From positions 122,518-186,517 of the IMG/VR virus record IMGVR_UViG_3300026521_000471: a DNA stretch of 64,000 bases. One strand, given 5' to 3'. The position numbers were made by a program, and so were the translations under genes. The DNA comes from a virus. Below, piece by piece: positions 1-64,000 of this stretch (positions within the stretch are counted from its first letter, which is position 1; every line of letters starts with the position of its first letter). Under the pieces are notes generated by a model, which had not been told where the DNA came from, made no database searches, and was given only the letters and a program-made list of their open reading frames with translations.

Positions 1-834
1 CAAACTCTAATCGTTAATAAATTGAAAGGTGTTATTTCTGTTTGTGCTATTGATGCACCTGGTTTTGGTGCTAGAAAAAAAGAATATCTAAAAGATATTG
101 CTGCAATGGTAGGAGCTGAGTTCGTATCTGCTGATTTAGATATTTCTATTGAACAAATTACAGCCGATATGATGGGTTCATGTGAAAAAGCGATTATATC
201 AAAATTTGATACAACATTAGTAAATAGTCAACCTAGAGGAACATCAAAAGATGATAGATTAGCGGAGTTACAAGGTCAAATCAAAGTTGCTGATAATCAA
301 TATGATATTGAATTTTATAAAGAACGTATTGCTAAAATGACTGGCGGTGTAGCTGTTATTCGAGTTGGTGGTGCTTCAGAAACAGAAGTTGAAGAGAAAA
401 AAGATAGGGTCGATGATGCTCTTGGTGCTACTCATGCAGCAGTTGAAAGTGGTATTGTAATTGGCGGTGGATGTGCATTATTACATGCTGCCGAAAGTGT
501 AAATGTTAAAGATTTAAATATTGCTAATTCTGATGAAGCTGCGGGTGTACAAATTATATTAGAAGCTATCAAACAACCACTTAAATTAATTGTTGAAAAT
601 GGTGGAGGAAGTGGAGATTTTGTATCTGAAACTGTTATTAGAAATACTGATATAGAAGGGTATGGATTTAATGCAGCGACTGAAGAGTATGGCGACCTTT
701 TTGAAATGGGTATTATTGACCCAGTAAAAGTAACAAAATCAGCTCTTAAAAATGCTGCATCAGTTGCTACATTACTACTAACATCAAAAACTATCTTAAT
801 GAAACAAAATCAAGCAACAGCTGTTCATGGCTAA
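1..834 (+). CDS. groEL: Chaperonin GroEL (Hsp60), C-terminal ~277 aa; 5' end lies outside the window
   Basis: Open frame from nt 1. Translation QTLIVNKLKGVISVCAIDAPGFGARKKEYL...GGVAVIRVGGASE...GIVIGGGCALL...GIIDPVKVT matches the GroEL C-terminal half motif by motif. Confidence 0.9.
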   Translation, partial: QTLIVNKLKGVISVCAIDAPGFGARKKEYLKDIAAMVGAEFVSADLDISIEQITADMMGSCEKAIISKFDTTLVNSQPRGTSKDDRLAELQGQIKVADNQYDIEFYKERIAKMTGGVAVIRVGGASETEVEEKKDRVDDALGATHAAVESGIVIGGGCALLHAAESVNVKDLNIANSDEAAGVQIILEAIKQPLKLIVENGGGSGDFVSETVIRNTDIEGYGFNAATEEYGDLFEMGIIDPVKVTKSALKNAASVATLLLTSKTILMKQNQATAVHG

Positions 835-862
835 TAATTAATTTTTATTTAATAATCCTTTT

Positions 863-870
863 TGTATAAT
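863..870 (+). promoter_or_regulatory. extended -10 promoter TGTATAAT (member of a recurring TTTGTATAAT family)
   Basis: TTTGTATAATAATATAAAAGGATTATTAATG; about 18 nt to the ATG. Confidence 0.5.
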
Positions 871-888
871 AATATAAAAGGATTATTA

Positions 889-1317
889 ATGACTATAATT
901 GAAATGCTTGAAACTCCAGAAAAATATATTCCACACGGCGATTATTGCTATTATAACAACACCAACTGTCCATTTTGGGAATTAAAAAGTGGTGAATATC
1001 CTCCACAAGAAGATGGATATTGTCATTACTTACACGAATCTGATTGGGATTATAATGAACGGTCTAAAGCTGAAATTGTTTATGCTAAAAATCCAGATCT
1101 AATAGGTACAAATGTAAATGACTACTTTGATGATGATATTGACCCAATATCAGGAAAGAAAACACATTTCCCAGTAAGTTTATTATTCGATCAAGTAAAA
1201 AGTTGTAATGTAAATATGGATGGTTATGACGATACTATTATTATTCAATATGATTCTGATACAGGTGAAAAAAATGAAATTTCCATAGGAGATTTAAAAA
1301 AGACTAACAATGCTTAA
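889..1317 (+). CDS. hypothetical protein
   Basis: The ORF-track start at 862 is a TTG inside the TGTATAAT promoter. ATG 889 is preceded by AAAAGGA. No recognisable domain. Confidence 0.45.
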   Translation: MTIIEMLETPEKYIPHGDYCYYNNTNCPFWELKSGEYPPQEDGYCHYLHESDWDYNERSKAEIVYAKNPDLIGTNVNDYFDDDIDPISGKKTHFPVSLLFDQVKSCNVNMDGYDDTIIIQYDSDTGEKNEISIGDLKKTNNA

Positions 1318-1711
1318 AATAGAAACTTCAACAAATAAATCGTCTAAATCTATGTTTATAAAAGGGATTATCCACTTTACGGATAATGAATTAAATTTTG
1401 AAGTTCTACAAGAAGAATTCTTTTTTAATTTCTTGGAAAAGAATGGGGAATTCTTATCCCAATCCGATTTTGATATTCGCCTTGAATACGATTTAAAAGA
1501 GTTTGAGTGGGATATTAATCCTAAAGAAGATGAAGTGTACGGAGTGCTATGGGAATTTAAATTACACTCTAACAAATCTTGGACGGATTGTGGTTATGAA
1601 TATGATAGTGAGATAGAAACTATTAATTTAACTTTTGATCTTTTTGACTTAGAAGCTACTAATAGGGTTTTAAATGATGAAAGATATTTTAGCTTTGAAG
1701 GAGATAATTGA
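1310..1711 (+). CDS. hypothetical protein
   Basis: ORF track; start codon overlaps the stop of the upstream gene. Confidence 0.45.
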   Translation: MLKIETSTNKSSKSMFIKGIIHFTDNELNFEVLQEEFFFNFLEKNGEFLSQSDFDIRLEYDLKEFEWDINPKEDEVYGVLWEFKLHSNKSWTDCGYEYDSEIETINLTFDLFDLEATNRVLNDERYFSFEGDN

Positions 1712-2151
1712 TGATATGCCCAATTTGTAATAAAGGTAAGGCATTACCAAATGAAAAACAACCTCAGCCTGGAACACATGCTTATACCATAGTTTATGAT
1801 TGTGGTACAAAGATTGATTATGCTTATGGGTATGATGATTATGAAGAAGTTACAGTTAAATGTACCGATAAAAAAACCAATTCAAATGAAAAACCAAAAC
1901 CACAAGAAAAAAATAATAAATTATCTTCAATAATATTTGAACACAAAGGTTTATTTCCGGAATCGGATATACATTTAGTTCATAAAGTTTTAGGATTTAT
2001 GGTTGAAGCTATTGAAGATGCCCCTAAAAATAAAAGAGATATTCAATCTTTAAATGGTTCGGAGTTAATGAAAGAAGTTATGAAAAAAGGTAAAGGATCA
2101 CTCAATCCAAACACAGTTGAAAAAATTATTAAATTTATTAAGGAGATATAA
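1708..2151 (+). CDS. hypothetical protein with N-terminal CxxC pair (zinc-ribbon-like)
   Basis: MMICPICNKG...DCGTK; start overlaps upstream stop (ATGA). Confidence 0.45.
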   Translation: MMICPICNKGKALPNEKQPQPGTHAYTIVYDCGTKIDYAYGYDDYEEVTVKCTDKKTNSNEKPKPQEKNNKLSSIIFEHKGLFPESDIHLVHKVLGFMVEAIEDAPKNKRDIQSLNGSELMKEVMKKGKGSLNPNTVEKIIKFIKEI

Positions 2152-2153
2152 TA

Positions 2154-2675
2154 ATGAAATTAAAAGACTTAATCAATGAAGAAAAAGAAACTAAAGGGAC
2201 TTATGCAGGTGTATTACTTAGTCAAGACGATGAAGATAAAATCATCTCAATAGTGAAAGAAATGGGAATACCTAATCCTATTCCTCGAAAAGATATTCAT
2301 ATTACACTTTTGTATAGTAGAAAGGTACTACCAGATTATAAACCAAATGAAAATTTAGATATTTGGGCATATCCGACTGAATTTCATATTTTTAATGGTG
2401 GTAATGGTAAAGATATTCTTGTATTAAAGATTGACTCTCCTGATTTAGTTAAAAGACATAAAGAGTTGATGAAAGAACATGAAGCTACTTATGATTTCCC
2501 AGAATATATCCCACATATCACATTAAGTTATGATTTAGAAGATTATTTAAATACAGAAGATGATAGACTTAAAGCCATTAATGAAAAATTTAAAAGTTTA
2601 TTACCTAAAGAGTTTCATTTAGTTAGAGAATACGTAGAAGATTTAAATTTAGATTGGGAGAATAGTAATGACTGA
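2154..2675 (+). CDS. 2H phosphoesterase (LigT / 2'-5' RNA ligase / cyclic phosphodiesterase family)
   Basis: Two H-x-T/S-x motifs (DIHITLLYS and IPHITLSYD) with the spacing typical of the 2H family. Confidence 0.6.
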   Translation: MKLKDLINEEKETKGTYAGVLLSQDDEDKIISIVKEMGIPNPIPRKDIHITLLYSRKVLPDYKPNENLDIWAYPTEFHIFNGGNGKDILVLKIDSPDLVKRHKELMKEHEATYDFPEYIPHITLSYDLEDYLNTEDDRLKAINEKFKSLLPKEFHLVREYVEDLNLDWENSND

Positions 2676-3615
2676 AAATCTGTTAAATTATATTAAAGAG
2701 TTATCACTTAATGATAAAAAAACTTTAATTCAAAAAGTCACTAAGCTATTTGAAGAAGGTGGTGAACTTTCTAAAGTAGTTTTACCATTTGAAGGAGCTT
2801 ATGCTACAAATCATAGAGTAGTAAACAAACAAAAGATTCTTGAAGAATGTGCTGATGTTTTTCTAGTAAACCAAAGTATAATGTATAGTGCCGGGTTTAC
2901 TGATGAAGAATTCAATGATATGGTTTTAAAGAAAGCTCAAGTATGGAATGGATTACAAGTTAAAGAAGATAGAGCATTAGCAAAAAGTGATTTGATGCCT
3001 TATGAAATTCATATTACAGTTAATGCTGAAAATGGCATTGATATAGAACAATATAAAAAAGATTGTAAATTTATCGGTGTTAAACCTATTGTACTTGATT
3101 TACAAGATAAATCCGGTGAACCTGTTATGGATGATGTAATGACTTCATCTAAAATTGTTGGTAATAATGGTGAAGCATTTGAAGAAATGAAAAGAATTTC
3201 TAATCATCTAACTTCACTAGGTTATAATGTAATTAGAGAAAAGATTGAAGCCAGTTATTGGCATACTAAAGCACCTTTTAAAATTGATGGCGATACAAAA
3301 ATGCCAGAGGGATGCTATTTTGAATGCCACCTAAACGTTTCTTGTACAGATGAAAAATTACCTCTACTATCAACTATAGCAAAAAATACAAATTGTCATC
3401 TTTCAAAAAATAAATTTAAAGTATTTGATGATGGAAGCTTTACAATTATGATGACTTATCGAAGCTATGACCAAATGTTTGAAGATTTTGAAGATAGTTT
3501 AAAATGGATTAAAAAATGTTTAATTACAGATAATTTTGAATTAGAAAAAGAAGTAGTGGAATTTAGTATCTATGATACAAAAATTACTCATGACTCAAAA
3601 TGGTTGGAAGCGTAA
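2668..3615 (+). CDS. MazG-like all-alpha NTP pyrophosphohydrolase N-domain fused to an unknown ~200-aa C-domain
   Basis: KLFEEGGELSKVV...EECADVFLV resembles the MazG/HisE EExxE...EELAD signature. Confidence 0.5.
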   Translation: MTENLLNYIKELSLNDKKTLIQKVTKLFEEGGELSKVVLPFEGAYATNHRVVNKQKILEECADVFLVNQSIMYSAGFTDEEFNDMVLKKAQVWNGLQVKEDRALAKSDLMPYEIHITVNAENGIDIEQYKKDCKFIGVKPIVLDLQDKSGEPVMDDVMTSSKIVGNNGEAFEEMKRISNHLTSLGYNVIREKIEASYWHTKAPFKIDGDTKMPEGCYFECHLNVSCTDEKLPLLSTIAKNTNCHLSKNKFKVFDDGSFTIMMTYRSYDQMFEDFEDSLKWIKKCLITDNFELEKEVVEFSIYDTKITHDSKWLEA

Positions 3616-3958
3616 ATTGAATACTAATCTTCTTGAGAAAAAAGCTGATGAATTAATAGACAATGCAGGAATTGTTTGTTTATGCGGTAGTACAAAATTT
3701 AAAAAAGAATTTGAAATAGCTACTTCAATATTATCCAAAAAAGGCTTTATTGTATTAAGTGTTGCACAATTTTCCCATCATGATAATTTACCTTTAACCG
3801 AATTTGAAAAAATAACTTTTAATAAGTTACATTTTAAAAAAATAGAATTAGCAGATTTAGTTTATATTGTCAATCCAAATAATTATATTGGTGAATCTAC
3901 AAAGGATGAAATTGAATATGCTAAATCTCTAAATAAAAAAATACAATATATGTTTTGA
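3572..3958 (+). CDS. nucleoside 2-deoxyribosyltransferase / DNPH1(Rcl)-like protein; true start may be the internal ATG at 3590
   Basis: IVCLCGSTKF...KGFIVLS and ADLVYIVN...IGESTKDEIEYAKSLNKKI resemble the DNPH1/NDT fold signature (GS...AD.VvAevt.PSlG.gyE...A...K.i). Confidence 0.4.
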   Translation: MIQKLLMTQNGWKRKLNTNLLEKKADELIDNAGIVCLCGSTKFKKEFEIATSILSKKGFIVLSVAQFSHHDNLPLTEFEKITFNKLHFKKIELADLVYIVNPNNYIGESTKDEIEYAKSLNKKIQYMF

Positions 3959-3989
3959 ATTTGTATAATATAATAAAAAAAGGAAGAAT

Positions 3990-4148
3990 ATGGATCATAA
4001 AATTCGAGAATTATTAGAAAAAATCCAACATTTTACAAATAAAGCCGTAGGTTTACTACAAGAAGAAAAATATGATGAAGCCGCTTTTTTCTTTAATCTA
4101 AGTTCTAGTTTAAATTCTGAAATCGCATTACTAATAAAGAGAGATTAA
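3990..4148 (+). CDS. small hypothetical protein (52 aa)
   Basis: ATG after a TTGTATAAT promoter (3962-3969) and AAGGAAG ribosome-binding site. Not in ORF track because it is under 60 aa. Confidence 0.3.
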   Translation: MDHKIRELLEKIQHFTNKAVGLLQEEKYDEAAFFFNLSSSLNSEIALLIKRD

Positions 4149-4150
4149 TA

Positions 4151-5482
4151 GTGATTACATTAGAATATGTTGCTAGTGCTTGGATGAATTTTAATTTCCT
4201 AAATTCAAAAGACCCGGAATTATTAAAATGGGCATCTGAAAATTATACTGCAAATTTAAAATATATGATGAGTAAATTAGAAAATAATATTTTTGAATTT
4301 TCCGGACTTTATAATGCTTTTTATGAACCCGAACAATATGAGCGTATTTTAGAATGTGGAATAAGTGATCCGAGTTGCGGACATAAACATGTTTATGCTG
4401 ATAGTGGTGGTCTTCAGATGATGAAGCAAAATCTAAATATTACTGAAGAGATTAAAAAAAATATAATGCAAAATCAAGCAAAATACTCAGATTTTGCATT
4501 TATTTTTGATGAAATACCATCTTATAATGTTGATGATACACGAGTATTTGTGAATGAATGGGTAAAACCTTACGGTGAAAGAACAGGACAAAATTTAAAT
4601 ACATTATTAAAAGTTATAAAAGATAATAATTCTCATACAAAAGCAATACCTATTGTTCAAGGTAGAGGAAGAGAGCAAATAACTGAATTTACAAACGCAA
4701 TGTTATCTCAAATATCAAAGAACGATTTAAAATATATTGAAGCTTTTGCTATGGGTAATGCCCATGGAAATGGTTTTGGTTTATTGCAATCTACTAGTAC
4801 TTTTTTATCTATGAAAAATATCGATAATAAATTTAAAAAACACATTCACTTACTTGGAGTAACAGGTTTTGATAGGATGATTCCAATTCTTCAATTAGTA
4901 AAAAATGGTTTATTTGAGCATACCGAAAAGATTTCATTTGATAGCAGTTATCATGCTAAAACCTATGCTTTTGGCAATCTTCAAAAAAGCGTTGAATGGT
5001 GTATTAATGGTATGCAAGATGATAAATTAGGTTTAAAAAGAAATAAAATGACAGAAGACTTTTTTAAAGAATTAGATGATTTTTGGAAAAATTCTCCCAC
5101 GTATAATATTGATGAATTTGATGACTATTTTAAATATTCATCATGGGATAAAGATAAAATCAACACACCAAATAGACAATTAGCTGAGCGAGACGTAGAA
5201 GCATATAAAAAAAATGTAAATATTATTCAAAATTATATTTTCTTAAATATGTACAAATATTTTGAAGTTTTAAATAAATTTATGACTGATGAACTTACTA
5301 TGGAGCAGATTCTCCATAGTAAAAAAACTCTAAAGATATTCCAACCATTACAAAATGTATATTCACTTGATGAATTATATGATTGGGAAAATTATGCCGC
5401 ATCAAATTATAAAGTTCAAGTTAGTAGCTCTATCGATAAAGCACCTTTTGACATTGATAAAGTAACTGATGTTTTATTTTAA
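4151..5482 (+). CDS. tRNA-guanine transglycosylase-fold protein, DpdA-like (putative DNA 7-deazaguanine transglycosylase), paralogue 1
   Basis: GTG start after a ribosome-binding site. YADSGGLQMM matches the TGT catalytic DSGG(F/Y)Q motif. HLLGVTGFDRMIPILQLVKNGL...ISFDSS matches LMGVG.P...G.DMFDC. No CxCxxC zinc site is present. Confidence 0.7.
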   Translation: MITLEYVASAWMNFNFLNSKDPELLKWASENYTANLKYMMSKLENNIFEFSGLYNAFYEPEQYERILECGISDPSCGHKHVYADSGGLQMMKQNLNITEEIKKNIMQNQAKYSDFAFIFDEIPSYNVDDTRVFVNEWVKPYGERTGQNLNTLLKVIKDNNSHTKAIPIVQGRGREQITEFTNAMLSQISKNDLKYIEAFAMGNAHGNGFGLLQSTSTFLSMKNIDNKFKKHIHLLGVTGFDRMIPILQLVKNGLFEHTEKISFDSSYHAKTYAFGNLQKSVEWCINGMQDDKLGLKRNKMTEDFFKELDDFWKNSPTYNIDEFDDYFKYSSWDKDKINTPNRQLAERDVEAYKKNVNIIQNYIFLNMYKYFEVLNKFMTDELTMEQILHSKKTLKIFQPLQNVYSLDELYDWENYAASNYKVQVSSSIDKAPFDIDKVTDVLF

Positions 5483-5494
5483 TAGGAAACATTT

Positions 5495-6805
5495 ATGACA
5501 ACAAATTTAGAATTCGTTTTTTCAGCTTTTCCTCATTATATGAAAATGTGTAGGCAACAGGGTGAGATGTATAAAGCAACAGCCCAGTCAGTCCAAACAT
5601 CAATAGCATATATGAGATCAAAACTCAAAGATAATGTATCTGTAAGTGCTTTATTTAATGCATATACAGAGGAAGATTGTGCTAGAAATGCATCTAATAG
5701 ATTTACAGGTATGAAATCCATTATTGGTAGTAACCTCTATGCTGATAGTGGTGGATTACAAATGATGACTTTAGGACATACAGTTGATGAAGCACAAAGA
5801 AAAAAAATTTATGAAACCCAAATAAAATATGCGACACATGCTATGAGTTTTGATGAAATTCCCGGTATTTTCATTGATAAAAAAAAATATTATAAACCAG
5901 ATACCGTATATAACTGTGGCGTTATTTCTGGGGGAAATTTACTTGAACAGTATAATTTTTTCAAAGAGGCTAGATCAAATACAAAAATTGTGCCAATTAT
6001 TCAGGGATGGGGTTATAAAGATACAGATCTATTTACTCAAGGTTTGATGACAAATTGTAAAAATATTTGGAACGAATTTGATATGTTAGCTGCTGGATTT
6101 CAAAGTTCATCAATTTGGGGAACGGCTCAAAGAGCAATAGATATATATACAAATCCATTACTCAAAAAACAATTTTTAAATCATTATCACATGCTTGGTA
6201 TGAGTGGTTATAAAAGAATAATCCCTATGATAATGATACTTAAAAGCGGATTAATAAAAGATATGAAGACACTTTCATTTGATAGTTCCTCAATATCTAT
6301 GACATATGTAATGGGCAACGTTATAAAATCGACTGATGATTTAATCAATAATAGAAAATATGAATTGGGGAAAGAAAGAACTAAAGAAGTTGAGGATTAC
6401 TATAAAGAGCTGTATGAATTCTGGAAAGATGCACCCAATTGCAATTTTAAAGATTGGGAAGACTTATTAGAAAATTCTCAATGGAATAGTAGGGGTGTTA
6501 AGAGTGCAAAAGCTCGTCATGATGAAACCAATGATATTAATGAATCATTAAAATATCTGACACAAGAACAATATTTTATTTTCTATAATGTATATAAGTA
6601 TGCTATGGTTCTTGAAGATTTTTTAGAGGGTAATATAGAATTATCAGATATATTTAAAGGTAAGGATTTAGAATTATTCAGTCAATTAGAAAAAATAGAT
6701 AATATAGATGATTTCTATGAATGGCAAGATTATGTAAATAAAACACAAAATATAAAATTAGAAATATTTGAGAAAGATAATGATTTTTCAAATATTTTAT
6801 TTTAA
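5495..6805 (+). CDS. tRNA-guanine transglycosylase-fold protein, DpdA-like, paralogue 2
   Basis: YADSGGLQMM and HMLGMSGYKRIIPMI...LSFDSS; collinear paralogue of the upstream gene. Confidence 0.7.
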   Translation: MTTNLEFVFSAFPHYMKMCRQQGEMYKATAQSVQTSIAYMRSKLKDNVSVSALFNAYTEEDCARNASNRFTGMKSIIGSNLYADSGGLQMMTLGHTVDEAQRKKIYETQIKYATHAMSFDEIPGIFIDKKKYYKPDTVYNCGVISGGNLLEQYNFFKEARSNTKIVPIIQGWGYKDTDLFTQGLMTNCKNIWNEFDMLAAGFQSSSIWGTAQRAIDIYTNPLLKKQFLNHYHMLGMSGYKRIIPMIMILKSGLIKDMKTLSFDSSSISMTYVMGNVIKSTDDLINNRKYELGKERTKEVEDYYKELYEFWKDAPNCNFKDWEDLLENSQWNSRGVKSAKARHDETNDINESLKYLTQEQYFIFYNVYKYAMVLEDFLEGNIELSDIFKGKDLELFSQLEKIDNIDDFYEWQDYVNKTQNIKLEIFEKDNDFSNILF

Positions 6806-6855
6806 TTTAAATATTTTATATAAATAATATTAATCAGAATAAAAAAGGGAATAAT

Positions 6856-7917
6856 ATGAAATTAATAGATGTTATTATGGATAACTCATTAGAAATTGAT
6901 GAAGGTTTTATCTTAGAACTAGAGGAATTGGATTTACTTGAAAATATAGTAAATGAATTAGAATTATTAGAAGCTAGAAATATAGCAACTACAAGCAATG
7001 AAAATATAGTGTATGTTAAATCACTTAAAGCATTGCGTGAAAAAGCAAGAAAAATCATTAAAGATGCTATGAAAAAAAATCCAAAAACTAGAGCTGAATT
7101 AATAGCAAAAGTAAGATACTTAACAGGTAGAGGTAAAAAAGAACAACGTATTAAAGATGCTGCAAAAGGAATATATAAAGGTGGTAAACCAGTTGAAGAT
7201 AGCGTATATAATATTACTAAAGCGGATTTAGAAATCATAAAGAAAAATGAAGCAGAAGGTAAATCTAAACCTAAAACATTATCTCCTAACCAAATTACTT
7301 ATAAAGCTAGCCAGACACCAGGTGACTATAAAACATTAACTTTAACTAATCTTTTTGCTATAAAAATTAAAGATAAAGTTTATACAGTTAAATCGGCAGA
7401 AGATAAAATAGAAAAATATGCAACTGATGCAGCAAAAGTTGTAGTTGAAGCTAGAAATAAAACTGCAAAAATTTGTAAAGAGTTTGGGTTAAAAGAACCT
7501 TTCATTCCAAAATCAGAGGAAGAAGCTAAAAAATATATCATTGATGTATTGATTAAACCTATGTCTAAAGCTGCAAGAAATGCTAAAGAAAAAGCTAAAG
7601 AAATGTTAAATCGAAAAATGGCTGGTGAATCATTACCAAAAAATGACTATGTAATTAAAATTGATTCTTATAGACATGGTAAAGTTACAGTTCTTGTTCA
7701 ACTACATCTTGATAAAGTTGTTGAATCATTAGGTTTAGAAGGTATAAAAGCAAGTGAAGTTCCAGATTCATGGTCAGGCACTAAAGCTGCATGGGGGAAA
7801 CAAGTAAAACAGTACAAGGCAGAAATTCAAGATAAGATTGAGTCAATAGCTGGACCAAATGCTACAGTTTCAATCGGTAATGCTGGTGGTTGGATTACTA
7901 TTAGATTTACTAAATAA
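6856..7917 (+). CDS. hypothetical protein (Lys/Glu-rich, possibly structural)
   Basis: ORF track; ribosome-binding site AAAAGGGA upstream. Confidence 0.5.
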   Translation: MKLIDVIMDNSLEIDEGFILELEELDLLENIVNELELLEARNIATTSNENIVYVKSLKALREKARKIIKDAMKKNPKTRAELIAKVRYLTGRGKKEQRIKDAAKGIYKGGKPVEDSVYNITKADLEIIKKNEAEGKSKPKTLSPNQITYKASQTPGDYKTLTLTNLFAIKIKDKVYTVKSAEDKIEKYATDAAKVVVEARNKTAKICKEFGLKEPFIPKSEEEAKKYIIDVLIKPMSKAARNAKEKAKEMLNRKMAGESLPKNDYVIKIDSYRHGKVTVLVQLHLDKVVESLGLEGIKASEVPDSWSGTKAAWGKQVKQYKAEIQDKIESIAGPNATVSIGNAGGWITIRFTK

Positions 7918-7938
7918 TAATACTATAAGGTTGTTTTT

Positions 7939-7946
7939 TGTATAAT
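7939..7946 (+). promoter_or_regulatory. extended -10 promoter TGTATAAT inside the palindrome TGTATAATTACAATTATACA
   Basis: Read from the sequence; 22 nt upstream of ATG 7969. Confidence 0.5.
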
Positions 7947-7968
7947 TACAATTATACAGGAGACAACC

Positions 7969-8862
7969 ATGACAATAGCATTTATTTCGGATATTCATCT
8001 TGATTTTTGGATACCTATAAAATTAAATGGAACTAAAGAAGATTTACGATTAGACAACTTTATATCAAACACTTTAAAACCGATAAAAGCTGATGTACTC
8101 ATTATCGGTGGTGACAATTCCCACTATAATCAACAATTTAAAAAACTCCTTATAAAACTAGCAGAATTAAAATTATTTAAAAAGATAATTATTACTTATG
8201 GTAATCATGATATGTATTTAGTTTCAAATAAACAAATACACGATTATAAAATTTCGATCAATAAAATCACAGAAATGAAAAAAATATGTACTGATATTGA
8301 TACTGTTGAATTTTTAGATGGTAATATAATTGAGGTAGATGGAATAAAAATCGGAGGTTGTGCTATGTGGTATGATTATTCATATGCTAAAAAATTCTTT
8401 AATATGAATGATTTCCATATGCTACAAAAATGGAAACAGGTTATGAATGACGCCAACTATATTTATGGTACAGATCACTTAGGGTTAAATGAAGTTAGAT
8501 CAATGTATTCATATGGAAAAACTAAAATTTATACTTTTGATCCATTGCTATTTTTTGAATCGGAAAAAGATAAACTATTAAAAATAATAGATAAGGTAGA
8601 TATTTTTGTTTCGCATTTTGGTCCAGCTATACCACCCAATTTGGAATCAAAATATATGAATATTGATACAGGTTTTTATTATTTTGATGGCGAACATTAT
8701 CTTTGGGGTGAAAAAGCACCTAAATTATGGATTTTTGGACATACTCATACAAAATATGAATGGAAAGTTAATAATACATGGATGGTATCAAATCCATTAG
8801 GATATAAATCTGAAAATACTGGAACATCTATTGATATAATAGAGTTAGACGACCTTTATTAA
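7969..8862 (+). CDS. calcineurin-like metallophosphoesterase
   Basis: Motifs ISDIHLD, GGDNSHY, YGNHDMY and GHTH. Confidence 0.6.
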   Translation: MTIAFISDIHLDFWIPIKLNGTKEDLRLDNFISNTLKPIKADVLIIGGDNSHYNQQFKKLLIKLAELKLFKKIIITYGNHDMYLVSNKQIHDYKISINKITEMKKICTDIDTVEFLDGNIIEVDGIKIGGCAMWYDYSYAKKFFNMNDFHMLQKWKQVMNDANYIYGTDHLGLNEVRSMYSYGKTKIYTFDPLLFFESEKDKLLKIIDKVDIFVSHFGPAIPPNLESKYMNIDTGFYYFDGEHYLWGEKAPKLWIFGHTHTKYEWKVNNTWMVSNPLGYKSENTGTSIDIIELDDLY

Positions 8863-8916
8863 ATATTAAGTTATATTTAGATATAATTATAATATTAAAA
8901 TAAAAAGGTATTATAT

Positions 8917-9717
8917 ATGAACGATAAAACTTTCGATGAAGAAATTGGTGAATTTTCAGGATTTAGTGAAGCAGATTATAATTTAACTGAACCTATGAAA
9001 TTAATAGCTAAAATGGAGATGAAAGCACTAAATGTTATTTGTGGTGAAAATAATGTTGGGAAAAGCCTAACAAATAAACTTCTCTGGGCTAGTACATTTT
9101 TTATGAATTTAAAAATTACTCAAAGTTTTAATTCATTACCTAAAGAACAAATGTCTGATGAAGAAATATTAGAATTAATATTAAATAATACATTTGATGA
9201 TCAAAGTTTTGAAGGTACTATCAATTATTCATCAAGAGATGAAATAGTAAAGGTGGCTTTTTATAAATTAGAATATAGATTAGAAAATGGAAAAGTATGC
9301 GATCTTGTTATTGATTTTCCTAATAAAGCTAAGCCTATGGGTCCTATTATTTACCTTTCAAAAGAAGCAAGAGATTTTTCTAATATTGAAAAATATTTAA
9401 AGATTAAAAAATTATTAAATATACACGAAATAGAATCTTGGGACAGTATTACTGCTTTATCTGACTTTTTCAAAATCTATGATATTTTAGCTATAGAATC
9501 ACTTTTACAAAAGTTTGATAATGCTAGTGAATTTATCACTCTTATAAATCAAATGCCAGGTGGTAATGAATTACTAGATGATGATTTAGTCGATATAAAA
9601 TTAGATCATGAAAATTCTGAATTATATTATATTGATAAAAATAAGAATCAGAAACGTTTAAGTACATTAGGTGCTGGAACACAATCTATAATATTAATGC
9701 TTCTTTCCGCAGTATAA
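8917..9717 (+). CDS. hypothetical P-loop protein (AAA/ABC-like ATPase N-domain)
   Basis: Walker A-like GENNVGKS near the N-terminus. Confidence 0.4.
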   Translation: MNDKTFDEEIGEFSGFSEADYNLTEPMKLIAKMEMKALNVICGENNVGKSLTNKLLWASTFFMNLKITQSFNSLPKEQMSDEEILELILNNTFDDQSFEGTINYSSRDEIVKVAFYKLEYRLENGKVCDLVIDFPNKAKPMGPIIYLSKEARDFSNIEKYLKIKKLLNIHEIESWDSITALSDFFKIYDILAIESLLQKFDNASEFITLINQMPGGNELLDDDLVDIKLDHENSELYYIDKNKNQKRLSTLGAGTQSIILMLLSAV

Positions 9718-9735
9718 AAATTTATTTAGCCTTTT

Positions 9736-9743
9736 TGTATAAT
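9736..9743 (+). promoter_or_regulatory. extended -10 promoter TGTATAAT embedded in the inverted repeat AGCCTTTTT...AAAAAGGCT
   Basis: Read from the sequence; upstream of ATG 9764. Confidence 0.5.
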
Positions 9744-9763
9744 AATTATAAAAAGGCTTTATT

Positions 9764-10117
9764 ATGTTTTATATTTTATACTCTAACAAAACAATAAATA
9801 AATCTCCTGAAATATCCTATGCTAATGGCACTACTCTACCCTTTAAGGAAGGATATTTTTTATTTGATGACAGCGATAAATCTATAAATTTTTGGATTAA
9901 TGAATCATCTAATTATATCGAATTTGAAGGTAACAGATTTAAAATTGATAAAAAATTAAAATTCAAAAATAAAAATCATGCTACAATAATCCTTAATTCT
10001 TTAAAATTAGCCGAATTGAAAAAAAATGGTGGTGACTTCTTCTTCCCGAATACGTTTAAAAATATCAAAAATACCTTTGAACAACTTATAAGTACCTACC
10101 CCGAATATTCCATTTAA
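9764..10117 (+). CDS. hypothetical protein
   Basis: ORF track; TGTATAAT promoter and AAAAGG ribosome-binding site upstream. Confidence 0.4.
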   Translation: MFYILYSNKTINKSPEISYANGTTLPFKEGYFLFDDSDKSINFWINESSNYIEFEGNRFKIDKKLKFKNKNHATIILNSLKLAELKKNGGDFFFPNTFKNIKNTFEQLISTYPEYSI

Positions 10118-10157
10118 AAAATTGTAAAATAAGTATAATATATCACAAGGAGTAAAA

Positions 10158-11531
10158 GTGAGTGAAATTTTTAATGTACCAGAAATAATAGAAAATATAA
10201 GTGGTGAAAAAGTAAGTTCTTATCTTGAAGCAGAGCATAGAAGTTTTGCAATTTATACATTGCAGCAAAGAGCAATACCTTTCTTTAATGGGATGAAGCC
10301 CGTTCAACAAAGATGTCTTTGGCAATTAAGAGGAACTAGTAAATATGAAAAAGTCGCAAAACTAACCGGACAAGTTATGAGTATTCACCCACACGGCGAT
10401 GCTTCAATTGCAGATTCAATAAACCAAATGGCCGGACCATATTGTAACAATATTTCATTTTTTGATGGTCATGGTGCTTTTGGAACAAGAATTAATCCAA
10501 CAGCATTTGGTAGTCCAAGATATGTATCAGCAAAATTTAGTTCATTTGCAAAAGAAGTGATCTTTAAAGATTGGGAAATTGTAGAATTACAACCAACATA
10601 CGATGAAACTGATATGGAACCAACATTACTTTTGCCATTAATCCCACTTTTATTATTAAATGGTATTCAAGGTATTGCTACAGGTTATTCTACAACAATT
10701 TTACCTAGAGACCCTAAAGATGTAATTGATAGACAAATAAAAGTTTTAAAAGGACAAAAGATTGATAATCCTTTACCATACTCTAAACCTATTGATAACT
10801 GGGCTATCCGACATGAAGATAATCCTAACAAATATACATTCTTAGGTGAATGTGAGATCATTGATACGAGTAGTGCAAAAATCACTAAATTGCCATTTGG
10901 TATGACTCATGCTAAGGTTGTTGAATCATTGGCGAAAATGGTTGATAAAGGGCAAATTGTTGATTATACAGACAAGTCTAAGACTGATATTGATATTACA
11001 GTAAACTTTAAACGAGCAGCTCTCAAAAATAAAAGTGGGGAATTTGCTGCAAGAAAATTAAAACTTTCCGCAGGTATGACTGAAAGAATAATTGTCTTGG
11101 ATTCAGAAGAATCTAAAGCAGTCGTAGAATATGATGATGCTGCACAATTTATTAAGGATTATACAGAATGGAGATTAAGTTTTTTTCCAAGACGATATGA
11201 ACGATTTATACAATTAAATCTAGCAGAAATCAGTAGATTAAATGATATAGTTTTGGCAATCGATAATAATTTAGGTGGTCAAGCTAAAAATATTAAAAAT
11301 AAAGCAGATTTAATTACATTTATTGAGGGTATTGGAGTTATCGATATAGAATATATCGCATCTTTACCAGTTTATAGATTTACAGAAGAAGAATATGATA
11401 AAGCTAAAGCAAAAATTGCCGAATTAGAAAAACAAAATATGGAATATAATAACATTATTGATGATGTAGATCTCCAAAAAAATATTTTTATAAATGAACT
11501 AAAAGAAGTCAAAAAGAAATTTGCCAAATAA
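10158..11531 (+). CDS. type II DNA topoisomerase, medium subunit (T4 gp52-like, GyrA N-terminal-like)
   Basis: GTG start with AAGGAG ribosome-binding site. AIPFFNGMKPVQQR and HPHGDASIADSINQMA resemble the GyrA/ParC region around the catalytic Tyr (YHPHGD). Size (457 aa) matches gp52. Confidence 0.75.
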   Translation: MSEIFNVPEIIENISGEKVSSYLEAEHRSFAIYTLQQRAIPFFNGMKPVQQRCLWQLRGTSKYEKVAKLTGQVMSIHPHGDASIADSINQMAGPYCNNISFFDGHGAFGTRINPTAFGSPRYVSAKFSSFAKEVIFKDWEIVELQPTYDETDMEPTLLLPLIPLLLLNGIQGIATGYSTTILPRDPKDVIDRQIKVLKGQKIDNPLPYSKPIDNWAIRHEDNPNKYTFLGECEIIDTSSAKITKLPFGMTHAKVVESLAKMVDKGQIVDYTDKSKTDIDITVNFKRAALKNKSGEFAARKLKLSAGMTERIIVLDSEESKAVVEYDDAAQFIKDYTEWRLSFFPRRYERFIQLNLAEISRLNDIVLAIDNNLGGQAKNIKNKADLITFIEGIGVIDIEYIASLPVYRFTEEEYDKAKAKIAELEKQNMEYNNIIDDVDLQKNIFINELKEVKKKFAK

Positions 11532-11579
11532 TATTTATTAGTAGTAATAAATAAAGTAAAAATATCAGCAGGTTTATAA

Positions 11580-12767
11580 ATGGCAATTACACAGATAGCA
11601 GACTCAAATAATAATATAGGTACATTATATGAAGAGGTATTAAAACCTCTTTATGGTGATGATGCAGATAGAATTTTATCTAATACAATATTAATCAGAA
11701 GTTTTTTTTTAAATATTATTAAAAAATTTGTTGATTCTGAAAATATGATTAATATTCGAGAATTTTCAACGGATCCTATTATGTATTACTTAACAAGTGG
11801 CGAGTACAACTATGATATTATTAAAGATTATATTACCGACTCAATAGTAATTCCCAATACTACTGATCTAAGTATGTTAAATAATCAAATTAATAATTTG
11901 GAATATAAATTACCATTAGTAGTCGAAGCTCTATCATACAATAATGTTACTGAAGAATTATGGGATCAATATTTGGATGATATTTTTTTATACTACGCTG
12001 ATGATGCAAATAATCCAGTTCATAAAATTATAATTGAAGATGTCATATCGGTATTCAAGTTATGGAATGATACATCAAATACAAACCAAAAAGAAATGCT
12101 AAAAGCATACAATGCAAATAATAATATTTCGTATGATACTAATACTTTTTGGTTTGAACCATTTAATTCCATATCTAGTAAATATTGGGAAAAGTTTTCA
12201 TTCGCTTTAACTATTAATGATTATGATATTTATGATTCTAATAATGATACGTATCTAGATATTATAGCGAATGAGTATTTCACCAATGGATATTTTGATG
12301 AAATAATAATAAAAATAAACTACTACTATTGGTTTGATAATTTTCAAAAAATTACTGATTGGGTTGAAAAAAATCTAAAATCTGCTCTGGTTTCATATAG
12401 ATTCAATACAATATTTTCAATTTCTAATAGATATGCAACTACTGAAGAAGCCGAAAAATATAATGACATCGTACGTCTAAATACTGAAGATGAGGAATTA
12501 ACTATGTATAAAGAACGATTACCAATACTCCTTGATACTATTCTTAAAAACCCTCAAACATATGGCTTTGAACTTATTGGTGGATATTTTGGTAAAGAAG
12601 GATATAGTAATAATGCTGTTGATCAATCAATTTATGATAATGAGTTCAAAGATTATCTATGTGATATAGCTAATAGCTCACCATTTAGCAGTTTAAATGA
12701 TATGTATGTTAGAGTATTTAATGATCCAAATAAAAAAATTTTTATTTGTATTGATAATACCCCTTAA
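11580..12767 (+). CDS. hypothetical protein
   Basis: ORF track. Confidence 0.45.
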   Translation: MAITQIADSNNNIGTLYEEVLKPLYGDDADRILSNTILIRSFFLNIIKKFVDSENMINIREFSTDPIMYYLTSGEYNYDIIKDYITDSIVIPNTTDLSMLNNQINNLEYKLPLVVEALSYNNVTEELWDQYLDDIFLYYADDANNPVHKIIIEDVISVFKLWNDTSNTNQKEMLKAYNANNNISYDTNTFWFEPFNSISSKYWEKFSFALTINDYDIYDSNNDTYLDIIANEYFTNGYFDEIIIKINYYYWFDNFQKITDWVEKNLKSALVSYRFNTIFSISNRYATTEEAEKYNDIVRLNTEDEELTMYKERLPILLDTILKNPQTYGFELIGGYFGKEGYSNNAVDQSIYDNEFKDYLCDIANSSPFSSLNDMYVRVFNDPNKKIFICIDNTP

Positions 12768-12776
12768 AGGTAAATT

Positions 12777-13214
12777 ATGAGAATAAAAAAATATTACAAT
12801 AATGTAATTGTGATTTTTGAGACTATTAATGACAATATAATAATTAAACATGAATCAGTTATTTTTGATATAGTATCTACTTTTGAGGAAACAGCTTTAT
12901 TAAATAAGAATATTGAATTTGATAAGTTAATTAAATTACAACAAAAAAACCCTAGACATATTTTAATACCTTATAATACAAAACCACTAGACAATATACG
13001 TATTATGTTAAAAATGTTAAATAATTTTCTAAGAGTTACTAATCAATCTTATGATTTTATAATCGAAAGTATCATTGTACAAAATGATATTGAAATATTA
13101 GCTTATGGTCATGAAATATATCTTAATTCTATAAAAGATATTACATTTTCACCATTAGCTCGATCGAAATGGTCAAATCCTCAATTAATAGCTAAAATAT
13201 GTAATGTAGATTAA
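12777..13214 (+). CDS. hypothetical protein
   Basis: ORF track. Confidence 0.4.
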   Translation: MRIKKYYNNVIVIFETINDNIIIKHESVIFDIVSTFEETALLNKNIEFDKLIKLQQKNPRHILIPYNTKPLDNIRIMLKMLNNFLRVTNQSYDFIIESIIVQNDIEILAYGHEIYLNSIKDITFSPLARSKWSNPQLIAKICNVD

Positions 13215-13271
13215 TATTTATTTAAAATTAAGTTTTATTTTAATATAATTATCGAAAATAAAAGGATAATT

Positions 13272-13925
13272 ATGGTTAATAAGCTCACAATAGAAAATGC
13301 TTGGAAGCAAGATCCATTTAAATCATACTATGTTATACAAAATCCAAAAATCGATAAAAAGAAGCAAAAAATATCTGGACTAAGTATTAAATACGTTGAA
13401 TATCGTGTTAAAGATTGGGATGATAAATTTGTACGTTTTGAAAAAGTAAATAAACTTAAAAATAAACGATTCGCAGATATTATATCATTCGATAAACGCT
13501 ATCCTGATGCTGAAAATGAAGTATATGCTGAAAAAGTTTCAAAAGCAAAAACTAAACCGGATACTTATGTTTCGTATGGTATTTTTATCGACCCACAAAT
13601 GGCTACGTATCACAAATTAATTAGATTACATAGACTGGCAGAAGATATGGCTGGCATATATAAAGCCTTAAAAAATAATGAAATTAATAGTGTAGATAAT
13701 GAAACTAATAACTCTTTAAAATCTAAAAAGAAAAAAACAGATACAAGTGATAAAGGTGAAGTTATATCTAAAGAAGCGGAAGATGATATTAAGTCGGGAG
13801 TTAGTAATAAAGTGACGTTTAGCATAGATGAGGTTAAAAAATATTTTGAAGAAATCCAAAATACTGATTACTTTACTAAATTAGAGGATATTCAAATTGA
13901 AAATCCAGATTTAGCTACAAAATAA
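13272..13925 (+). CDS. hypothetical protein
   Basis: ORF track. Confidence 0.4.
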   Translation: MVNKLTIENAWKQDPFKSYYVIQNPKIDKKKQKISGLSIKYVEYRVKDWDDKFVRFEKVNKLKNKRFADIISFDKRYPDAENEVYAEKVSKAKTKPDTYVSYGIFIDPQMATYHKLIRLHRLAEDMAGIYKALKNNEINSVDNETNNSLKSKKKKTDTSDKGEVISKEAEDDIKSGVSNKVTFSIDEVKKYFEEIQNTDYFTKLEDIQIENPDLATK

Positions 13926-13935
13926 GGAGATAAAA

Positions 13936-14382
13936 ATGGCTAAGGTAACATCTTGTGGTATTGTACCAATAAGAAATAATAATGGGCATATCGAAATTCT
14001 TTTAGGACAACCAATTAATGGCGGTTTCTATGGTATGGGATTTTTAAAAGGTCAAGTAGAAAATAATGAAACTGATTTAACCGCTGCATTACGTGAATTT
14101 GCGGAAGAAAGTGGCGATCTGGATATTGAATTGATAGATAAAGAGTTGTTTTTTACACAAAATAATCCAAAAAAATTAATTCATATTTGGCCTGCAACAG
14201 TTCTTGATACGGCGCACAACAAGTCAAAAATTAGAAATGATGGGGTCGTTGAAGATCATGATGAAGAAAATGATTATATTCAATTCTTCGATATAAATGA
14301 TTTACCTATGGTTTTTAGAAATCAACAAGATATTCTCGATGAATTATTACTATTCATCGAAAAGAACAAAAATAAATTTTAA
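13936..14382 (+). CDS. Nudix hydrolase
   Basis: Nudix box GFLKGQVENNETDLTAALREFAEESG (G x5 E x7 REf.EEsG). Confidence 0.6.
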   Translation: MAKVTSCGIVPIRNNNGHIEILLGQPINGGFYGMGFLKGQVENNETDLTAALREFAEESGDLDIELIDKELFFTQNNPKKLIHIWPATVLDTAHNKSKIRNDGVVEDHDEENDYIQFFDINDLPMVFRNQQDILDELLLFIEKNKNKF

Positions 14383-14444
14383 TCTTAAATTAAGATAGTT
14401 TAGATTATAATACATTATTCAAAAACAATATAAGGAATTAAAAA

Positions 14445-15659
14445 ATGAGTCAATTAAATGCGAGTAAGTTTGAAAATAGTTCTCAATTAGAGAATCTGTA
14501 TAAAGTAGCGTGTGATACAAGTGTATCTGTTATTGTTGAAGGTGATCATGGAATTGGTAAATCTGAAAGTGTTTATGCGTTTGCTAAGAAAAATAATTTT
14601 CATGTGGAACCCTTATTTCTATCACACCAAGAAGTTGCCGATTTAATTGGTATTCCAACACTTGAGAGAGATGAAAATGGACAGCCACTTACAACATGGT
14701 CAAAACCTATTTGGCTTCATAGAATGGAAGAAGCAGCTGCAAGAGGACAAAGAACCATTCTATTCTTAGATGAATTAAATAGAGCACAGACTGAAGTAAG
14801 ACAGGCTGCTCTACAACTTGTACTTGATAAAATGATTCATGAGCATAAACTACCAGATACTGTTGTAAATGGAGTAGCTTTCCAAGCATTTGTTGTTGCG
14901 GCAGTTAATCCTGCAGATGGTTTCTATCAAGTTGATGAACTTGATCCAGCACTAATGGATAGATTTTTACATTTTAAACTTACAGTAAACGCTGATAGTT
15001 GGTTAGATTGGGCTTCTGAAAACGGAGTACATAAAACTATTATCAGTTATATCGCTAATAGTAAAGATAAGTTATATGTGCGTGATGAAAATGCTGCAAT
15101 CTTTCCAACACCAAGAAGTTGGACAAAGTTAAGTGAGCTTCTTCTTTCGTATGAAGATAAAAATATTGACAATCAAGCATTGATGCATAATCTTATTACT
15201 GGTAAAATTGGATATACTGTCGGTGCACAATTTATGACATATTACAAAGAAAATTCTGTAATTGTTTCAGTTGAAGATATTGAAAAAATTACTAAAAAAG
15301 CATGGCCTTCTGCTGTTAAAAAATATGGTGATGCTACGGTTGAAGCATGTGATATGGTAGCTAAGAAAATATCAAAAGAGATTGATGAATTGGAAATTCC
15401 ACTTCTAAAAGAGTTAAGTGCAAACTTAGTAGAAAAGTATCTTAATGATGAAGGTAAAGTTAAGTTTGAAGATGCAAGACCGTTAATTTGTTATCTACAT
15501 GCACTACCAATTGAACAGCTAGCAGCAGTTATTAAAGAAATCCAAGTTGAGGATGAAGAAAATAATTCTAAAAGATATGATAACCTTGCAGAAATTACAC
15601 CTCAAAAAGAAATTTTTAGAAGAATTGTGAAAAGAGTTAAAAAACTTTCAATCGACTAA
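14445..15659 (+). CDS. AAA+ ATPase, MoxR/CbbQ-like (AAA_5)
   Basis: Walker A GDHGIGKS, Walker B ILFLDELNRA, sensor region AAVNPADG; typical MoxR layout. Confidence 0.7.
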   Translation: MSQLNASKFENSSQLENLYKVACDTSVSVIVEGDHGIGKSESVYAFAKKNNFHVEPLFLSHQEVADLIGIPTLERDENGQPLTTWSKPIWLHRMEEAAARGQRTILFLDELNRAQTEVRQAALQLVLDKMIHEHKLPDTVVNGVAFQAFVVAAVNPADGFYQVDELDPALMDRFLHFKLTVNADSWLDWASENGVHKTIISYIANSKDKLYVRDENAAIFPTPRSWTKLSELLLSYEDKNIDNQALMHNLITGKIGYTVGAQFMTYYKENSVIVSVEDIEKITKKAWPSAVKKYGDATVEACDMVAKKISKEIDELEIPLLKELSANLVEKYLNDEGKVKFEDARPLICYLHALPIEQLAAVIKEIQVEDEENNSKRYDNLAEITPQKEIFRRIVKRVKKLSID

Positions 15660-15672
15660 GATTTTTTTAATA

Positions 15673-15690
15673 GTGGGGATTTCCCCCCAC
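15673..15690. terminator. GC-rich hairpin GTGGGGA-ttt-CCCCCAC (possible terminator) after the MoxR-like gene
   Basis: The only GC-rich stem in an otherwise AT-rich intergenic region. Confidence 0.35.
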
Positions 15691-15723
15691 ATAAATAAGT
15701 ATAAACCAATAGGAGATAGTATT

Positions 15724-15909
15724 ATGTCTTTAGAAAATATAAGATTCCAAAAAATTTCACTTAATAAGTTTTCTGATAATGAGAAAGCTGATTTAGTTAA
15801 AGAACTTAAAAAACGTAATATTTCTCATCGTTTAACTTCAACATCAATTTTATTTGATGAAAGATATTTAAAACAAGTTAAGGATTTGGTTCCACCTTCT
15901 TTAAGATAA
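15724..15909 (+). CDS. small hypothetical protein (61 aa)
   Basis: The ORF-track start at 15673 is a GTG inside a GC hairpin. ATG 15724 is preceded by AGGAGA. Confidence 0.35.
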   Translation: MSLENIRFQKISLNKFSDNEKADLVKELKKRNISHRLTSTSILFDERYLKQVKDLVPPSLR

Positions 15910-16018
15910 ATCTTTTAAATTACTTTTAATTATTAATTTTGTATAATAATTAAATTACTACTAAAAAAGTACCATATAACTTTATATATGGAAAAAATAC
16001 AAATGGATAGAATCAATT

Positions 16019-16804
16019 ATGAATATTACTCAACCCGAACCTAATTTAAATACACCTCCAAAGAAAAGAAGAGGACGTTTAAAAAAAGGGGAAAAAGTTA
16101 CTGCTAGTGGTTATAAAACTATGACTATGGAAGAAGCTTATAAATCTGTTGAAGGTATGAAATATAAAATAGCAAATAAATATAAAGTTTTTTGTAACGC
16201 AAGTGTTTCATATGAAGATTTAATTGGAGCAGCAAATATAGGGCTTGCATGGGCATATAGAGATTGGGATGCAAATACTGCTAAATTTACTACTTTCTCA
16301 CACAATAGAATTGAAAGACAAATTGACCTATACTTATGTGAAATGCTACCAAAATATAAAAACAATGTAGATGCTAAAAATTGGCTAAGAAGAAAAAATG
16401 ATGAAAGCTTTAAACAACTTCAAGAAAGAAAAGTAACTAAAGACCCAGAATTTAATGAATTGCATGGTTTAGATGGTAAAAAAGAATTCACCAAAGAATT
16501 ATATAATTTATATACTCAAAAAATGGCTAATAAACTATATAACAATGGACAACATCTAATTGTTACTTCGGCAAGTGGTTTTCAAAATGGCGATAATGAA
16601 GATTTCAATATTTTTGATGCTCTTAATGATGATAATGACAATGTTGATATAGAAGAGGAATTTGATATTAATGAATTAGAAGATGTAACGCAAAAAGAAA
16701 TAGCTTCTATGATTCTTGAAGGGTATTCTATTCAAGAAATTGCTAAAAAATTTGGCGTTTCAAAAGCTAAATTAATAAATTTAGCGGGTGTAAAGGAATT
16801 TTAA
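16019..16804 (+). CDS. sigma-70 family RNA polymerase sigma factor (regions 2 and 4)
   Basis: DLIGAANIGLAWAYRDWD...FTTFSHNRIERQI resembles regions 2.2-2.4. C-terminal SIQEIAKKFGVSKAKLINL resembles the region 4.2 helix-turn-helix. Confidence 0.6.
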   Translation: MNITQPEPNLNTPPKKRRGRLKKGEKVTASGYKTMTMEEAYKSVEGMKYKIANKYKVFCNASVSYEDLIGAANIGLAWAYRDWDANTAKFTTFSHNRIERQIDLYLCEMLPKYKNNVDAKNWLRRKNDESFKQLQERKVTKDPEFNELHGLDGKKEFTKELYNLYTQKMANKLYNNGQHLIVTSASGFQNGDNEDFNIFDALNDDNDNVDIEEEFDINELEDVTQKEIASMILEGYSIQEIAKKFGVSKAKLINLAGVKEF

Positions 16805-17049
16805 TGTTACCTTCTATAAATGAAAATCAAGCTGATTATGTATTAAGTTTAGTTAAAAATGGTTTGAACGATCTTATTTCACATACAGAATTAGATGAAA
16901 GTAAAGATTCAATAAAATTTACTCTACAACCAGATTTAATAGAAAAATTTTCTAATAAATTTCCAGATGCGAATTTAGTAGATTTGGATAATGTTGTTAC
17001 TTGGATACTTTATAAATCTATGATGTTTAAAAAGGAAGATGATGGATAA
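16804..17049 (+). CDS. hypothetical protein
   Basis: ORF track; start overlaps upstream stop. Confidence 0.35.
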   Translation: MLPSINENQADYVLSLVKNGLNDLISHTELDESKDSIKFTLQPDLIEKFSNKFPDANLVDLDNVVTWILYKSMMFKKEDDG

Positions 17050-17437
17050 TACTGTAACTATTAATGCTCCAGATTATACAATAGATGGAGATTTAAATAT
17101 TTTAAGTACTACTTTACATAGTGGATCTTGGCAATCGCCATTATTTGATAATGCTACAATCGTATCAGGTAACAGTAATCCACTAATTATTGGGGATAAA
17201 GATCCCAATGAACAAGAAATTTATATTGTGGAAAAATGGCAAACCAAAGCACCAATTATTATTGATGCCGACTTAATAATATCATTAAAAAAAGATATTT
17301 TAAGTGAAGATGAATTATATAAAAAAATAATGGATAAAATCAATAGTGATTATCCAGAAGTAGCTCTTAAAATTGGAGCTAATAAACTAAGAATTAGAAA
17401 ATTATCAATACCTATTGAAATAAAGGACAATCAATGA
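17039..17437 (+). CDS. hypothetical protein
   Basis: ORF track. Confidence 0.4.
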   Translation: MMDNTVTINAPDYTIDGDLNILSTTLHSGSWQSPLFDNATIVSGNSNPLIIGDKDPNEQEIYIVEKWQTKAPIIIDADLIISLKKDILSEDELYKKIMDKINSDYPEVALKIGANKLRIRKLSIPIEIKDNQ

Positions 17438-17802
17438 CACTTTTAGAAATTATGAATGAAAATAATATAGATCCAAATTGGATTTTTACACATGCTAGAT
17501 TACATGATAAAGAAGGATTATTTTTCTTTGAATCCATTATAAAAGAAAATGATGAAGGTGAGGATGAACATTATTTTGATACAAAATGTATGCTAATTGA
17601 TGGAGCTCGTCTTGATTATTCCGATGATATGGAAAAAAATTTAGAGCTCAATAGTAAAGATGGTATGATTATCTTATCTCGTATAGATGGAGCATCATTG
17701 ACACTTAAAAAAAGCGATTTTGAAAATTTACCCTTTAAAGTAACGGAATTTGGCTCAAAAATAAATCATTCAAAACCTAATGAATTTATTAAAATCGATT
17801 AA
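17434..17802 (+). CDS. hypothetical protein
   Basis: ORF track; ATGA overlap with upstream gene. Confidence 0.4.
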   Translation: MTLLEIMNENNIDPNWIFTHARLHDKEGLFFFESIIKENDEGEDEHYFDTKCMLIDGARLDYSDDMEKNLELNSKDGMIILSRIDGASLTLKKSDFENLPFKVTEFGSKINHSKPNEFIKID

Positions 17803-17811
17803 AGGACCATT

Positions 17812-18864
17812 ATGGGATGTTGGAATGAAACATGTGGACTCTCACAAAAATCTATTAGTTATGGTGAAGCAGTATATGCCGTAATCATTCTAAATGAAAA
17901 TGCAGTATATAAATCATGCTATGCTAATGGAATGGCTAGACCTTTTTCTTTTTTAATAGAAGGAACCTATGATGATTATGGCTCTATCGAAAATATTAAA
18001 GATACATTTGCAGCAAAATCTTTAGTTTTATTATTCAATGATCTAATAAATGAAAATAAACTTATTATATCGGATGAAGTTATGAATCAGAATTACTTTA
18101 ATAATGAAGAAATTGGCTATGATGGTAAATACTTTGCCCATCCAGAAGCAATTTTTAAATTTATTGAAAGAGGGTATCTAAGCCTAAGTACAAATTCTTT
18201 CGACGGTGGAAAAAATGAACAAACATTTTCTTTTACTCTTTTTGATTGTGATGCATATGATGCCATGAAAGAAGTAATTGAATATAGAGAAGTAAAATAT
18301 ATAGATCTTCAATATGATGTACAAGAATTTTTAAATACCCTATTAAACAAAAATAATATCAATTTAAATAAGGCTGAAATAAGAGAAAAATTAAAAGATG
18401 ACAATTTGAGTGATGAAGAAAAAGATATACTTATTGAACTTTTATTCCAGGACCGTAATTCATTATGGGGTGGTGAGAAATTAAAGTCTAAAGCATCTAA
18501 ATGGGGAAACATGTTGTCATATTTAAGAAGTTATGAAAGTGTTAATCGAGATGCATTTAATAAACTAGAAAAAATAGTAAGATCAACATATAATCAAAAT
18601 AACAATAACGACATCAATACAACTATATCAGATTTTATAATAACACTCTTGATATTTAATACTTTTAGAAAATCTTGGGCACCACAAGGTCATGCATCAC
18701 AGGATGATAATCTTATTGAAATAATTGATTTCACAGAACGGTTTTTAAGAAAATTATACAAGAAGAGAGATATTTTAAAAGAAGAAGGCTACTATGAAGA
18801 TGAAAATGAAGTTATAGGTAGTGTTTCAATATTAGATGAAAAGAAATTACTATGCAATTCGTAA
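17812..18864 (+). CDS. hypothetical protein
   Basis: ORF track. Confidence 0.45.
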   Translation: MGCWNETCGLSQKSISYGEAVYAVIILNENAVYKSCYANGMARPFSFLIEGTYDDYGSIENIKDTFAAKSLVLLFNDLINENKLIISDEVMNQNYFNNEEIGYDGKYFAHPEAIFKFIERGYLSLSTNSFDGGKNEQTFSFTLFDCDAYDAMKEVIEYREVKYIDLQYDVQEFLNTLLNKNNINLNKAEIREKLKDDNLSDEEKDILIELLFQDRNSLWGGEKLKSKASKWGNMLSYLRSYESVNRDAFNKLEKIVRSTYNQNNNNDINTTISDFIITLLIFNTFRKSWAPQGHASQDDNLIEIIDFTERFLRKLYKKRDILKEEGYYEDENEVIGSVSILDEKKLLCNS

Positions 18865-19349
18865 ATGTATTTGACTTGGATTGTACCCTAATAGATAGTT
18901 CACACAGAATAAATAAATTTGGAGATCCAAAAAAAGGTCTAGATTTAGACTATTGGATCGACCATTCAATATCAGAATTCATAAATAAAGATAAGCTCTT
19001 ACCTTTAGTAGAAGTTTTTCAAGAATTTAAGAAAACAAATTTTTCAAACATCGCTGTAACTGCAAGAGAAATGACTAACGCAGATTATGAATTTTTAAAA
19101 CAGCACGATTTACATTTTGATATGATATTACATAGAGAAGATAGCGTTGAATTAGATCACATACTTAAAAGTAGAAAATTAGATGAATTATTTGCATCCA
19201 CAAACTTAAAGCCTTTTTTAGCGTTTGATGATAAAGAAGAGAATTTAGAAATATTTAAAAAATTTGGTTTTACATGTATTAATGCTATCGAAATTAATAC
19301 TATTATGTTAGGCATATCATTAAAATGCAATGCAGAAAAAAATAATTGA
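18852..19349 (+). CDS. HAD-superfamily hydrolase-like protein
   Basis: N-terminal FDLDCTLIDS (the DxDxT motif I of HAD phosphatases). Confidence 0.5.
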   Translation: MQFVNVFDLDCTLIDSSHRINKFGDPKKGLDLDYWIDHSISEFINKDKLLPLVEVFQEFKKTNFSNIAVTAREMTNADYEFLKQHDLHFDMILHREDSVELDHILKSRKLDELFASTNLKPFLAFDDKEENLEIFKKFGFTCINAIEINTIMLGISLKCNAEKNN

Positions 19350-19386
19350 AATAGGATCTTCCCTATTTCAATTTTTTCCTTTTTAT
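19348..19386. terminator. rho-independent terminator-like hairpin with T-run
   Basis: GAAATAGG-atcttc-CCTATTTC stem followed by AATTTTTTCCTTTTT. Lies between convergent genes. Confidence 0.55.
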
Positions 19387-19408
19387 AGGCAAGGTAAAGG
19401 TGTCCACC

Positions 19409-19705
19409 TTATTCTTTTGAAAAAATTCGTTCTGCAAATTGAGTAACAGGTCCTCTAAGAACTTTTTGTAATTCTATACCAAATAGATTTACTTCTTCAT
19501 GTTCTTCTTTTGTAGCATTTAAAAGGGTGGTTAAACCATTAGTATATCTTGTAATATACTGATTATCAATCTGTCTATTTGAACCTAATACAATAACTTT
19601 ACAAGAAGAATCAATACGACTTAATACTAGTTGTAATGTAGAATTACTCATATTTTGAGCTTCATCAATAATTACAATAGCATCTGAAAGTGTTCGACCT
19701 CTCAT
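19409..19705 (-). pseudogene. phoH 3'-end fragment: ~88% aa-identical duplicate of the last ~96 codons of the PIN-PhoH gene at 20493..21920
   Basis: Translation (M)RGRTLSDAIVIIDEAQNMS...ELQKVLRGPVTQFAERIFSKE aligns with the C-terminus of the full gene. Similarity stops exactly at RGR. The fragment has no N-terminal ATPase part. Confidence 0.75.
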
Positions 19706-19727
19706 ACTACCAAAACTTTTTAATAAT

Positions 19728-19736
19728 TGTATAAAT
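19728..19736 (+). promoter_or_regulatory. extended -10-like TGTATAAAT upstream of the GIY-YIG homing-endonuclease gene; the leader closely resembles the one at 863
   Basis: ATTGTATAAATAATATAAAAGGATTAAGG compared with TTTGTATAATAATATAAAAGGATTATTA. Confidence 0.45.
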
Positions 19737-19762
19737 AATATAAAAGGATTAAGGACAAATTC

Positions 19763-20500
19763 ATGATATATACCATATATAAAATCACAAATAAACTAAA
19801 TAATAAAATATATATAGGAGCCCACACAACAGAGGACATTTCCGACAATTATATGGGTTCGGGAGCAATATTAAAAAAAGCTATTGAAAAATATGGGTTA
19901 GATAATTTTTATAAAGAGGTGTTATATACGTTTACAACCGAAGAAGAAATGTATTTAAAAGAAGCAGAGTTAGTTAATGAAGAATTTATTCAACGAGATG
20001 ATACTTATAATTTAAAGGTCGGTGGATATGGAGGATGGTCTTATATTAACGAAAATAAATTAAATAATACAGAAAAAAATAGATTATCAAGATTAAAAAA
20101 TTTGGAAAAAGCAAATGAAGCAAATAAAAAATTAGTTGCTGAAGGGAAGCATAGAAAAGGCTTTAAGATTAGTGCGGAAACAAAATTGAAAATGTCGTTA
20201 AATAAGAATCGGTCATTTCCTGGCGAAAAAAACCCTCAATATGGGAAAAAATGCGTTAATAAAAATGGTAAAAATTTGATGATATTAAAAGAGGAAGTAA
20301 ATGACTATATTAAAAAAGGTTGGGAGTTAGGTCAAATACAAAATAAACCAGATACCAAAGGAAATAAAAATGCGTCCTTTGGTAAAAGCTGGTACACAAA
20401 TGGTGAAGAAAGTAAATTATTAAGCCAAGAAGAGTCAATTAAATACATTTCTTTAGGTTGGACAAAGGGTAGAACATTGAAAAAAAGTAAGACTAGCTAG
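19763..20500 (+). CDS. GIY-YIG homing endonuclease (Seg/I-TevI-like)
   Basis: N-terminal IYKITNKLNNKIYIGAHTT...YNLKVGGYGG is a GIY-YIG module. The Lys-rich C-terminal half resembles a DNA-binding region. Flanked by duplicated phoH 3' sequence. Confidence 0.7.
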   Translation: MIYTIYKITNKLNNKIYIGAHTTEDISDNYMGSGAILKKAIEKYGLDNFYKEVLYTFTTEEEMYLKEAELVNEEFIQRDDTYNLKVGGYGGWSYINENKLNNTEKNRLSRLKNLEKANEANKKLVAEGKHRKGFKISAETKLKMSLNKNRSFPGEKNPQYGKKCVNKNGKNLMILKEEVNDYIKKGWELGQIQNKPDTKGNKNASFGKSWYTNGEESKLLSQEESIKYISLGWTKGRTLKKSKTS

Positions 20501-20520
20501 TCTTACTAAAAATTTTTTCC
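20486..20520. terminator. 22-bp perfect palindrome (AGTAAGACTAGCTAGTCTTACT) spanning both convergent stop codons, with T-runs on both sides (bidirectional terminator-like)
   Basis: Read from the sequence. The homing-endonuclease and phoH reading frames both end ...SKTS within the palindrome. Confidence 0.5.
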
Positions 20521-21920
20521 GCAAATGTTGTTATAGGTCCTCTTAATACTTTCTGTAATTCTATACCGAATAAACTTACTTCTTCATGTTCTTCTTTTGT
20601 AGCATTTAAAAGTGCAGTCAAACCATTCGTATATTTGGTAATATATTGATTATCGATTTGTCTATTTGAACCCAATACAACAACTTTACAAGAAGAATCA
20701 ACCCTAGTCAATGTTAGTTGTAGTGTACTAGTACTCATATTTTGAGCTTCATCAATAATTACAATAGCATTAGATAAAGTTCTTCCGCGAAGTGCACCAG
20801 TCCACATAGTTTCAACTTGATAACGTTCTACTAACTCTTGGACTTTTTCAGATATTCGTTCTTCAGTTACAGTTTCTCCCTTACCAGGCTTATTTTCTTT
20901 TGATTTTTTTAACATTTGACCCGCAATATAAGCAAGAGTATCAAATAATGGGAAATTATATATCTCAAATTTTGCTTCATTCGTTGAAAGATAACCTACA
21001 TCTTCTCCTTTAGCTAACGATTCAACTGAGTTTCTAATATAGACTATACGTTGATATTCTTTACACTTAATCAATTCCATTGCTGCACTAATAGCTAAAA
21101 GGGTTTTACCAGAACCAGCTTTAGCTTCAGCTACAACGATATTATAATGATTATTAAGTAATGCATTACTAAAAAATAATTGTTCGGCATTCATAGGATT
21201 TACATTTTGTTTACGTAATTCTTTTTCATCTAAAAATTGTATTTTATTATTAATTATATAAGCAAGTATTTTTTGCCCGTCTTTATTAAAAATATAATTA
21301 AAATTATTTGGTTTGTGTTCGGAGTTAAAATCTAAAATATTATCTCCCTCTCGAACTTCCTGTCCATTTAAATTAATTTCTTTAATAAAATCTAAAGAAA
21401 TCTCTTTATTTCCTAAATTTAATGGTTCTGTCTCCAGTCCTAAACTTATAGCTCTTGTTCTAGCCATCACATCTAATGATATAAATTTAATATGTTCATA
21501 ATTTATATCCTCTGTATTATGTATTAAATCCAATGTAATTTCTAAGATCTTTCTATCATTTCTTATACTATTACTCGTATTATCAGAATCAGCTTTATAT
21601 ACTTCCTTGGATATAATATGAATAACAGTATCATCTACTTTAGTTTCGATTAAAACTATATCAAATGATTTATTGTTGTCGCTATTTGCTTTTATAACTC
21701 TTTTATCTTTAATTTCCGCATCAAATAACATTCTACCGAACTCTCTGGCTTGGAAATTTATTTCATCCCAACCACTTTTTTTACTATCTATTTCATCTAA
21801 TACTGTTTCTGGTAAAATAATAAGATTTTTACCATTATCCGATAAAGTGAATAGATTTTTTGCGTCGTCAAGTATTATATTTGTATCTAAACAAAATACT
21901 TTTTCAAATTTTTTAGTCAT
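20493..21920 (-). CDS. phoH: PhoH-like ATPase with N-terminal PIN domain (YlaK-type)
   Basis: PIN-like FCLDTNIILDD; Walker A AKAGSGKT; IIDEAQN; C-terminal PhoH signature. Confidence 0.85.
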   Translation of the reverse strand: MTKKFEKVFCLDTNIILDDAKNLFTLSDNGKNLIILPETVLDEIDSKKSGWDEINFQAREFGRMLFDAEIKDKRVIKANSDNNKSFDIVLIETKVDDTVIHIISKEVYKADSDNTSNSIRNDRKILEITLDLIHNTEDINYEHIKFISLDVMARTRAISLGLETEPLNLGNKEISLDFIKEINLNGQEVREGDNILDFNSEHKPNNFNYIFNKDGQKILAYIINNKIQFLDEKELRKQNVNPMNAEQLFFSNALLNNHYNIVVAEAKAGSGKTLLAISAAMELIKCKEYQRIVYIRNSVESLAKGEDVGYLSTNEAKFEIYNFPLFDTLAYIAGQMLKKSKENKPGKGETVTEERISEKVQELVERYQVETMWTGALRGRTLSNAIVIIDEAQNMSTSTLQLTLTRVDSSCKVVVLGSNRQIDNQYITKYTNGLTALLNATKEEHEEVSLFGIELQKVLRGPITTFAEKIFSKTS

Positions 21921-22087
21921 AAATAAAGTCTCCTTTTTGACATTTAAACGGATAGGAATAATTCCAATCTCATTTTTATTTATGAAATATTTCCCCCACT
22001 TACACCTTTTTCAAATATTTAACTATTAACAAACAATAAAAATTACTACGTACACCATATAAATAAAAAGAAAATAAGGCATTAAAA

Positions 22088-22531
22088 ATGAAAATAAGAA
22101 ATATTCTATTAGAAGCTAAAAAAAGAAGATGGAAAGGTCTAAATAATCATATCGTAGAAATTTTACCAAATAAAACGGGTTTCGGAACTGGTTCTGGTAA
22201 GTTTAGAATTAATAAAAAAGATGATAATGAAATTTGGACAATAAAAGTTGGACCAAATAGTACAAAATATTATATATATCTTGGTATAAGTCCTAATGCT
22301 AAAAAAATTGGATTTCGTATCCAGCCAAATAAAATAAATAGTGGAGTTGATGGTCATAAATTATTTAACAAAATTAAAAAATTAACAGATACTTTCAATA
22401 ATCAAATAATTTATCCAAAAAATAATAATACTGTAAATGAAGATTTTATTGATGAATTAATTAAATTAAATACTAATTTGTTTAATGAAATCAATAAAGC
22501 TGTGATAGATTTAAAAGAAAACTTTAAATAA
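22088..22531 (+). CDS. hypothetical protein
   Basis: ORF track; AAATAAGGCATTAAAAATG ribosome-binding site. Confidence 0.4.
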   Translation: MKIRNILLEAKKRRWKGLNNHIVEILPNKTGFGTGSGKFRINKKDDNEIWTIKVGPNSTKYYIYLGISPNAKKIGFRIQPNKINSGVDGHKLFNKIKKLTDTFNNQIIYPKNNNTVNEDFIDELIKLNTNLFNEINKAVIDLKENFK

Positions 22532-22536
22532 TTTTT

Positions 22537-23946
22537 TTATTTAAAGTTTTTTAATTCTATTTTTTCAACCTCAAATGGGTATTGAGCCTCTTTATAAAAA
22601 TCTTTTCTAGATTTTATATGTTTTTTATCATATTTTAAATTAGATGTTATATCAATTACTGTAACATGTTCTTTCTGTCCAGATTTTCTTCTAAGCCCTC
22701 TTCCAATCGATTGTATAACTTTTGTAAAACTTTTTCCAGGTGTAGGTGCAAGAATTAAGTTGTTAATATGTACAATATCAATTCCAGTACTAAGTAATGA
22801 ATATGTTCCAACTGTTACTAAATTACCACCATAAACGAATTCATTAAATTTCTCTTGTCTTTTATCAACCGTTAATTTTGAACTAATATAACCACACTCT
22901 AGAAATTCTGATAAATCTTCAGCCGGATCTATATTCTTCATCAATATCAATGTGTTACCTTCTAATGAATCAACAATGGCTTTCATTAATTTTTGAAACA
23001 TTTCATTACTTTGTAAAAAAACAGTCTCTTCATGCCAGTCAATAAATGAGCCTAAATATTCTTTAGGGTAAACCAATTCAAAAATATTAATATCTATTGA
23101 AGATAATATATTTCTCTTTTGTAATTCATGTGCTTTTACATCATAAACCACAGGACCAAAACCAGCTGTTAAATTAGCTTTGTCTAAAGGATCTTTTGGC
23201 ACAGTACCCGTCAAACCTATTCTCAAATATGAATTTTTTGCCTCATTCATAATTTGTTGAGCTACATATGCTTTAGCGCCATGTACTTCATCCCATATCA
23301 CACATTCAAAATCTCGTATAAAATGTTTATTATTTTGTAGTGTTTGCCAAGTAGCCACAATATTAATTTCATTATCTTTTTTACCACTACCAAACATACC
23401 GACAGGAATATCAAATTGTTTTATATAATCAAATGTCTGTTTTAACAATGATGATGATGGTACAATGACAATCGTTTTCATATTTAGTTTATTGGCATAT
23501 TTAACGATAGCTGATGTCAATAAGGTATTATGATGAACTGTTCCATTTGCTATTTGATATAAATGATTTTCAGAATTAACTTCGACATCATATAATAAAC
23601 CCTGTTCATTTAGATTCTCTATATTTGTAACTACTGCCATATGTTTTTCATCAACATTATATAATCTATCACCTATAGACAATTCATTGACTTTTTTTAT
23701 AGTTTGGTCATCTAACATTAAGATATGATTATCAGTAGTTATTATATTCTCTATTGCATCAATCTCTAGCTTTATTAAATTATCCTCTTTTACAATAAGA
23801 CCTTTAATATCAACCCATTTACCGACCTCATCTTGAATTTGAATTGGTGTACGTTGAAAATATTCCTCATCTCTACGAAATGCAATATCTTCTTCTAACG
23901 ATATTATTTTAAATAATTGTTCAAAAGTTAATTCTATTTCTTCCAT
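22537..23946 (-). CDS. C-terminal fragment of a split SF2 (UvsW-like) DNA helicase: 137-aa C-intein (IntC) followed by helicase motifs Ia-VI
   Basis: A TAA lies immediately upstream of the ATG. Residues 1-137 carry intein block B (TTDNHILM) and blocks F/G (LLYDVEVNSENHLYQIANGTVHHN). The +1 Thr then starts TLLTSAIVKYA...TIVIVPSSSL (motif Ia), DEVH (motif II), GLTGT (motif III) and QSIGRGLRR (motif VI). The P-loop (motif I) is absent and is found in the N-fragment at 39479..40027. Confidence 0.8.
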   Translation of the reverse strand: MEEIELTFEQLFKIISLEEDIAFRRDEEYFQRTPIQIQDEVGKWVDIKGLIVKEDNLIKLEIDAIENIITTDNHILMLDDQTIKKVNELSIGDRLYNVDEKHMAVVTNIENLNEQGLLYDVEVNSENHLYQIANGTVHHNTLLTSAIVKYANKLNMKTIVIVPSSSLLKQTFDYIKQFDIPVGMFGSGKKDNEINIVATWQTLQNNKHFIRDFECVIWDEVHGAKAYVAQQIMNEAKNSYLRIGLTGTVPKDPLDKANLTAGFGPVVYDVKAHELQKRNILSSIDINIFELVYPKEYLGSFIDWHEETVFLQSNEMFQKLMKAIVDSLEGNTLILMKNIDPAEDLSEFLECGYISSKLTVDKRQEKFNEFVYGGNLVTVGTYSLLSTGIDIVHINNLILAPTPGKSFTKVIQSIGRGLRRKSGQKEHVTVIDITSNLKYDKKHIKSRKDFYKEAQYPFEVEKIELKNFK

Positions 23947-24057
23947 TTATAGTCCTAAGAATTTATATAATATATTAATTATACATTTTATGTTAATAAA
24001 TATTTAAAGTATAATAGTGTATAATAATAACTTATTACCATAAAAAGGGATTTTAAC

Positions 24058-24999
24058 TTGAAATTTTTAATTAGTTTTTTATTTATCATAACACACTTAC
24101 AAGCACTAAGTACAGAACAAATAAATAAAATAAAATCAACCTATAAAATAGGAATGGAAATAAAAGCGTCAGATGGGATGACATTTGGTTATAGTTTAGC
24201 AAGTATTATGGGACAAGAAAGTTCTTGGGGACGATACGTTGTTGGTGATAAATGGGCAAATGGAAAATTAAAGCCTCTTTATGATTCATCGTTAGGAAAC
24301 TTTCAAGTAAAATTAGAAACAGCAAAAATAACAATTAAAAAATTTCAACATTTAAAAAAGAAATATGCATATTTAATTTATGATGGAAGAATAAATTATG
24401 ATAAATTTGCTAAATATAAATCGGATTATATATATCTAAAAACTATTACTAAAGATGGTTTTAATAGTTATTTTGAAGCTAAATCTGTACATTTATTAAA
24501 TAATAAAAATTATGACAAAATATTATATTATGAATCAATATTAAATAATCCTATTTGGATTAAAAGATATAACTCTGAGGAGAAAAGAGCTATAAGAACT
24601 TTTAAATGGGCAAAAAAAGAATTAAAATACCATAAAAATATTCATAAAAATAATATTAAAAAATTGAAGATTAAATTAAAAGAACAATACCCACAAGATT
24701 TAGCACACCTTAAAGAAGTAAAAATCCAATATATAAAAATGAAAAGGAAAGTAGACAAAGATGTATTGATGGTTAATAAATTATTAAGTGATTTTAATTT
24801 TGGTGCTGAAATTGCTGGACACTATCTCCTTTTATGTTATGAACAAGCTAAGAAAAAACATTTTAAAAATCCTCTTAAAAAAGCAATAGGACGATATAAT
24901 GGTGGGTGGAATAATACTCAATATTATCTAAAAGTCAAAGAACGTATGAAAGTTGTTAAAAAAGTTATCAATAATAATTTAAATACAATGAATAAATAA
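24058..24999 (+). CDS. lytic transglycosylase (SLT domain) with signal peptide
   Basis: TTG start after AAAAGGGA. N-terminal hydrophobic signal sequence. LASIMGQESSWG and LGNFQV match the SLT catalytic E-S and GLMQ-like motifs. Confidence 0.55.
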   Translation: MKFLISFLFIITHLQALSTEQINKIKSTYKIGMEIKASDGMTFGYSLASIMGQESSWGRYVVGDKWANGKLKPLYDSSLGNFQVKLETAKITIKKFQHLKKKYAYLIYDGRINYDKFAKYKSDYIYLKTITKDGFNSYFEAKSVHLLNNKNYDKILYYESILNNPIWIKRYNSEEKRAIRTFKWAKKELKYHKNIHKNNIKKLKIKLKEQYPQDLAHLKEVKIQYIKMKRKVDKDVLMVNKLLSDFNFGAEIAGHYLLLCYEQAKKKHFKNPLKKAIGRYNGGWNNTQYYLKVKERMKVVKKVINNNLNTMNK

Positions 25000-25023
25000 A
25001 AGAAAAATAAGGATGAAACATTC

Positions 25024-25377
25024 ATGGTTATAAATTTTGATAAACAAATAGACCCAAATATAACAGATATTAAAGTAGCTGGACAAGACTTTGAAATGAT
25101 TAATCTTGTAACTGGTGGATCAATGGGGTGGAGTATCGATATTGATCTAAATATTATCAGTTTTCTGGGAACAACAGATGTTCAAATTACTTTTAATTCA
25201 GCATCTTCATTAGAACTTTACTCTAAACAAATAGAGTTGGCTACTAGTACACCATATAATCCATATACACATGGATTAGCAGAAGATCCTCATTATGATA
25301 AAATACCGACAGGTCAAATTCAAACACATACATATACTGATACAGATATTGAACAAGACTTGATCAATAATAATTAA
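25024..25377 (+). CDS. hypothetical protein; paralogue of the next gene (shared C-terminal HTYxDTDIE(Q/K)DLIN motif)
   Basis: ORF track; C-terminal motif shared with 25394..25768. Confidence 0.45.
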   Translation: MVINFDKQIDPNITDIKVAGQDFEMINLVTGGSMGWSIDIDLNIISFLGTTDVQITFNSASSLELYSKQIELATSTPYNPYTHGLAEDPHYDKIPTGQIQTHTYTDTDIEQDLINNN

Positions 25378-25393
25378 ATAAAGGAATTAAATA

Positions 25394-25768
25394 ATGGTTA
25401 GATTAGAATTTGTTAAAGGACAAGGTGGTGTTGCAAATATCATTAATGGTAATCTAAGAGATACTGATAGAGAAGAATTATTAGATATTGAAGATGCAAC
25501 ACGAGTTATAGTTAATTTCTATTCAGCTATCGCTATAAATGATGATTTAATTGCTATGGAGATATCTGGGTATATTATTGTTTTTGAGTCATTAGAAGAT
25601 ATGGAACCATATCTAACACAAATAGATTTATTAGATGGTGAAATTTTTAATCCTGGTATTAATGGAATAAAAACTCCGGATTGGGATGTAGCAAGTAGAG
25701 ATAAAACCGAAGGTATTGTAGAACATACATATGAAGATACCGATATTGAAAAAGATCTAATAAATTAA
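25394..25768 (+). CDS. hypothetical protein; paralogue of the previous gene
   Basis: ORF track; ends ...EHTYEDTDIEKDLIN. Confidence 0.45.
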   Translation: MVRLEFVKGQGGVANIINGNLRDTDREELLDIEDATRVIVNFYSAIAINDDLIAMEISGYIIVFESLEDMEPYLTQIDLLDGEIFNPGINGIKTPDWDVASRDKTEGIVEHTYEDTDIEKDLIN

Positions 25769-25812
25769 TATATCACATATAAATAAAAGTGTAAAAAAAA
25801 TAAGGAGTTACT

Positions 25813-26022
25813 ATGAAATTAGGTGAACTATTAAACAAAAATACAATAAATGAAAATTCAAATATTACTGAAGATGTTTTAAGACAAGCAATGGCAGAAT
25901 CAGGTAAAACTCGAGCGAATGACCTAAAAGCATACTTAAAATATAAATTTCCAGATATGCCTTTTACTGCTAAAGAACTAACAGCTATTGTAAAAGAGTT
26001 TAGAACAACTCTAGATTATTAA
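25813..26022 (+). CDS. hypothetical small protein
   Basis: ORF track; AAGGAG ribosome-binding site. Confidence 0.35.
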   Translation: MKLGELLNKNTINENSNITEDVLRQAMAESGKTRANDLKAYLKYKFPDMPFTAKELTAIVKEFRTTLDY

Positions 26023-26024
26023 TC

Positions 26025-26624
26025 TCAATTATAAGGTTCTATATTAAATTCTTCAAATAGAACCTTAAGCCCAACAGTTAATTTTCCCGACTTTGGAAAG
26101 TCAGGAAATTTTTTCTTTCGTCCACTCAATCCATATTCTTTTTTTAATTTATTATAATTTCGTTTAGATACCTTTTGAGCTTTTGGTTCTTCTGATGGAT
26201 GTATATAAAAATTTCCTTCTTCATCTTGATATGCACCAGCTTCTAAATAATCTGCTAAATTTCGTAAAAAATCTGGCAAACTGATCGGGTGGTTAGTTTC
26301 ATCTGCTCCGAAATATCTTTTCCAGTTATTTGTGATTTTTCCTTCCATTGCATTTGCCCTAAACTCTAAAGCATTTCTAATCGTACCTTTTTGTTCAGAA
26401 CATTCTTCATTTTTTAATTTATGAATATGATCTAATACCATTTTATCGAGTTCAACCTCAATTCCTAATAATGGACATATTTTATTATTTTCTAACCATA
26501 ATTTTTCTTTTAATTCTTTTATATTTTTCTGTTTTAATTGTATTAATTGTTTCATAGTTTTATTTATATGATAAAAATTGTAAAATTGATATAAAAAAAA
26601 TAAGGTTTTGTAATGGATGAGCAA
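26025..26624 (-). CDS. putative His-Me finger nuclease (HNH / T4 endonuclease VII-like)
   Basis: ICPLLG...VLDHIHKL...EEC loosely resembles the endo VII CxxC...HLDHDHEL core. Free-standing on the minus strand between plus-strand genes. Confidence 0.35.
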   Translation of the reverse strand: MLIHYKTLFFLYQFYNFYHINKTMKQLIQLKQKNIKELKEKLWLENNKICPLLGIEVELDKMVLDHIHKLKNEECSEQKGTIRNALEFRANAMEGKITNNWKRYFGADETNHPISLPDFLRNLADYLEAGAYQDEEGNFYIHPSEEPKAQKVSKRNYNKLKKEYGLSGRKKKFPDFPKSGKLTVGLKVLFEEFNIEPYN

Positions 26625-28034
26625 ATAGATGATACAGAATATGAAGACGCTTTAGCCGAATTAGAGGCAGAATCATCTTCAAAAAAGAAAAAGAAGAAAA
26701 AAACAGTTGAACATTCAGAAGGCAAACTATTAGATATTGAAGATAAAGAACGAATTTTACTTGCTCAACTTATTAATAACCCAGAATTATTTGTTAAAGG
26801 TATAACTTTTCTAGATAAAGATTTCTTTGAATCAAAAATTAATAAATTAATTGTGGAATTTATGATTGATTATTATGATTTATATAAAAGTATCCCGCCT
26901 GAAGATGCTATACTATTAGAATTAAATTTAGATAACGTACATGATGATTGGTTAGATATAAATAAACCTTGGCCAACAGAGTATCTTGAAGACTATTTAA
27001 ATGCGTTTATAAAAAATATGAGTATGAAAGGTGCTATCGAAGATAGTATTGAATTACTAGAAGAAGAAGATTATGGAACTATTGAGAAGAAGATTAAAGA
27101 TGCTGTAAACGTTGATATTGATACAAAGTTAGGTGTAACCATAGATACTGATAAAGATAATTTTCGTGACTTATTTAAAATGCTAACATCAACTGAAGCT
27201 ACAATTCCAACTGGATGGTGGAACGTAGATGATAAATTAGATGGTGGTGTAACAATACCAAGTTTAAATTATTTATTAGCTAAATCTGGTGGTGGTAAAT
27301 CAATAGGTTTAATAAATTTAGCATGGAATTATATTCAGATGAAAAGGGATGTTATTTATATTTCTCTAGAACTAAAGGAAGAGAAAATCATGAAGAGGTA
27401 TATAACCCACTCAACTAAAATTCCGACCCATCAAATTGAAAAGTCTGAGATGGAAATTTATAACCATCTAAAGAAATGTGATAATAAGGGGTATGGTCGA
27501 TTTACTGTTCATTTCTATCAACCCAATACACTAAGTGCAATGAAGTTGGAATTATTTGTAAGAAATTATTTACAAAAATATAATACAGTACCTATTATTA
27601 TTCTAGATTATGCAGGTTTAATGACACCAAATGGTAAAAATTGGCAAGGTATGTTTGAAAAAGATAAATATGTTTCTGAAGAATTAAGAGCTGTGGCAAC
27701 GTTATTTGATACGATCGTTTGGACAGCAGACCAATATAATAGATGTATATCATTTGGTGAACAGGTAATAACACCGAATGGTAAAAAAAATATTGAAGAT
27801 GTTGAAATAGGGGATAAAGTTCTTGGGGGCAATAATAGTTATCGTACTGTAACAGCGATAACGGAGCCGGAAGAACAAGAAGTATATAAAATTACTTTAA
27901 AAAGTGGAAAAACTATCAAAGTATCAGGAAGACATATCTTCCCAAAAGTTTTAGAAGATGGGAAATTAGTAGAAGATTGCATATTATCTTCATTAAGTAT
28001 AGGTGACAAGTTGGTGGTCTCCGATAAAATATGA
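26613..28034 (+). CDS. DnaB / T4 gp41-like replicative helicase N-extein, interrupted after the QxNR motif by the N-terminal half of a classical split intein (IntN ~99 aa)
   Basis: TGWWNVDDKLDGG...LLAKSGGGKSIGLINLA (Walker A), IIILDYAGLM (Walker B), ...WTADQYNR. This is followed by CISFGEQVITPNGKKNIEDVEIGDKVLG (intein block A), TLKSGKTIKVSGRHIFP (block B) and ...SIGDKLVVSDKI, then a stop. Confidence 0.75.
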   Translation: MDEQIDDTEYEDALAELEAESSSKKKKKKKTVEHSEGKLLDIEDKERILLAQLINNPELFVKGITFLDKDFFESKINKLIVEFMIDYYDLYKSIPPEDAILLELNLDNVHDDWLDINKPWPTEYLEDYLNAFIKNMSMKGAIEDSIELLEEEDYGTIEKKIKDAVNVDIDTKLGVTIDTDKDNFRDLFKMLTSTEATIPTGWWNVDDKLDGGVTIPSLNYLLAKSGGGKSIGLINLAWNYIQMKRDVIYISLELKEEKIMKRYITHSTKIPTHQIEKSEMEIYNHLKKCDNKGYGRFTVHFYQPNTLSAMKLELFVRNYLQKYNTVPIIILDYAGLMTPNGKNWQGMFEKDKYVSEELRAVATLFDTIVWTADQYNRCISFGEQVITPNGKKNIEDVEIGDKVLGGNNSYRTVTAITEPEEQEVYKITLKSGKTIKVSGRHIFPKVLEDGKLVEDCILSSLSIGDKLVVSDKI

Positions 28035-28270
28035 AAAATGGAACATTCAGATTAAAAACTAGATTATTTATCTTTCCAAAATCATTCTTTGGTATTGAGA
28101 AGTGGGGCATTCAAAAAGTATATCAACGTTTTTGGAAAGACTATGTTAATTATGAAGAGCCAGACTTTGCATGTTGGGAAGATTACTGCTGGGATAATCA
28201 AATAGAAAGATTAATTTGATTTTAAGGTTAATTTAGATATTATTTTTAAATATAATTCAAGGAGAATAAT

Positions 28271-28795
28271 ATGCTAGTTATTAAAGCTATACAATTTGCA
28301 GCAGAAAAACATAAAGGTCAAGAACGAAGATGTTCTGGATTACCCTATGTAACACATCCAATTATTGTATCTCAACTAATTGCAAAATATAAAAATGGCT
28401 CTAAAAAGCTAGATGAATTACAATGTGCTGGATTACTCCATGATGTTTTAGAAGATACAGATTGTACATATTCTGAGTTAGAGCGGGAATTTGGTCCATT
28501 AGTAGCTTCAATAGTCGTTGAATTAACGTCAGATCCTGTAGCAATTAAGCAGCTAGGTAAGAATGAATATTTAAAGCAAAAAATGATTAAAATGTCTAAA
28601 TATGCTTTTATCATAAAATTAATAGATCGACTTTCAAATGTTTTAGACAAACCTGGAGAGTCATATGTTAAAAAGACGTTAAATATGATGGAATTTCTTA
28701 AAAAAAATCGTCCTGATATAACTGAACGGCAATTAAGAATTATAAATGAGATAGAAAATGTGTGTCTGGAGTTTCAAAAAAATGAGTGTAAGTAA
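28271..28795 (+). CDS. HD-domain (p)ppGpp hydrolase-like protein (RelA/SpoT HD family, small alarmone hydrolase)
   Basis: AAEKHKGQERRCSGLPYVTHPIIV...AGLLHDVLEDT...EREFGPLVASIVVELT matches the RelA/SpoT HD-domain signature. Confidence 0.65.
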   Translation: MLVIKAIQFAAEKHKGQERRCSGLPYVTHPIIVSQLIAKYKNGSKKLDELQCAGLLHDVLEDTDCTYSELEREFGPLVASIVVELTSDPVAIKQLGKNEYLKQKMIKMSKYAFIIKLIDRLSNVLDKPGESYVKKTLNMMEFLKKNRPDITERQLRIINEIENVCLEFQKNECK

Positions 28796-29300
28796 ATTTG
28801 AATATCAACTATTAGAAGATGAATTGAAAAAAACTAAACGTGAGTTAAACCAATTAAAAAATATGCAAGAATTTGAATATCTAGTAGGTCAAGAATTTAA
28901 AATGCCTATGAAATTTGGTTTTGATATTACAGAGTCAAATATTAAATCACTAAAAAGTGATTTAGGATTCATTTTATGGGCACTTATAAAAAATAACCAT
29001 TTAACTCCAGAAGATTTTGATGATGAAGTAATGTCAGCTGTTGAAAAAATAAATCAAATACGTCCAAAAAATTACGTAGAATTTAAAGCAGCAATATCGT
29101 TTAGTAGATTACGTCAATCTAATAAATATGGTAGTACCTATATTGAAGAATTTCAAACACAAATTTTAAATGATGTTTATTGGTTAGGAATCTGGTTTTA
29201 TATTAAAAATCCACAAGAATTTTTATTTGAATATAATAATAAAATTATGCAATTAAACACTAAAAATTTTTCATTTGTAAACCCCCAATTATTTGTTTAA
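28782..29300 (+). CDS. hypothetical protein (start moved to the internal ATG to avoid overlap)
   Basis: The ORF track gives 28758. ATG 28782 (MSVSKFEY) lies closer to the stop of the upstream gene. Confidence 0.4.
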   Translation: MSVSKFEYQLLEDELKKTKRELNQLKNMQEFEYLVGQEFKMPMKFGFDITESNIKSLKSDLGFILWALIKNNHLTPEDFDDEVMSAVEKINQIRPKNYVEFKAAISFSRLRQSNKYGSTYIEEFQTQILNDVYWLGIWFYIKNPQEFLFEYNNKIMQLNTKNFSFVNPQLFV

Positions 29301-29333
29301 TAGTTATAAATATTTTAAAAAGTAGGTTTAAAT

Positions 29334-31511
29334 ATGGATGTTAAATATTTTTTAGAAAAATTAGGAAGTTTATTAATTATTGGATTTGTTATTATATCCA
29401 CGTCTATTATACTTTATTTTAGCTATAAGTCAAATAATAAAGATATTATGGATGACATTGACAATAATTTACGCCACGAATTGATTATTTTATCTATTGC
29501 GTCCGAAGATTTGTTTAACAAATATAACAATATACTTACAATGTTAGGGGATAATATTTTATCCAAAGATAATAAACAAAAATATTTAGATACAGCATTA
29601 AAATTAGAAACTGATGCAGTGGGCTATGGTTTTATATCACCCGAAGGTAATATATTAATTAACTCCTCAAACGTCGATATAAAGAAGATCTCTAATTTTA
29701 TCTCCAACCCCAAAACTAAAGGAACATTTCTTAAAACTATAAAATCAAAATCATCAATTTTAGGACGGTCATATTTATTTAAACCGACAAATCAATTAAT
29801 TGTACCAATAAGAAAAAGTATTAGGAAAAATTCAAAAGTATATGGTGTACTAGCGGTAGGCATTAATATAAATAAGTCGTTTTCTAATTTATTTACAAAT
29901 AAAATACATAACAATTCTATAATTTTATTAATCAAAAATAACTCAGCTAGAATTCAATATTCAAACGATAATACGTTCGAAATAGATTCTATTTTAAAAA
30001 CCGATAATCCTCGACTTTTTAAAACTATAAATCAAATGACATTGACTAATACATCATTAAATAATATAAAATATAGGGTAGGTGTAAAATTTATTGAAAA
30101 ATACAATCTATGGCTTGTTATAGGCTTTCCTTCAAAAGTTATATCTTCATTAAAAAATGAATGGTTAATAAATGCTGTATCTATATGGTTTGTTTTTAAC
30201 GTAAGTTTTATTATAATGATATTAATTATTAATAAGATTAATAACGATCGGAAAAATGAATTGGAATATATTTCTATACATGATCCATTAACACATATTG
30301 GAAATAGATATTATTTAAATAAGAAAATAGTCGATTACGAAGAATATAGTATGCTATTTTTAGATCTAGACAATTTTAAATTTATAAATGATAACTTCGG
30401 ACATAATTACGGAGATAAATTTTTAGTTTCTATAGCAACAGAACTTAAAAAAAATATTTCTGCTGATGATTTATTAATACGTTTTAGTGGTGATGAATTT
30501 ATAATTATTACTAGGGAAATGAATAAAGATAAATTATTAAGTTTTGCTAAAAGATTATTGAATATGACTAATGAGAAATTTAAATATGAGCATAAGACAA
30601 CCATGAGTATTGGTATTGCACAACGAGAGGGATCTGAAGATCTACATAATGTAAAATATAAAGCAGATTTAGCTTTATATATAGCAAAAGAAGAACTAAA
30701 CACCATTATATTCTATGATAAAAATATAGAAGAATCATTTAAAGAAGAACATTTAATAGAAAATGAACTATTAGAAGGTATTATTTTAAAAGAAATTTTC
30801 ATGGTTTATCAACCACAATTAAATACTAAAAATAAAATCGTAGGAATAGAAGCATTAGTTCGATGGAATAATTCAAAGTTAGGTTATATAAATCCCGAGA
30901 CATTTATCAAAATCGCTGAAAAAAATGGAAATATGATAATTTTAGGTGATCATATATTAAATCAAGTTTTTAGTGATATTAATACATTTAAAAATATAAT
31001 TCCAGATAATTTTAATATATCTATTAATATTTCTGTTAAACAATTTATGGAAGATAACTTTGTACAAAAATTAAAGGATAAATTATACCAATATAAAGTC
31101 AATCCAAATAATATCACATTAGAAGTAACAGAAAATATATTTATTTTAGATTTAAACTATATGGAACAAATAATAAATGATTTGCATACATTGGGTGTAA
31201 AAATTTCTATTGATGATTTTGGAACAGGATACTCTTCTTTATCTTCTGTTAAACATCTGACTATTGATGAAATAAAGATTGATAAATCTTTTGTAGATAA
31301 TATTGAAAACGACCATAGTTCCAAAAGTATGGCTGAAGTAATTATTAAAATGAGTAAAATTTTTAATACCATTATTTTAGCTGAAGGTATAGAAAATATC
31401 AAACAAAAAGAAATTCTTGATAACTTAGGGTGCGATTTCTACCAAGGATATTACTTTTCAAAACCTTTACCATTAACAAAATTAAAAGAGTTCATAAAAA
31501 ATAATATTTAA
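29334..31511 (+). CDS. membrane-anchored sensor protein with GGDEF (SGDEF variant) and EAL domains (c-di-GMP cyclase/phosphodiesterase family)
   Basis: Two predicted transmembrane segments flank a ~250-aa extracytoplasmic region. GGDEF domain: HDPLTHIGNRYYL, LDLDNFKFINDNFGHNYGDKFL, RFSGDEF. EAL domain: EALVRW, LEVTENI, DDFGTGYSS, KIDKSFV, AEGIEN, QGYYFSKP. Confidence 0.8.
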   Translation: MDVKYFLEKLGSLLIIGFVIISTSIILYFSYKSNNKDIMDDIDNNLRHELIILSIASEDLFNKYNNILTMLGDNILSKDNKQKYLDTALKLETDAVGYGFISPEGNILINSSNVDIKKISNFISNPKTKGTFLKTIKSKSSILGRSYLFKPTNQLIVPIRKSIRKNSKVYGVLAVGININKSFSNLFTNKIHNNSIILLIKNNSARIQYSNDNTFEIDSILKTDNPRLFKTINQMTLTNTSLNNIKYRVGVKFIEKYNLWLVIGFPSKVISSLKNEWLINAVSIWFVFNVSFIIMILIINKINNDRKNELEYISIHDPLTHIGNRYYLNKKIVDYEEYSMLFLDLDNFKFINDNFGHNYGDKFLVSIATELKKNISADDLLIRFSGDEFIIITREMNKDKLLSFAKRLLNMTNEKFKYEHKTTMSIGIAQREGSEDLHNVKYKADLALYIAKEELNTIIFYDKNIEESFKEEHLIENELLEGIILKEIFMVYQPQLNTKNKIVGIEALVRWNNSKLGYINPETFIKIAEKNGNMIILGDHILNQVFSDINTFKNIIPDNFNISINISVKQFMEDNFVQKLKDKLYQYKVNPNNITLEVTENIFILDLNYMEQIINDLHTLGVKISIDDFGTGYSSLSSVKHLTIDEIKIDKSFVDNIENDHSSKSMAEVIIKMSKIFNTIILAEGIENIKQKEILDNLGCDFYQGYYFSKPLPLTKLKEFIKNNI

Positions 31512-31568
31512 GTTAATTATAAGTTTATTTTGTATATAATAAAACCTAATAAAAATTTAGGAGTTAGA

Positions 31569-32492
31569 ATGGAAAAACTTATGAAGACCATTGGATGGTC
31601 AGTAGTACTAGGTATTGGCCTTGTTATAATCTTAGGATTTATGGCAATCACAAAAACTGGATTTGCAATTGTAAATGACGGTGAAAGAGGCGTTATGAAA
31701 ACAGGTACAAAATATGATATGACGGAAGTACAACCCGGTTATCATTTCTTTATACCAATCTATCAGAGTATTGAGATAGACACGATTCGTCCAAAACTTA
31801 TTAATTATTCAAGAACAGAAGCAAACAAAGAAGATTCTGAATTACTTATTTTTGAACCGGTTCTTAAAGGTTTAGATAAAAAAGGTATTCCTATTGAGTT
31901 AGCTTTAAGTATTGAAGTAAAACCCGTAGCAGATCAACTAGCTGAAATGTATAAGAATGATGGTGATTTTGAAAATGCATTCTATAAAAAAGTTAAGCAG
32001 GTAAATAGAGAGGCCGTACAAGCTACAATTTCTAGATTTAGTGTTGATACTATTATGGATAAAAGACCTGAAGTTGAAAAGTATCTTACAGAAAAACTTA
32101 ATGAAAGTTACTCTAAAAACCCATATTTTAAATTGGTAAATATCAATCTTAAAGATATTATAGTGCCAAAAGAGATCGCTGATAAGATGTTAGAAGTTCA
32201 ATCGGCTAAACAAGATGCTCTCAAATCACAAGAGTTAATTAAGAAAGCACAAAATGAAGCTAAAGCGAGAGAAGCTAAAGCTCAAGGTGAAGCTAATGCA
32301 GTTAAAATTGCGGCACAAGGTAGAGCTGATGCTATTTTAGTCGAGGCTAATGCCCAATCAAAAGCTAATAAATTACTTAGTGCATCATTAACTGATAAGG
32401 TTATTAAAATTCAAACCGTTGAAAAGTGGAATGGTTCTGTACCTACTTATGTTGGTGGAGAAAATTCACAATTTATTATGGATATGAAATAA
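31569..32492 (+). CDS. SPFH / band-7 domain protein (HflC/prohibitin-like)
   Basis: The ORF-track start at 31530 is a TTG inside the TGTATATAAT promoter. ATG 31569 follows TTAGGAG. One N-terminal transmembrane helix, an SPFH core, and an Ala/Lys-rich coiled C-terminus (KAQGEANAVKIAAQGRADAILVEANAQ). Confidence 0.7.
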   Translation: MEKLMKTIGWSVVLGIGLVIILGFMAITKTGFAIVNDGERGVMKTGTKYDMTEVQPGYHFFIPIYQSIEIDTIRPKLINYSRTEANKEDSELLIFEPVLKGLDKKGIPIELALSIEVKPVADQLAEMYKNDGDFENAFYKKVKQVNREAVQATISRFSVDTIMDKRPEVEKYLTEKLNESYSKNPYFKLVNINLKDIIVPKEIADKMLEVQSAKQDALKSQELIKKAQNEAKAREAKAQGEANAVKIAAQGRADAILVEANAQSKANKLLSASLTDKVIKIQTVEKWNGSVPTYVGGENSQFIMDMK

Positions 32493-32582
32493 TCCTTACA
32501 ACTAAATATCTAGGTTTTTAACCTAGATACCTCTCTTTATACTAATCCCTAATAAACCCATATAAATAAATTAAAAATATGG

Positions 32583-32786
32583 ATGTATAGAATGAAAAAA
32601 CAATTTACATACCAAAATAATATTTTAGCATTTCCTTGCGGTATTGAAGTTGAAATCAACAAACAGAAACTCAAAGACATTTATAAAATCTTTAAATTGG
32701 AAAATGAATTTGAAGAAATGATTAAAATAGGTTATAGTGAAATACCCCAATGGGCTGCTTCTCAAATTAGACAATATCTAACATAA
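32583..32786 (+). CDS. hypothetical small protein
   Basis: ORF track. Confidence 0.3.
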   Translation: MYRMKKQFTYQNNILAFPCGIEVEINKQKLKDIYKIFKLENEFEEMIKIGYSEIPQWAASQIRQYLT

Positions 32787-32824
32787 AAATTGTATAATAA
32801 AAAGAAACAATTAAGGAGTATATT

Positions 32825-33940
32825 TTGGCTTTACCAAAAAAGAAAAAAATTTTTTCTATCCCACTTAACCCGTACACTTCAAAAGAAGACTTTGAAAACA
32901 TCTTTGTTCCATTCTTAAAAAAGAATGCCGATTGGATTTATGATGTATATTTTACAAGTAGAATCCCACCATTTATGCAAGATGCAATGGGAGCAAATTT
33001 TGATAATAATTCATTAGTACAAATTTTTAATAATGCTATGGCATTAGAACAAGCTACAGGAGTTAGAGTTTCAGCAACTTTCAATAATGTTAATGTTCCA
33101 CCTACTGCAGAGAATTTAGAAATATTTTGTTCAAATCTACAATTTTTATATGATGCAGGACTCAGAAGCATGACACAACCACACAATCATTGGATGATGA
33201 CCGGTGTATTTAAAGAAAAATTTCCCGAATTACAAGTAAAGAATACAGTTTTAAAAAGAGTTGCTACAGCACAAGACTTTTGGACTGCATGTGAAGCAGG
33301 TTATGATTATATTAATATTGATAGAATTCTTTTGCGTGATGAAGAAATGCTAAAGAGAATTAAAAAAGCCCAACTTAAATTTGAAAAAGAAACTGGAAAA
33401 TATGTACCTATCGCATTACTTGCTAATGAAGGGTGTAGAGGTAAATGTCCGGTAATGAATGAACATTATACAATTAATAATGCTAGTGGTAGCAAACAAC
33501 CAGGAACAGACAAACCATATTTTTATCAAAAAATTAGTGAAGTTAGTTGCCCTAAATGGAGATTAGAAGATCCTGCTTATTCATTCAAAATAGGCAACAT
33601 ACCACCATATCGAGAAGATTTTGAAAGACTTTTAGAGTATGTAGATGTAATAAAAACTCATGGTAGAGAAGGGTTTGGACTACTAAATGATACTATCAAA
33701 TTCATTGAGAGTTATATTAATGGTGATGAAGAATTACATGACATTTCAATTAGAGGTCAAATTGAAGATTTAAAAGTCGACCAAAATAAATTGCAATTAT
33801 GGCGAAAACATATTAGAACGTGTCAATTTGAATGTTGGGATTGTCATCTTTGTGATGAACTAGTAGCATCAGCTCAAAAAAAGAAGGATAAAGATTTAGG
33901 TACATCAATAGATGATTTAATAAATTCATATGAAGGATAA
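32825..33940 (+). CDS. hypothetical Cys-rich protein (possible TIM-barrel/metalloenzyme)
   Basis: TTG start after AAGGAG (6-nt spacer). Cys clusters CRGKCPV...C and CQFECWDCHLC. Confidence 0.45.
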   Translation: MALPKKKKIFSIPLNPYTSKEDFENIFVPFLKKNADWIYDVYFTSRIPPFMQDAMGANFDNNSLVQIFNNAMALEQATGVRVSATFNNVNVPPTAENLEIFCSNLQFLYDAGLRSMTQPHNHWMMTGVFKEKFPELQVKNTVLKRVATAQDFWTACEAGYDYINIDRILLRDEEMLKRIKKAQLKFEKETGKYVPIALLANEGCRGKCPVMNEHYTINNASGSKQPGTDKPYFYQKISEVSCPKWRLEDPAYSFKIGNIPPYREDFERLLEYVDVIKTHGREGFGLLNDTIKFIESYINGDEELHDISIRGQIEDLKVDQNKLQLWRKHIRTCQFECWDCHLCDELVASAQKKKDKDLGTSIDDLINSYEG

Positions 33941-34202
33941 CATTATGATTAAGATAATTTCAAAATATGATGATAATTCATCATTAGATTTTTTAGCGAC
34001 TAAATGTAATTATGAAGTTGTTATAAGTACTATTGATGATACAACACAATCCACTATATGTGATGGTAAAGATGCAGGACTAAAAGCATTAGAAGTAATT
34101 GATCAATATAAATTGCTTTCTGATAGTAATCCTCCTTTCCCATTCATAGAATCGACAATAGTAAAATATCTTGCTCCATTAATTAATAAGATAGGTTTAT
34201 AA
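33930..34202 (+). CDS. hypothetical small protein
   Basis: ORF track. Confidence 0.35.
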   Translation: MKDNIMIKIISKYDDNSSLDFLATKCNYEVVISTIDDTTQSTICDGKDAGLKALEVIDQYKLLSDSNPPFPFIESTIVKYLAPLINKIGL

Positions 34203-34204
34203 TT

Positions 34205-34816
34205 ATGAGTGTTTTACTTGGAAGTAAGATTATAGAAGAAGTATCTAATGGGAAAATTATCATTGAACCATTCAATAAATCTTTTGTAGGACCAAATTCT
34301 ATTGATATAACATTAGCTAATAAACTAATTACATATGAACATTGTGAAATTAGAAAAATTGATGGGGAATATACTGTTGTACCCGCAAAAATATTTGGTT
34401 ATCAAGAGCCTATTATTGATATGGCTAAAGAAAATACAACGTATGAATTAAAAATTCCGGAAGAAGGATTAGTACTTTCTCCAAATATTCTATATTTAGG
34501 AAGTACAAATGAAAAGGCAGGAAGTGATTATTATGTCCCAATGTATGAAGGTCGTAGCTCAATGGCTCGATTAGGAATACAATCTCATGTTTCTGCAGGA
34601 TTTGGGGATATTTTTTTTAAAAGTAATTGGACCTTAGAAATAACAGTAGTACATAAAACAAAGATATACCCAAATTGTCGAATTGGACAAGTATATTTTC
34701 ATGAAGTAAATGAATTAGAAAGAAGAGATTTAATTAAAATGAAAAAATACTACCAAGGAAAATATTCAGACCAGATAGGTCCTCAAAAATCTAAATCATA
34801 TTTAGATTTTCAATAA
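34205..34816 (+). CDS. dCTP deaminase / dUTPase-superfamily protein (Dcd-like)
   Basis: IIIEPF...NSIDITL...YEGRSSMARLGIQSHVSAGFGD matches the Dcd signature (GRSSLARLGL, trimeric dUTPase fold). Confidence 0.7.
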   Translation: MSVLLGSKIIEEVSNGKIIIEPFNKSFVGPNSIDITLANKLITYEHCEIRKIDGEYTVVPAKIFGYQEPIIDMAKENTTYELKIPEEGLVLSPNILYLGSTNEKAGSDYYVPMYEGRSSMARLGIQSHVSAGFGDIFFKSNWTLEITVVHKTKIYPNCRIGQVYFHEVNELERRDLIKMKKYYQGKYSDQIGPQKSKSYLDFQ

Positions 34817-34840
34817 ATAAAATAAAAAAGGAGATTTACT

Positions 34841-35755
34841 ATGGCAGTAATTCAAAATATATTCAAAAATCTTGAATACAAATTAAATATGACCGAAGAA
34901 ATAAAACTTTTCAAATGGTCAAATAAAAATATTAAAGAAAAATTAGCGGAATTAATGGATTGGAATGAACAATATTCACCAGAAGCAGTTATTGTTAAAG
35001 CAGCTGAGCAAATTTTAGAATTAAATTATCCTAATGATTATTTAAAGTATTCTGCTATGCAGCAAAAATTTAAACACTCACATCCATTTTATATTGAAAA
35101 TACCGTTGATGATGTATCGGGATTTATTGATTGGGTGAATAGTGTATTTGACCATTTTGATGGGCTTCAAGAAGGTTTATTAGGTGGATTAGTAGTAACT
35201 CCAGCTATTGAGGGGTCTATGATTTCATGCGAATATGAAAAAGGGAAACTTGTAAGAGTACTTAACAAGGGTGATGGAGATGACGCAGAGATGATTATTA
35301 ATATGATGGATTTATCATCAATCCCACAAGAAATTTCAGTTAAGAAAAATATAGCTGTTAGAGGAATAGTCACCCTTAAAGATCCAAATAAAAAGAATAA
35401 AGGACAAACTGTTACATCGGCTGTTAATTCAATAATGTTTGCAGATAATGCTGATGATAGTAATCTAGTATTCATACCTAATGAATGGCTTGCTGCTGAC
35501 GGTAAATGGCAGAATACTTCAAAAACATATCAAATACTTAAAGATAATGGATTTATTGTTCCAGCAGTACATAAGGCTGCACAAGTTATTGAGGCTCTTG
35601 AAAAATATGAAGAATACATTGCAACAGATTTTGGTTATGAATTAATGGGTTGTAGAATTGAAGTAGAAAAATCAGATACAATTAATGAGCTTATTGACAT
35701 TATGAAAGAAGAAAATCTTTCAGATTATCAACATAAAATAATTTTGATGGGATAA
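34841..35755 (+). CDS. hypothetical protein
   Basis: ORF track; AAAAGGAG ribosome-binding site. Confidence 0.45.
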   Translation: MAVIQNIFKNLEYKLNMTEEIKLFKWSNKNIKEKLAELMDWNEQYSPEAVIVKAAEQILELNYPNDYLKYSAMQQKFKHSHPFYIENTVDDVSGFIDWVNSVFDHFDGLQEGLLGGLVVTPAIEGSMISCEYEKGKLVRVLNKGDGDDAEMIINMMDLSSIPQEISVKKNIAVRGIVTLKDPNKKNKGQTVTSAVNSIMFADNADDSNLVFIPNEWLAADGKWQNTSKTYQILKDNGFIVPAVHKAAQVIEALEKYEEYIATDFGYELMGCRIEVEKSDTINELIDIMKEENLSDYQHKIILMG

Positions 35756-35768
35756 AGGTTTTATACCT

Positions 35769-36050
35769 TTATCCATTATATCTGAATGGTTCACTATCAA
35801 TCGTTATTGTCCCTTCAGATGAATCTGTATCTCCTGCAAATAATGAATCCTCTTTATTTTCACCATCTTGAATGAATGTCCATATTAATGTATTACCTTT
35901 AGTTTTAAATTTCAAATTTTTAATTTCGATACCTAATTCTTCAGCATACTCAATTAAACTATCTTTTATATCAGCCTTAACCGCTTCCAATCCCTTATAA
36001 TCATTTTTAACTTCTACACTATTACTCTCTAGTAAATCCTTTAATTTCAT
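35769..36050 (-). CDS. hypothetical protein
   Basis: ORF track; part of a 4-gene minus-strand block. Confidence 0.4.
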   Translation of the reverse strand: MKLKDLLESNSVEVKNDYKGLEAVKADIKDSLIEYAEELGIEIKNLKFKTKGNTLIWTFIQDGENKEDSLFAGDTDSSEGTITIDSEPFRYNG

Positions 36051-36337
36051 TTGTTCTTCTCCTTATTTAATTTTTTATTTTTACCCCATTTTTTAAAAGT
36101 TTTAGCTAGGGTCGCTCTTTTTTTTAATAATACCGCTTCATCATGATCTTTCTTTGAAGCTTTAGGATTATTTATAATTTTATCAGCTTTTTCAATAGCT
36201 GTTTTAATACAATCATAAGATGTTTTTCTAAATCCCATATCTTCACATTGTTGAGTAAAAGCTCCAACTGTTCCTTTTTTCTTCATAGATTTAGCTACAT
36301 CTTGAGCCCACCATTCATTTAATTGTTTTAATTTCAC
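36047..36337 (-). CDS. hypothetical basic protein
   Basis: ORF track. Confidence 0.4.
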   Translation of the reverse strand: MKLKQLNEWWAQDVAKSMKKKGTVGAFTQQCEDMGFRKTSYDCIKTAIEKADKIINNPKASKKDHDEAVLLKKRATLAKTFKKWGKNKKLNKEKNK

Positions 36338-36346
36338 TTTGTACTC

Positions 36347-36901
36347 CTAAAATATAAATATTTCTTTAATTTCTGGCATTAACTCAGCAATATCACTACT
36401 AACAATCTCAGTCAAATTCTTATCTACATAATTAATAAACTCGTTAATAAGTATTTTTGACTCCTTAATCATTTTATTTACTTGTTCTTCTTCAGGTTTA
36501 TCCTCTATACCTTCAAATAAATAAAGGGCTGAAGTATCCAATTTATTATATATGGCATTCATAATTTGGTTATTTGTTTTTGAACCTATTTTAGAACCAA
36601 ACATTAATGAACCTTTCAAATATCGTTCTCCAGGCGATCTAAAAGCAGACCCCATCCTAGTAACTGATATACCAAATTTAAAATATATTTGTAATGGATT
36701 CTTATCTGGAAATGCTGAAAACTCATAAATTATATCTAATGTATCATTCCAACCTGTTCTAAGTTCTATTGCTTCGATACTAATACCATAATCTTTAAAA
36801 GAATTATCTATTTGAACTAAAAATTCATCTTTTGATTTTTTTAAATAAAAATATTGTATATCCTTACTGGGAAACATACCCAAATTATTGATAAATTCCA
36901 T
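36347..36901 (-). CDS. hypothetical protein
   Basis: ORF track. Confidence 0.4.
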   Translation of the reverse strand: MEFINNLGMFPSKDIQYFYLKKSKDEFLVQIDNSFKDYGISIEAIELRTGWNDTLDIIYEFSAFPDKNPLQIYFKFGISVTRMGSAFRSPGERYLKGSLMFGSKIGSKTNNQIMNAIYNKLDTSALYLFEGIEDKPEEEQVNKMIKESKILINEFINYVDKNLTEIVSSDIAELMPEIKEIFIF

Positions 36902-37143
36902 TATATTTCCTGGATTATTATAGTATTCATACCTAAATAAGAGATACTATATTTTCTCATTAGAGATGGTATAGAATTCATATCATCAACTATATTTTTA
37001 ACTCTTTTCGATGGTAATGATACATCAATTTCGTACCCATTTGACTTTTTAAAGTATTTAACTTTTAAATTATTATTTTTAAAATATTCTTCAATATCAC
37101 TTATTTTAGATTCATTTATCTTCAATATATTCTTTAATAGCAT
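36901..37143 (-). CDS. hypothetical small protein
   Basis: ORF track. Confidence 0.35.
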   Translation of the reverse strand: MLLKNILKINESKISDIEEYFKNNNLKVKYFKKSNGYEIDVSLPSKRVKNIVDDMNSIPSLMRKYSISYLGMNTIIIQEI

Positions 37144-37252
37144 AGTATTTTAACCTTTTTTTCTTTTATTTATTAAAAAATTACTTTTTAGTACCAAAAT
37201 TATAATTAATTTTGTAAAGTAATCTAAAAGAACTATATTTTAAAGGCATAAT

Positions 37253-37807
37253 ATGATAATTAAAAAACATAGAAATAATTTAAATCTATTGAACTGCTCT
37301 AAAGAAGAAATGGAAAAGATACTTACTTTTCTAGAAAATGATATGGATACTTCACTAAAAATAGAAGAATATCCGACATGGGATAAATGGAGTGATCATA
37401 TTAATATTATGGATCATGCCAATTCTTTAGGCGATATTTCCGAATTTAAACGTTCGGGAGTATATAAAATATACCATAAGAAAAAACTTATATATATTGG
37501 TGAAACTAGATGTGATGGTTCATTAAGTACTAAAGATCATAAAGTTAGAAATGGTATGTGGGCTAGAAGAGGAGATTTTAGAAGTACAGCGTTAAGTAAT
37601 GGGACTGTTAAAAACCCATATGGTAATGCTTTATCATTTCTTGAAAAGTTTGGGGTAGATGAATTAAAAAATGTAACTCATAGATTCCATGTTGTATCAC
37701 CAGAATTTTGTCTTGAAGCTGAAACAGATTTATTACAGCAATATTATGATAAACACAAAACATTACCAATATTACAAACCGAAATCGATTATAAGCGTGT
37801 TCAGTAA
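37253..37807 (+). CDS. GIY-YIG domain nuclease (possible second homing endonuclease)
   Basis: SGVYKIYHKKKLIYIGETR... is a GIY-YIG motif pair with a downstream Arg and Asn. Confidence 0.5.
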   Translation: MIIKKHRNNLNLLNCSKEEMEKILTFLENDMDTSLKIEEYPTWDKWSDHINIMDHANSLGDISEFKRSGVYKIYHKKKLIYIGETRCDGSLSTKDHKVRNGMWARRGDFRSTALSNGTVKNPYGNALSFLEKFGVDELKNVTHRFHVVSPEFCLEAETDLLQQYYDKHKTLPILQTEIDYKRVQ

Positions 37808-37855
37808 TTTTTAAATAAAATGTAAAATATTACTATAATCAATTAAAGGCTTAAA

Positions 37856-38881
37856 ATGAAATATGAATGTATAATGGATTTTGCATTAACCGATAATAAG
37901 GTTGGCGATATAGTAAATATTGAAAAAACGAATGCCGGATACTTAGTAAATGATATTGAAATATTAGATTCTGAATCAACATACAAATATTTTAAAAAAA
38001 GAAAAATCCCAGGTTTTAACCATGCACCATTTAGCCATTCAAAAATGGAGACATGGGCTAGTTGTCCTAAAAAATTTGAATTTAATTACATCATTCGTCC
38101 ACCTAGGGAATCTACACCCAACCCTATTTTAGAAAAAGGAACTTTATTTCACGCTGTTTTAGAGTTTGATATGGTAGATAAACTTGATGATTTTGATATT
38201 CCTGATAATTTTGAGGCTCTGTCTCGTGATGATTGTGGAAAAATTATTACTCAAGCATTAGAATTTTCAGAAAATTCAGAAATTTACCAATGGATTAAAA
38301 ATCTAAAAGGTAAAAAAGTACCAGAACAAGAAATGTTCCTTGGACCAAATCTTGAACCTGTAGAATGTTTAGAAGATTCTTTAATACGAGGCTTTATAGA
38401 CTTAATAATTTGGGATGATGAAACTGGTTCGTGTTATATATTTGATTGGAAAACAGGCGGCAAATCAAAAGAGGCTCTAAAAAAGTGGCCTAAATCAAAA
38501 GACCAATTAGAATTATATGCCATTTGGGCTCATGAAGTTTATGGTGCTAGTTATATAGAAACTGCGTTTGTTTATGTAGAACATAATCATATGGCTAAAT
38601 ATACATTTGAATCTAAAGATATTCCTATACTCAAAAAAAAGTTTTTAAATAAAATAAATAATATTGAAAAAGATAAAACTTTTAATAAATCTATATCACA
38701 ACTTTGTGCATGGTGCGATTTTAAAGAATTATGCTTAGGTATTCCAGCAGATAAAAATCCAAGAGAAATAACTAAGGATGAAATATTTTCCGCAGCTAAA
38801 GGTACACCTAAAAAAAATAAATCAAATTCTAAAAATACTGCTTTCTTAAATAAAATTAGAAAAGGTCGAAATAAAGAATGA
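37856..38881 (+). CDS. PD-(D/E)xK nuclease of the Cas4/RecB-nuclease family (4-Cys cluster)
   Basis: GFIDLIIWDDETGSCYIFDWKTGG (D...D.K motif), N-terminal CPKKF Cys, and C-terminal CAWCDFKELC. Confidence 0.6.
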   Translation: MKYECIMDFALTDNKVGDIVNIEKTNAGYLVNDIEILDSESTYKYFKKRKIPGFNHAPFSHSKMETWASCPKKFEFNYIIRPPRESTPNPILEKGTLFHAVLEFDMVDKLDDFDIPDNFEALSRDDCGKIITQALEFSENSEIYQWIKNLKGKKVPEQEMFLGPNLEPVECLEDSLIRGFIDLIIWDDETGSCYIFDWKTGGKSKEALKKWPKSKDQLELYAIWAHEVYGASYIETAFVYVEHNHMAKYTFESKDIPILKKKFLNKINNIEKDKTFNKSISQLCAWCDFKELCLGIPADKNPREITKDEIFSAAKGTPKKNKSNSKNTAFLNKIRKGRNKE

Positions 38882-39486
38882 AACTCGAAACATTAATTTC
38901 AACAGTTAAAGATAAAATTATATACAAAATGGATTTCTATCAATCTATTATTATTATTAATGTTCCAAAGCAAAAAATTTTAAATAAAGGTACTATAATT
39001 TTTTTGCTAAATAAACAATCAGGTGTATTATCTGGAGAATGGTTTAATAATAAAAATAGCAATATAAAATTATTTGGAATTCTAAATAATAAATTTATAA
39101 AATCCATATTAAAAAATAAAAAATTAAGATTATTAAATAGTATCTTACCTGATGTATTAGTCAATAAAGATTTTATAATAGAATATAAATTTCTTTCACC
39201 AGAAGAGAAAAAATTATTGAAAGAGTATATAATATCTTCTGAAGAACAAATACACAACAAGTATATGACATTTGATAATAAATTTAATAAAGTCTCTTGG
39301 GAACAAAGCATTAAACTATCTTCTAACTATTTTGTAGAATGGTGTAAAGATAGCTCAAATATACAAGATTGTATTAAAAATGCAATCAACATTGCTAATA
39401 AAAATTTAGATATAAATTTAAAACGCAGAGCAATTTTAAATAAATGTTTTATAGATATTAGAAAATGGAGAGAAAAAAATGGCTAA
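38878..39486 (+). CDS. hypothetical protein
   Basis: ORF track. Confidence 0.4.
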   Translation: MKLETLISTVKDKIIYKMDFYQSIIIINVPKQKILNKGTIIFLLNKQSGVLSGEWFNNKNSNIKLFGILNNKFIKSILKNKKLRLLNSILPDVLVNKDFIIEYKFLSPEEKKLLKEYIISSEEQIHNKYMTFDNKFNKVSWEQSIKLSSNYFVEWCKDSSNIQDCIKNAINIANKNLDINLKRRAILNKCFIDIRKWREKNG

Positions 39487-40027
39487 AAAAAAGAAAAATA
39501 TACCTATCCATATTACAAAACGTGATTCATCAACATTTGTTTTAAATAAGATTTCGTCTAGTATGTTATATCATGTACAACAAAAATTCGCATATTTACC
39601 ACCAGGTTATAAATTTCAACCTAGATTTAGACTTATGGGTATTAAAGGTGTACAAGTTAAGCTAGTACACGCAGATGGTTCATTCCCAATGGGATTATTT
39701 TCAGAAGTTGTAGAATATTTAACAGAGGTGCAAAAAAAGAAAGTTACTATGAGCAGTGAAGTAATGGAACATTTTTTACCACTAACTGATTTTTTTGAAG
39801 ATGGTATAAAAGATGATATATTCTCAGACTATGAATTCGATGGTAATCCTGTAATATTAAGAGATTATCAATTAGGTGCAGTTGAAGCCGCTTTTGAAAA
39901 TAGAAACGGCTTATTAAATTTATCTACTGGTGCAGGTAAGTGCTTAGGTGGTGAAACTAAAATACGAGTAAAATTAAGTAGTGAACTAATTAAAAAATAT
40001 AAAGTTATTATAAAAGGCGAATTATGA
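39479..40027 (+). CDS. N-terminal fragment of the split SF2 (UvsW-like) helicase: Q-motif and P-loop, followed by a 28-aa N-intein (IntN)
   Basis: ...RDYQLGAVEAAF...LLNLSTGAGK then CLGGETKIRVKLSSELIKKYKVIIKGEL and a stop. CLGGETKIRV fits intein block A (C-L-x-G-[DE]-T-x-[IV]) directly after the Walker A lysine. The matching IntC and C-extein are at 22537..23946 on the minus strand. Confidence 0.75.
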   Translation: MAKKKKNIPIHITKRDSSTFVLNKISSSMLYHVQQKFAYLPPGYKFQPRFRLMGIKGVQVKLVHADGSFPMGLFSEVVEYLTEVQKKKVTMSSEVMEHFLPLTDFFEDGIKDDIFSDYEFDGNPVILRDYQLGAVEAAFENRNGLLNLSTGAGKCLGGETKIRVKLSSELIKKYKVIIKGEL

Positions 40028-40314
40028 AATTATGGATGAATGGATATGATACGACCATAGATGATTTTCCACAAATCATCTATAAAAATAAAATTTTATC
40101 ATATGAAGAACAAGCCTTTTTAACTAATAAAATTTTTGGCTTATTTCAATTAACACATCGAGATAAATTTAAAGAAATAAATGAAATAAAATTAAATACA
40201 AATGAATTACCATTTAAAAAATTATATCAATTAATTCATTCAGATGATAAATATGAATTTGAAGCTGAATATATGGTATATCTATTAAATTATTTCTCCG
40301 TGGAACTAGATTAA
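40024..40314 (+). CDS. hypothetical protein
   Basis: ORF track; ATGA overlap. Confidence 0.35.
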   Translation: MKLWMNGYDTTIDDFPQIIYKNKILSYEEQAFLTNKIFGLFQLTHRDKFKEINEIKLNTNELPFKKLYQLIHSDDKYEFEAEYMVYLLNYFSVELD

Positions 40315-40517
40315 TGATAACTGAAATTATAAGATTTAACTGTCATGTATTAAAGGTAAATAAATATAACAAAATAACTCCTGATGAATTGTTATTAGAA
40401 TATAAAACTCGTAACAACCTTATTTTAGAAAATACGGAAGTATATGTTGAAAGCTGTAAATGGGCTGCTGGAAGTACTAGTACTATTATAACAAAAGTGA
40501 AAAGGATAGAAAAATGA
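40314..40517 (+). CDS. hypothetical small protein
   Basis: ORF track. Confidence 0.35.
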   Translation: MITEIIRFNCHVLKVNKYNKITPDELLLEYKTRNNLILENTEVYVESCKWAAGSTSTIITKVKRIEK

Positions 40518-40963
40518 CTTATGCTCAAAATAAAAAGGCTAGATTTAATTATGAAATCATAGAAATATTTGAAGCAGGGATTGTACTAACAGGTGGTGAA
40601 GTAAAATCTGTAAGAGATAGTACAATTTCTCTTAAAGAAAGCTATGTTAAAATAAAAAATAATGAATTATTTTTAACTCAAGCTCATGTTTCAGTCCCTA
40701 CATACATACCATCATATGCAGTATTTGATGAAGTCCAAGATAGAAAATTGTTAATGCATAAAAGAGAGATTTTAAAACTTAAAAATAAATTGAAAGAACA
40801 GGGTTTGACTTTAATTGTATTATCAATTTATCAACGTGAAGGCACAAAAAAGATAAAAGTACAGTTGGCATTAGCTAGAGGTAAAAAATTATATAATAAA
40901 AAACAAACTATCAAAGAACGTGATATTAAACGAGATATGGAAAGAACATTAAAAAAATTCTAA
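40514..40963 (+). CDS. smpB: SsrA-binding protein SmpB
   Basis: KKARFNYEIIEIFEAGIVLTGGEVKSVR...LLMHKREILKLKNKLKEQGLTLIVLSIYQREGT.KIKVQLALARGKKLYNKKQTIKERDIKRD aligns along its full length with bacterial SmpB. Confidence 0.85.
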   Translation: MTYAQNKKARFNYEIIEIFEAGIVLTGGEVKSVRDSTISLKESYVKIKNNELFLTQAHVSVPTYIPSYAVFDEVQDRKLLMHKREILKLKNKLKEQGLTLIVLSIYQREGTKKIKVQLALARGKKLYNKKQTIKERDIKRDMERTLKKF

Positions 40964-41003
40964 TAGGTATAAATAATTATAAAATAATCTTAGGAGCAAT
41001 AAA

Positions 41004-41297
41004 ATGGCAAGAAAGAAAAAGATTCAAGAAGAAGTAGAAGTACCAGTTGTTGAAGTAACTGATGAAGAGATTCAAGAAGAAGTAGAAGTAGAAGTAGAAG
41101 TACCAGTTGTTGAAGTAACTGATGAAGAGATTCAAGAAGAAGTAACTGATGATTTTGATAATATTGCAATTACTGATTATGCTATGGTATCAAATGAATT
41201 AGCAAAAAAAATACTTGAGAAAAAAGGTAAAAAAGTATTATTTGAAGAGCCAGAAGACGTTCAATCTAGCTTTCATATGAAACCATTAAAAAAATAA
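41004..41297 (+). CDS. acidic repeat-containing protein
   Basis: ORF track; contains tandem EEVEVPVVEVTDEEIQEEV repeats. Confidence 0.45.
   Translation: MARKKKIQEEVEVPVVEVTDEEIQEEVEVEVEVPVVEVTDEEIQEEVTDDFDNIAITDYAMVSNELAKKILEKKGKKVLFEEPEDVQSSFHMKPLKK
41021..41152. repeat. tandem direct repeat (~48-60 nt unit, 2.5 copies) within the coding sequence
   Basis: GATTCAAGAAGAAGTAGAAGTACCAGTTGTTGAAGTAACTGATGAAGA is repeated with a 12-nt insertion. Confidence 0.7.
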
Positions 41298-41352
41298 TTT
41301 TTTATTGTAAAATAAAATTATATTAAATAAAAAAATGACTTTAAATTTTTAA

Positions 41353-41494
41353 GTGTTTAGTCATCACTTCATTAAATCAAAATATATTATGTTAGTCTCT
41401 GTATGTTAATAATAAAGTATATTCGTTAATATACGGAGGTTAATCCTCAAAAATATTTTTATAGACTTAAAAAATAATTGTGTTAGTCTATCAC
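41353..41494. promoter_or_regulatory. three copies of a 15-mer GTGTT(T)AGTC(T)ATCAC-like motif in the intergenic region upstream of 41507 (candidate operator sites)
   Basis: GTGTTTAGTCATCAC (41353-41367), TGTTAGTCT (41390-41398) and GTGTTAGTCTATCAC (41480-41494). The last copy ends 13 nt before the ATG. Confidence 0.4.
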
Positions 41495-41506
41495 AAAGGA
41501 AAAATC

Positions 41507-42295
41507 ATGTATAACAAAAAATTAATAGCTTGTATAAAAGCTGATGGTAAAATTTTAAGAGAACAGGGTGAAAACGTATATCTCCCATTTGGTACAGAGT
41601 ACCAAATTTTTCTTAAAAATGAAAACGATAGAAAGGTTGAAATATCCATAACTATTGATGGTGAAGATGTTTTAAATGGTAGTAAACTATTATTATCTCC
41701 AGGTAAAAATATGGAACTAAAAGGTTTTATTAGAGATATAAATGGTGGTGAAGATAATAGAGCTTTTAAATTTATAGAAAAAACTCAAGAGATTAGTGAA
41801 TTTAGAGGTGATAAACCAGAAGATGGTCTTGTTAAAATTACTTATCAATTTGAACAAGAATCTATTACTAATAAACTTAGGGATTTTTGGTATTCTGATG
41901 ATAGAATATATACAAATCATACTAACCCAAGTTTTGGACCTGGATTTATTGAAACATCGACTACACCTACATATGGAACAACAAGTATATCATCAAATGA
42001 AGTATTTTGTAGTACTGAGATGGTATCCAACAATATTAGTACAAATGCTTTAAGAAATAATGATATGGGTATTACCGTAGAAGGTACTGCTACTAATCAA
42101 AAATTCCAAGAAGGTAATATCGGATATTTAGAAAATGAAACACATTCGATAATTCTTAAGCTAGTTGGTGTAAATGGTAATGAAAAGATTTCTGAACCTA
42201 TAACTGTCAAAACAAAAAAGCAATGTCCATCTTGTGGACGAAAATATAAAAGTTCATTTCAATATTGTCCACAAGATGGGACATATTTAAGATGA
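41507..42295 (+). CDS. hypothetical protein with C-terminal zinc ribbon (CPSCGRKYKSSFQYCPQDG)
   Basis: The ORF-track start at 41480 is a GTG inside the repeated motif. ATG 41507 is preceded by AAAGGA. Confidence 0.45.
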   Translation: MYNKKLIACIKADGKILREQGENVYLPFGTEYQIFLKNENDRKVEISITIDGEDVLNGSKLLLSPGKNMELKGFIRDINGGEDNRAFKFIEKTQEISEFRGDKPEDGLVKITYQFEQESITNKLRDFWYSDDRIYTNHTNPSFGPGFIETSTTPTYGTTSISSNEVFCSTEMVSNNISTNALRNNDMGITVEGTATNQKFQEGNIGYLENETHSIILKLVGVNGNEKISEPITVKTKKQCPSCGRKYKSSFQYCPQDGTYLR

Positions 42296-42297
42296 TT

Positions 42298-42305
42298 TGT
42301 ATAAT
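42298..42305 (+). promoter_or_regulatory. extended -10 promoter TGTATAAT
   Basis: GATTTGTATAATATATAAAAAGGATCAAAATG. Confidence 0.5.
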
Positions 42306-42322
42306 ATATAAAAAGGATCAAA

Positions 42323-42589
42323 ATGAGTTATAAATTAGATTTATTAAATTCTACAAATAATAGTTTTTTGGGTTATATTGGTGCAGCTGTTTTAGGATAC
42401 ATTCTAAGTCTAATGTTTAATTTGGTATTATCCAATCAGGTGGGGACTGCCATAGTATTATATACTACCTATATGATATTTATCATAATTAGTCAAGTAA
42501 TGTGTGAGAAAAATATTAAATATTTATGTCAATTTAATGAATTTTGGTATTCTCTAGAACAATTAATCATTAATAAATTACATAGATAA
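42323..42589 (+). CDS. small membrane protein (2 transmembrane segments)
   Basis: ORF track; TGTATAAT promoter and AAAAAGGA upstream. Confidence 0.4.
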   Translation: MSYKLDLLNSTNNSFLGYIGAAVLGYILSLMFNLVLSNQVGTAIVLYTTYMIFIIISQVMCEKNIKYLCQFNEFWYSLEQLIINKLHR

Positions 42590-42597
42590 AATTTAAT

Positions 42598-43017
42598 ATG
42601 GCGTTAATTCAGAATCAATTCTATTCACAAATATCATTAGCAACAATTAGTAAAATTGCTAAAAAACAACCATATAAACAGAAATTAGAATTTTGGGAAT
42701 GTGATGTTAGATTTAATTTAAAAAATTCCAATTTTAATTTTGAAGTTATAGAGCCAAAAATTAATTTTGCTTTATATTCCGATAATACAAATAATGTGAC
42801 TTTTGATAATACAGTTTATAATACTGAATTAAAACGTTTCTGGACAAAAGAAGAAGCTGAAAATTTTATTATTTTCAGCTTAATGCAAGTTTTTAAACCA
42901 TTAAACAATTATATTTTAAATAATAAAATTGATAAAAAATTTACAAATATAATCGAAAACAACCCTGACAAAATATTAAAAGAAATAGAATCTGGATATA
43001 AATGGTTTATTAATTAA
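42598..43017 (+). CDS. hypothetical protein
   Basis: ORF track. Confidence 0.4.
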   Translation: MALIQNQFYSQISLATISKIAKKQPYKQKLEFWECDVRFNLKNSNFNFEVIEPKINFALYSDNTNNVTFDNTVYNTELKRFWTKEEAENFIIFSLMQVFKPLNNYILNNKIDKKFTNIIENNPDKILKEIESGYKWFIN

Positions 43018-43071
43018 TTTTTAAGTTTATTTCTTTTATAATTATGTATAAAATTATATAAGGAATATTAT

Positions 43072-44325
43072 ATGGCTATTTTACAGCTCCATTCTGATGA
43101 TCCAAATTTTGGATACATTATCAAAAAAAACCCAAATTCATCTATGCAAATAAGAAGTATACGTAAAGGTACTGCTTTTACATGGTATTCTCATAATGGT
43201 ACCGACTTTAATATTTATTTTAAAGATGCTGATAATGATGTATCGTTTGGATCGCAAGAATTCGATTATCTAAATATTTCTAAATATAATTCACCGATGT
43301 TTATTATCAATGCAATAAGTGAGTTTTTTTCAAGTACTGTTAGAGAAGAATCAGAATTAGATATAAAAAGTTCAAAATATTTTTATATTAACTTACTTGA
43401 AATCAAAAGAATAAAACAATTAATGGATTTTAAGAAATATTTCCCTGATTTTGAAATTGAAATTACCGAACAAGTTGGGAAAAATTATACTATTAAAGTA
43501 ATAACTGAAAATAGTTGGTTTATGTTATTAAATTATATTAATCTTATGATGATTTTTATTGCATTATCAAGTAACGACTACGTACATTTAGATAGTTCAA
43601 ATATTGAAAAATATCTAAATGCTATGAATCGATTGGATGCACCATTTTTTATACGTTATTTAGTAAGTAGAAATCTTATTAAAAGTAAAAACCAATTTAA
43701 AAAATATAAACAATTACTTGAAAAATCAAAAAGATATAATATCAATATGGCATATGGTAATACGGCTATGCAACGGAAAGACAAAATAGAACGTTTATTA
43801 TCATTTGATAAATCGATTCTTGATATTGGGTGTGGAGAAGGTTTTTATGCTATAGATTTTTCTAAAAAAATAGAAAAATATTCTTATAATGCCATTGACA
43901 TTAATCCTAATCTATTAGAGTCGATCAAGATAAAAGCTTCAAAAAAAGAAATTACAAATATTAATCTCTTTAATAGTCTAGAAGATTTTATAAAGATTTA
44001 CAATGATGAGTTAGTAGATATAATACTAACTGAAGTTATTGAACACATGCCAAAAGATGAATCAAAAAGATTAATAGAGACAGTATTGATGTCTATTAAT
44101 TTTAATACATTCATTATTACCGTACCAAATAAAGACTTTAATATTTTTTATGAATTAGGTGATGAAATGAGACATGATGATCATGACTGGGAACCTACAT
44201 TTGATGAATTTAAAAATTTTATAGCTAATTTTAATAATGATGGTTTATCTTTTGAATTTATAGAAATAGGTGATACTATCGATGGTATCTCTACAAGTAT
44301 CGGTTGTATAATTAAAAAGGTATAA
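43072..44325 (+). CDS. hen1: Hen1-like RNA 3'-terminal 2'-O-methyltransferase (bacterial Hen1 architecture: N-terminal domain plus C-terminal Mg-dependent methyltransferase)
   Basis: C-terminal domain: ILDIGCGEGFYAIDF (SAM motif I), LTEVIEHMPKDE (the Hen1 EVIEH metal motif), MRHDDHDWEPTFDEF (Hen1 HxDHxFEWTxxEF). The ~240-aa N-domain is consistent with the ligase-activating domain. Confidence 0.8.
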   Translation: MAILQLHSDDPNFGYIIKKNPNSSMQIRSIRKGTAFTWYSHNGTDFNIYFKDADNDVSFGSQEFDYLNISKYNSPMFIINAISEFFSSTVREESELDIKSSKYFYINLLEIKRIKQLMDFKKYFPDFEIEITEQVGKNYTIKVITENSWFMLLNYINLMMIFIALSSNDYVHLDSSNIEKYLNAMNRLDAPFFIRYLVSRNLIKSKNQFKKYKQLLEKSKRYNINMAYGNTAMQRKDKIERLLSFDKSILDIGCGEGFYAIDFSKKIEKYSYNAIDINPNLLESIKIKASKKEITNINLFNSLEDFIKIYNDELVDIILTEVIEHMPKDESKRLIETVLMSINFNTFIITVPNKDFNIFYELGDEMRHDDHDWEPTFDEFKNFIANFNNDGLSFEFIEIGDTIDGISTSIGCIIKKV

Positions 44326-44327
44326 AA

Positions 44328-45212
44328 ATGCTATTAACATTTGGAGGATATGGTGGTGAATATTGCTGTGGTGAACTCAGTAAGCTTCATATTAACAATA
44401 TAAAAGAACTACTTAGACGTTTTGAATACGAAGATATTATTGGACATTTCGATACAATTTTTAGTAGTAGTGGATGGGAAAGACAATATTATGATTTTGA
44501 TGATATTGAACATATTTCTAGCTGTGCCATTGATGGTAGTATTTCTATTAATCCTAATGAACGCGAACATACAAAGTATGATTCTATTAATATTAGTGAT
44601 TTAACTATCAATATCAATGATGATGACTTTTTATCTGATGGTTGGTATATTTCATCAGCTTCCATAGAAAAAGGTATTTTTTTTGAAGCAGAAATTTTAG
44701 ATGATGTCAATGAATTTAATAAAGATTTACTGATCATAGATGCAAAAGATACAGATTATATTGGTACTGGAGACATTTTAGTTACTGATGTTTTTTACAA
44801 TAATAAAGTCCTCGAAATGAACTATGATGTTATGGATACATTCGGTAAAGGTTTCTATCAAAGTATTTTTCATGTTAAAGATAGGATACATTATGACGGA
44901 AAGGAAAAACTCCTAGACGATTTTAAAAACTCTTTTAATATTATTGAAATGGTTGGTATGGATCGTGAAGATATAATCTTTGAATATTTAGAATATGTAG
45001 AAGCTGCAAATAATAAGCATTTAATAAAAGATGATCGAATTATAGTTTGGGCTAGTCCATTCTTATATGAACATTTTGAAAAAGAAGATGTAGACCTTTT
45101 ATGGATGACTGAAAAGAATATTAAATTCGCATTGAAAAATGGTTTAAAAGATGAAATACCACCAAATATTTTTGAACGTATTATTATGAGGTTTCCAGAA
45201 TGGCTAATTTAG
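44328..45212 (+). CDS. hypothetical protein
   Basis: ORF track. Confidence 0.45.
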   Translation: MLLTFGGYGGEYCCGELSKLHINNIKELLRRFEYEDIIGHFDTIFSSSGWERQYYDFDDIEHISSCAIDGSISINPNEREHTKYDSINISDLTININDDDFLSDGWYISSASIEKGIFFEAEILDDVNEFNKDLLIIDAKDTDYIGTGDILVTDVFYNNKVLEMNYDVMDTFGKGFYQSIFHVKDRIHYDGKEKLLDDFKNSFNIIEMVGMDREDIIFEYLEYVEAANNKHLIKDDRIIVWASPFLYEHFEKEDVDLLWMTEKNIKFALKNGLKDEIPPNIFERIIMRFPEWLI

Positions 45213-45490
45213 TATATGGTATTACCATTGATAGAAAATTATTTCATGGCAAAATTATAAAATCCAGTTTGAAATCTATGATTTCTATTAAGACAGTTGA
45301 TAATAGAATTTTAAATTTTCCTAAGTCTCATAAATTATTTAAAACAAAAGAAGAACGAGATATAGAAATTTTTTTAAATAATAATAATTTAAGCATAGAT
45401 AAAGTTGCAGAGTTATATAATATTAACAAAAAAGAGGCAATTTTAGCTTACCAATCAGCTATTAAAAAATTTCCCGAAAAATTTATATAA
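45200..45490 (+). CDS. hypothetical protein
   Basis: ORF track. Confidence 0.35.
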   Translation: MANLVYGITIDRKLFHGKIIKSSLKSMISIKTVDNRILNFPKSHKLFKTKEERDIEIFLNNNNLSIDKVAELYNINKKEAILAYQSAIKKFPEKFI

Positions 45491-45499
45491 AGGATCATT

Positions 45500-46093
45500 G
45501 TGAATATTAAAAGCAATATAAAATCTAACATTAAAGGTAAATCCTTAATAAGAACAAAATCTTACATTATACCGACTACTGTAACATTTCTTATAGGTTG
45601 TTTTATATGGTTATTAGATGGTAGCTGGGGAGTATATTTAACATTTTTAATTATAGGTATCATTACCCACTTTATTTATGTAGGTATAAATGAACATTCA
45701 AGATATAATCATGATCTGCATTGGGATAATGAAGCCTATTATAATTGGTTTGCCATTGTTGGTTTACCAATGATATTAATTGGTATTTTTTACCCATTTG
45801 CTATATCCCCAGCAATCCACGACTATTATCATGCAGAACGAATTGATGAAGAAATACCTATCGACAAAAATATTTCTCTTATGTACAATGACTACCATAG
45901 TACATTTATATTAATGGTTGAAGGAGAAAAACAACCTCTTCTAATTGATAAAGGTGGTTCTAGCGATACTTACAATCGTATGAAAGCTAGCTATCTTGAT
46001 AAAAAAATAAAAGTAGTTAAAAAAAGATATAAATCTTGGACTGATGACGAAATTCAAACAGTTTATCAGTTAGATGGTTACACATTCAAATAA
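45500..46093 (+). CDS. hypothetical membrane protein
   Basis: ORF track; hydrophobic helices. Confidence 0.4.
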   Translation: MNIKSNIKSNIKGKSLIRTKSYIIPTTVTFLIGCFIWLLDGSWGVYLTFLIIGIITHFIYVGINEHSRYNHDLHWDNEAYYNWFAIVGLPMILIGIFYPFAISPAIHDYYHAERIDEEIPIDKNISLMYNDYHSTFILMVEGEKQPLLIDKGGSSDTYNRMKASYLDKKIKVVKKRYKSWTDDEIQTVYQLDGYTFK

Positions 46094-46102
46094 AGGATTT
46101 TT

Positions 46103-48793
46103 ATGAATAAAATTAAAACACAAGTACATACTATAATAATGCTTATTGGACCTAGTGGTTCTGGTAAAACAACATTCGCTAATGAAATTCTAATACCCAC
46201 ATTACAAGAATATAAAGGTAGTGGAAATGACAATTTAAAAACAAATATACAATATATTAGTTCTGATGATATTAGAAAAGATATTTTAGGATATAATTAT
46301 AGTAAAATAGATGAAATTATGACTGAAAGTTCAACACAAGCATTTGAAATATTATTTACAAAATTAAGAGCTGTTACTAGTTATCCAATCAATGCTGAAT
46401 TTGTTATTTTAGATACAACTGGATTAAGTGAAAAATTTAGAAATGATGTTTTAGATATAGCAAAAGATAATAATTATAATGTCGATATTATAGTTTTCGA
46501 TTATAAGAATATTGATGAATATCAGAAAAATTTTTCTGATGAAGTTTATCAACAACCTAGTACTAATGGCAAAATTATTTCTAAGCATATAAAAAGATTA
46601 AAAACAGAAACATTAAAAACATTAAAAAAAGGTGTATATAAAAATATTCATAAAATTAAAAATAAAGATTTTCTTTTAGAAGTTGAACAGGAGAATCCAT
46701 ATGATTTAACACCTACTATGTTAAAACCTCTTTATAGTGTAGATGTATGGGATTGGAAAAAATATACTGATAGAATATTAAATAGTACTTATGATTGGAT
46801 TACTATTGGTGATGTTCATGGATGTATTCATGAATTAAAACAATTACTTGAAAAATATGGTTTTATAATTGAAGACAATGAAATCATAGATACAAACAAA
46901 ACAAAAAATATAGGATTGATTTTTGCAGGTGATTTAATTGATAAGTCGTCAGAAGAAGATTTAACTGAAACTATAAGATTTATACATAAAAATATGATAA
47001 AATTTCAAGATCGTTTTCAATTAATATTAGGTAATCATGAAGAGATGGTCTGGAAATGGATAACAAATCATAAAGATTTAGAAATTACTCCAGAACGATT
47101 GGATCAGAAAAAAAGATACTATAATACAGCAATTTTACTAGAGAAAAATGAAGAGTTAAAATCTATGTTTTTAGATATTTTTCATAATATGAAAGGTTGG
47201 GTTAAATTTATAGGATTAAACAAAAGAAGTTTTGTAGTTACACATGCACCATGTGAGGTTAAATATCTCGAAAAAATGGATCGTATTTCATTAAAACGTC
47301 AATATAAATGCGCTAGTAGAAGTAAAAACAAAGATAAGACTAATGATGAACTAACACCATATTTAAAAGAAGAAGCAGTTAATAACCATCCAGTTCACAT
47401 ATTTGGTCATATGGGACAATCATCTGTTAGATCTTTTAAAAATAAAGTTTGTATTGATACAGGCTGTGTATATGGTGGAAGATTAACTGGATACAGTATA
47501 GGATACGGTAAACCATTTATTCAAAGTGTAAAATCATTATCTCCTAAGAGTGCAAGAAACGACTTTGGAAATAATCTATTTGAAGATATAGGTAAAGCTA
47601 TAAAAGAAGTATCTATTGAAGATTTAAATCCATACAACCAAAAAAGATTAGATTATATAGTAAAAAATGGCATAGGATACATAGGAGGTACAATTTCACC
47701 TTCAAATAAAAACATCGAAAAAAATTCACTAGAATCTTTAGATAGTGGACTTAATTATTTCAAAGATAAAGTAGATAGTGTAGTTCTACAACCTAAATAT
47801 ATGGGGTCTAGAGCACAACTGTATCTCTTTAAAGATAATATTGAAAAATGCTATGCTACAAGTAGAAATGGATATAAAATTAGAGAGGACTTAACTGATT
47901 TATTCTCATCTAAATTAATAGAATACAAGCATATTTTTGATATGTATAATGCTGATGAGATAATTATAGATGGTGAATTATTACCATGGGCTCTTTTAGG
48001 AAAAGGTTTGATAGAAACACATTTTAAAACTGCGGATATAGCTATCCAAACAGAAATCGACTTTCTGGATGATAATGGGTTTGATAAGGCTTTTTTAAGT
48101 TTAAAGGATGAATTTAATGAATCAGAATTTTTAAAAGATAAAAATATTTTAGCTAAAAAAGAATTAGCTAAAAAATATGGTCACAAATATCACTCTTATA
48201 AAGATTTAAAATTTGAAATTGATAGATTCATACCTTTAAGTAAACACAAAAAAGCTTGGAAAATTTTCAATAAACAAATAACCCTTTATGGAGATGATAC
48301 AAATACAGATTTTAAAGGTTTTAGATTATTAAAAGTAATATCAAATAACAATATAATCGATTTGGATCTAACCCCTAGCGAACACTTTAAACTATTAAAT
48401 TCAGATGATATTCATATTGTTGATTTCAATGATAAAGACTATTTAGTTAAAGCTGAAAGATGGTATGATGATTTAGTGAGTAATCAAAATATGGAAGGTT
48501 GTGTAATAAAACCGGAAGTAAAGTTATTAGAATCTTGGATTGCTCCATATTTAAAAGTAAGAAATGAAGAATATCTTTCTATCATTTATGGGTATGATTA
48601 TAAATTCCCTGTCAAATTTAATAGATTATTAAATCAAAAAAATATTTCTAAAAAATTAAGACTCTCTATATCAGAGTATAAATTAGGAGAAGAAATGCTT
48701 AAAGCTCCTATGGGTAGTAAAGAACAAATACAGATTATAGCCAATCTATTATTTGAAAATGAAAAAGAAGAAAGCGTCGATCCAAGATTATAA
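46103..48793 (+). CDS. pnkp: bacterial-type polynucleotide kinase-phosphatase-ligase (Pnkp): P-loop 5'-kinase, metallophosphatase, and adenylyltransferase/ligase domains
   Basis: IMLIGPSGSGKTTFAN (kinase P-loop). ITIGDVHGC, IFAGDLIDK and LGNHEE (calcineurin-like phosphatase). C-terminal ...VVLQPKYMGSRAQLY (nucleotidyltransferase KxxG motif I). At 896 aa with this domain order it matches Clostridium-type Pnkp. Confidence 0.85.
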   Translation: MNKIKTQVHTIIMLIGPSGSGKTTFANEILIPTLQEYKGSGNDNLKTNIQYISSDDIRKDILGYNYSKIDEIMTESSTQAFEILFTKLRAVTSYPINAEFVILDTTGLSEKFRNDVLDIAKDNNYNVDIIVFDYKNIDEYQKNFSDEVYQQPSTNGKIISKHIKRLKTETLKTLKKGVYKNIHKIKNKDFLLEVEQENPYDLTPTMLKPLYSVDVWDWKKYTDRILNSTYDWITIGDVHGCIHELKQLLEKYGFIIEDNEIIDTNKTKNIGLIFAGDLIDKSSEEDLTETIRFIHKNMIKFQDRFQLILGNHEEMVWKWITNHKDLEITPERLDQKKRYYNTAILLEKNEELKSMFLDIFHNMKGWVKFIGLNKRSFVVTHAPCEVKYLEKMDRISLKRQYKCASRSKNKDKTNDELTPYLKEEAVNNHPVHIFGHMGQSSVRSFKNKVCIDTGCVYGGRLTGYSIGYGKPFIQSVKSLSPKSARNDFGNNLFEDIGKAIKEVSIEDLNPYNQKRLDYIVKNGIGYIGGTISPSNKNIEKNSLESLDSGLNYFKDKVDSVVLQPKYMGSRAQLYLFKDNIEKCYATSRNGYKIREDLTDLFSSKLIEYKHIFDMYNADEIIIDGELLPWALLGKGLIETHFKTADIAIQTEIDFLDDNGFDKAFLSLKDEFNESEFLKDKNILAKKELAKKYGHKYHSYKDLKFEIDRFIPLSKHKKAWKIFNKQITLYGDDTNTDFKGFRLLKVISNNNIIDLDLTPSEHFKLLNSDDIHIVDFNDKDYLVKAERWYDDLVSNQNMEGCVIKPEVKLLESWIAPYLKVRNEEYLSIIYGYDYKFPVKFNRLLNQKNISKKLRLSISEYKLGEEMLKAPMGSKEQIQIIANLLFENEKEESVDPRL

Positions 48794-49068
48794 TAGTATT
48801 TTTGTATAATTCTAATAAATAATTAGTCATATCGACAAAAGGAGATAATTATGTTACATTCAATTAGTAGATCTTATTTAAATTTTATTCTTACTCGGAT
48901 AGCATTTACGTAAATACATTTATTGAATCTTCTATAAAAAATATCTTTGATTTAGGTGGTGATTTATGAGTTTAATAATCATCTCCTATATAATAAAATG
49001 GTATAAAAAGAAAAAATAGAAGTCAAATCACTATGGTAACATGATTTGTATATTTATCGGATGAAATT

Positions 49069-49407
49069 TCATCTAATTTGATTATCATCCGATATTAAAG
49101 GGTTTACTCGATAACCTTTGTAAATTTTATTTTTTAACGAATCATTCACACAAGCATCATACTTTTTTAAAAACTGATTTGATATTTCTAAATATCTATT
49201 TTGTAATTCATATGATTTTACATTATTAACTTTATTTAAAAAATTTATTACTTCTTTTTTATATATTAAACATGAATCTTTAATATTTCTTTGATCAATT
49301 ATAATTATTTTATTTTTGATATATGAAATCCCTTCAGATGCATTATACCATTGATCATCAGCGTTTAAAAATATTATACTAATTAATATTATTAATATCT
49401 TTTGCAT
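49069..49407 (-). CDS. hypothetical secreted protein (signal peptide)
   Basis: ORF track; N-terminal MQKILIILISIIFLNA. Confidence 0.4.
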   Translation of the reverse strand: MQKILIILISIIFLNADDQWYNASEGISYIKNKIIIIDQRNIKDSCLIYKKEVINFLNKVNNVKSYELQNRYLEISNQFLKKYDACVNDSLKNKIYKGYRVNPLISDDNQIR

Positions 49408-49772
49408 TGTTCAGTATCCTCCATTAATCTTTCTATCGGTTCCCATTTAGCATTTGTACTGATTTTTTTATATTTTTTCTTGAGAGATTGTAATATACTA
49501 TAATTTTCTAAATACTCATCCCATTCCGTATCACTTACTGCACATGGATTATGTTCAGAACGACGCACTATATCTTTCAATATCATCATTTGAGTAATCT
49601 CTATTCGTTCAGTATTTTCCGATATACTATCTAATATACCCTCATAACTAATATACCCACCAATACCGACTGTAATAACAAAAGATAAAAATCCGTATAA
49701 GGCAACGACTGTATTCGTCATTTTATTAAATTTATCAAAAAATGAATTATTATTTTCTTTATTTTTAGACAT
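49392..49772 (-). CDS. hypothetical type-II membrane protein
   Basis: ORF track; a single N-proximal transmembrane helix. Confidence 0.4.
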   Translation of the reverse strand: MSKNKENNNSFFDKFNKMTNTVVALYGFLSFVITVGIGGYISYEGILDSISENTERIEITQMMILKDIVRRSEHNPCAVSDTEWDEYLENYSILQSLKKKYKKISTNAKWEPIERLMEDTEQCKRY

Positions 49773-49816
49773 TTTATTACCTCTATTTTTCTTTATTTAT
49801 ATTTAAGTATTTTTTT

Positions 49817-49824
49817 TGTATAAT
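49817..49824 (+). promoter_or_regulatory. extended -10 promoter TGTATAAT upstream of pncA-rlmN-nadE
   Basis: TTTTTTTGTATAATATAATAT; about 88 nt upstream of ATG 49913. Confidence 0.45.
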
Positions 49825-49912
49825 ATAATATAAATAAAAACACACTTTGTGTATTATTAAAACTGTTATTGGATCTAACACAAGTTAGAATGAATAACTA
49901 AGGAGAACTAAT

Positions 49913-50551
49913 ATGAAAAAAATACTTATAGTAGTAGACTACCAATTTGACTTTGCTAGCCCAACAGGGGCTCTATCAGTACCCAATGCTGATAAAATAG
50001 TTGATAACATCCAATCTTATATCAATGATAAATCGTATGAAAATATAATTTATACTTTTGATACTCATACATCTGATAAATATAATGGTTCTGATGAATC
50101 TAAAATTTTTCCTTCAATTCATTGTGAATTTGGAACAATCGGTTGGAATTTTTATAAAATTAAACCCAGATATAAAAATTGGGATAATTTTATTGCAAAT
50201 CGTGGAATCGATGAAGGTACAGTACCTTTTAACACCTTTATAGTTGAATCGGAAATGTTTTTTACAAAAGATGTTTTTGATATTTGGCAAGGAAATTCAA
50301 TCTTTAAATCTATTTTTACAAATACCTTTAAACCAAAGGACACAATTATAGACATTGTAGGTGTAGCTACAAATTACTGCGTATTTATGAATGTTATGGG
50401 TCTAGTAAAAAATGGTTATACAGTTAATGTTCTTTCAGATGCTGTTGAAGGGATTAAATCATTTCCAGATGGATCAATAGATGATAGTTTTCAAACAAAT
50501 ATCAATGTTATGAAAAATAAAGGTGTAACTTTTTCTGGAGACATAAAATGA
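49913..50551 (+). CDS. pncA: nicotinamidase PncA (isochorismatase/cysteine-hydrolase family)
   Basis: ILIVVDYQFDF (VDxQxDF), catalytic-triad context, and ...VGVATNYCVFMN (nucleophile Cys). Confidence 0.75.
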   Translation: MKKILIVVDYQFDFASPTGALSVPNADKIVDNIQSYINDKSYENIIYTFDTHTSDKYNGSDESKIFPSIHCEFGTIGWNFYKIKPRYKNWDNFIANRGIDEGTVPFNTFIVESEMFFTKDVFDIWQGNSIFKSIFTNTFKPKDTIIDIVGVATNYCVFMNVMGLVKNGYTVNVLSDAVEGIKSFPDGSIDDSFQTNINVMKNKGVTFSGDIK

Positions 50552-51444
50552 TTATGAAAGTAATAGAAAGTTCAGAAGAGAATGTTTGGAAATATATTTT
50601 TAATGATAATGAAATAGTTTTGGAAAGTGTATTATATAAATACGGTTCATTCGATAAAAGAACTGTTATTTGTTGTTCTGTACAAAGTGGTTGTCCGGTT
50701 GGATGTACATTTTGTGGAACAGGTGCAAATTTCTTAAAAAATATTTCATCAGATCAAATAGTTGAGCAAATAACAACTATTTTTAAAGATAAAAATATCG
50801 AGGATATAAACAGTAGATGTGAAAAGCTTCAAATAATGTTTATGAGTATGGGTGAACCATTTCTTAATTACAAAAATGTTAAAGAAGCAATAATTAAATT
50901 GAATAAATTATACCCTAATGCCGACTTATTAATATCTACTGTTGGTATTAATGATGATAAAATTTTTAAAGATTTTATTTCATTATCTAAAATGATTAAA
51001 AAAGTTGGTTTACAATTTAGTATTCATAAATCAAATGATACAGATAGAGATAAATTAATACCCTTTAAAAAGAAATATACACTTAGGGAAATCAGAGATA
51101 GAGGTACTATTTGGCATAAAGAAACAGGGAGACAAGTATATCTCAACTACTGTGTTGATGGTACAAATAATAGTCAAAATGATATTGAGAATCTTAAGAA
51201 TCTCTTTTCTCCAATTATTTTTAATATGACATTTAGTGTTATTTGTGAAGCAGATGAAACAATGAAAGATAGTTCATGTAGAAATTTGAATACGATTAGA
51301 GATTTTGAAAAATCTTTTATTGAAGAAGGGTATAATACCAGAATATTTGATCCTGCTGGACAGGACGATATTGGTGGAGGATGTGGCCAATTATGGTTCG
51401 TTCAAGATTATCTTAAAAATAAAAAAATGAAAGCAGAGGTATAA
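50548..51444 (+). CDS. radical-SAM RNA methyltransferase of the RlmN/Cfr family, lacking the N-terminal domain
   Basis: CCSVQSGCPVGCTFCGTG (CxxxCxxC), FMSMGEPFLN, and C-terminal GQDDIGGGCGQLWF (the second catalytic Cys motif DIDAACGQL of RlmN). Confidence 0.8.
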   Translation: MIMKVIESSEENVWKYIFNDNEIVLESVLYKYGSFDKRTVICCSVQSGCPVGCTFCGTGANFLKNISSDQIVEQITTIFKDKNIEDINSRCEKLQIMFMSMGEPFLNYKNVKEAIIKLNKLYPNADLLISTVGINDDKIFKDFISLSKMIKKVGLQFSIHKSNDTDRDKLIPFKKKYTLREIRDRGTIWHKETGRQVYLNYCVDGTNNSQNDIENLKNLFSPIIFNMTFSVICEADETMKDSSCRNLNTIRDFEKSFIEEGYNTRIFDPAGQDDIGGGCGQLWFVQDYLKNKKMKAEV

Positions 51445-51448
51445 AATT

Positions 51449-52402
51449 ATGGAAAAAATAGAAACACTAACCGATATGGTAGAAGTAATCAGAGAAATAA
51501 AAACACCGACAAGTCAAAAAGCTAATATGGTTGTAGGAAATATTAGAGCACAAATTAAAAATTACGTACAACGTAATAATCTTAAATCACTTGTAGTAGG
51601 TGTGAGTGGGGGTCTTGATTCAGCTGTTGTAGCGGCTCTTTGTCAAGAAGAATTTACAGGAGTACCTCTAATTGGTCTTTCTATTCCTATGAGTTCAACT
51701 AACGCTCACAAAGAACAGGCAGAATGGGTAGGTAATACCTTTTGTACGGCTTTTGAAGAATTCAACTATTGGGATGAAACTTTTCAGTACAATGAAGAAG
51801 AAGGTACTGATATGATGAGTGAAGTATTTAATACCGTTTCAGCAACAGATAAAGTTGCTGAAAAAGCAGGATTTAAAACGGAAGATTTTCCAAAAAATGT
51901 TCTTCAAGGTAATATTAAAGCGAGGCTTAGAATGATAACTCTTTATGACCTTGCAAGAAAAACAAACGGTATGGTTCTTTCAACAGATAACCTTTCTGAA
52001 TTTCAAATGGGATTTTGGACTATTTGTGGTGATGTAGGTGATTTTGGACCTATCCAAAATGTTGGTAAGGGGTTTGAGCTTCCAGCCATAGCAAGAGCTC
52101 TTGGAATAAGAGCAGATATTATCACTCAATCGCCTAGTGATGGACTAATGGTAACTGAAGAAAATACAGATGAGGCTCAACTTGGAGCTAATTATGAGGA
52201 AGTTGATACTATTATGAGTATTTATCTTGGCAATATCAATAAACCAAAAGAAATTATAGATAAACTTAAAAGTAACCTATTTAATATTATTAATGATAAA
52301 AAGAGTGCTAAGAAAATTTCAAATGTAATTACACGTTATGAAAATTCACACTTTAAACGTAATGGTACAATCAACCTTACAAGAGAACAGATCGGAATCT
52401 AA
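51449..52402 (+). CDS. nadE: NH3-dependent NAD+ synthetase NadE
   Basis: LVVGVSGGLDSAVVAALC (PP-loop), KARLRMITLYDLAR, VLSTDNLSEFQMGFWTICGDVGDFGPIQ and QSPSDGL...LGANYEEVD all align with E. coli NadE. Its length and motifs do not fit QueC. Confidence 0.8.
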   Translation: MEKIETLTDMVEVIREIKTPTSQKANMVVGNIRAQIKNYVQRNNLKSLVVGVSGGLDSAVVAALCQEEFTGVPLIGLSIPMSSTNAHKEQAEWVGNTFCTAFEEFNYWDETFQYNEEEGTDMMSEVFNTVSATDKVAEKAGFKTEDFPKNVLQGNIKARLRMITLYDLARKTNGMVLSTDNLSEFQMGFWTICGDVGDFGPIQNVGKGFELPAIARALGIRADIITQSPSDGLMVTEENTDEAQLGANYEEVDTIMSIYLGNINKPKEIIDKLKSNLFNIINDKKSAKKISNVITRYENSHFKRNGTINLTREQIGI

Positions 52403-52427
52403 ATTCCGATCAAAAAAAAGGATATTT

Positions 52428-52772
52428 ATGGTTTACCGTTCTAAAGCTGATTTAGAGGAAATTAGAAAGTCACAAAATAATATTAAATTATATGCTGTAT
52501 ATTCACATCTTGCATTACCCGTATTTAAAATCAAATCATTAAGTAAAAAATATGTATATTGGGAAGATAATTCAAAACATCCATATCCTAGTAATTCAGC
52601 AGGTTATATATTAACAGACAATTTATATGAAGGTTGGAAAATATATAAAGATACTTATAATAAACGGAAAAAATTTATTGAAGACCAATATAAATCAGAA
52701 ATACAAAAATTAACAATGGCAGAATCTATACTAGATTCTCTTTCAAAATCAAATCCAGAACTTTTTATCTGA
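52428..52772 (+). CDS. hypothetical protein
   Basis: The ORF-track start at 52338 overlaps nadE. ATG 52428 follows AAAAGGA. Confidence 0.35.
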   Translation: MVYRSKADLEEIRKSQNNIKLYAVYSHLALPVFKIKSLSKKYVYWEDNSKHPYPSNSAGYILTDNLYEGWKIYKDTYNKRKKFIEDQYKSEIQKLTMAESILDSLSKSNPELFI

Positions 52773-52801
52773 TTTTAAGTATAATTCCATTATAATCCAC
52801 T

Positions 52802-53122
52802 ATGTTAAATAATTTAAAATTAAAGTTCATTTATACATTTATCAATTTTAAAATACAAAGGGTAGGACATATGTTAAATCTCAAAATAGATCCAGATAAT
52901 AAATCCATAAAATTATCTATTTTATTACTTGGTGAAGATGAACCATTAGATATAGATATTAAATCTTATGAACTAATAGAAGAAAATAATAAATCTTATA
53001 TAAAAATAAATGATGTAGAAACTAGTAAAACATGGATGAATATCCTAATATTAGAATTTGTTGAAAATAATAAGATAGAAATTTCAAATAAAATTTCAAA
53101 ACTATTGAAAATAATTATATAA
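52802..53122 (+). CDS. hypothetical protein
   Basis: ORF track. Confidence 0.3.
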   Translation: MLNNLKLKFIYTFINFKIQRVGHMLNLKIDPDNKSIKLSILLLGEDEPLDIDIKSYELIEENNKSYIKINDVETSKTWMNILILEFVENNKIEISNKISKLLKIII

Positions 53123-53135
53123 AAAAGGACATAGC

Positions 53136-53339
53136 ATGACACATAATGAATTAACAAAATTAAATAATTTAGTAGAAAACCTAAATACAAAATTTAATGA
53201 AAATAAAACATTAGAGGGTTTTATACGTTTTACGAAAAAAATTAATATGGTTGAGACAGTTTCATTTAAACAAGTTAAGTATGAGATTGATTTAATGTAT
53301 GAACGTCTTTTAGAAGAACAAGAAGAAAATACATGGTAA
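53136..53339 (+). CDS. hypothetical small protein
   Basis: ORF track. Confidence 0.3.
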   Translation: MTHNELTKLNNLVENLNTKFNENKTLEGFIRFTKKINMVETVSFKQVKYEIDLMYERLLEEQEENTW

Positions 53340-53348
53340 AGGATAACT

Positions 53349-54488
53349 ATGAAAAAAAGTATGAGAGAAGAATCTTTAGGAACTAGACTTAAAGGTTATG
53401 AAAGAGAGTTTGAATCAGTAATCGATCCAAAGGATTTTATTATTTGTAGAATTGATGGACATAAATTTAGCAAATATACAAAAGGTATGAAAAAACCATT
53501 TGATAAAATGTTGTCAAATACAATGGAGGAAACTACTAAAGACCTTGTTGAAAAATTTGGAGCCGTAACGGGCTATACGCAATCTGATGAAATTTCATTG
53601 GTTTTTGTCCCTCAATTCAAAGAAAGATTAATACCTATTGAAACCAAAGAATTATTTGTTCTTAATGATGAAGAAGCAACCTATAAAGTTTATGACAAAG
53701 AATACAACTTGCTAGGTTCATTAGATATTAGTTATGAAGATATGGATGATGAATATTTCAGTATTAACTTTTGGGTAGTTTCTGATACTAATGATGAAAT
53801 TATCGATCAATGTTCTTGGCAAAATAGAAACTCTAAAACTGAGGCTAAAGCATTAGAAACGCTTTTAAAGTATATCATTAAGAAAGTTGAAATAACAAAT
53901 GAGCAAATTTTTGGAGGAAGAGTTCAGAAATTAACTTCTTTGATTGCGGCATATACTACTATGCAGTTTAATAAACACTTTTCTAAATTTTTAGAAAAAA
54001 CATACGAAGATTATGAAGAAAAATTAGAAAAGGGCGAAATCGATACGAATAGTTTAGAGGCCATGAAATACCTTAAAACAATGGATGAAAAAGTAGGTAA
54101 TGCTTGGTTTGATGCTAGAGTTTATGGCGTATCATCTAAAGAAGAAGCATTTAACAGTATTATGTGGCGAATTCGTGATGCCGAGAAGAACTCTAGATCA
54201 ATGTTTGCACAGACATACTGCTCTCATAAATCGCTATTAGGAAAAAATGGTCTTGAACAGGTTGAATACTGTAAAGAAACTACTGGTAAAGATTGGGAAG
54301 AAGTTGAAGATAAATACAAATATGGCATTTTAGTTAAAAAAGAAAAATATCTTAAACCTATTTCTGAAGGGACTATGGATTATGCTCAAAATGATTTTGT
54401 AGAAAGATCCAGAATTATTAGTTGGGCTGAAAAAATTACTACTTTCTCTGGTGAAAAAGTTGAAATGGTTGTTAGGAAATATAAATGA
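53349..54488 (+). CDS. Thg1-like protein (tRNA-His guanylyltransferase family 3'-5' nucleotidyltransferase)
   Basis: FIICRIDGHKFSKYTKGMKKPFDKMLSNTMEETTKDLVEKFGAVTGYTQSDEISLVF aligns with Thg1 (VVVRLDGRNFHRF...GQSDEYSFVF), including both metal-binding carboxylate motifs. Confidence 0.8.
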   Translation: MKKSMREESLGTRLKGYEREFESVIDPKDFIICRIDGHKFSKYTKGMKKPFDKMLSNTMEETTKDLVEKFGAVTGYTQSDEISLVFVPQFKERLIPIETKELFVLNDEEATYKVYDKEYNLLGSLDISYEDMDDEYFSINFWVVSDTNDEIIDQCSWQNRNSKTEAKALETLLKYIIKKVEITNEQIFGGRVQKLTSLIAAYTTMQFNKHFSKFLEKTYEDYEEKLEKGEIDTNSLEAMKYLKTMDEKVGNAWFDARVYGVSSKEEAFNSIMWRIRDAEKNSRSMFAQTYCSHKSLLGKNGLEQVEYCKETTGKDWEEVEDKYKYGILVKKEKYLKPISEGTMDYAQNDFVERSRIISWAEKITTFSGEKVEMVVRKYK

Positions 54489-54751
54489 TTTCTAATCCTC
54501 CAGAAGATTTAGTAGAGGTTGTGAAACTTCTACTAACAGATAATCTTAAAGATTTTAAACCTTTAGATGATTTTATTAAAACAGATGAAAATGATTTGAT
54601 AAAATATCATTTTAGTTTGGGTATGGAGTTAAGAAATCATTATAGTTTATGGACGAAAAGATTCGAAGATAAAAATGGCTTTGAAATTCATCCAGATGAC
54701 GTATCATTTGAATTTATAAAATATGCTCATACACAATTAAAAATTAATTAG
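54485..54751 (+). CDS. hypothetical protein
   Basis: ORF track. Confidence 0.35.
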   Translation: MISNPPEDLVEVVKLLLTDNLKDFKPLDDFIKTDENDLIKYHFSLGMELRNHYSLWTKRFEDKNGFEIHPDDVSFEFIKYAHTQLKIN

Positions 54752-54759
54752 GAAAATTT

Positions 54760-55188
54760 ATGAAACCTACGTCTATTGGAATTATTCCCTATCGGTTTTC
54801 TGAAAACGGGGTATCTATTCTTTTAATGCGGTCTTCTAAGAAAAATGATAGATTCGATTTTGTTAAAGGTAAGATAGAACCTTATGAAACTAGAGTAGAC
54901 TGTTGTTTACGAGAAGTTCAGGAAGAAATAGGTGTTTCACTTTCCAAAGAAGATTTAGACTTTTCTGTTAAGCAATACAATAAGAAGAAAAATATTGAAT
55001 TATTCTTTATTCATTGGGATAAATATTTGTATAAGCAATTTAAATTAGATGAACGAGAAGTTTTTGAACTAAAATGGTTTAATTTGAATGAAATACCTAC
55101 AATTTCTCAGAACCAACGTTTGATTATTACGAAAATAAATGAAAGATTTAACAAATTACATCAACTACTAAGGAGTAACTATGTTTGA
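54760..55188 (+). CDS. Nudix hydrolase
   Basis: Nudix box GKIEPYETRVDCCLREVQEEIGV. Confidence 0.6.
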   Translation: MKPTSIGIIPYRFSENGVSILLMRSSKKNDRFDFVKGKIEPYETRVDCCLREVQEEIGVSLSKEDLDFSVKQYNKKKNIELFFIHWDKYLYKQFKLDEREVFELKWFNLNEIPTISQNQRLIITKINERFNKLHQLLRSNYV

Positions 55189-55326
55189 TGAATTAAAAAT
55201 TACTTGTCTTAAAACTGGCGAATTTAAAATACTTAATATATGGGAAAGTAGACTATCTATTCATGACCTCAATATTATAACATTGTTTTACAAAAATCAT
55301 AAAGATTTTACTATTGAAGTTGTTGA

Positions 55327-55848
55327 ATGAACGCCTTGTTCTTAGATATTGATGGAGTTTTAAATAATTACCATCTTAAAGAACCATTTACTTTTCCAAA
55401 CGGTTATACACAGCAACCAGTTAAAGGCACTCAAAATAAATGGAATGGTTTAATGGGTATGGATTATGATAAAGTTAATTTATTAAATGAAATACTTGAA
55501 AGTAACGAGTGGAAAGTAATAATATCAAGCTCTTGGTATTATTCGGATAGTACTGTTAATGCGTTAAAACATTTTGGTTTTAAATATTCAGATAGAATTA
55601 TTGGTGGTACAAATAGAAAATCATATGGTAGAGGAAAACAAATCCTAGATGCTGTTGAAGATTTTAAAGTAACAGATTTTATTATTTTAGATGATGAACT
55701 ATTTGATATTACTGGAAACTCTGAATTTGTTAGTAATAATATGCGAGAAATATTTAGAGATAGAGTGTTTAAAACAAATCCATACATAGGTTTAACTGAA
55801 AAGACAGTCTCTAATATTTTAAAAAGATTAGACTATTTTATAATTTAA
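55327..55848 (+). CDS. HAD-like phosphatase
   Basis: LFLDIDGVLN (motif I) and FIILDDE (motif IV-like). Confidence 0.5.
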   Translation: MNALFLDIDGVLNNYHLKEPFTFPNGYTQQPVKGTQNKWNGLMGMDYDKVNLLNEILESNEWKVIISSSWYYSDSTVNALKHFGFKYSDRIIGGTNRKSYGRGKQILDAVEDFKVTDFIILDDELFDITGNSEFVSNNMREIFRDRVFKTNPYIGLTEKTVSNILKRLDYFII

Positions 55849-55886
55849 GGTATAAATATATTAAAAATAGAATATGGAGAATATTT

Positions 55887-56141
55887 ATGAAATTTTCAAC
55901 AGTAAAAGAAATGGAAGAGACATTGAAAAAAATTAAATCAAAAAAAGAATTATCTCAAGATATATCATTTAGAAGTCAAGGTGAAGAAATTTTTCTTGAA
56001 TTTATAGGTGAAGGAACAAGACAAAATCTTAAAGATATGATATGGATAGGTAGAGAAACAGCAGATAATCTAAGGATTTCATTTGATGATAATGGCGATG
56101 ATTCAATTAATATCCTAGAATATTCTTTAAATAGAGGATAA
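55887..56141 (+). CDS. hypothetical protein
   Basis: ORF track. Confidence 0.35.
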   Translation: MKFSTVKEMEETLKKIKSKKELSQDISFRSQGEEIFLEFIGEGTRQNLKDMIWIGRETADNLRISFDDNGDDSINILEYSLNRG

Positions 56142-56145
56142 TAAA

Positions 56146-57297
56146 ATGCGAGTTGATAATATCTTAATAAAAACAGAGTATGGAGATATAGAAATCTCAG
56201 GAAGAGTAGATAGCGGTGAATTTATTCCAGATGATTTAGATATTTCAACGGAATTAGGTGAATTTTTAGGAAAATGGATTGAAGCTGGAAATTTATTTTT
56301 TTCAGATAATGAAATTGATATGGTCGGTCAAGATATTGATGATGATTTAATCGATGAATTAAAAAATTTCGTTACATTGAGTGATTTTTCAGATCCTATG
56401 AGAGCATTAGCTTTACATCAACATACAGGATACGATTTTACAAATATTGATGAAGATAGAAACCCATACACATTTACATCTGGAAGAGAAGAATATATGG
56501 TTTTGACCGATGATGAAGCTGATGAAATGGCTAAAGAACGGGTTGAAAATTTATTAGATGATGTAGGATTTGATGGATTTAGTGATTGGGCTAAAGATCA
56601 TGCATTAGATAATTTTATTGATACTGATTGGTTTGACGATGCAAAAATTGAAATGAGTATGAGCTATGCTGAAGATATTAAACACGAGGGTGCAAATTCG
56701 GATGAATACATTAATAGACTACATGAAGAAATGGTAGAATTAGGTGTTCTTTTTGAACCGGAATGGCCTGAAGAACCAGATGAATCAGATTATACCTATG
56801 AAAGAGAGGAATTTGATAGTTCAGATTTTTATGATAATGAACCAGTAGAAGATGATTATGAAACTGAAGAAGAATGGGAAGAAGCACATAGTAAATGGGA
56901 AGATGATTTATCAAATGCTGAAAAAGAATGGGAAGAAGAACAAGACCGTTTAGAAGAAGAAGCTCAAGAAGAATATGACGATGCGATTGAAGCTTGGGAA
57001 CGTGAAAAAGAAGAATATGAATCAGATTTAGAAAATGATATAGATAATAATATTGAAGAGTTTGCTGAAAAACGTGTAGAAGATGAAGACGGCATCGAAT
57101 ATTGGAAAAATAATATTGGTGATATTTCCGATGTAGTAAAAGAACAAGGTTTATTAGACGAAGACGCTTTTATAGAATGGATTGTTGAAACTGATGGTAG
57201 AGGTACTAATATTGCAACTTATGATGAGGCGGAGTACGAAGAAACTGTAACCTTAAATGGTGAAACTGAAGATTTTTATATTTACAGAACCGAATAA
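56146..57297 (+). CDS. highly acidic (D/E-rich) hypothetical protein
   Basis: ORF track; low-complexity acidic C-terminal half. Confidence 0.45.
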   Translation: MRVDNILIKTEYGDIEISGRVDSGEFIPDDLDISTELGEFLGKWIEAGNLFFSDNEIDMVGQDIDDDLIDELKNFVTLSDFSDPMRALALHQHTGYDFTNIDEDRNPYTFTSGREEYMVLTDDEADEMAKERVENLLDDVGFDGFSDWAKDHALDNFIDTDWFDDAKIEMSMSYAEDIKHEGANSDEYINRLHEEMVELGVLFEPEWPEEPDESDYTYEREEFDSSDFYDNEPVEDDYETEEEWEEAHSKWEDDLSNAEKEWEEEQDRLEEEAQEEYDDAIEAWEREKEEYESDLENDIDNNIEEFAEKRVEDEDGIEYWKNNIGDISDVVKEQGLLDEDAFIEWIVETDGRGTNIATYDEAEYEETVTLNGETEDFYIYRTE

Positions 57298-57367
57298 ATT
57301 ACCACTTTATATTTTTTTAAGACTCTTTTAGATATAATTATTATATATTAAATAAAGGGGTCTTAAA

Positions 57368-58771
57368 ATGGCTTTATTAACTTACGATGAAGTATTAGAA
57401 ATCACAAAAATAAATGAAACTTTTAAAATGAAACACCAAAAAATAGGTAACACAGAAATTGCAATGTGTACTTATTTTTTAGCAAATGCAGGTGATTTTT
57501 TTGATGCAAAATTAGATGGCTCTATGGTTAGAGCCACAGAATTAAGAGGTATAACATTTGTAAAAGCTCCAAATTCAGACTGGAAAACATATTTGTTTAT
57601 CGATAAATTTTTTAATATCGGTCAAACAAATGGAACTAATATAACAAATATGGAACTTTCTATCAATGACTCAACTGAAATTTGTAATATTAATAAACTT
57701 TTTATCGATGAAAATGAGAAAACATATCGTGCAATAGATTTAAAGTTAAATATGATTGTTGCTGAATTTGATAGAAATACTGAAACTCATGGGGATTTTT
57801 TTCAAATTTTATCACTAGATAAAAAAGTTTTACCTACATTGAAACCTGAAAATTCTTGGATGTATGAGGATGTAAAAGATTTAGAAATTGTAAGAATTGC
57901 AAATAAAGAAGATGGATCCGCAATAAGATTTCTTTTAATTGAAGGAAAATTAGTGGCTAAAACAAAATTTTCTTTTGAATCAGAACAATGCAAATTAGCT
58001 ATGGAAATAGTTGAAAAAGATCCTAAACTTAAAGCATTTATTTTAACAACTTTAGAGTTTGGATATGCAGCAATTTTTGAAATAGTTTCACCATTTAATA
58101 AAATCGTTTTAACATATCCAGAAACATCTCTTAGATTGTTGCAACTAAGAGATGAAAATAATGATGGGTTATATCTAAATATATATGATAATACATTAGT
58201 AAAAGCATTTAATATCTTGACTGCCAATCAAGAACCTTTATACACACTTGATGAGTTACTTAAATTAAAAGAAACCGTTGAAGATAAAGAAGGTTGGGTA
58301 ATTACATTTGAAAATGGAAAAATGGCAAAGGTAAAAACTGATTGGTATATGTCACTTCATGGTATTTTAACTGATGGGTTAAAAGAACATAAAATAATTG
58401 AAAAGGTTTTAGACGAAACGATTGATGATACTATAGCAATGATACCAGAAGAAAATATTGAAGAACGAGATTTTATTGATGGTATCTCTGAAATTATAAT
58501 TAATCATGTAAATCATTTAGTGTCAGATGCAGAAGCTAAATTTAAAAATTCATGGAATGGAAATAAAAAAGAGTTAGCACTAAAATTTAAGGATGATAAA
58601 CGTGCTTTTCCATATATAATGAGTTTTGCAAATGGAAAAAATATTGAAGAAATTGAAAAACAAGTTATAGATAGAGTTAAATTTGAATGTAGACGTTTAG
58701 AAATGGCTAAACAATACCTTAAAAATTTAGGTTTTGACAAAGAACTCGAAATAAAAATTGAGGATGATTAA
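57368..58771 (+). CDS. rnl1: RNA ligase 1 (T4 Rnl1 / gene 63-like tRNA repair ligase)
   Basis: ELRGITFVKAPNSDWKTYLFIDKFFN, ANKEDGSAIRF (motif I KxDGS), EFGYAAIFEIVSPFNKIVLTYPE and KEGWVITFENGKMAKVKTDWYMSLHG align block by block with T4 Rnl1. Confidence 0.85.
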   Translation: MALLTYDEVLEITKINETFKMKHQKIGNTEIAMCTYFLANAGDFFDAKLDGSMVRATELRGITFVKAPNSDWKTYLFIDKFFNIGQTNGTNITNMELSINDSTEICNINKLFIDENEKTYRAIDLKLNMIVAEFDRNTETHGDFFQILSLDKKVLPTLKPENSWMYEDVKDLEIVRIANKEDGSAIRFLLIEGKLVAKTKFSFESEQCKLAMEIVEKDPKLKAFILTTLEFGYAAIFEIVSPFNKIVLTYPETSLRLLQLRDENNDGLYLNIYDNTLVKAFNILTANQEPLYTLDELLKLKETVEDKEGWVITFENGKMAKVKTDWYMSLHGILTDGLKEHKIIEKVLDETIDDTIAMIPEENIEERDFIDGISEIIINHVNHLVSDAEAKFKNSWNGNKKELALKFKDDKRAFPYIMSFANGKNIEEIEKQVIDRVKFECRRLEMAKQYLKNLGFDKELEIKIEDD

Positions 58772-58773
58772 TC

Positions 58774-58941
58774 ATGAAATACGGTTTTAGTTTATTTGAA
58801 TTAATTATTGTAGTTGTAATATTGGGAATTCTAGCAGCAGTTGCTATTCCTAGATTATCAAATTCTTCATCAAATAATGATAAAATTTCATACAAAAAAA
58901 TAATTTTTACTAATGGTGATGGTGGATCCGCCGAGAATTGA
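58774..58941 (+). CDS. short type IV pilin/pseudopilin-like ORF (55 aa): prepilin leader and N-terminal hydrophobic helix only
   Basis: MKYG|FSLFELIIVVVILGILAAVAIP is a canonical class III signal peptide with Glu at +5. The 3' end overlaps the tmRNA 3' terminus. Not in ORF track because it is under 60 aa. Confidence 0.35.
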   Translation: MKYGFSLFELIIVVVILGILAAVAIPRLSNSSSNNDKISYKKIIFTNGDGGSAEN

Positions 58942-59301
58942 ACTCGGGTCTGCCACTACTTCCATTTAAATCTCATTTACAAGTTTAGTTTGATTTTTAA
59001 TACTTTAATACTTAGATAACCAAACAAATCGGTATTAAAGGCACTTGATATAATTTTCGTCTAAAGGTATCAAGTTTAACTTTAGCTTATCTATTTTTTA
59101 TTATACACTCTGTATTTATTAGTAAATAGACAACTAATAAACTGAGTGATTCCGGGCTCCCAGAGGGAGGATTAAGCAGCTACTCTCGCAGTCTGTGGAA
59201 TATAAAGTTTTGTGTTTGCATTTAAGCTTTTTTGATGATTAAGTCATCACTCTACTTGCAATTTAAATTTCTTATAGCAACATCGATCCCAATTCGGACC
59301 C
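58920..59301 (-). ncRNA. ssrA: tmRNA (SsrA), 382 nt
   Basis: Minus-strand 5' end GGGUCCGAAUUGGGAUCGAUG resembles the tmRNA 5' end GGGGCUGAUUCUGGAUUCGAC. The 3' end is ...CCGAGUUCAAUUCUCGGCGGAUCCACCA (T-arm plus acceptor plus CCA). The acceptor stem pairs with a G3:U70 wobble (alanine identity). An internal tag ORF (59219..59172) reads GCA AAC ACA AAA CUU UAU AUU CCA CAG ACU GCG AGA GUA GCU GCU UAA, giving ANTKLYIPQTARVAA, followed by a CUCCC/GGGAG helix. Confidence 0.8.
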
Positions 59302-59310
59302 ATAAAAAAT

Positions 59311-59337
59311 ATCAGTATATAGAAATTATATACTGAT
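59311..59337. other. perfect 11-bp-stem hairpin (ATCAGTATATA-gaaat-TATATACTGAT) just upstream of the tmRNA 5' end
   Basis: Read from the sequence; flanked by a T-run on the minus strand. Confidence 0.5.
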
Positions 59338-59575
59338 ATGATAATATCCTTTATTTTATACCCAAGGTAACAAAGAACCCTTTACATAAAAAAACACATA
59401 CGATATTAATTTATCTTTTTACTTGTAAGTAAATTAGAGCGTTATCAATTAAGATAAATACGTTCCATAAGAGTTATTTTCTCTAGGTCAATCTCTAAGA
59501 TAAAATTTTAAAGAGTAATTTAAATCTCTTATATATTTATTTTACAATTTTTAATTTAATTATAAGGTATTTTTT

Positions 59576-59584
59576 GATATAATA
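59576..59584 (+). promoter_or_regulatory. extended -10 promoter TGATATAAT upstream of rsr
   Basis: TTTTTTGATATAATATATTAC, 36 nt before ATG 59620, which carries a TAAGGAG ribosome-binding site. Confidence 0.45.
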
Positions 59585-59619
59585 TATTACAAATTTTAAA
59601 TAATTAAGGAGATTGTCCT

Positions 59620-61119
59620 ATGGCAAAATTTAACCAAGGTACTAAAAGTATCCCAAATAGTAAAAATATGGCTGGAGGGGTATCATATGATCGCCCAATA
59701 AAAAAAGAGGTTGCGACTGTTGTTTTAAACTCTATGCTTAATGGTGATTCATATTATGAAAAAGAAGGTGAACGTTTAAAACGAATTGAAACTCTTATCA
59801 CTACATCAAAGTCTGATGCTGAGTTTGTAGCAAAAGCTATGGTGTTTACTAGAACAAATGGTCGTCTTAGAAGTATTTCACATTTCATGGCAAATATTTT
59901 AGCAGAAAATGTAAAAGGTAGTGACTTTTTACGTTCAGCATTAACAAAAGCTATTGTAAGACCGGATGATATGACAGAAATGTTATCACTTTGGGATACA
60001 AGAAATCCAAATAAAATGGTTCCGAATTCACTTAGAAGAGCCTTTAAGAAAGCTTTGGAAACTAAATTTGATGAATATCAATTTCGTAAATATGCTCAAC
60101 CAAAATCAAAAGTGAAACTAAAAGATGTCGTTAAACTAGCACATCCTTCACCTAAGAATTTTGATGATGAAACTATTTTTAAAAGAGTTATCGAAGATCA
60201 ATTAAAGGCTGTTGAAACAGCACAAACTATCAATGCATCTAAAACTGGTGAAGATCGAGTTGAAGCATATATGAAAGAAATTAAATCTGGTAAAATGGGT
60301 TATATGGCAGCATTAAAAAATATTAGAACATTGATGGAAAATAATATTTCAGAAGATGACTTAAAACAATGGTCTAATTTTATAACTGATCCTAAAAGGG
60401 TACAAAAATCAATGGTACTTCCATTTAGATTTGTTGATGCATGGAATGCTGTAAAAGATTTACCTATTAATGAATTTAAGAAAAATATTGTTAAGAAAGC
60501 ACTTGAGAGAGCTTTTGCCCTATCAGCTGGAAATACAAATATTGCTTCTGATGATGAAAAAGTGGCTATTTTACTTGATGAATCAGGTTCTATGGGCGGA
60601 TATTCAAATAATGACCGTAAAACACCATTTTATATTGGTAAAGTATTATCAGCTGCGATGAAAGTAGGTATGGATGATGATAAGTGTCTGTTTTATACTT
60701 GGGCAGATACATGTACAAGAAGAGATATAAAAGGTTTGTCATCTTTTGATTTTATCAATAATTTAAATACTAGAGGTGGAGGTACTGATGTATCAGCTCC
60801 TTTAAAAGAGTTAATTAAAACAAAAACATTTGTTGATAAAATTATAATCTTTAGTGATATGCAGATGTATGGTGGATGGGGAAATATTGGAGATCAACTC
60901 AAAAATTATTTAAAAACATATCGTAAAGAAGTCAATCCAAATGTAAAAGTATTATTTTGGAATTTAGAAGGATATGGTGGTGGTTCACCATTAGATATTG
61001 AAAAAACATCTGATATTTTTGAAGTAGCTGGTTTTTCAGATAGCATGCTTCAAATTATACCTAAATTATGGAGTGATAAAGATTTTTTAATTAAAGAGAT
61101 TGAAGCTATATCACTTTAA
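59620..61119 (+). CDS. rsr: Ro60-related protein (Rsr): TROVE domain plus vWA domain
   Basis: N-terminal NMAGGVSYDRPIKKEVATVVLNSMLNGDSYYEKEGERL (TROVE), KLKDVVKLAHPSP (the Ro60 RLSHLKP region), vWA MIDAS VAILLDESGSMGG and TRGGGTD, IIFSDMQ, and C-terminal VAGFSDSMLQII (Ro60 CGFDTGALDVI). Confidence 0.8.
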   Translation: MAKFNQGTKSIPNSKNMAGGVSYDRPIKKEVATVVLNSMLNGDSYYEKEGERLKRIETLITTSKSDAEFVAKAMVFTRTNGRLRSISHFMANILAENVKGSDFLRSALTKAIVRPDDMTEMLSLWDTRNPNKMVPNSLRRAFKKALETKFDEYQFRKYAQPKSKVKLKDVVKLAHPSPKNFDDETIFKRVIEDQLKAVETAQTINASKTGEDRVEAYMKEIKSGKMGYMAALKNIRTLMENNISEDDLKQWSNFITDPKRVQKSMVLPFRFVDAWNAVKDLPINEFKKNIVKKALERAFALSAGNTNIASDDEKVAILLDESGSMGGYSNNDRKTPFYIGKVLSAAMKVGMDDDKCLFYTWADTCTRRDIKGLSSFDFINNLNTRGGGTDVSAPLKELIKTKTFVDKIIIFSDMQMYGGWGNIGDQLKNYLKTYRKEVNPNVKVLFWNLEGYGGGSPLDIEKTSDIFEVAGFSDSMLQIIPKLWSDKDFLIKEIEAISL

Positions 61120-61139
61120 TATTAGATAGGGAAACCTAT

Positions 61140-61970
61140 CTAATCAATGGGTGACAAATCAACTAATTCTTGATTTCCTTCTTCATCAATTTCAATCTCA
61201 AATTCTCTACCTTCTAAATTTTCTTTAGCATACTCATCACTATAATAATAGTCCCACGAAGTTTGTAAAGAGTTTTGTAATGTATCATAATGTTCTTCTA
61301 AAAGATTATTAACTTCTTCAACATAAAGCTCTATTTCATTTTCTATTTGACTTTCTATTTCAGCTCGTATTTCAGAAGTTAAATCATAAAATTCATTCAA
61401 ATCCATATTATAAACATCTTGAAAAAACATTTTTGATGCTTTAATGCCATCTTTAATACTATTCAATGAGTCTTTATATTCCGGTTCATAACCTAATTCA
61501 TTTAACCATTTTTCAATTGACTGTTCAACTTCAAAAACTATTTCGATTTGTTCTCCATCCTCTAATGGATCTAAAAAAATCCTTGATTCGATTTCACTAT
61601 CTATAACATCAGTATCGATATAATAATCTTCAGTTTCTAATTCATAATTTTGAAAACTATATGGAAGATCATAAACAAATGATTCTTTTTCAAATTCATC
61701 CAAACGAGATGACTTAATTTCTTTAATAGATTTATGACCATCATCGATTGTACCTCTATATTCTAATTCATTTCTATAAAGGTCGAATGTAAAACTATCT
61801 TCATCTATATCTATCCCAAATTCAGTTTTCATAGTATTGACAAAATCATCAAAAATCCACTCATACCAATCTTCAGGAACTAAAAATTCATCTTCCTGAA
61901 AATTAACAATTATTTCTTCTTTTAATTTTTGAGGTAAATCCTCAAATTTTACAATTTCAGTTTTAAACAT
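61140..61970 (-). CDS. hypothetical acidic protein
   Basis: ORF track. Confidence 0.45.
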   Translation of the reverse strand: MFKTEIVKFEDLPQKLKEEIIVNFQEDEFLVPEDWYEWIFDDFVNTMKTEFGIDIDEDSFTFDLYRNELEYRGTIDDGHKSIKEIKSSRLDEFEKESFVYDLPYSFQNYELETEDYYIDTDVIDSEIESRIFLDPLEDGEQIEIVFEVEQSIEKWLNELGYEPEYKDSLNSIKDGIKASKMFFQDVYNMDLNEFYDLTSEIRAEIESQIENEIELYVEEVNNLLEEHYDTLQNSLQTSWDYYYSDEYAKENLEGREFEIEIDEEGNQELVDLSPID

Positions 61971-62015
61971 AATATCTCCAATTAAGTTTTTATTATGTTT
62001 ATTTATACCTTATTT

Positions 62016-62291
62016 CTAATCATTACGGATGATACCAAATATTTCATCCATTTCAATAATTAATAATTTTTCTTTATCTAATTCAATTTCAGTACCAGAA
62101 AATTTTCCAAAAACAACTGTCGTACCAATATCTACACCGAAATCTTCTTTAGTATCATCGTTACATGCTACAATTTTTCCAAAAGATGGAGTTTCTTTTG
62201 ATGAATCAGGTATAATAATACCACTTGCTGTTGTTTTCTGAGCTTCCTCTACTTTTACCGCTACTCTAGTTCCTAATGGTTCAAAATTCAT
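62016..62291 (-). CDS. groES: co-chaperonin GroES / T4 gp31-like (Hsp10)
   Basis: MNFEPLGTRVAVKVEEAQKTTASGIIIPDSSKETPSFGKIVACNDD...GTTVVFGKFSGTEIELDKEKLLIIEMDEI matches the GroES mobile loop and beta-barrel signature. Confidence 0.8.
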   Translation of the reverse strand: MNFEPLGTRVAVKVEEAQKTTASGIIIPDSSKETPSFGKIVACNDDTKEDFGVDIGTTVVFGKFSGTEIELDKEKLLIIEMDEIFGIIRND

Positions 62292-62315
62292 TTTAATTCC
62301 TTATTTTTTATTTTA

Positions 62316-62606
62316 TTATACAAATTTTTCAGGGTATTTTTCTAACATTTTAGTAAACATTTTATGAAGATCATTAATATTTACTTTAAACTGCTCTTCT
62401 ATAACCTTATTAATACTTAATATAGTTTTTAACATGGCTTCATCTTCTGATTTTTCTAATAAATGTTTAGATTTTCTTTTTGTATTTCCTCGACCAACAT
62501 CAATAATACAAAACTTATTTGTAATCCTTAAAATTTTTCCAGTAGAAATTTTTCCAGACCACTCATCTTGATACCAAACTTGCATACCTATTTCAAAATC
62601 TTTCAT
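62316..62606 (-). CDS. hypothetical protein
   Basis: ORF track. Confidence 0.4.
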   Translation of the reverse strand: MKDFEIGMQVWYQDEWSGKISTGKILRITNKFCIIDVGRGNTKRKSKHLLEKSEDEAMLKTILSINKVIEEQFKVNINDLHKMFTKMLEKYPEKFV

Positions 62607-62643
62607 TTAAAACCTTATTAAAAAACTTATATTATATATATTA

Positions 62644-63717
62644 TTATACAATGAATGTAGCAATAAATGCCCATATCAATAATAAAATCTGCCAACCAAT
62701 TATAGCTTCAAAATAACGACGTATTGGAGTACCAAAATACCCACTACCAATAGATAAACATTTATGCATCGGTGATATATTATAGGCAAAAAATTCAAGA
62801 ACTAAAAACCATACTAAATATTGTACACCATAAATGGTTGTTAATAATGCTACAATTCCTGCAAACTTTCCACTACTACCCATTAACCAGCTCGAAATAA
62901 ATGCGAAGCTACTTATCGCTATTAATCCAGACATAGTACTAATATCAAATATATTTTTATGACTATTAATAAATTCTATAATTTCTGTATTGTGACTTTT
63001 AAAAAATACTGATAACATTAGAATTACACTCAATAATAAAACTAACCACCAGTTTACATACCCAAATAACTCTTTAATATTATATGATTTTGTTAGTATG
63101 ATATAATAAATTGTAAGAATACCAAATATTATGGCTCCATTAAAACCGAATGCTAATAATCCAACACCTACAATCAAAGGTATTGCACCAGTTATGAAAC
63201 GTTTAATATCATATTTATCAAAAATTGACGCATCTAATATTATATCACTTTCGTCAAATTTCCAAAATATATACCATACGATATATAAGAAAGTGATTAA
63301 AATTAATGGCCACACATACCCTATAAATGCTCCCCAACTTAATCCTAAAGCTGCCATCGGTAAAATTACTGTTTTCTCTAAAGGAGACCATAGATAATAA
63401 TGATGTGTTGATAAATAATCTATAATACCAAATTTAGATCTAGATTTCCTACATTTTCTTTCGCCTTGATTACAATTATCCTTACTGCAACATGGGGCTA
63501 AATTTGATAATATACCTGCAGAAACAGTCACTCTACCAGGTATCGGCAATATACCACCGATAAATGATATTAAAGCAATTACACCCCTTTTACTTGGAAT
63601 TTTTTCAGATATATACTTAAATACATCCACCATCAAATTATGTGTTTTCATAATTCCTGAACTTATCATTACACCGATAAGAAAAATTAAATATGTTTGT
63701 ACTAATAAATATGACAT
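62644..63717 (-). CDS. polytopic integral membrane protein (about 9-10 transmembrane helices)
   Basis: ORF track; hydrophobic helices throughout; ribosome-binding site AAAGGAGGAA upstream. Confidence 0.5.
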   Translation of the reverse strand: MSYLLVQTYLIFLIGVMISSGIMKTHNLMVDVFKYISEKIPSKRGVIALISFIGGILPIPGRVTVSAGILSNLAPCCSKDNCNQGERKCRKSRSKFGIIDYLSTHHYYLWSPLEKTVILPMAALGLSWGAFIGYVWPLILITFLYIVWYIFWKFDESDIILDASIFDKYDIKRFITGAIPLIVGVGLLAFGFNGAIIFGILTIYYIILTKSYNIKELFGYVNWWLVLLLSVILMLSVFFKSHNTEIIEFINSHKNIFDISTMSGLIAISSFAFISSWLMGSSGKFAGIVALLTTIYGVQYLVWFLVLEFFAYNISPMHKCLSIGSGYFGTPIRRYFEAIIGWQILLLIWAFIATFIV

Positions 63718-63796
63718 ATTTCCTCCTTTTGTATTAAGTATTTTACAAATTATGATATTTTATATAATAAATATACTTAAAATTAAGGAAAATTTA

Positions 63797-64000
63797 ATGT
63801 ATTTTGCAATAATTAATGAGAAAAATGAATATCTAAAAGTAGAATTTGTCGATAATATATTTTGTTTAAATAATAAAGGGGTGGTCTTTACTAGTAGTTC
63901 ATTAGAAGTAATAAAAAAAGTATTGGATGGGGGTGAGGGTACATTAGAAATACCCTCAAATAGTTTTAAAAATCTTAAAGCTGTACAATTAGCAATTAAT
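63797..64000 (+). CDS. hypothetical protein, 3' end cut by the window edge
   Basis: ATG 63797 after AAGGAA; open to the end of the window. Confidence 0.3.
   Translation, partial: MYFAIINEKNEYLKVEFVDNIFCLNNKGVVFTSSSLEVIKKVLDGGEGTLEIPSNSFKNLKAVQLAIN

Follow-up and report, generated by a model that had tools for sequence, protein, structure and literature searches.

The only tRNA-type gene called by ARAGORN across the 64 kb window (a term that refers here to the whole stretch of DNA analysed, with positions counted from its first letter) is a tmRNA gene, located at 58920..59301 on the minus strand. Rfam family RF00023 is matched at the same coordinates and over the entire model (positions 1-374 of 374), with 115.5 bits and an E-value of 2e-44. 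A complete tmRNA had been proposed at this place in an earlier note made from the sequence, and the two programs agree with that proposal; the covariance score lies above the gathering score of the family, which is 47 bits. Besides the tmRNA, the Rfam scan of the window gave nothing above any family threshold, and ARAGORN and Rfam revealed neither tRNA or rRNA genes nor bacterial housekeeping genes across the 64 kb. The features of the RNA, which is A+U-rich, and of the region just 5' of it are given below with the basis of each assignment in parentheses.

58920..59301, minus strand: tmRNA gene (ssrA), 382 nt, one-piece, CCA encoded (ARAGORN; RF00023; orthologues in six related contigs)
58920..58947, minus strand: 3' half of the tRNA-like domain (RF00023; covariation; sequence)
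58920-58922, minus strand: encoded CCA
58923, minus strand: discriminator A
58924-58930, minus strand: acceptor 3' strand CGGAUCC (pairs with 5' GGGUCCG)
58931-58947, minus strand: T arm (CCGAG-UUCAAUU-CUCGG)
58988-59041, minus strand: pseudoknot PK4, both stems (conserved complementary segments, compensatory changes)
59043-59085, minus strand: pseudoknot PK3, both stems (conserved complementary segments, compensatory changes)
59088-59147, minus strand: pseudoknot PK2, both stems (conserved complementary segments, pair counts)
59172..59219, minus strand: tag reading frame with GCA resume codon, 15 codons and UAA stop (ARAGORN; seven-genome comparison)
59234..59248, minus strand: PK1-position hairpin GAUGA-CUUAA-UCAUC, 5' of the resume codon (five pairs, 100% paired, three compensatory)
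59295-59301, minus strand: acceptor 5' strand GGGUCCG
59309..59339, minus strand: perfect 13-bp hairpin followed by UUUUUUAU (U run), ending 7 nt before G1 of the tmRNA (fold)

The acceptor stem GGGUCCG/CGGAUCC contains 7 bp, and the G3:U70 pair can be read directly from it. The tag, ANTKLYIPQTARVAA, is encoded by positions 83-130 of the tmRNA gene, with the GCA codon at 59219, and a small hairpin (UCCCU/GGGAG) follows the UAA stop. Every element that the earlier note had listed, namely the 5' end, G3:U70, the T arm, CCA, GCA, the tag reading frame and the helix behind it, is present in the sequence.

The leader hairpin folds with −13.3 kcal/mol (z −3.6), and most of the related loci described below have a hairpin in the leader too. 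Two substitutions in one of these (L018) produce G.U pairs on the tmRNA strand only, and in four relatives there is a TGTATAAT box 45-65 nt 5' of the tmRNA. The simplest reading is that the hairpin is probably part of a transcribed 5' leader that is removed on maturation. A scan for consensus promoters and terminators was uninformative in this A+T-rich DNA, giving 7 sites where 8.5 were expected.

RNA-repair neighbourhood and phage identity

The genes around the tmRNA that bear on its interpretation are the following.

40514..40963, plus strand: SmpB, 149 aa, with C-terminal tail (Pfam PF01668; PDB SmpBs; phage-only clade)
43072-44325, plus strand: Hen1 (Pfam Hen1_N and methyltransferase domains)
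46103-48793, plus strand: Pnkp (Pfam AAA_33 and PNKP_ligase; Metallophos from precomputed matches)
53349..54488, plus strand: Thg1-like tRNA 5'-end nucleotidyltransferase (Pfam Thg1, E 5e-27; phrog_4717)
57368..58771, plus strand: T4 Rnl1-type RNA ligase, the gene before the tmRNA (Pfam RNA_lig_T4_1; phrog_562, E 5e-50)
59620..61119, plus strand: Ro60/TROVE RNA-binding protein, divergent from the tmRNA with a gap of 318 bp (Pfam TROVE; phrog_850)

A small pilin-like ORF lies between the Rnl1-type ligase and the tmRNA, and upstream of these come the Thg1-like enzyme, a NUDIX hydrolase, Pnkp together with Hen1, and then SmpB. In phage T4, Pnk and Rnl1 mend tRNA that has been cut by the PrrC anticodon nuclease, and bacterial Pnkp/Hen1 carry out repair and methylation of cleaved tRNAs. 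In Salmonella, Ro60 is described as belonging to a repair operon that is induced by tRNA damage (PMC7790460).

The window has a G+C content of ~27%, nearly all of its genes lie on one strand, and most of its ORFs are without a Pfam domain. PHROG matches include T4-type topoisomerase II, PhoH, and UvsW-like and DnaB-like helicases, as well as phage-only families whose function is unassigned; GroEL, GroES, a sigma factor and a MazG-like pyrophosphatase are also present. One protein is ~40% identical to proteins of T4-like cyanophages, and homologues occur in Vibrio phages of ~195 kb. An Acb1 anti-CBASS phosphodiesterase is encoded at 2154-2675, and genes for NADAR and NAPRTase lie directly outside the window. 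Metagenome contigs of 140 kb and 224 kb encode an identical SmpB, and a related contig is present in IMG/VR. A scan of ORFs in the window and in the flanking sequence read showed no major capsid, portal, terminase or tail sheath gene, and the phage assignment is therefore based on gene content and relatives. At the DNA level, the tmRNA region and the first 25 kb gave zero matches to 50,697 GenBank phage records. Judged by its sequence, the window comes from a jumbo phage with T4-like gene content and a genome of ~224 kb. Within this genome, which is rich in counter-defence genes, the region around the tmRNA reads as one of RNA damage control, a description that reflects context and is not proof.

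Conservation of the tmRNA, its tag and SmpB

Orthologous tmRNAs are present in six related phage contigs, designated L018, L019, L020, L021, L007 and L105, whose loci were found by using the Ro60 gene as an anchor (five, and then a sixth). In all six, the tmRNA lies between the Rnl1-like ligase and Ro60. A degenerate tmRNA pattern of 31 bases was too specific as a search tool, and matched one IMG/VR relative and two metagenome contigs.

The secondary structure, consisting of the acceptor stem, H2, the PK1-position hairpin, H5, both stems of each of PK2-PK4 and the T arm, was mapped onto an alignment of six tmRNA sequences. Over the 101 proposed pairs, standard pairs occupy 93.2% of the cells, and 52 of the pairs show compensatory changes on both sides. 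The observed pairing and compensatory values were reached by none of 500 shuffles, and in a control in which the pairing partners were slid by 1-3 columns, pairing fell to 37-43%. The G3:U70 pair is invariant (six of six aligned sequences), and covariation is seen at acceptor pairs 4-6 and at three pairs of the T arm. Pairing amounts to 85-100% in H2 and in both stems of PK2, PK3 and PK4, with compensatory changes. The second stems of these three pseudoknots, which emerged when conserved complementary segments were sought without bias, are 94-98% paired, and those of PK3 and PK4 show compensatory changes. The same kind of search in the aligned phage tmRNAs gave no conserved second stem for PK1, which is the sole incomplete feature. 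Support covers the tRNA-like domain, H2 and both stems of PK2-PK4, and at PK1 the hairpin stem only. The T loops are non-canonical in several of the relatives' tmRNAs.

The seven loci encode five distinct tags, and in all seven the tag has 15 codons, a GCA start and a TAA stop.

Window and L018: ANTKLYIPQTARVAA
L019 and L020: AEAKLYIPQSTEVAA
L021: ANAKLYVPTALKVAA
L105: ANAKLYVPSAMRVAA
L007: AGAKLYIPQSAMATA

The motif A-x-x-K-L-Y-[IV]-P is common to all of them. The codons of its K-L-Y-[IV]-P core vary, with CTT, CTA, CTC or TTA for Leu and TAT or TAC for Tyr, and these synonymous changes point to selection on the peptide, beyond that on the RNA alone. Both the structure of the tmRNA and its tag peptide are under purifying selection. 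The tag terminates in Ala-Ala in six of the seven; that of L007 ends in ATA, and what is conserved about the role of the tag may thus be something other than proteolytic marking. Terminal Ala-Ala is conserved in listed bacterial tags and is crucial for ClpX docking (PMC12493166). The earlier note had called the tag distinctive and drew attention to its VAA ending. That ending is in fact ordinary, being found in 5 of 33 bacterial tags recovered beside bacterial smpB genes, and in the tags published for S. aureus, S. mutans and C. trachomatis; the length of 15 residues and the K-L-Y-[IV]-P core, on the other hand, do set the tag apart.

The tag of the window also bears a loose likeness to that of H. 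pylori (VNNTDYAPAYAKAA), at N2, Y6, P8, A11, K/R12 and the terminal AA. This likeness and the G+C content of 27% are hints of a Campylobacterota host, and may serve as a lead only.

The SmpB gene is separated from the tmRNA gene by 17,957 bp. The earlier note had placed SmpB here, about 18 kb from the tmRNA, and the assignment is supported by a full-length match to PF01668 (164.9 bits, E 1.4e-48, residues 4-148 on profile positions 2-143 of 143), for which the curated cut-off is 27 bits. The protein also aligns to SmpBs of solved structure (crystal and cryo-EM) up to residue 147, with an E-value of 8e-34 and with the C-terminal tail included. For tmRNA and SmpB, the E-values and the covariation among orthologues together exclude a chance match. 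The basic C-terminal tail, GKKLYNKKQTIKERDIKRDMERTLKKF, is kept throughout the phage SmpB clade; in the SmpBs that have been studied, this tail is needed in the ribosomal decoding centre. A protein search gave ~44 clusters of SmpB that are 59-100% identical to that of the window, and members of this clade lie on contigs of 221, 224, 261, 262 and 496 kb, among others. Past the phage clade there is a sharp drop in identity, with the best bacterial SmpBs at ≤54%. When a profile of the phage SmpBs was run against 185,579 species genomes (one per bacterial or archaeal species), the top identity was ≤53%, and the matches were scattered over many phyla. A recent bacterial donor is thus absent, and the scan gave no indication of the host. 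We place the SmpB of the window in a phage-only clade. Its match in PHROGs is phrog_6791, which carries the label 'unknown function'.

Matches to the SmpB and Ro60 homologues fall on contigs of equal size in four cases (221,509, 261,986, 84,540 and 261,391 bp), and two of the four (221,509 and 261,391 bp) were seen to carry the tmRNA as well, which indicates that tmRNA and SmpB are inherited together. The genes still run PDDEXK nuclease, UvsW-like protein, SmpB, Hen1 and Pnkp in genomes where SmpB is only 72% and 60% identical. The comparison identifies the two genes, at the level of sequence, as an apparently functional pair inherited within a phage lineage and not as host DNA.

Proposed role and alternatives

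We think it likely that the tmRNA and SmpB form a working trans-translation pair resident in the phage, whose task during infection is to free ribosomes held up on mRNAs that are cut or lack a stop codon. The steps set out here are all carried over from what is known of bacterial tmRNA-SmpB, and a match to the alanyl-tRNA synthetase, EF-Tu, ribosome and proteases of the host is assumed. The tmRNA transcript would begin with a 5' leader that is then removed up to G1. By analogy, it would then be charged with alanine by the host alanyl-tRNA synthetase, by way of G3:U70 and the discriminator A73, and be bound by the phage SmpB, a step that draws indirect support from the occurrence of both genes together in several genomes. 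Host EF-Tu would bring this complex to a ribosome that has stalled at the 3' end of an mRNA which is broken or has no stop codon. Translation would resume on the tmRNA at GCA, append ANTKLYIPQTARVAA and terminate at UAA, releasing the ribosome and leaving a mark on the truncated protein. From the gene context we infer that this module is part of a phage toolkit for RNA damage control, together with Hen1/Pnkp, the Rnl1-like ligase, the Thg1-like enzyme and Ro60. Such a toolkit would keep translation going when RNAs are cut by host anticodon nucleases, by toxin or CRISPR RNases, or by the phage's own decay of host mRNA. Going by the gene neighbourhood alone, the pair perhaps has a counter-defence role against host defences that cut RNA.

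A different use of the same two genes is possible, although we regard it as unlikely: the phage pair might compete with the tmRNA-SmpB of the host and thereby place a different tag on stalled products. The K-L-Y-[IV]-P tag would then either not be read normally by the host adaptor and proteases, or be read by a phage factor, and the fate of the tagged proteins would be altered, or a host response that depends on trans-translation would be blinded. In keeping with this, the tag differs from the 33 bacterial tags in its 15 residues, its core, a charged residue at −4 and the lack of [YF]-A-L-A-A, one family member (L007) ends in ATA, and the phage brings its own divergent SmpB instead of using that of the host; moreover, the truncated tmRNA of mycobacteriophage DS6A has been proposed to titrate SmpB (PMC4131195). 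However, the terminal Ala-Ala at which ClpX docks is retained in six of the seven tags (PMC12493166), and since the molecule is complete and its reading frame is under selection, the tmRNA is not a decoy fragment. The contrast between tags is also one with the bacterial tags that were recovered, and a difference from the host's own tag is presumed. We see still less prospect for a sensor or switch, in which the tmRNA would mainly let the phage gauge how many ribosomes are stalled, and so time its development or lysis, instead of rescuing translation in bulk. The promoter-like box and the structured leader that belong to the tmRNA could regulate its expression, but the sequence gives no pointer to a target protein whose tagging would switch anything, and the neighbours are repair enzymes, not lysis or regulatory genes.

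The constant proximity of Ro60 raises the question of whether the tmRNA could itself be the RNA partner of the phage Ro60, in place of a tRNA-like Y RNA (YrlA), and thereby tie the rescue of ribosomes to the decay or quality control of RNA. Ro60 adjoins the tmRNA in all seven genomes, at a distance of 0.3-3.4 kb, despite rearrangement in the form of varying orientation and intervening genes, and a scan up to 3 kb from Ro60 showed no T-arm-like motif apart from that of the tmRNA. An Rfam search for Y RNA families (E ≤5) over 58000-62500, and likewise in L019 and L020, gave no match around Ro60, a weak negative in that Rfam may hold no YrlA model. YrlA RNAs adjoin Ro60 in more than 250 bacteria and phages, but the searches behind this figure are stated by their authors to miss some Y RNAs (PMC4201824). 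Adjacency can also be inherited gene order among closely related genomes, in L021 three genes stand between tmRNA and Ro60, no Ro60-binding helix was identified in the tmRNA, and the stretch between tmRNA and Ro60 in the relatives contains a conserved non-coding element of its own, which could be the true partner. On balance, a partnership of this kind is very improbable. Slightly better, but still at long odds, stands a composite in which trans-translation is private to the phage and set in an anti-ribotoxin island of RNA damage control, the tmRNA doubles as the Ro60 partner, and the K-L-Y-[IV]-P sequence is read by a factor of the phage's choosing and not by the host adaptor; if this were true, ribosome rescue would be coupled to the removal of damaged RNA.

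It is extremely improbable that the locus is host DNA, whether a captured chromosome fragment, the remnant of a prophage attachment site, or a bacterial contig mistaken for phage. The concern arises because many SmpB records labelled as phage resemble host flanks, some being prophage ends with smpB at position 34-462 and others showing smpB followed directly by ssrA in the bacterial fashion, and because tmRNA genes commonly serve as integration sites (PMC12595487). Here, however, the tmRNA is 18 kb from smpB and amid phage-type gene content, both genes are kept in relatives of 221-496 kb, identity to bacterial SmpBs never exceeds 54%, and the 64 kb are free of tRNA, rRNA and housekeeping genes. 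An attachment-site remnant in particular was considered but rejected in view of a complete tmRNA, whose 3' end has no second copy in the window.

Comparison with known systems

Translation genes of huge phages are already known to include tmRNAs and SmpB (Al-Shayeb et al. 2020, Nature 578:425; PMC7162821), and the present pair is therefore not the first of its kind. The earlier note had called a phage with both components uncommon, which holds, but such phages are not new, since they appear in that study (PMC7162821) and the SmpB family is already in PHROGs as phrog_6791. Like those phages, the one described here has a very large genome with genes for translation termination and rescue, tmRNA and SmpB included. 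Two of the huge phages, LR756501 (735 kb) and LR756504 (636 kb), have SmpB-like genes that are 42-45% identical to the SmpB of the window, which belongs to a different clade; the tag motif is likewise specific to the clade described here, in which co-inheritance of the pair is shown across genomes of roughly 220-500 kb. The setting differs as well, in that the SmpB of LR756501 is located among tRNA arrays with no tmRNA within 20 kb, while the pair of the window lies in an RNA-repair neighbourhood.

Catalogued phage tmRNAs include those of the mycobacteriophage Bxz1 group and of Bacillus phage G, along with a DS6A fragment that comprises the tRNA-like domain only (Hudson et al. 2014; PMC4131195). 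The 2014 survey contained no phage smpB, all of its smpB genes being chromosomal except for one on a plasmid (PMC4131195). The ssrA of the window resembles those of the Bxz1 group and phage G in being phage-borne and one-piece. It differs from these and from DS6A in that the phage supplies its own SmpB, and no similarity to them was detected at the DNA level.

Compared with the tmRNAs of E. coli and T. thermophilus (cryo-EM structures such as 7ACJ and 6Q97), the RNA has the same tRNA-like domain with G3:U70, long H2, resume codon, short reading frame and pseudoknots, and SmpB, judged by its sequence, has the fold and C-terminal tail of the bacterial protein. The main departures from bacterial trans-translation are the tag of 15 residues with K-L-Y-[IV]-P in place of the usual ...[YF]ALAA, the A+U-rich RNA, and PK1 in the form of a hairpin only. 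In addition, smpB and ssrA are adjacent in many bacteria and 18 kb apart in the phage.

The neighbouring genes are homologous to components of T4 Pnk and Rnl1, of bacterial Pnkp/Hen1, and of the rtcBA-rsr-Y operons (PMC7790460 for the last). The presence of Rnl1, Pnkp, Hen1 and Ro60 homologues near the tmRNA supports the reading as RNA damage control. We know of no tmRNA or SmpB in any of these repair systems, and the link of tmRNA/SmpB to RNA repair comes here from co-location alone.

To our knowledge, the function of a phage tmRNA/SmpB has yet to be demonstrated experimentally, and the accounts consulted list the genes or speculate on them. The family described here would make a clean test case, with both partners co-inherited, an SmpB clade that stands apart from the bacterial ones, a tag motif that is traceable by mass spectrometry, and a location among RNA-repair and counter-defence functions. 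If the pair does protect phage translation from immunity that cuts RNA, ribosome rescue could be added to the known counter-defence strategies of phages, beside tRNA repair and NAD+ regeneration. Taken as annotation alone, a tmRNA and an SmpB are an expected feature of very large phages; what the sequence comparison adds to the known systems is the co-inheritance of the two, the phage-only clade of SmpB, the clade-specific tag motif and the RNA-repair setting.

Candidate RNA elements beside the tmRNA

Three related phage contigs share a conserved element, roughly 300-550 nt long and free of genes, on the tmRNA strand directly 5' of the tmRNA:

L019: 3823-4430, tmRNA strand, gene-free element
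L020: 3858-4440, tmRNA strand, gene-free element
L021: 1595-1960, tmRNA strand, gene-free element

Long stretches of the element are invariant, among them ACCU.UACUGUGUAAGCAAUGA and UGUAAAA.UGUGAA.CAGA.AUGU, and a TGTATAAT box lies on either side of it; one hairpin in the element shows two compensatory pairs. It holds no ORF of more than 44 aa, has no match in Rfam, and is absent from the window and from the related contig L018. The element is a candidate non-coding RNA of unknown kind, adjoining both the tmRNA and Ro60. In another relative, L105, there is a 1.1 kb gene-free gap at the corresponding place by the tmRNA.

In the window, a hairpin stops 7 nt short of the 5' end of the tmRNA:

59309-59339, minus strand: perfect 13-bp A+U-rich hairpin, then UUUUUUAU

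The substitutions in L018 keep the pairing on the tmRNA strand only. The structure resembles a terminator or a leader hairpin, and it may serve as a processing signal, an attenuator or an operator.

In four relatives, the T loop of the tmRNA departs from the canonical form:

L019: 3445-3822
L020: 3479-3857
L021: 1227-1594
L105: 5492-5876

In these the usual UUCRAnU is replaced by UGCGAUA, GGCAGUA or AGGCAGUG, although the T-arm stem covaries; two of the four (L021 and L105) were undetected by ARAGORN. The non-canonical loops may have co-evolved with phage SmpB.

Small ORFs, paralogues and nucleotide-related genes

Several other genes accompany the tmRNA and smpB in the window or in a 261 kb relative (L013):

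58774-58941, plus strand: 55-aa ORF whose N terminus carries the type IV prepilin motif MKYGFSLFELIIVVVILGILAAVAIP (Pfam N_methyl, weak match)
41004-41297, plus strand: acidic ORF with a repeated EEVEVPVVEVTDEEIQEEV unit, directly after smpB
4151-5482 and 5495-6805, plus strand: two adjoining paralogues, both matching phrog_10773 (function unknown; E 8e-52 and 2e-37, respectively)
L013, 11627-11794: ribosomal protein L33 gene, 1.2 kb downstream of smpB

The prepilin-like ORF has a counterpart of 57 aa kept in L018. The length of the acidic ORF varies between samples with the number of repeat copies, a polymorphism: the window and one JGI contig have 97 aa, and ENA contigs that are identical apart from this have 77 aa. 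The L33 gene is a further translation-related gene within the phage family.

A different set of genes lies in the window and in the DNA just upstream of it (L106):

L106, 1-8681: NAPRTase, GGDEF protein, NADAR and full GroEL
2154-2675, plus strand: Acb1 anti-CBASS phosphodiesterase homologue
29334-31511: dCache-GGDEF-EAL protein

The window also encodes NAD synthase, an isochorismatase-family protein and a NUDIX hydrolase. Taken as a set, these genes suggest NAD+ and cyclic-nucleotide counter-defence or signalling.

RNA-repair genes and Ro60

Genes for RNA repair and tRNA 5'-end and ligase functions all fall within one 16 kb stretch of the window:

43072-48793: Hen1/Pnkp pair, bacterial-type RNA repair
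53349-54488: Thg1-like tRNA 5'-end enzyme
57368-58771: T4 Rnl1-type ligase

The synteny of Hen1 and Pnkp with SmpB is kept throughout the phage family.

By Ro60, the closest cultured relatives are Vibrio phages of about 195 kb (about 50% identity), in which Rfam gave no Y RNA match. In the 2014 survey, a Y RNA lay beside most of the phage Ro60 genes covered (PMC4201824). With no Y RNA detected beside the Ro60/TROVE gene (59620-61119, plus strand, and flanks), the window Ro60 differs in this respect from most phage Ro60 genes of that survey (PMC4201824).

What the first reader, a model, noticed from the sequence alone, without database searches (positions are those of the whole stretch)
59302..61119. 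Ro60 (Rsr) orthologue with a ~320-nt upstream non-coding region that may encode a Y-RNA, adjacent to the tmRNA
TROVE plus vWA (MIDAS DESGS) with Ro60-specific blocks is clear. Bacterial and phage rsr genes are typically flanked by Y-RNA genes. The 59302..59619 region is non-coding and contains several palindromes (TTACTTGTAAGTAA, TTATCAATTAAGATAA) and the 11-bp hairpin at 59311..59337. Rnl1, a pilin-like ORF, ssrA, a possible Y-RNA and rsr together form a compact RNA-surveillance island.
Basis: partly seen in the sequence, partly recalled or inferred. Interest (0 to 1): 0.7.

Follow-up and report, generated by a model that had tools for sequence, protein, structure and literature searches.

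The report
Phage Ro60 gene without Y RNA
A large phage carries a genuine Ro60 (Rsr) RNA quality-control gene next to its own tmRNA, but related phages keep a Y-like RNA gene in the gap in front of it, and here that gene is missing and only promoters, a tmRNA leader hairpin and a small conserved structured element remain.

Summary
The gene call is right. 59620-61119 (+) encodes a Ro60/Rsr orthologue: Pfam TROVE scores 59 bits, the MIDAS residues D320-x-S322-x-S324 are present, and the top 13 PDB matches of the AlphaFold model are all Ro60/Rsr. It sits beside a tmRNA (58920-59301, -) and an Rnl1-type RNA ligase.

The Y-RNA idea for 59302-59619 is not supported. Rfam Y_RNA and YrlA give nothing at E<=10. 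Neither strand has CGAA, GNCGAA, GGUCCGA or a T-loop.

Relatives (45-78% Rsr identity) carry 1-6 covarying Y-like RNAs beside rsr. A covariance model built from these scores 49-84 bits on full-length members. Its best window score is 17.6 bits.

The closest relative with a longer spacer (L046) has orthologues of both flanks of the window's spacer. A promoter plus a 280-nt Y-like RNA lies between them, and the window lacks that segment.

The spacer holds:
- a pre-tmRNA leader with a 13-bp hairpin and a U-tract;
- a conserved ~110-nt element X (59436-59545) with three covarying hairpins;
- back-to-back promoters, TGTAAAAT on the minus strand and TGATATAAT for rsr.

X diverges seven times more slowly than synonymous sites. 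Its function is unknown. A Y RNA elsewhere in the ~220-kb genome cannot be excluded.

The parts
59620..61119 (+). rsr: Ro60/Rsr orthologue (TROVE HEAT-repeat ring plus vWA domain with MIDAS D320-x-S322-x-S324, T389, D413)
   Evidence: Pfam TROVE 59.1 bits. PDB phmmer 9KOP at 1.3e-14. AF2 model plus Foldseek: the top 13 matches are Ro60/Rsr. dN/dS is 0.06 against the 95% relative.
59575..59583 (+). rsr promoter: extended -10 TGATATAAT behind a T-run. The RBS AAGGAG lies at 59606-59611.
   Evidence: Motif scan. The region is orthologous to the rsr-proximal promoter of L046, L047 and L071. There are 3 differences in 74 nt against L005.
59539..59546 (-). P_X: minus-strand promoter-like TGTAAAAT, back-to-back with the rsr promoter and pointing toward X and the tmRNA
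   Evidence: TGTAWAAT is about 8-fold enriched in non-ORF sequence of the window (18 of 38 copies in 10% of the sequence) and precedes genes. A copy in this orientation lies 8-28 nt beyond the last hairpin of X (Hc; Hb in L071) in the window and all 6 relatives that have X.
59436..59545 (.). Element X: conserved structured non-coding element. Hairpins are Ha 59442-59457, Hb 59469-59485 and Hc 59511-59530, with a conserved AGGTCAATCTCT at 59485-59496. Minus-strand transcription is favoured.
   Evidence: blastn against L046 gives 72% over 156 nt, E=3.5e-19. nhmmer gives E of 1e-27 to 1e-29 in L046, L047 and L005. Compensatory changes occur in all three hairpins. There are 5 differences in 110 nt against L005, versus 0.32 per synonymous site.
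59364..59382 (.). Small hairpin H2 (AAGGT-N8-ACC(C)TT) plus a degenerate proximal -10-like TATAAAAT on the minus strand (59360-59353)
   Evidence: The homologous segment in L046 (2323-2352, 83%) has a compensatory U-A to C-G change. Conservation is moderate: 13 differences in 97 nt for 59341-59435.
59302..59339 (-). Pre-tmRNA leader: 13-bp hairpin (59339-59327 / 59321-59309) followed by AUUUUUUAU, directly upstream of the mature tmRNA 5' end
   Evidence: Perfect 13-nt arms. The fold is -15.5 kcal/mol, z = -2.6. Both stem substitutions in L005 give G.U on the minus strand and C.A on the plus strand. Visible or predicted hairpins of unrelated sequence occupy the same position in the other relatives, well supported by folding in L005 and L003, marginally in L047, and not better than shuffles in L046, L007, L009 and L071.
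58920..59301 (-). Phage tmRNA (ssrA), tag ANTKLYIPQTARVAA*
   Evidence: ARAGORN. Rfam RF00023 at 115.5 bits.
58774..58941 (+). 55-aa ORF with a prepilin N-methylation motif. Its last 22 nt overlap the tmRNA 3' end.
   Evidence: PF07963 at 3.9e-6. A similar ORF is called in L005, L046 and L047. Nucleotide identity to L005 is only 70-72%.
57368..58771 (+). Rnl1-type (T4 gp63-like) RNA ligase
   Evidence: PF09511 at 49.6 bits. PHROG 562 at 4.9e-50.

Best explanation
59620-61119 encodes a functional phage Ro60/Rsr. The 318-bp spacer in front of it is not a Y-RNA gene. It is a compacted control region between two divergently transcribed units, the tmRNA (minus strand) and rsr (plus strand).

Reading left to right, the spacer holds:
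1. The 5' leader of the tmRNA precursor, with a 13-bp hairpin and a U-tract.
2. A weakly conserved stretch with a small hairpin and a degenerate -10.
3. Element X, about 110 nt, made of three covarying hairpins.
4. A minus-strand TGTAAAAT promoter and the plus-strand rsr promoter TGATATAAT, set back to back about 30 bp apart.

X is most likely the 5' part of a minus-strand transcript that starts near 59532. That transcript either ends at the 13-bp hairpin and U-tract as a roughly 230-nt RNA, or reads on into the tmRNA as a long leader (inferred).

In the nearest relatives with longer spacers, a separate TGTATAAT promoter and a 280-nt Y-like RNA lie between X and the rsr promoter. A block of about 400 nt lies between X and the tmRNA promoter. 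Both segments are absent here, most simply by deletion (inferred from orthologous flanks).

This Rsr therefore works with a Y-like RNA encoded elsewhere in the ~220-kb genome, with a host RNA, or without one (not resolved).
For: Rsr identity. Purifying selection: dS 0.42, dN/dS 0.06.

No Y RNA in the spacer. Rfam finds nothing on the 2.7-kb region or on the spacer alone at E<=10. Neither strand has CGAA, GNCGAA, GGUCCGA (up to 2 mismatches) or a T-loop.

Clade model R1 was built from 14 Y-like RNAs, and its consensus structure is well supported: 92% of cells pair against 61% in shuffles, and the covariation score is 0.81 against 0.23. R1 gives 36 matches at E<=1 in the relatives, all on the rsr strand; the 27 full-length matches score 46-84 bits and the rest are partial matches to long forms at 20-32 bits. 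In the window it gives 0 hits with default filters. Its best window score with filters off is 17.6 bits, on plain hairpins.

The long-form profile has no window hit (best E=19). It hits L046, L047, L048, L007, L009, L011, L071, L003 and L072 at E of 1e-60 to 1e-7.

Orthologous flanks: window 59436-59582 matches L046 2435-2588, and window 59550-59622 matches L046 2925-3003. The L046 Y-like RNA lies at 2629-2906, between the two.

Constraint on X and on the promoters. Hairpin covariation. Promoter motif enrichment and conservation.

Strand: all five informative substitutions give G.U on the minus strand and A.C on the plus strand. RNAalifold favours the minus strand by 3-4 kcal/mol for the relatives' block.
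Against: There are no transcript data, so promoters, ends and strand of X are inferred.

The strand evidence is thin: five substitutions give p of about 0.03. One outer pair of a doubtful closing helix favours the plus strand. Hc followed by a U-rich tail also looks like a weak plus-strand terminator.

Only 64 kb of a genome of about 220 kb was searched. At least one relative keeps a Y-like RNA inside a tRNA array away from rsr (L077). 'No Y RNA' therefore holds for this interval and this window, not for the whole phage.

A Ro-binding RNA with no resemblance to any known Y RNA cannot be excluded by homology methods.
Confidence: 0.7

Rival explanations
1. The spacer does encode a Ro60 partner RNA: a highly divergent Y RNA, with element X as the obvious candidate. 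It would bind Rsr through a motif unlike those of YrlA, Yrn1, metazoan Y RNAs or the clade's own Y-like RNAs.
For: X is strongly constrained (5 differences in 110 nt against 0.32 per synonymous site) and structured. It lies next to rsr in the window and next to the Y-like RNA in relatives. Chen et al. 2014 (PMC4201824) note that immunoprecipitation found Ro-bound RNAs that bioinformatics had missed. Rsr is still under strong purifying selection although the Y-like RNA is absent.
Against: There is no conserved 5'-3' closing stem around X; the candidate stem is broken in L005 without compensation. No CGAA-type motif is present, and neither Rfam nor R1 gives a signal. In relatives X coexists with a bona fide Y-like RNA and tracks the minus-strand tmRNA, not rsr: rsr loci without an adjacent minus-strand tmRNA (L003, L011, L048, L070) lack X. 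The strand evidence points away from the rsr strand, whereas Chen et al. found nearly all best YrlA matches on the rsr strand and every Y-like RNA found here is on it too.
Confidence: 0.08
2. X is the 3' end of a plus-strand non-coding RNA. Hc plus the U-rich tail would be its terminator. In the window the 5' two-thirds and the promoter are lost, so X survives only as a terminator or insulator, or as the upstream region of the rsr promoter.
For: Hc is followed by AUAUAUUUAUUUU on the plus strand in the window and by comparable U-rich tails in L046 and L071. X always sits 30-75 nt upstream of the next plus-strand promoter: rsr in the window, the Y-like RNA in relatives. One G-U pair favours the plus strand.
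Against: The U-tract is not adjacent to the stem; the gap is 2-12 nt. The conserved octamer in that tail reads TGTAWAAT on the minus strand in all 7 sequences, which is the phage's own promoter motif, whereas the plus-strand reading is poor in L046 and L071. Non-Watson-Crick pairs in Hc are A.C on the plus strand. A mere remnant would not be held at 4.5% divergence.
Confidence: 0.17
3. X acts at the DNA level. Its AGAG-N7-10-CTCT inverted repeats would be operators for a phage or host regulator that controls the divergent rsr and tmRNA-side promoters.
For: Two AAGAG...CTCT(T/A) palindromes (59469-59485 and 59511-59530) and a third CTCT repeat lie within 110 bp of two back-to-back promoters. 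Sequence conservation is high between the hairpins too.
Against: The arm sequences change in a pairwise-compensating way while the loops stay similar: AAGAG/CTCTT becomes AAAGG/CCTTT, and TTATC/GATAA becomes TTACC/GGTAA, then TTCCA/TGGAT, then GTTCG/CGAAC. That pattern is the signature of a folded nucleic acid, not of a fixed protein-binding half-site. Spacer lengths differ between the repeats.
Confidence: 0.05

Closest known systems
Bacterial and mycobacteriophage Rsr with YrlA RNAs (Chen et al. 2014, RNA 20:1715, PMC4201824; Rfam RF02553)
   Same: The protein is the same kind: a TROVE ring plus a vWA domain. Relatives of this phage carry RNAs of the same architecture on the rsr strand, within about 1.3 kb of rsr in the flanks examined. 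They have a 5'-3' closing stem, a conserved 5' motif ending in UCG(N)A, and in some copies a T-arm, acceptor-like stem and D-arm. One of these (L016 2033-2146) is the best YrlA match, at 33.4 bits and E=0.0018.
   Different: The window itself has no such RNA next to rsr. The relatives' RNAs score below the YrlA gathering cutoff of 69 bits. They use GAUUACAUCG instead of GNCGAAN0-1G. They occur in up to 6 tandem copies and include tRNA-less short forms (80-100 nt) and long forms (280-360 nt).
phiRo60 with Yrl1 and Yrl2 of Thermus phage phiLo (Hu et al. 2025, NAR 53:gkaf470, PMC12135203; PDB 9KOP, 9L5Y)
   Same: This is the closest solved structure: phmmer 1.3e-14, Foldseek TM 0.67-0.72. Both are phage-encoded Ro60 proteins.
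   Different: Identity is only about 20%. The upstream region here lacks any CGAA-bearing stem-bulge-stem. No interaction with PNPase can be inferred.
Deinococcus radiodurans Rsr-Yrn1-PNPase (RYPER) machine (PDB 2NVO)
   Same: The fold is the same (Foldseek E=2.9e-13, TM 0.61). It is the likely mechanistic model for what the protein does: it threads structured or misfolded RNA ends through the ring toward an exonuclease.
   Different: No tethering Y RNA was identified here. Identity is 16%. The setting is a phage, alongside a phage tmRNA and RNA-repair enzymes.
T4 Pnkp plus Rnl1 RNA repair, and phage-encoded tmRNAs
   Same: The window encodes an Rnl1-type ligase (57368-58771) and an 896-aa kinase/phosphatase fusion (46103-48793). 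It also encodes a full-length tmRNA.
   Different: The linkage of these genes with rsr is specific to this phage clade. No anticodon-nuclease target is known here.

Membership tests
Ro60 / Rsr (TROVE2) proteins | TROVE (HEAT-repeat ring) domain | tested here: met
   PF05731 at 59.1 bits against a cutoff of 23. PHROG 850 at 1.7e-35.
Ro60 / Rsr (TROVE2) proteins | C-terminal vWA domain with MIDAS DxSxS...T...D | tested here: met
   D320-E-S322-G-S324, T389 and D413 are invariant across 22 relatives. The model shows a beta-alpha-beta fold from residue 315 to 470. Pfam vWA_Ro60 itself scores only 23.6 bits, below its 27.7 cutoff.
Ro60 / Rsr (TROVE2) proteins | Overall fold superposes on solved Ro60 rings | tested here: met
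   Foldseek against the PDB: ranks 1-13 are all Ro60/Rsr (9KOP, 9L5Y, 2NVO, 1YVP, 2I91, 9NEN and others), E from 5e-15 to 5e-9, TM 0.57-0.72. The next hit is at E=2e-3.
Ro60 / Rsr (TROVE2) proteins | Binds Y RNA and misfolded RNA | not testable with these tools
   This needs a pull-down or EMSA.
YrlA / bacterial Y RNA (RF02553), tested on 59302-59619 | Covariance-model match | tested here: not met
   No YrlA or Y_RNA match at E<=10 on either strand, either in 58700-61400 or in 59290-59640 alone. As a positive control, the same library finds a relative's RNA at E=0.0018.
YrlA / bacterial Y RNA (RF02553), tested on 59302-59619 | GNCGAAN0-1G (CGAA) Ro-binding motif near the 5' end | tested here: not met
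   Neither strand has CGAA, G.CGAA, or GGUCCGA with up to 2 mismatches.
YrlA / bacterial Y RNA (RF02553), tested on 59302-59619 | tRNA-like T and D stem-loops | tested here: not met
   No GTTCRANNC or TTCRA on either strand. ARAGORN finds only the tmRNA in the whole window.
Clade-specific Y-like RNAs (model R1: stem, GA-AUUAYAG-N5-GAUUACAUCG ... YGMUUUYA-UC, stem) | Closing module with two covarying helices and the GAUUACAUCG motif | tested here: not met
   Full-length family members score 46-84 bits. The window gives 0 hits with default filters, and its best score with filters off is 17.6 bits, E=0.79, on plain hairpins. An exact TTACATCG occurs only at 35412, inside an ORF. The long-form profile's best window hit is E=19.
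tmRNA (RF00023), tested on 58920-59301 | tRNA-like domain plus tag reading frame | tested here: met
   115.5 bits against a gathering score of 47, covering the full model 1-374. ARAGORN gives the tag ANTKLYIPQTARVAA*.
Rnl1 RNA ligase (PF09511), tested on 57368-58771 | RNA_lig_T4_1 domain | tested here: met
   49.6 bits against a cutoff of 28.3. PHROG 562 at 4.9e-50.

The most novel reading that the evidence does not exclude
Element X with its minus-strand promoter is the working core of an undescribed phage non-coding RNA that is transcribed with, or just ahead of, the phage tmRNA. Relatives carry a version of about 500 nt that matches nothing in Rfam. In this lineage X may have taken over a role in the Rsr/tmRNA RNA-surveillance module, possibly as a non-canonical Rsr partner, after the Y-like RNA was lost.
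Probability: 0.2. Interest if true: 0.6.

Novelty: new member of a known kind. Interest (0 to 1): 0.35.

Why it matters
Phage Ro60 proteins with Y-like RNAs are known (Chen 2014; phiLo 2025), so the gene itself is one more member of a known kind.

The useful result is the contrast within one clade. Close relatives keep 1-6 Y-like RNA genes immediately beside rsr. This lineage lacks them at that spot, yet keeps rsr under strong purifying selection (dN/dS 0.06).

That makes it a natural test case for whether a Ro60 can work without a cis-encoded Y RNA, or whether the RNA has simply moved, for example into a tRNA array.

The work also defines a well-supported Y-like RNA family with a distinctive GAUUACAUCG module, and two conserved non-coding elements that match no Rfam family: X, and a block of about 500 nt in relatives. 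Both are linked to phage tmRNA genes.

Tried and rejected
- Rfam at the gathering threshold on the whole window found only the tmRNA.
- Rfam at E<=10 on 2.7 kb and on the spacer alone gave only noise: snoRNA, miRNA and PyrG-leader hits at E of 2-9.
- Single-sequence folding of the spacer gave z = -3.1 (plus) and -2.5 (minus). The 13-bp hairpin dominates both, so the fold does not identify a gene.
- I considered 'TTTACATAAAAAAACACATACGA' (59382-59404) as a decayed copy of the family's 5' motif. I rejected it because it is the least conserved part of the spacer; in L005 ACATACGA has become AATTATGA.
- I considered a closing stem 59426-59435 / 59535-59545 around X. I rejected it because L005 breaks it without compensation and L047 lacks it.
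- I tried to identify the relatives' ~500-nt block. Rfam found nothing at E<=5. An invariant 17-mer scanned against GTDB genomes gave 20 scattered hits, no more than the ~70 expected by chance, and none in IMG/VR.
The 119 loci returned were screened with the X profile, and only one matched it marginally, E=0.004.
- MFE comparison of the two strands of X, sequence by sequence, was inconclusive.
Full report
**What is there.** The window is AT-rich (25-30% GC) and looks like part of a large phage. It encodes a T4-type topoisomerase II, a DnaB-like helicase, PhoH, an Rnl1-type ligase and a kinase/phosphatase fusion. A 95%-identical copy of the flagged gene lies on a 221.5-kb metagenomic contig with the same gene order. 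The nearest named phages are ~190-kb Vibrio phages (pv27, Va1, SRILMA), at about 50% protein identity.

**The flagged ORF and its neighbours.** The ORF at 59620-61119 (+) is a Ro60/Rsr orthologue.
- Pfam TROVE scores 59.1 bits against a cutoff of 23. vWA_Ro60 is just below its cutoff.
- The MIDAS residues D320, S322, S324, T389 and D413 are invariant across 22 relatives.
- phmmer finds the solved Ro60 of Thermus phage phiLo at 1.3e-14.
- An AlphaFold model (pLDDT 81) has all 13 of its best PDB matches in Ro60/Rsr structures, at TM 0.57-0.72. The next hit is eight orders of magnitude weaker in E-value.
- Against the 95% relative, dS is 0.42 and dN/dS is 0.06, so the gene is under strong purifying selection.

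- tmRNA at 58920-59301 (-);
- Rnl1 at 57368-58771;
- a 55-aa ORF with a prepilin N-methylation motif at 58774-58941.

**Testing the Y-RNA idea directly.** Rfam 15 includes Y_RNA and YrlA, and it returns nothing relevant at E<=10 on either strand. This holds for 58700-61400 and for the spacer alone, where the filters are most permissive. Chen et al. 2014 define YrlA by three features: a GNCGAAN0-1G motif near the 5' end, T- and D-arm-like stem-loops, and a position within 4 kb of rsr on the same strand. The phiLo study used the CGAA motif within a stem-bulge-stem. The spacer has no CGAA, no G.CGAA, no GGUCCGA with up to two mismatches, and no T-loop on either strand.

**What relatives have.** I collected rsr loci from metagenomes and phage genomes. 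Most of these relatives, at 45-78% Rsr identity, carry one to six small RNA genes on the rsr strand. These usually lie just upstream of rsr. They share a closing module:
- a terminal stem of 8-12 bp;
- GA-AUUAYAG;
- a 5-nt variable arm;
- GAUUACAUCG;
- a variable interior;
- the complementary arm;
- YG(A/C)UUUYA-UC;
- the other strand of the terminal stem.

In 14 short members, 18 of 20 predicted pairs show compensatory changes. On a formal count, 92% of cells pair against 61% in shuffles. The covariation score is 0.81 against 0.23, and against 0.12-0.26 when partners are slid.

The family comes in several sizes. Short forms are 80-102 nt. Forms of 123-160 nt carry a T-arm, an acceptor-like stem and a D-arm; one of these is the best Rfam YrlA match, at 33.4 bits and E=0.0018, below the gathering score. 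Long forms are 280-360 nt.

These are therefore Y-like RNAs of the YrlA kind with a clade-specific Ro-binding-type motif. A motif scan of IMG/VR that did not depend on rsr found three further contigs. Two have the RNAs beside rsr. One has an extra copy inside a tRNA array away from rsr.

**The window lacks them.** Covariance model R1, built from the short forms, gives 36 matches at E<=1 in the relatives, all on the rsr strand. The 27 full-length matches score 46-84 bits. The remaining nine, at 20-32 bits, are the two ~220-nt Vibrio-phage RNAs and partial 5'-half matches to long forms. In the window it finds nothing at E<=10 with default filters. With filters off, the best scores are 14-17.6 bits on plain hairpins. 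A profile of the long forms has no window hit better than E=19. The same profile hits every 68-78% relative for which enough upstream sequence is available, except L070, where only R1 gives a weak partial match (E=0.12). The window's 95% twins share its short spacer.

**How the spacer arose.** Relative L046 (78% Rsr identity) keeps the window's gene order: Rnl1, the prepilin-motif ORF, tmRNA (-), rsr. It has about 1 kb between the tmRNA and rsr. Two segments of the window's spacer have orthologues in L046:
- window 59436-59582 aligns to L046 2435-2588 (72% over 156 nt, E=3.5e-19);
- window 59550-59622, the rsr promoter and RBS, aligns to L046 2925-3003.

Between these two segments L046 has a TGTATAAT promoter, a small hairpin and a 280-nt Y-like RNA at 2629-2906. 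The window has none of that.

A second segment, present in L046, L047, L007 and L009 between the tmRNA promoter and X, is also absent from the window. It is a conserved non-coding block of about 400 nt.

Y-like RNAs beside rsr are found across the clade, including its distant members. Absence in the window lineage is therefore most simply a loss. L049 and L073, which have genes abutting rsr, appear to have lost them independently.

**Anatomy of the spacer.**

A U-tract (AUUUUUUAU) follows it on the minus strand and abuts the mature tmRNA 5' end. In L005 the two stem substitutions give G.U pairs on the minus strand and C.A mismatches on the plus strand. Hairpins of unrelated sequence can be drawn at the same position in L003, L046, L047, L007, L009 and L071, between a TGTATAAT promoter and the tmRNA. 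Only those of L005 and L003 fold clearly better than shuffled sequence, and L047 is marginal. The hairpin therefore belongs to the tmRNA-strand transcript. It serves either as a leader structure or as a terminator for whatever is transcribed upstream.

*59341-59435.* This stretch is moderately conserved (13 differences in 97 nt). It contains a small hairpin with one compensatory change against L046, and a degenerate -10.

*Element X, 59436-59545.* X has three hairpins.
- Ha is UUAUC/GAUAA in the window, UUACC/GGUAA in L046, UUCCA/UGGAU in L047 and GUUCG/CGAAC in L071.
- Hb is AGAG/CUCU in most sequences, GGAG/CUCC in L007 and CAGAG/CUCUG in L071.
- Hc is AAGAG/CUCUU in the window, CAAAGG/CCUUUG in L046 and AUGG/CCAU in L009.

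X differs from L005 at 5 of 110 positions, whereas synonymous sites in rsr differ at 0.32 per site. It is clearly under constraint.

*The promoters.* At the right edge of X, the octamer ATTTTACA reads TGTAAAAT on the minus strand. TGTAWAAT is this phage's promoter motif: 18 of its 38 copies lie in the 10% of the window outside ORFs, typically behind a T-run and ahead of a gene. The same motif drives the tmRNA and the Y-like RNA genes in relatives. A minus-strand copy lies 8-28 nt beyond the last hairpin of X (Hc; Hb in L071) in the window and all six relatives with X. The rsr promoter TGATATAAT (59575-59583) lies about 30 bp away on the other strand. The two form a back-to-back pair.

**Strand and role of X (inferred).** All non-Watson-Crick pairs in the extended Hc helix are A.C on the plus strand, which is G.U on the minus strand, in three different sequences. 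The two leader-hairpin substitutions point the same way. RNAalifold also favours the minus strand for the relatives' block by 3-4 kcal/mol. I therefore favour a minus-strand transcript that starts near 59532 with Hc at its 5' end. It would either stop at the 13-bp hairpin and U-tract, giving an RNA of about 230 nt, or continue into the tmRNA.

The evidence is thin. The plus-strand reading, in which Hc is a weak terminator ahead of the rsr promoter, remains a live rival. X has no Rfam relative. It occurs only in loci where a minus-strand tmRNA adjoins rsr. That links it to the tmRNA side, not to Rsr.

**Verdict.** The protein call and the gene neighbourhood are correct, and this kind of gene is already known. 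The proposed Y RNA is not in the interval. The interval is the place where relatives keep theirs, and that gene is missing here.

Whether this phage has a Y-like RNA elsewhere cannot be settled from 64 kb of a ~220-kb genome. One relative keeps a copy in a tRNA array, and this window has no tRNA genes.

The unexplained residue is element X, which is small, structured and strongly conserved.

Noticed in passing
L046 2007-2539; L047 2029-2533; L007 2903-3438; L009 2901-3394; partial copies in L070 778-1009 and L072 1837-2088: A conserved non-coding block of about 500 nt lies in these relatives. In L007 no ORF longer than 44 aa overlaps it. It is richer in GC than its surroundings and has long invariant runs such as TCATTGCTTACACAGTA and TAAGACATTCA.CATCTGGTC. 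Rfam finds nothing at E<=5. The window keeps only its X end. The strand is unresolved, with RNAalifold slightly favouring the minus strand. It may be an undescribed large phage RNA.
   Followed up: partly
Relatives, e.g. L016 1696-2923 (6 copies), L018 2053-2889 (5), L020 2292-2942 (4), L075 12587-13822 (6), L001 4669-4892 (Vibrio phage pv27): Tandem arrays of Y-like RNAs share a GA-AUUAYAG-N5-GAUUACAUCG closing module with strong covariation. They come in short forms, tRNA-like forms and long forms of 280-360 nt. The long-form interiors are conserved between phages (for example L018 2182-2543 and L022 2242-2582) and were not analysed.
   Followed up: partly
L077 2967-3088 (the same 79.7-kb contig as the rsr locus L031/L076): One Y-like RNA copy sits between tRNA-Arg and tRNA-Thr in a tRNA array, away from rsr. 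Y-like RNAs in this clade are therefore not always next to rsr.
   Followed up: partly
window 58774-58941: A 55-aa ORF has a type IV prepilin N-methylation signal (MKYGFSLFELIIVVVILGILAAVAIPRL...). Its last 22 nt overlap the tmRNA 3' end on the opposite strand. A similar ORF is called at the same place in L005, L046 and L047, but nucleotide identity to L005 is only 70-72%, the lowest in the locus.
   Followed up: partly
window 46103-48793: An 896-aa protein combines a polynucleotide-kinase-like N-terminus (PHROG 505) with a NinI-type phosphatase domain (PHROG 246). With the Rnl1 ligase 9 kb away, it forms a T4-like Pnkp plus Rnl1 RNA-repair pair.
   Followed up: no
window, e.g. 3962, 7939, 9736, 15940, 32791, 42298, 48803, 49817 (+); 63747 (-): The motif T-run plus TGTA(T/A)AAT recurs in intergenic gaps ahead of genes (18 of 38 copies lie in the 10% of sequence outside ORFs). 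It is probably the main promoter type of this phage.
   Followed up: partly
window 59046-59054 (+) and 59107-59100 (-), inside the tmRNA gene: Two promoter-like octamers (TGATATAAT and TGTATAAT) fall within the tmRNA gene itself. They may be chance matches in AT-rich sequence.
   Followed up: no
window 62016-62291 (-): A Cpn10/GroES-like co-chaperonin gene lies downstream of rsr. It is conserved in this position in L005, L009, L011, L049, L071 and L073.
   Followed up: no
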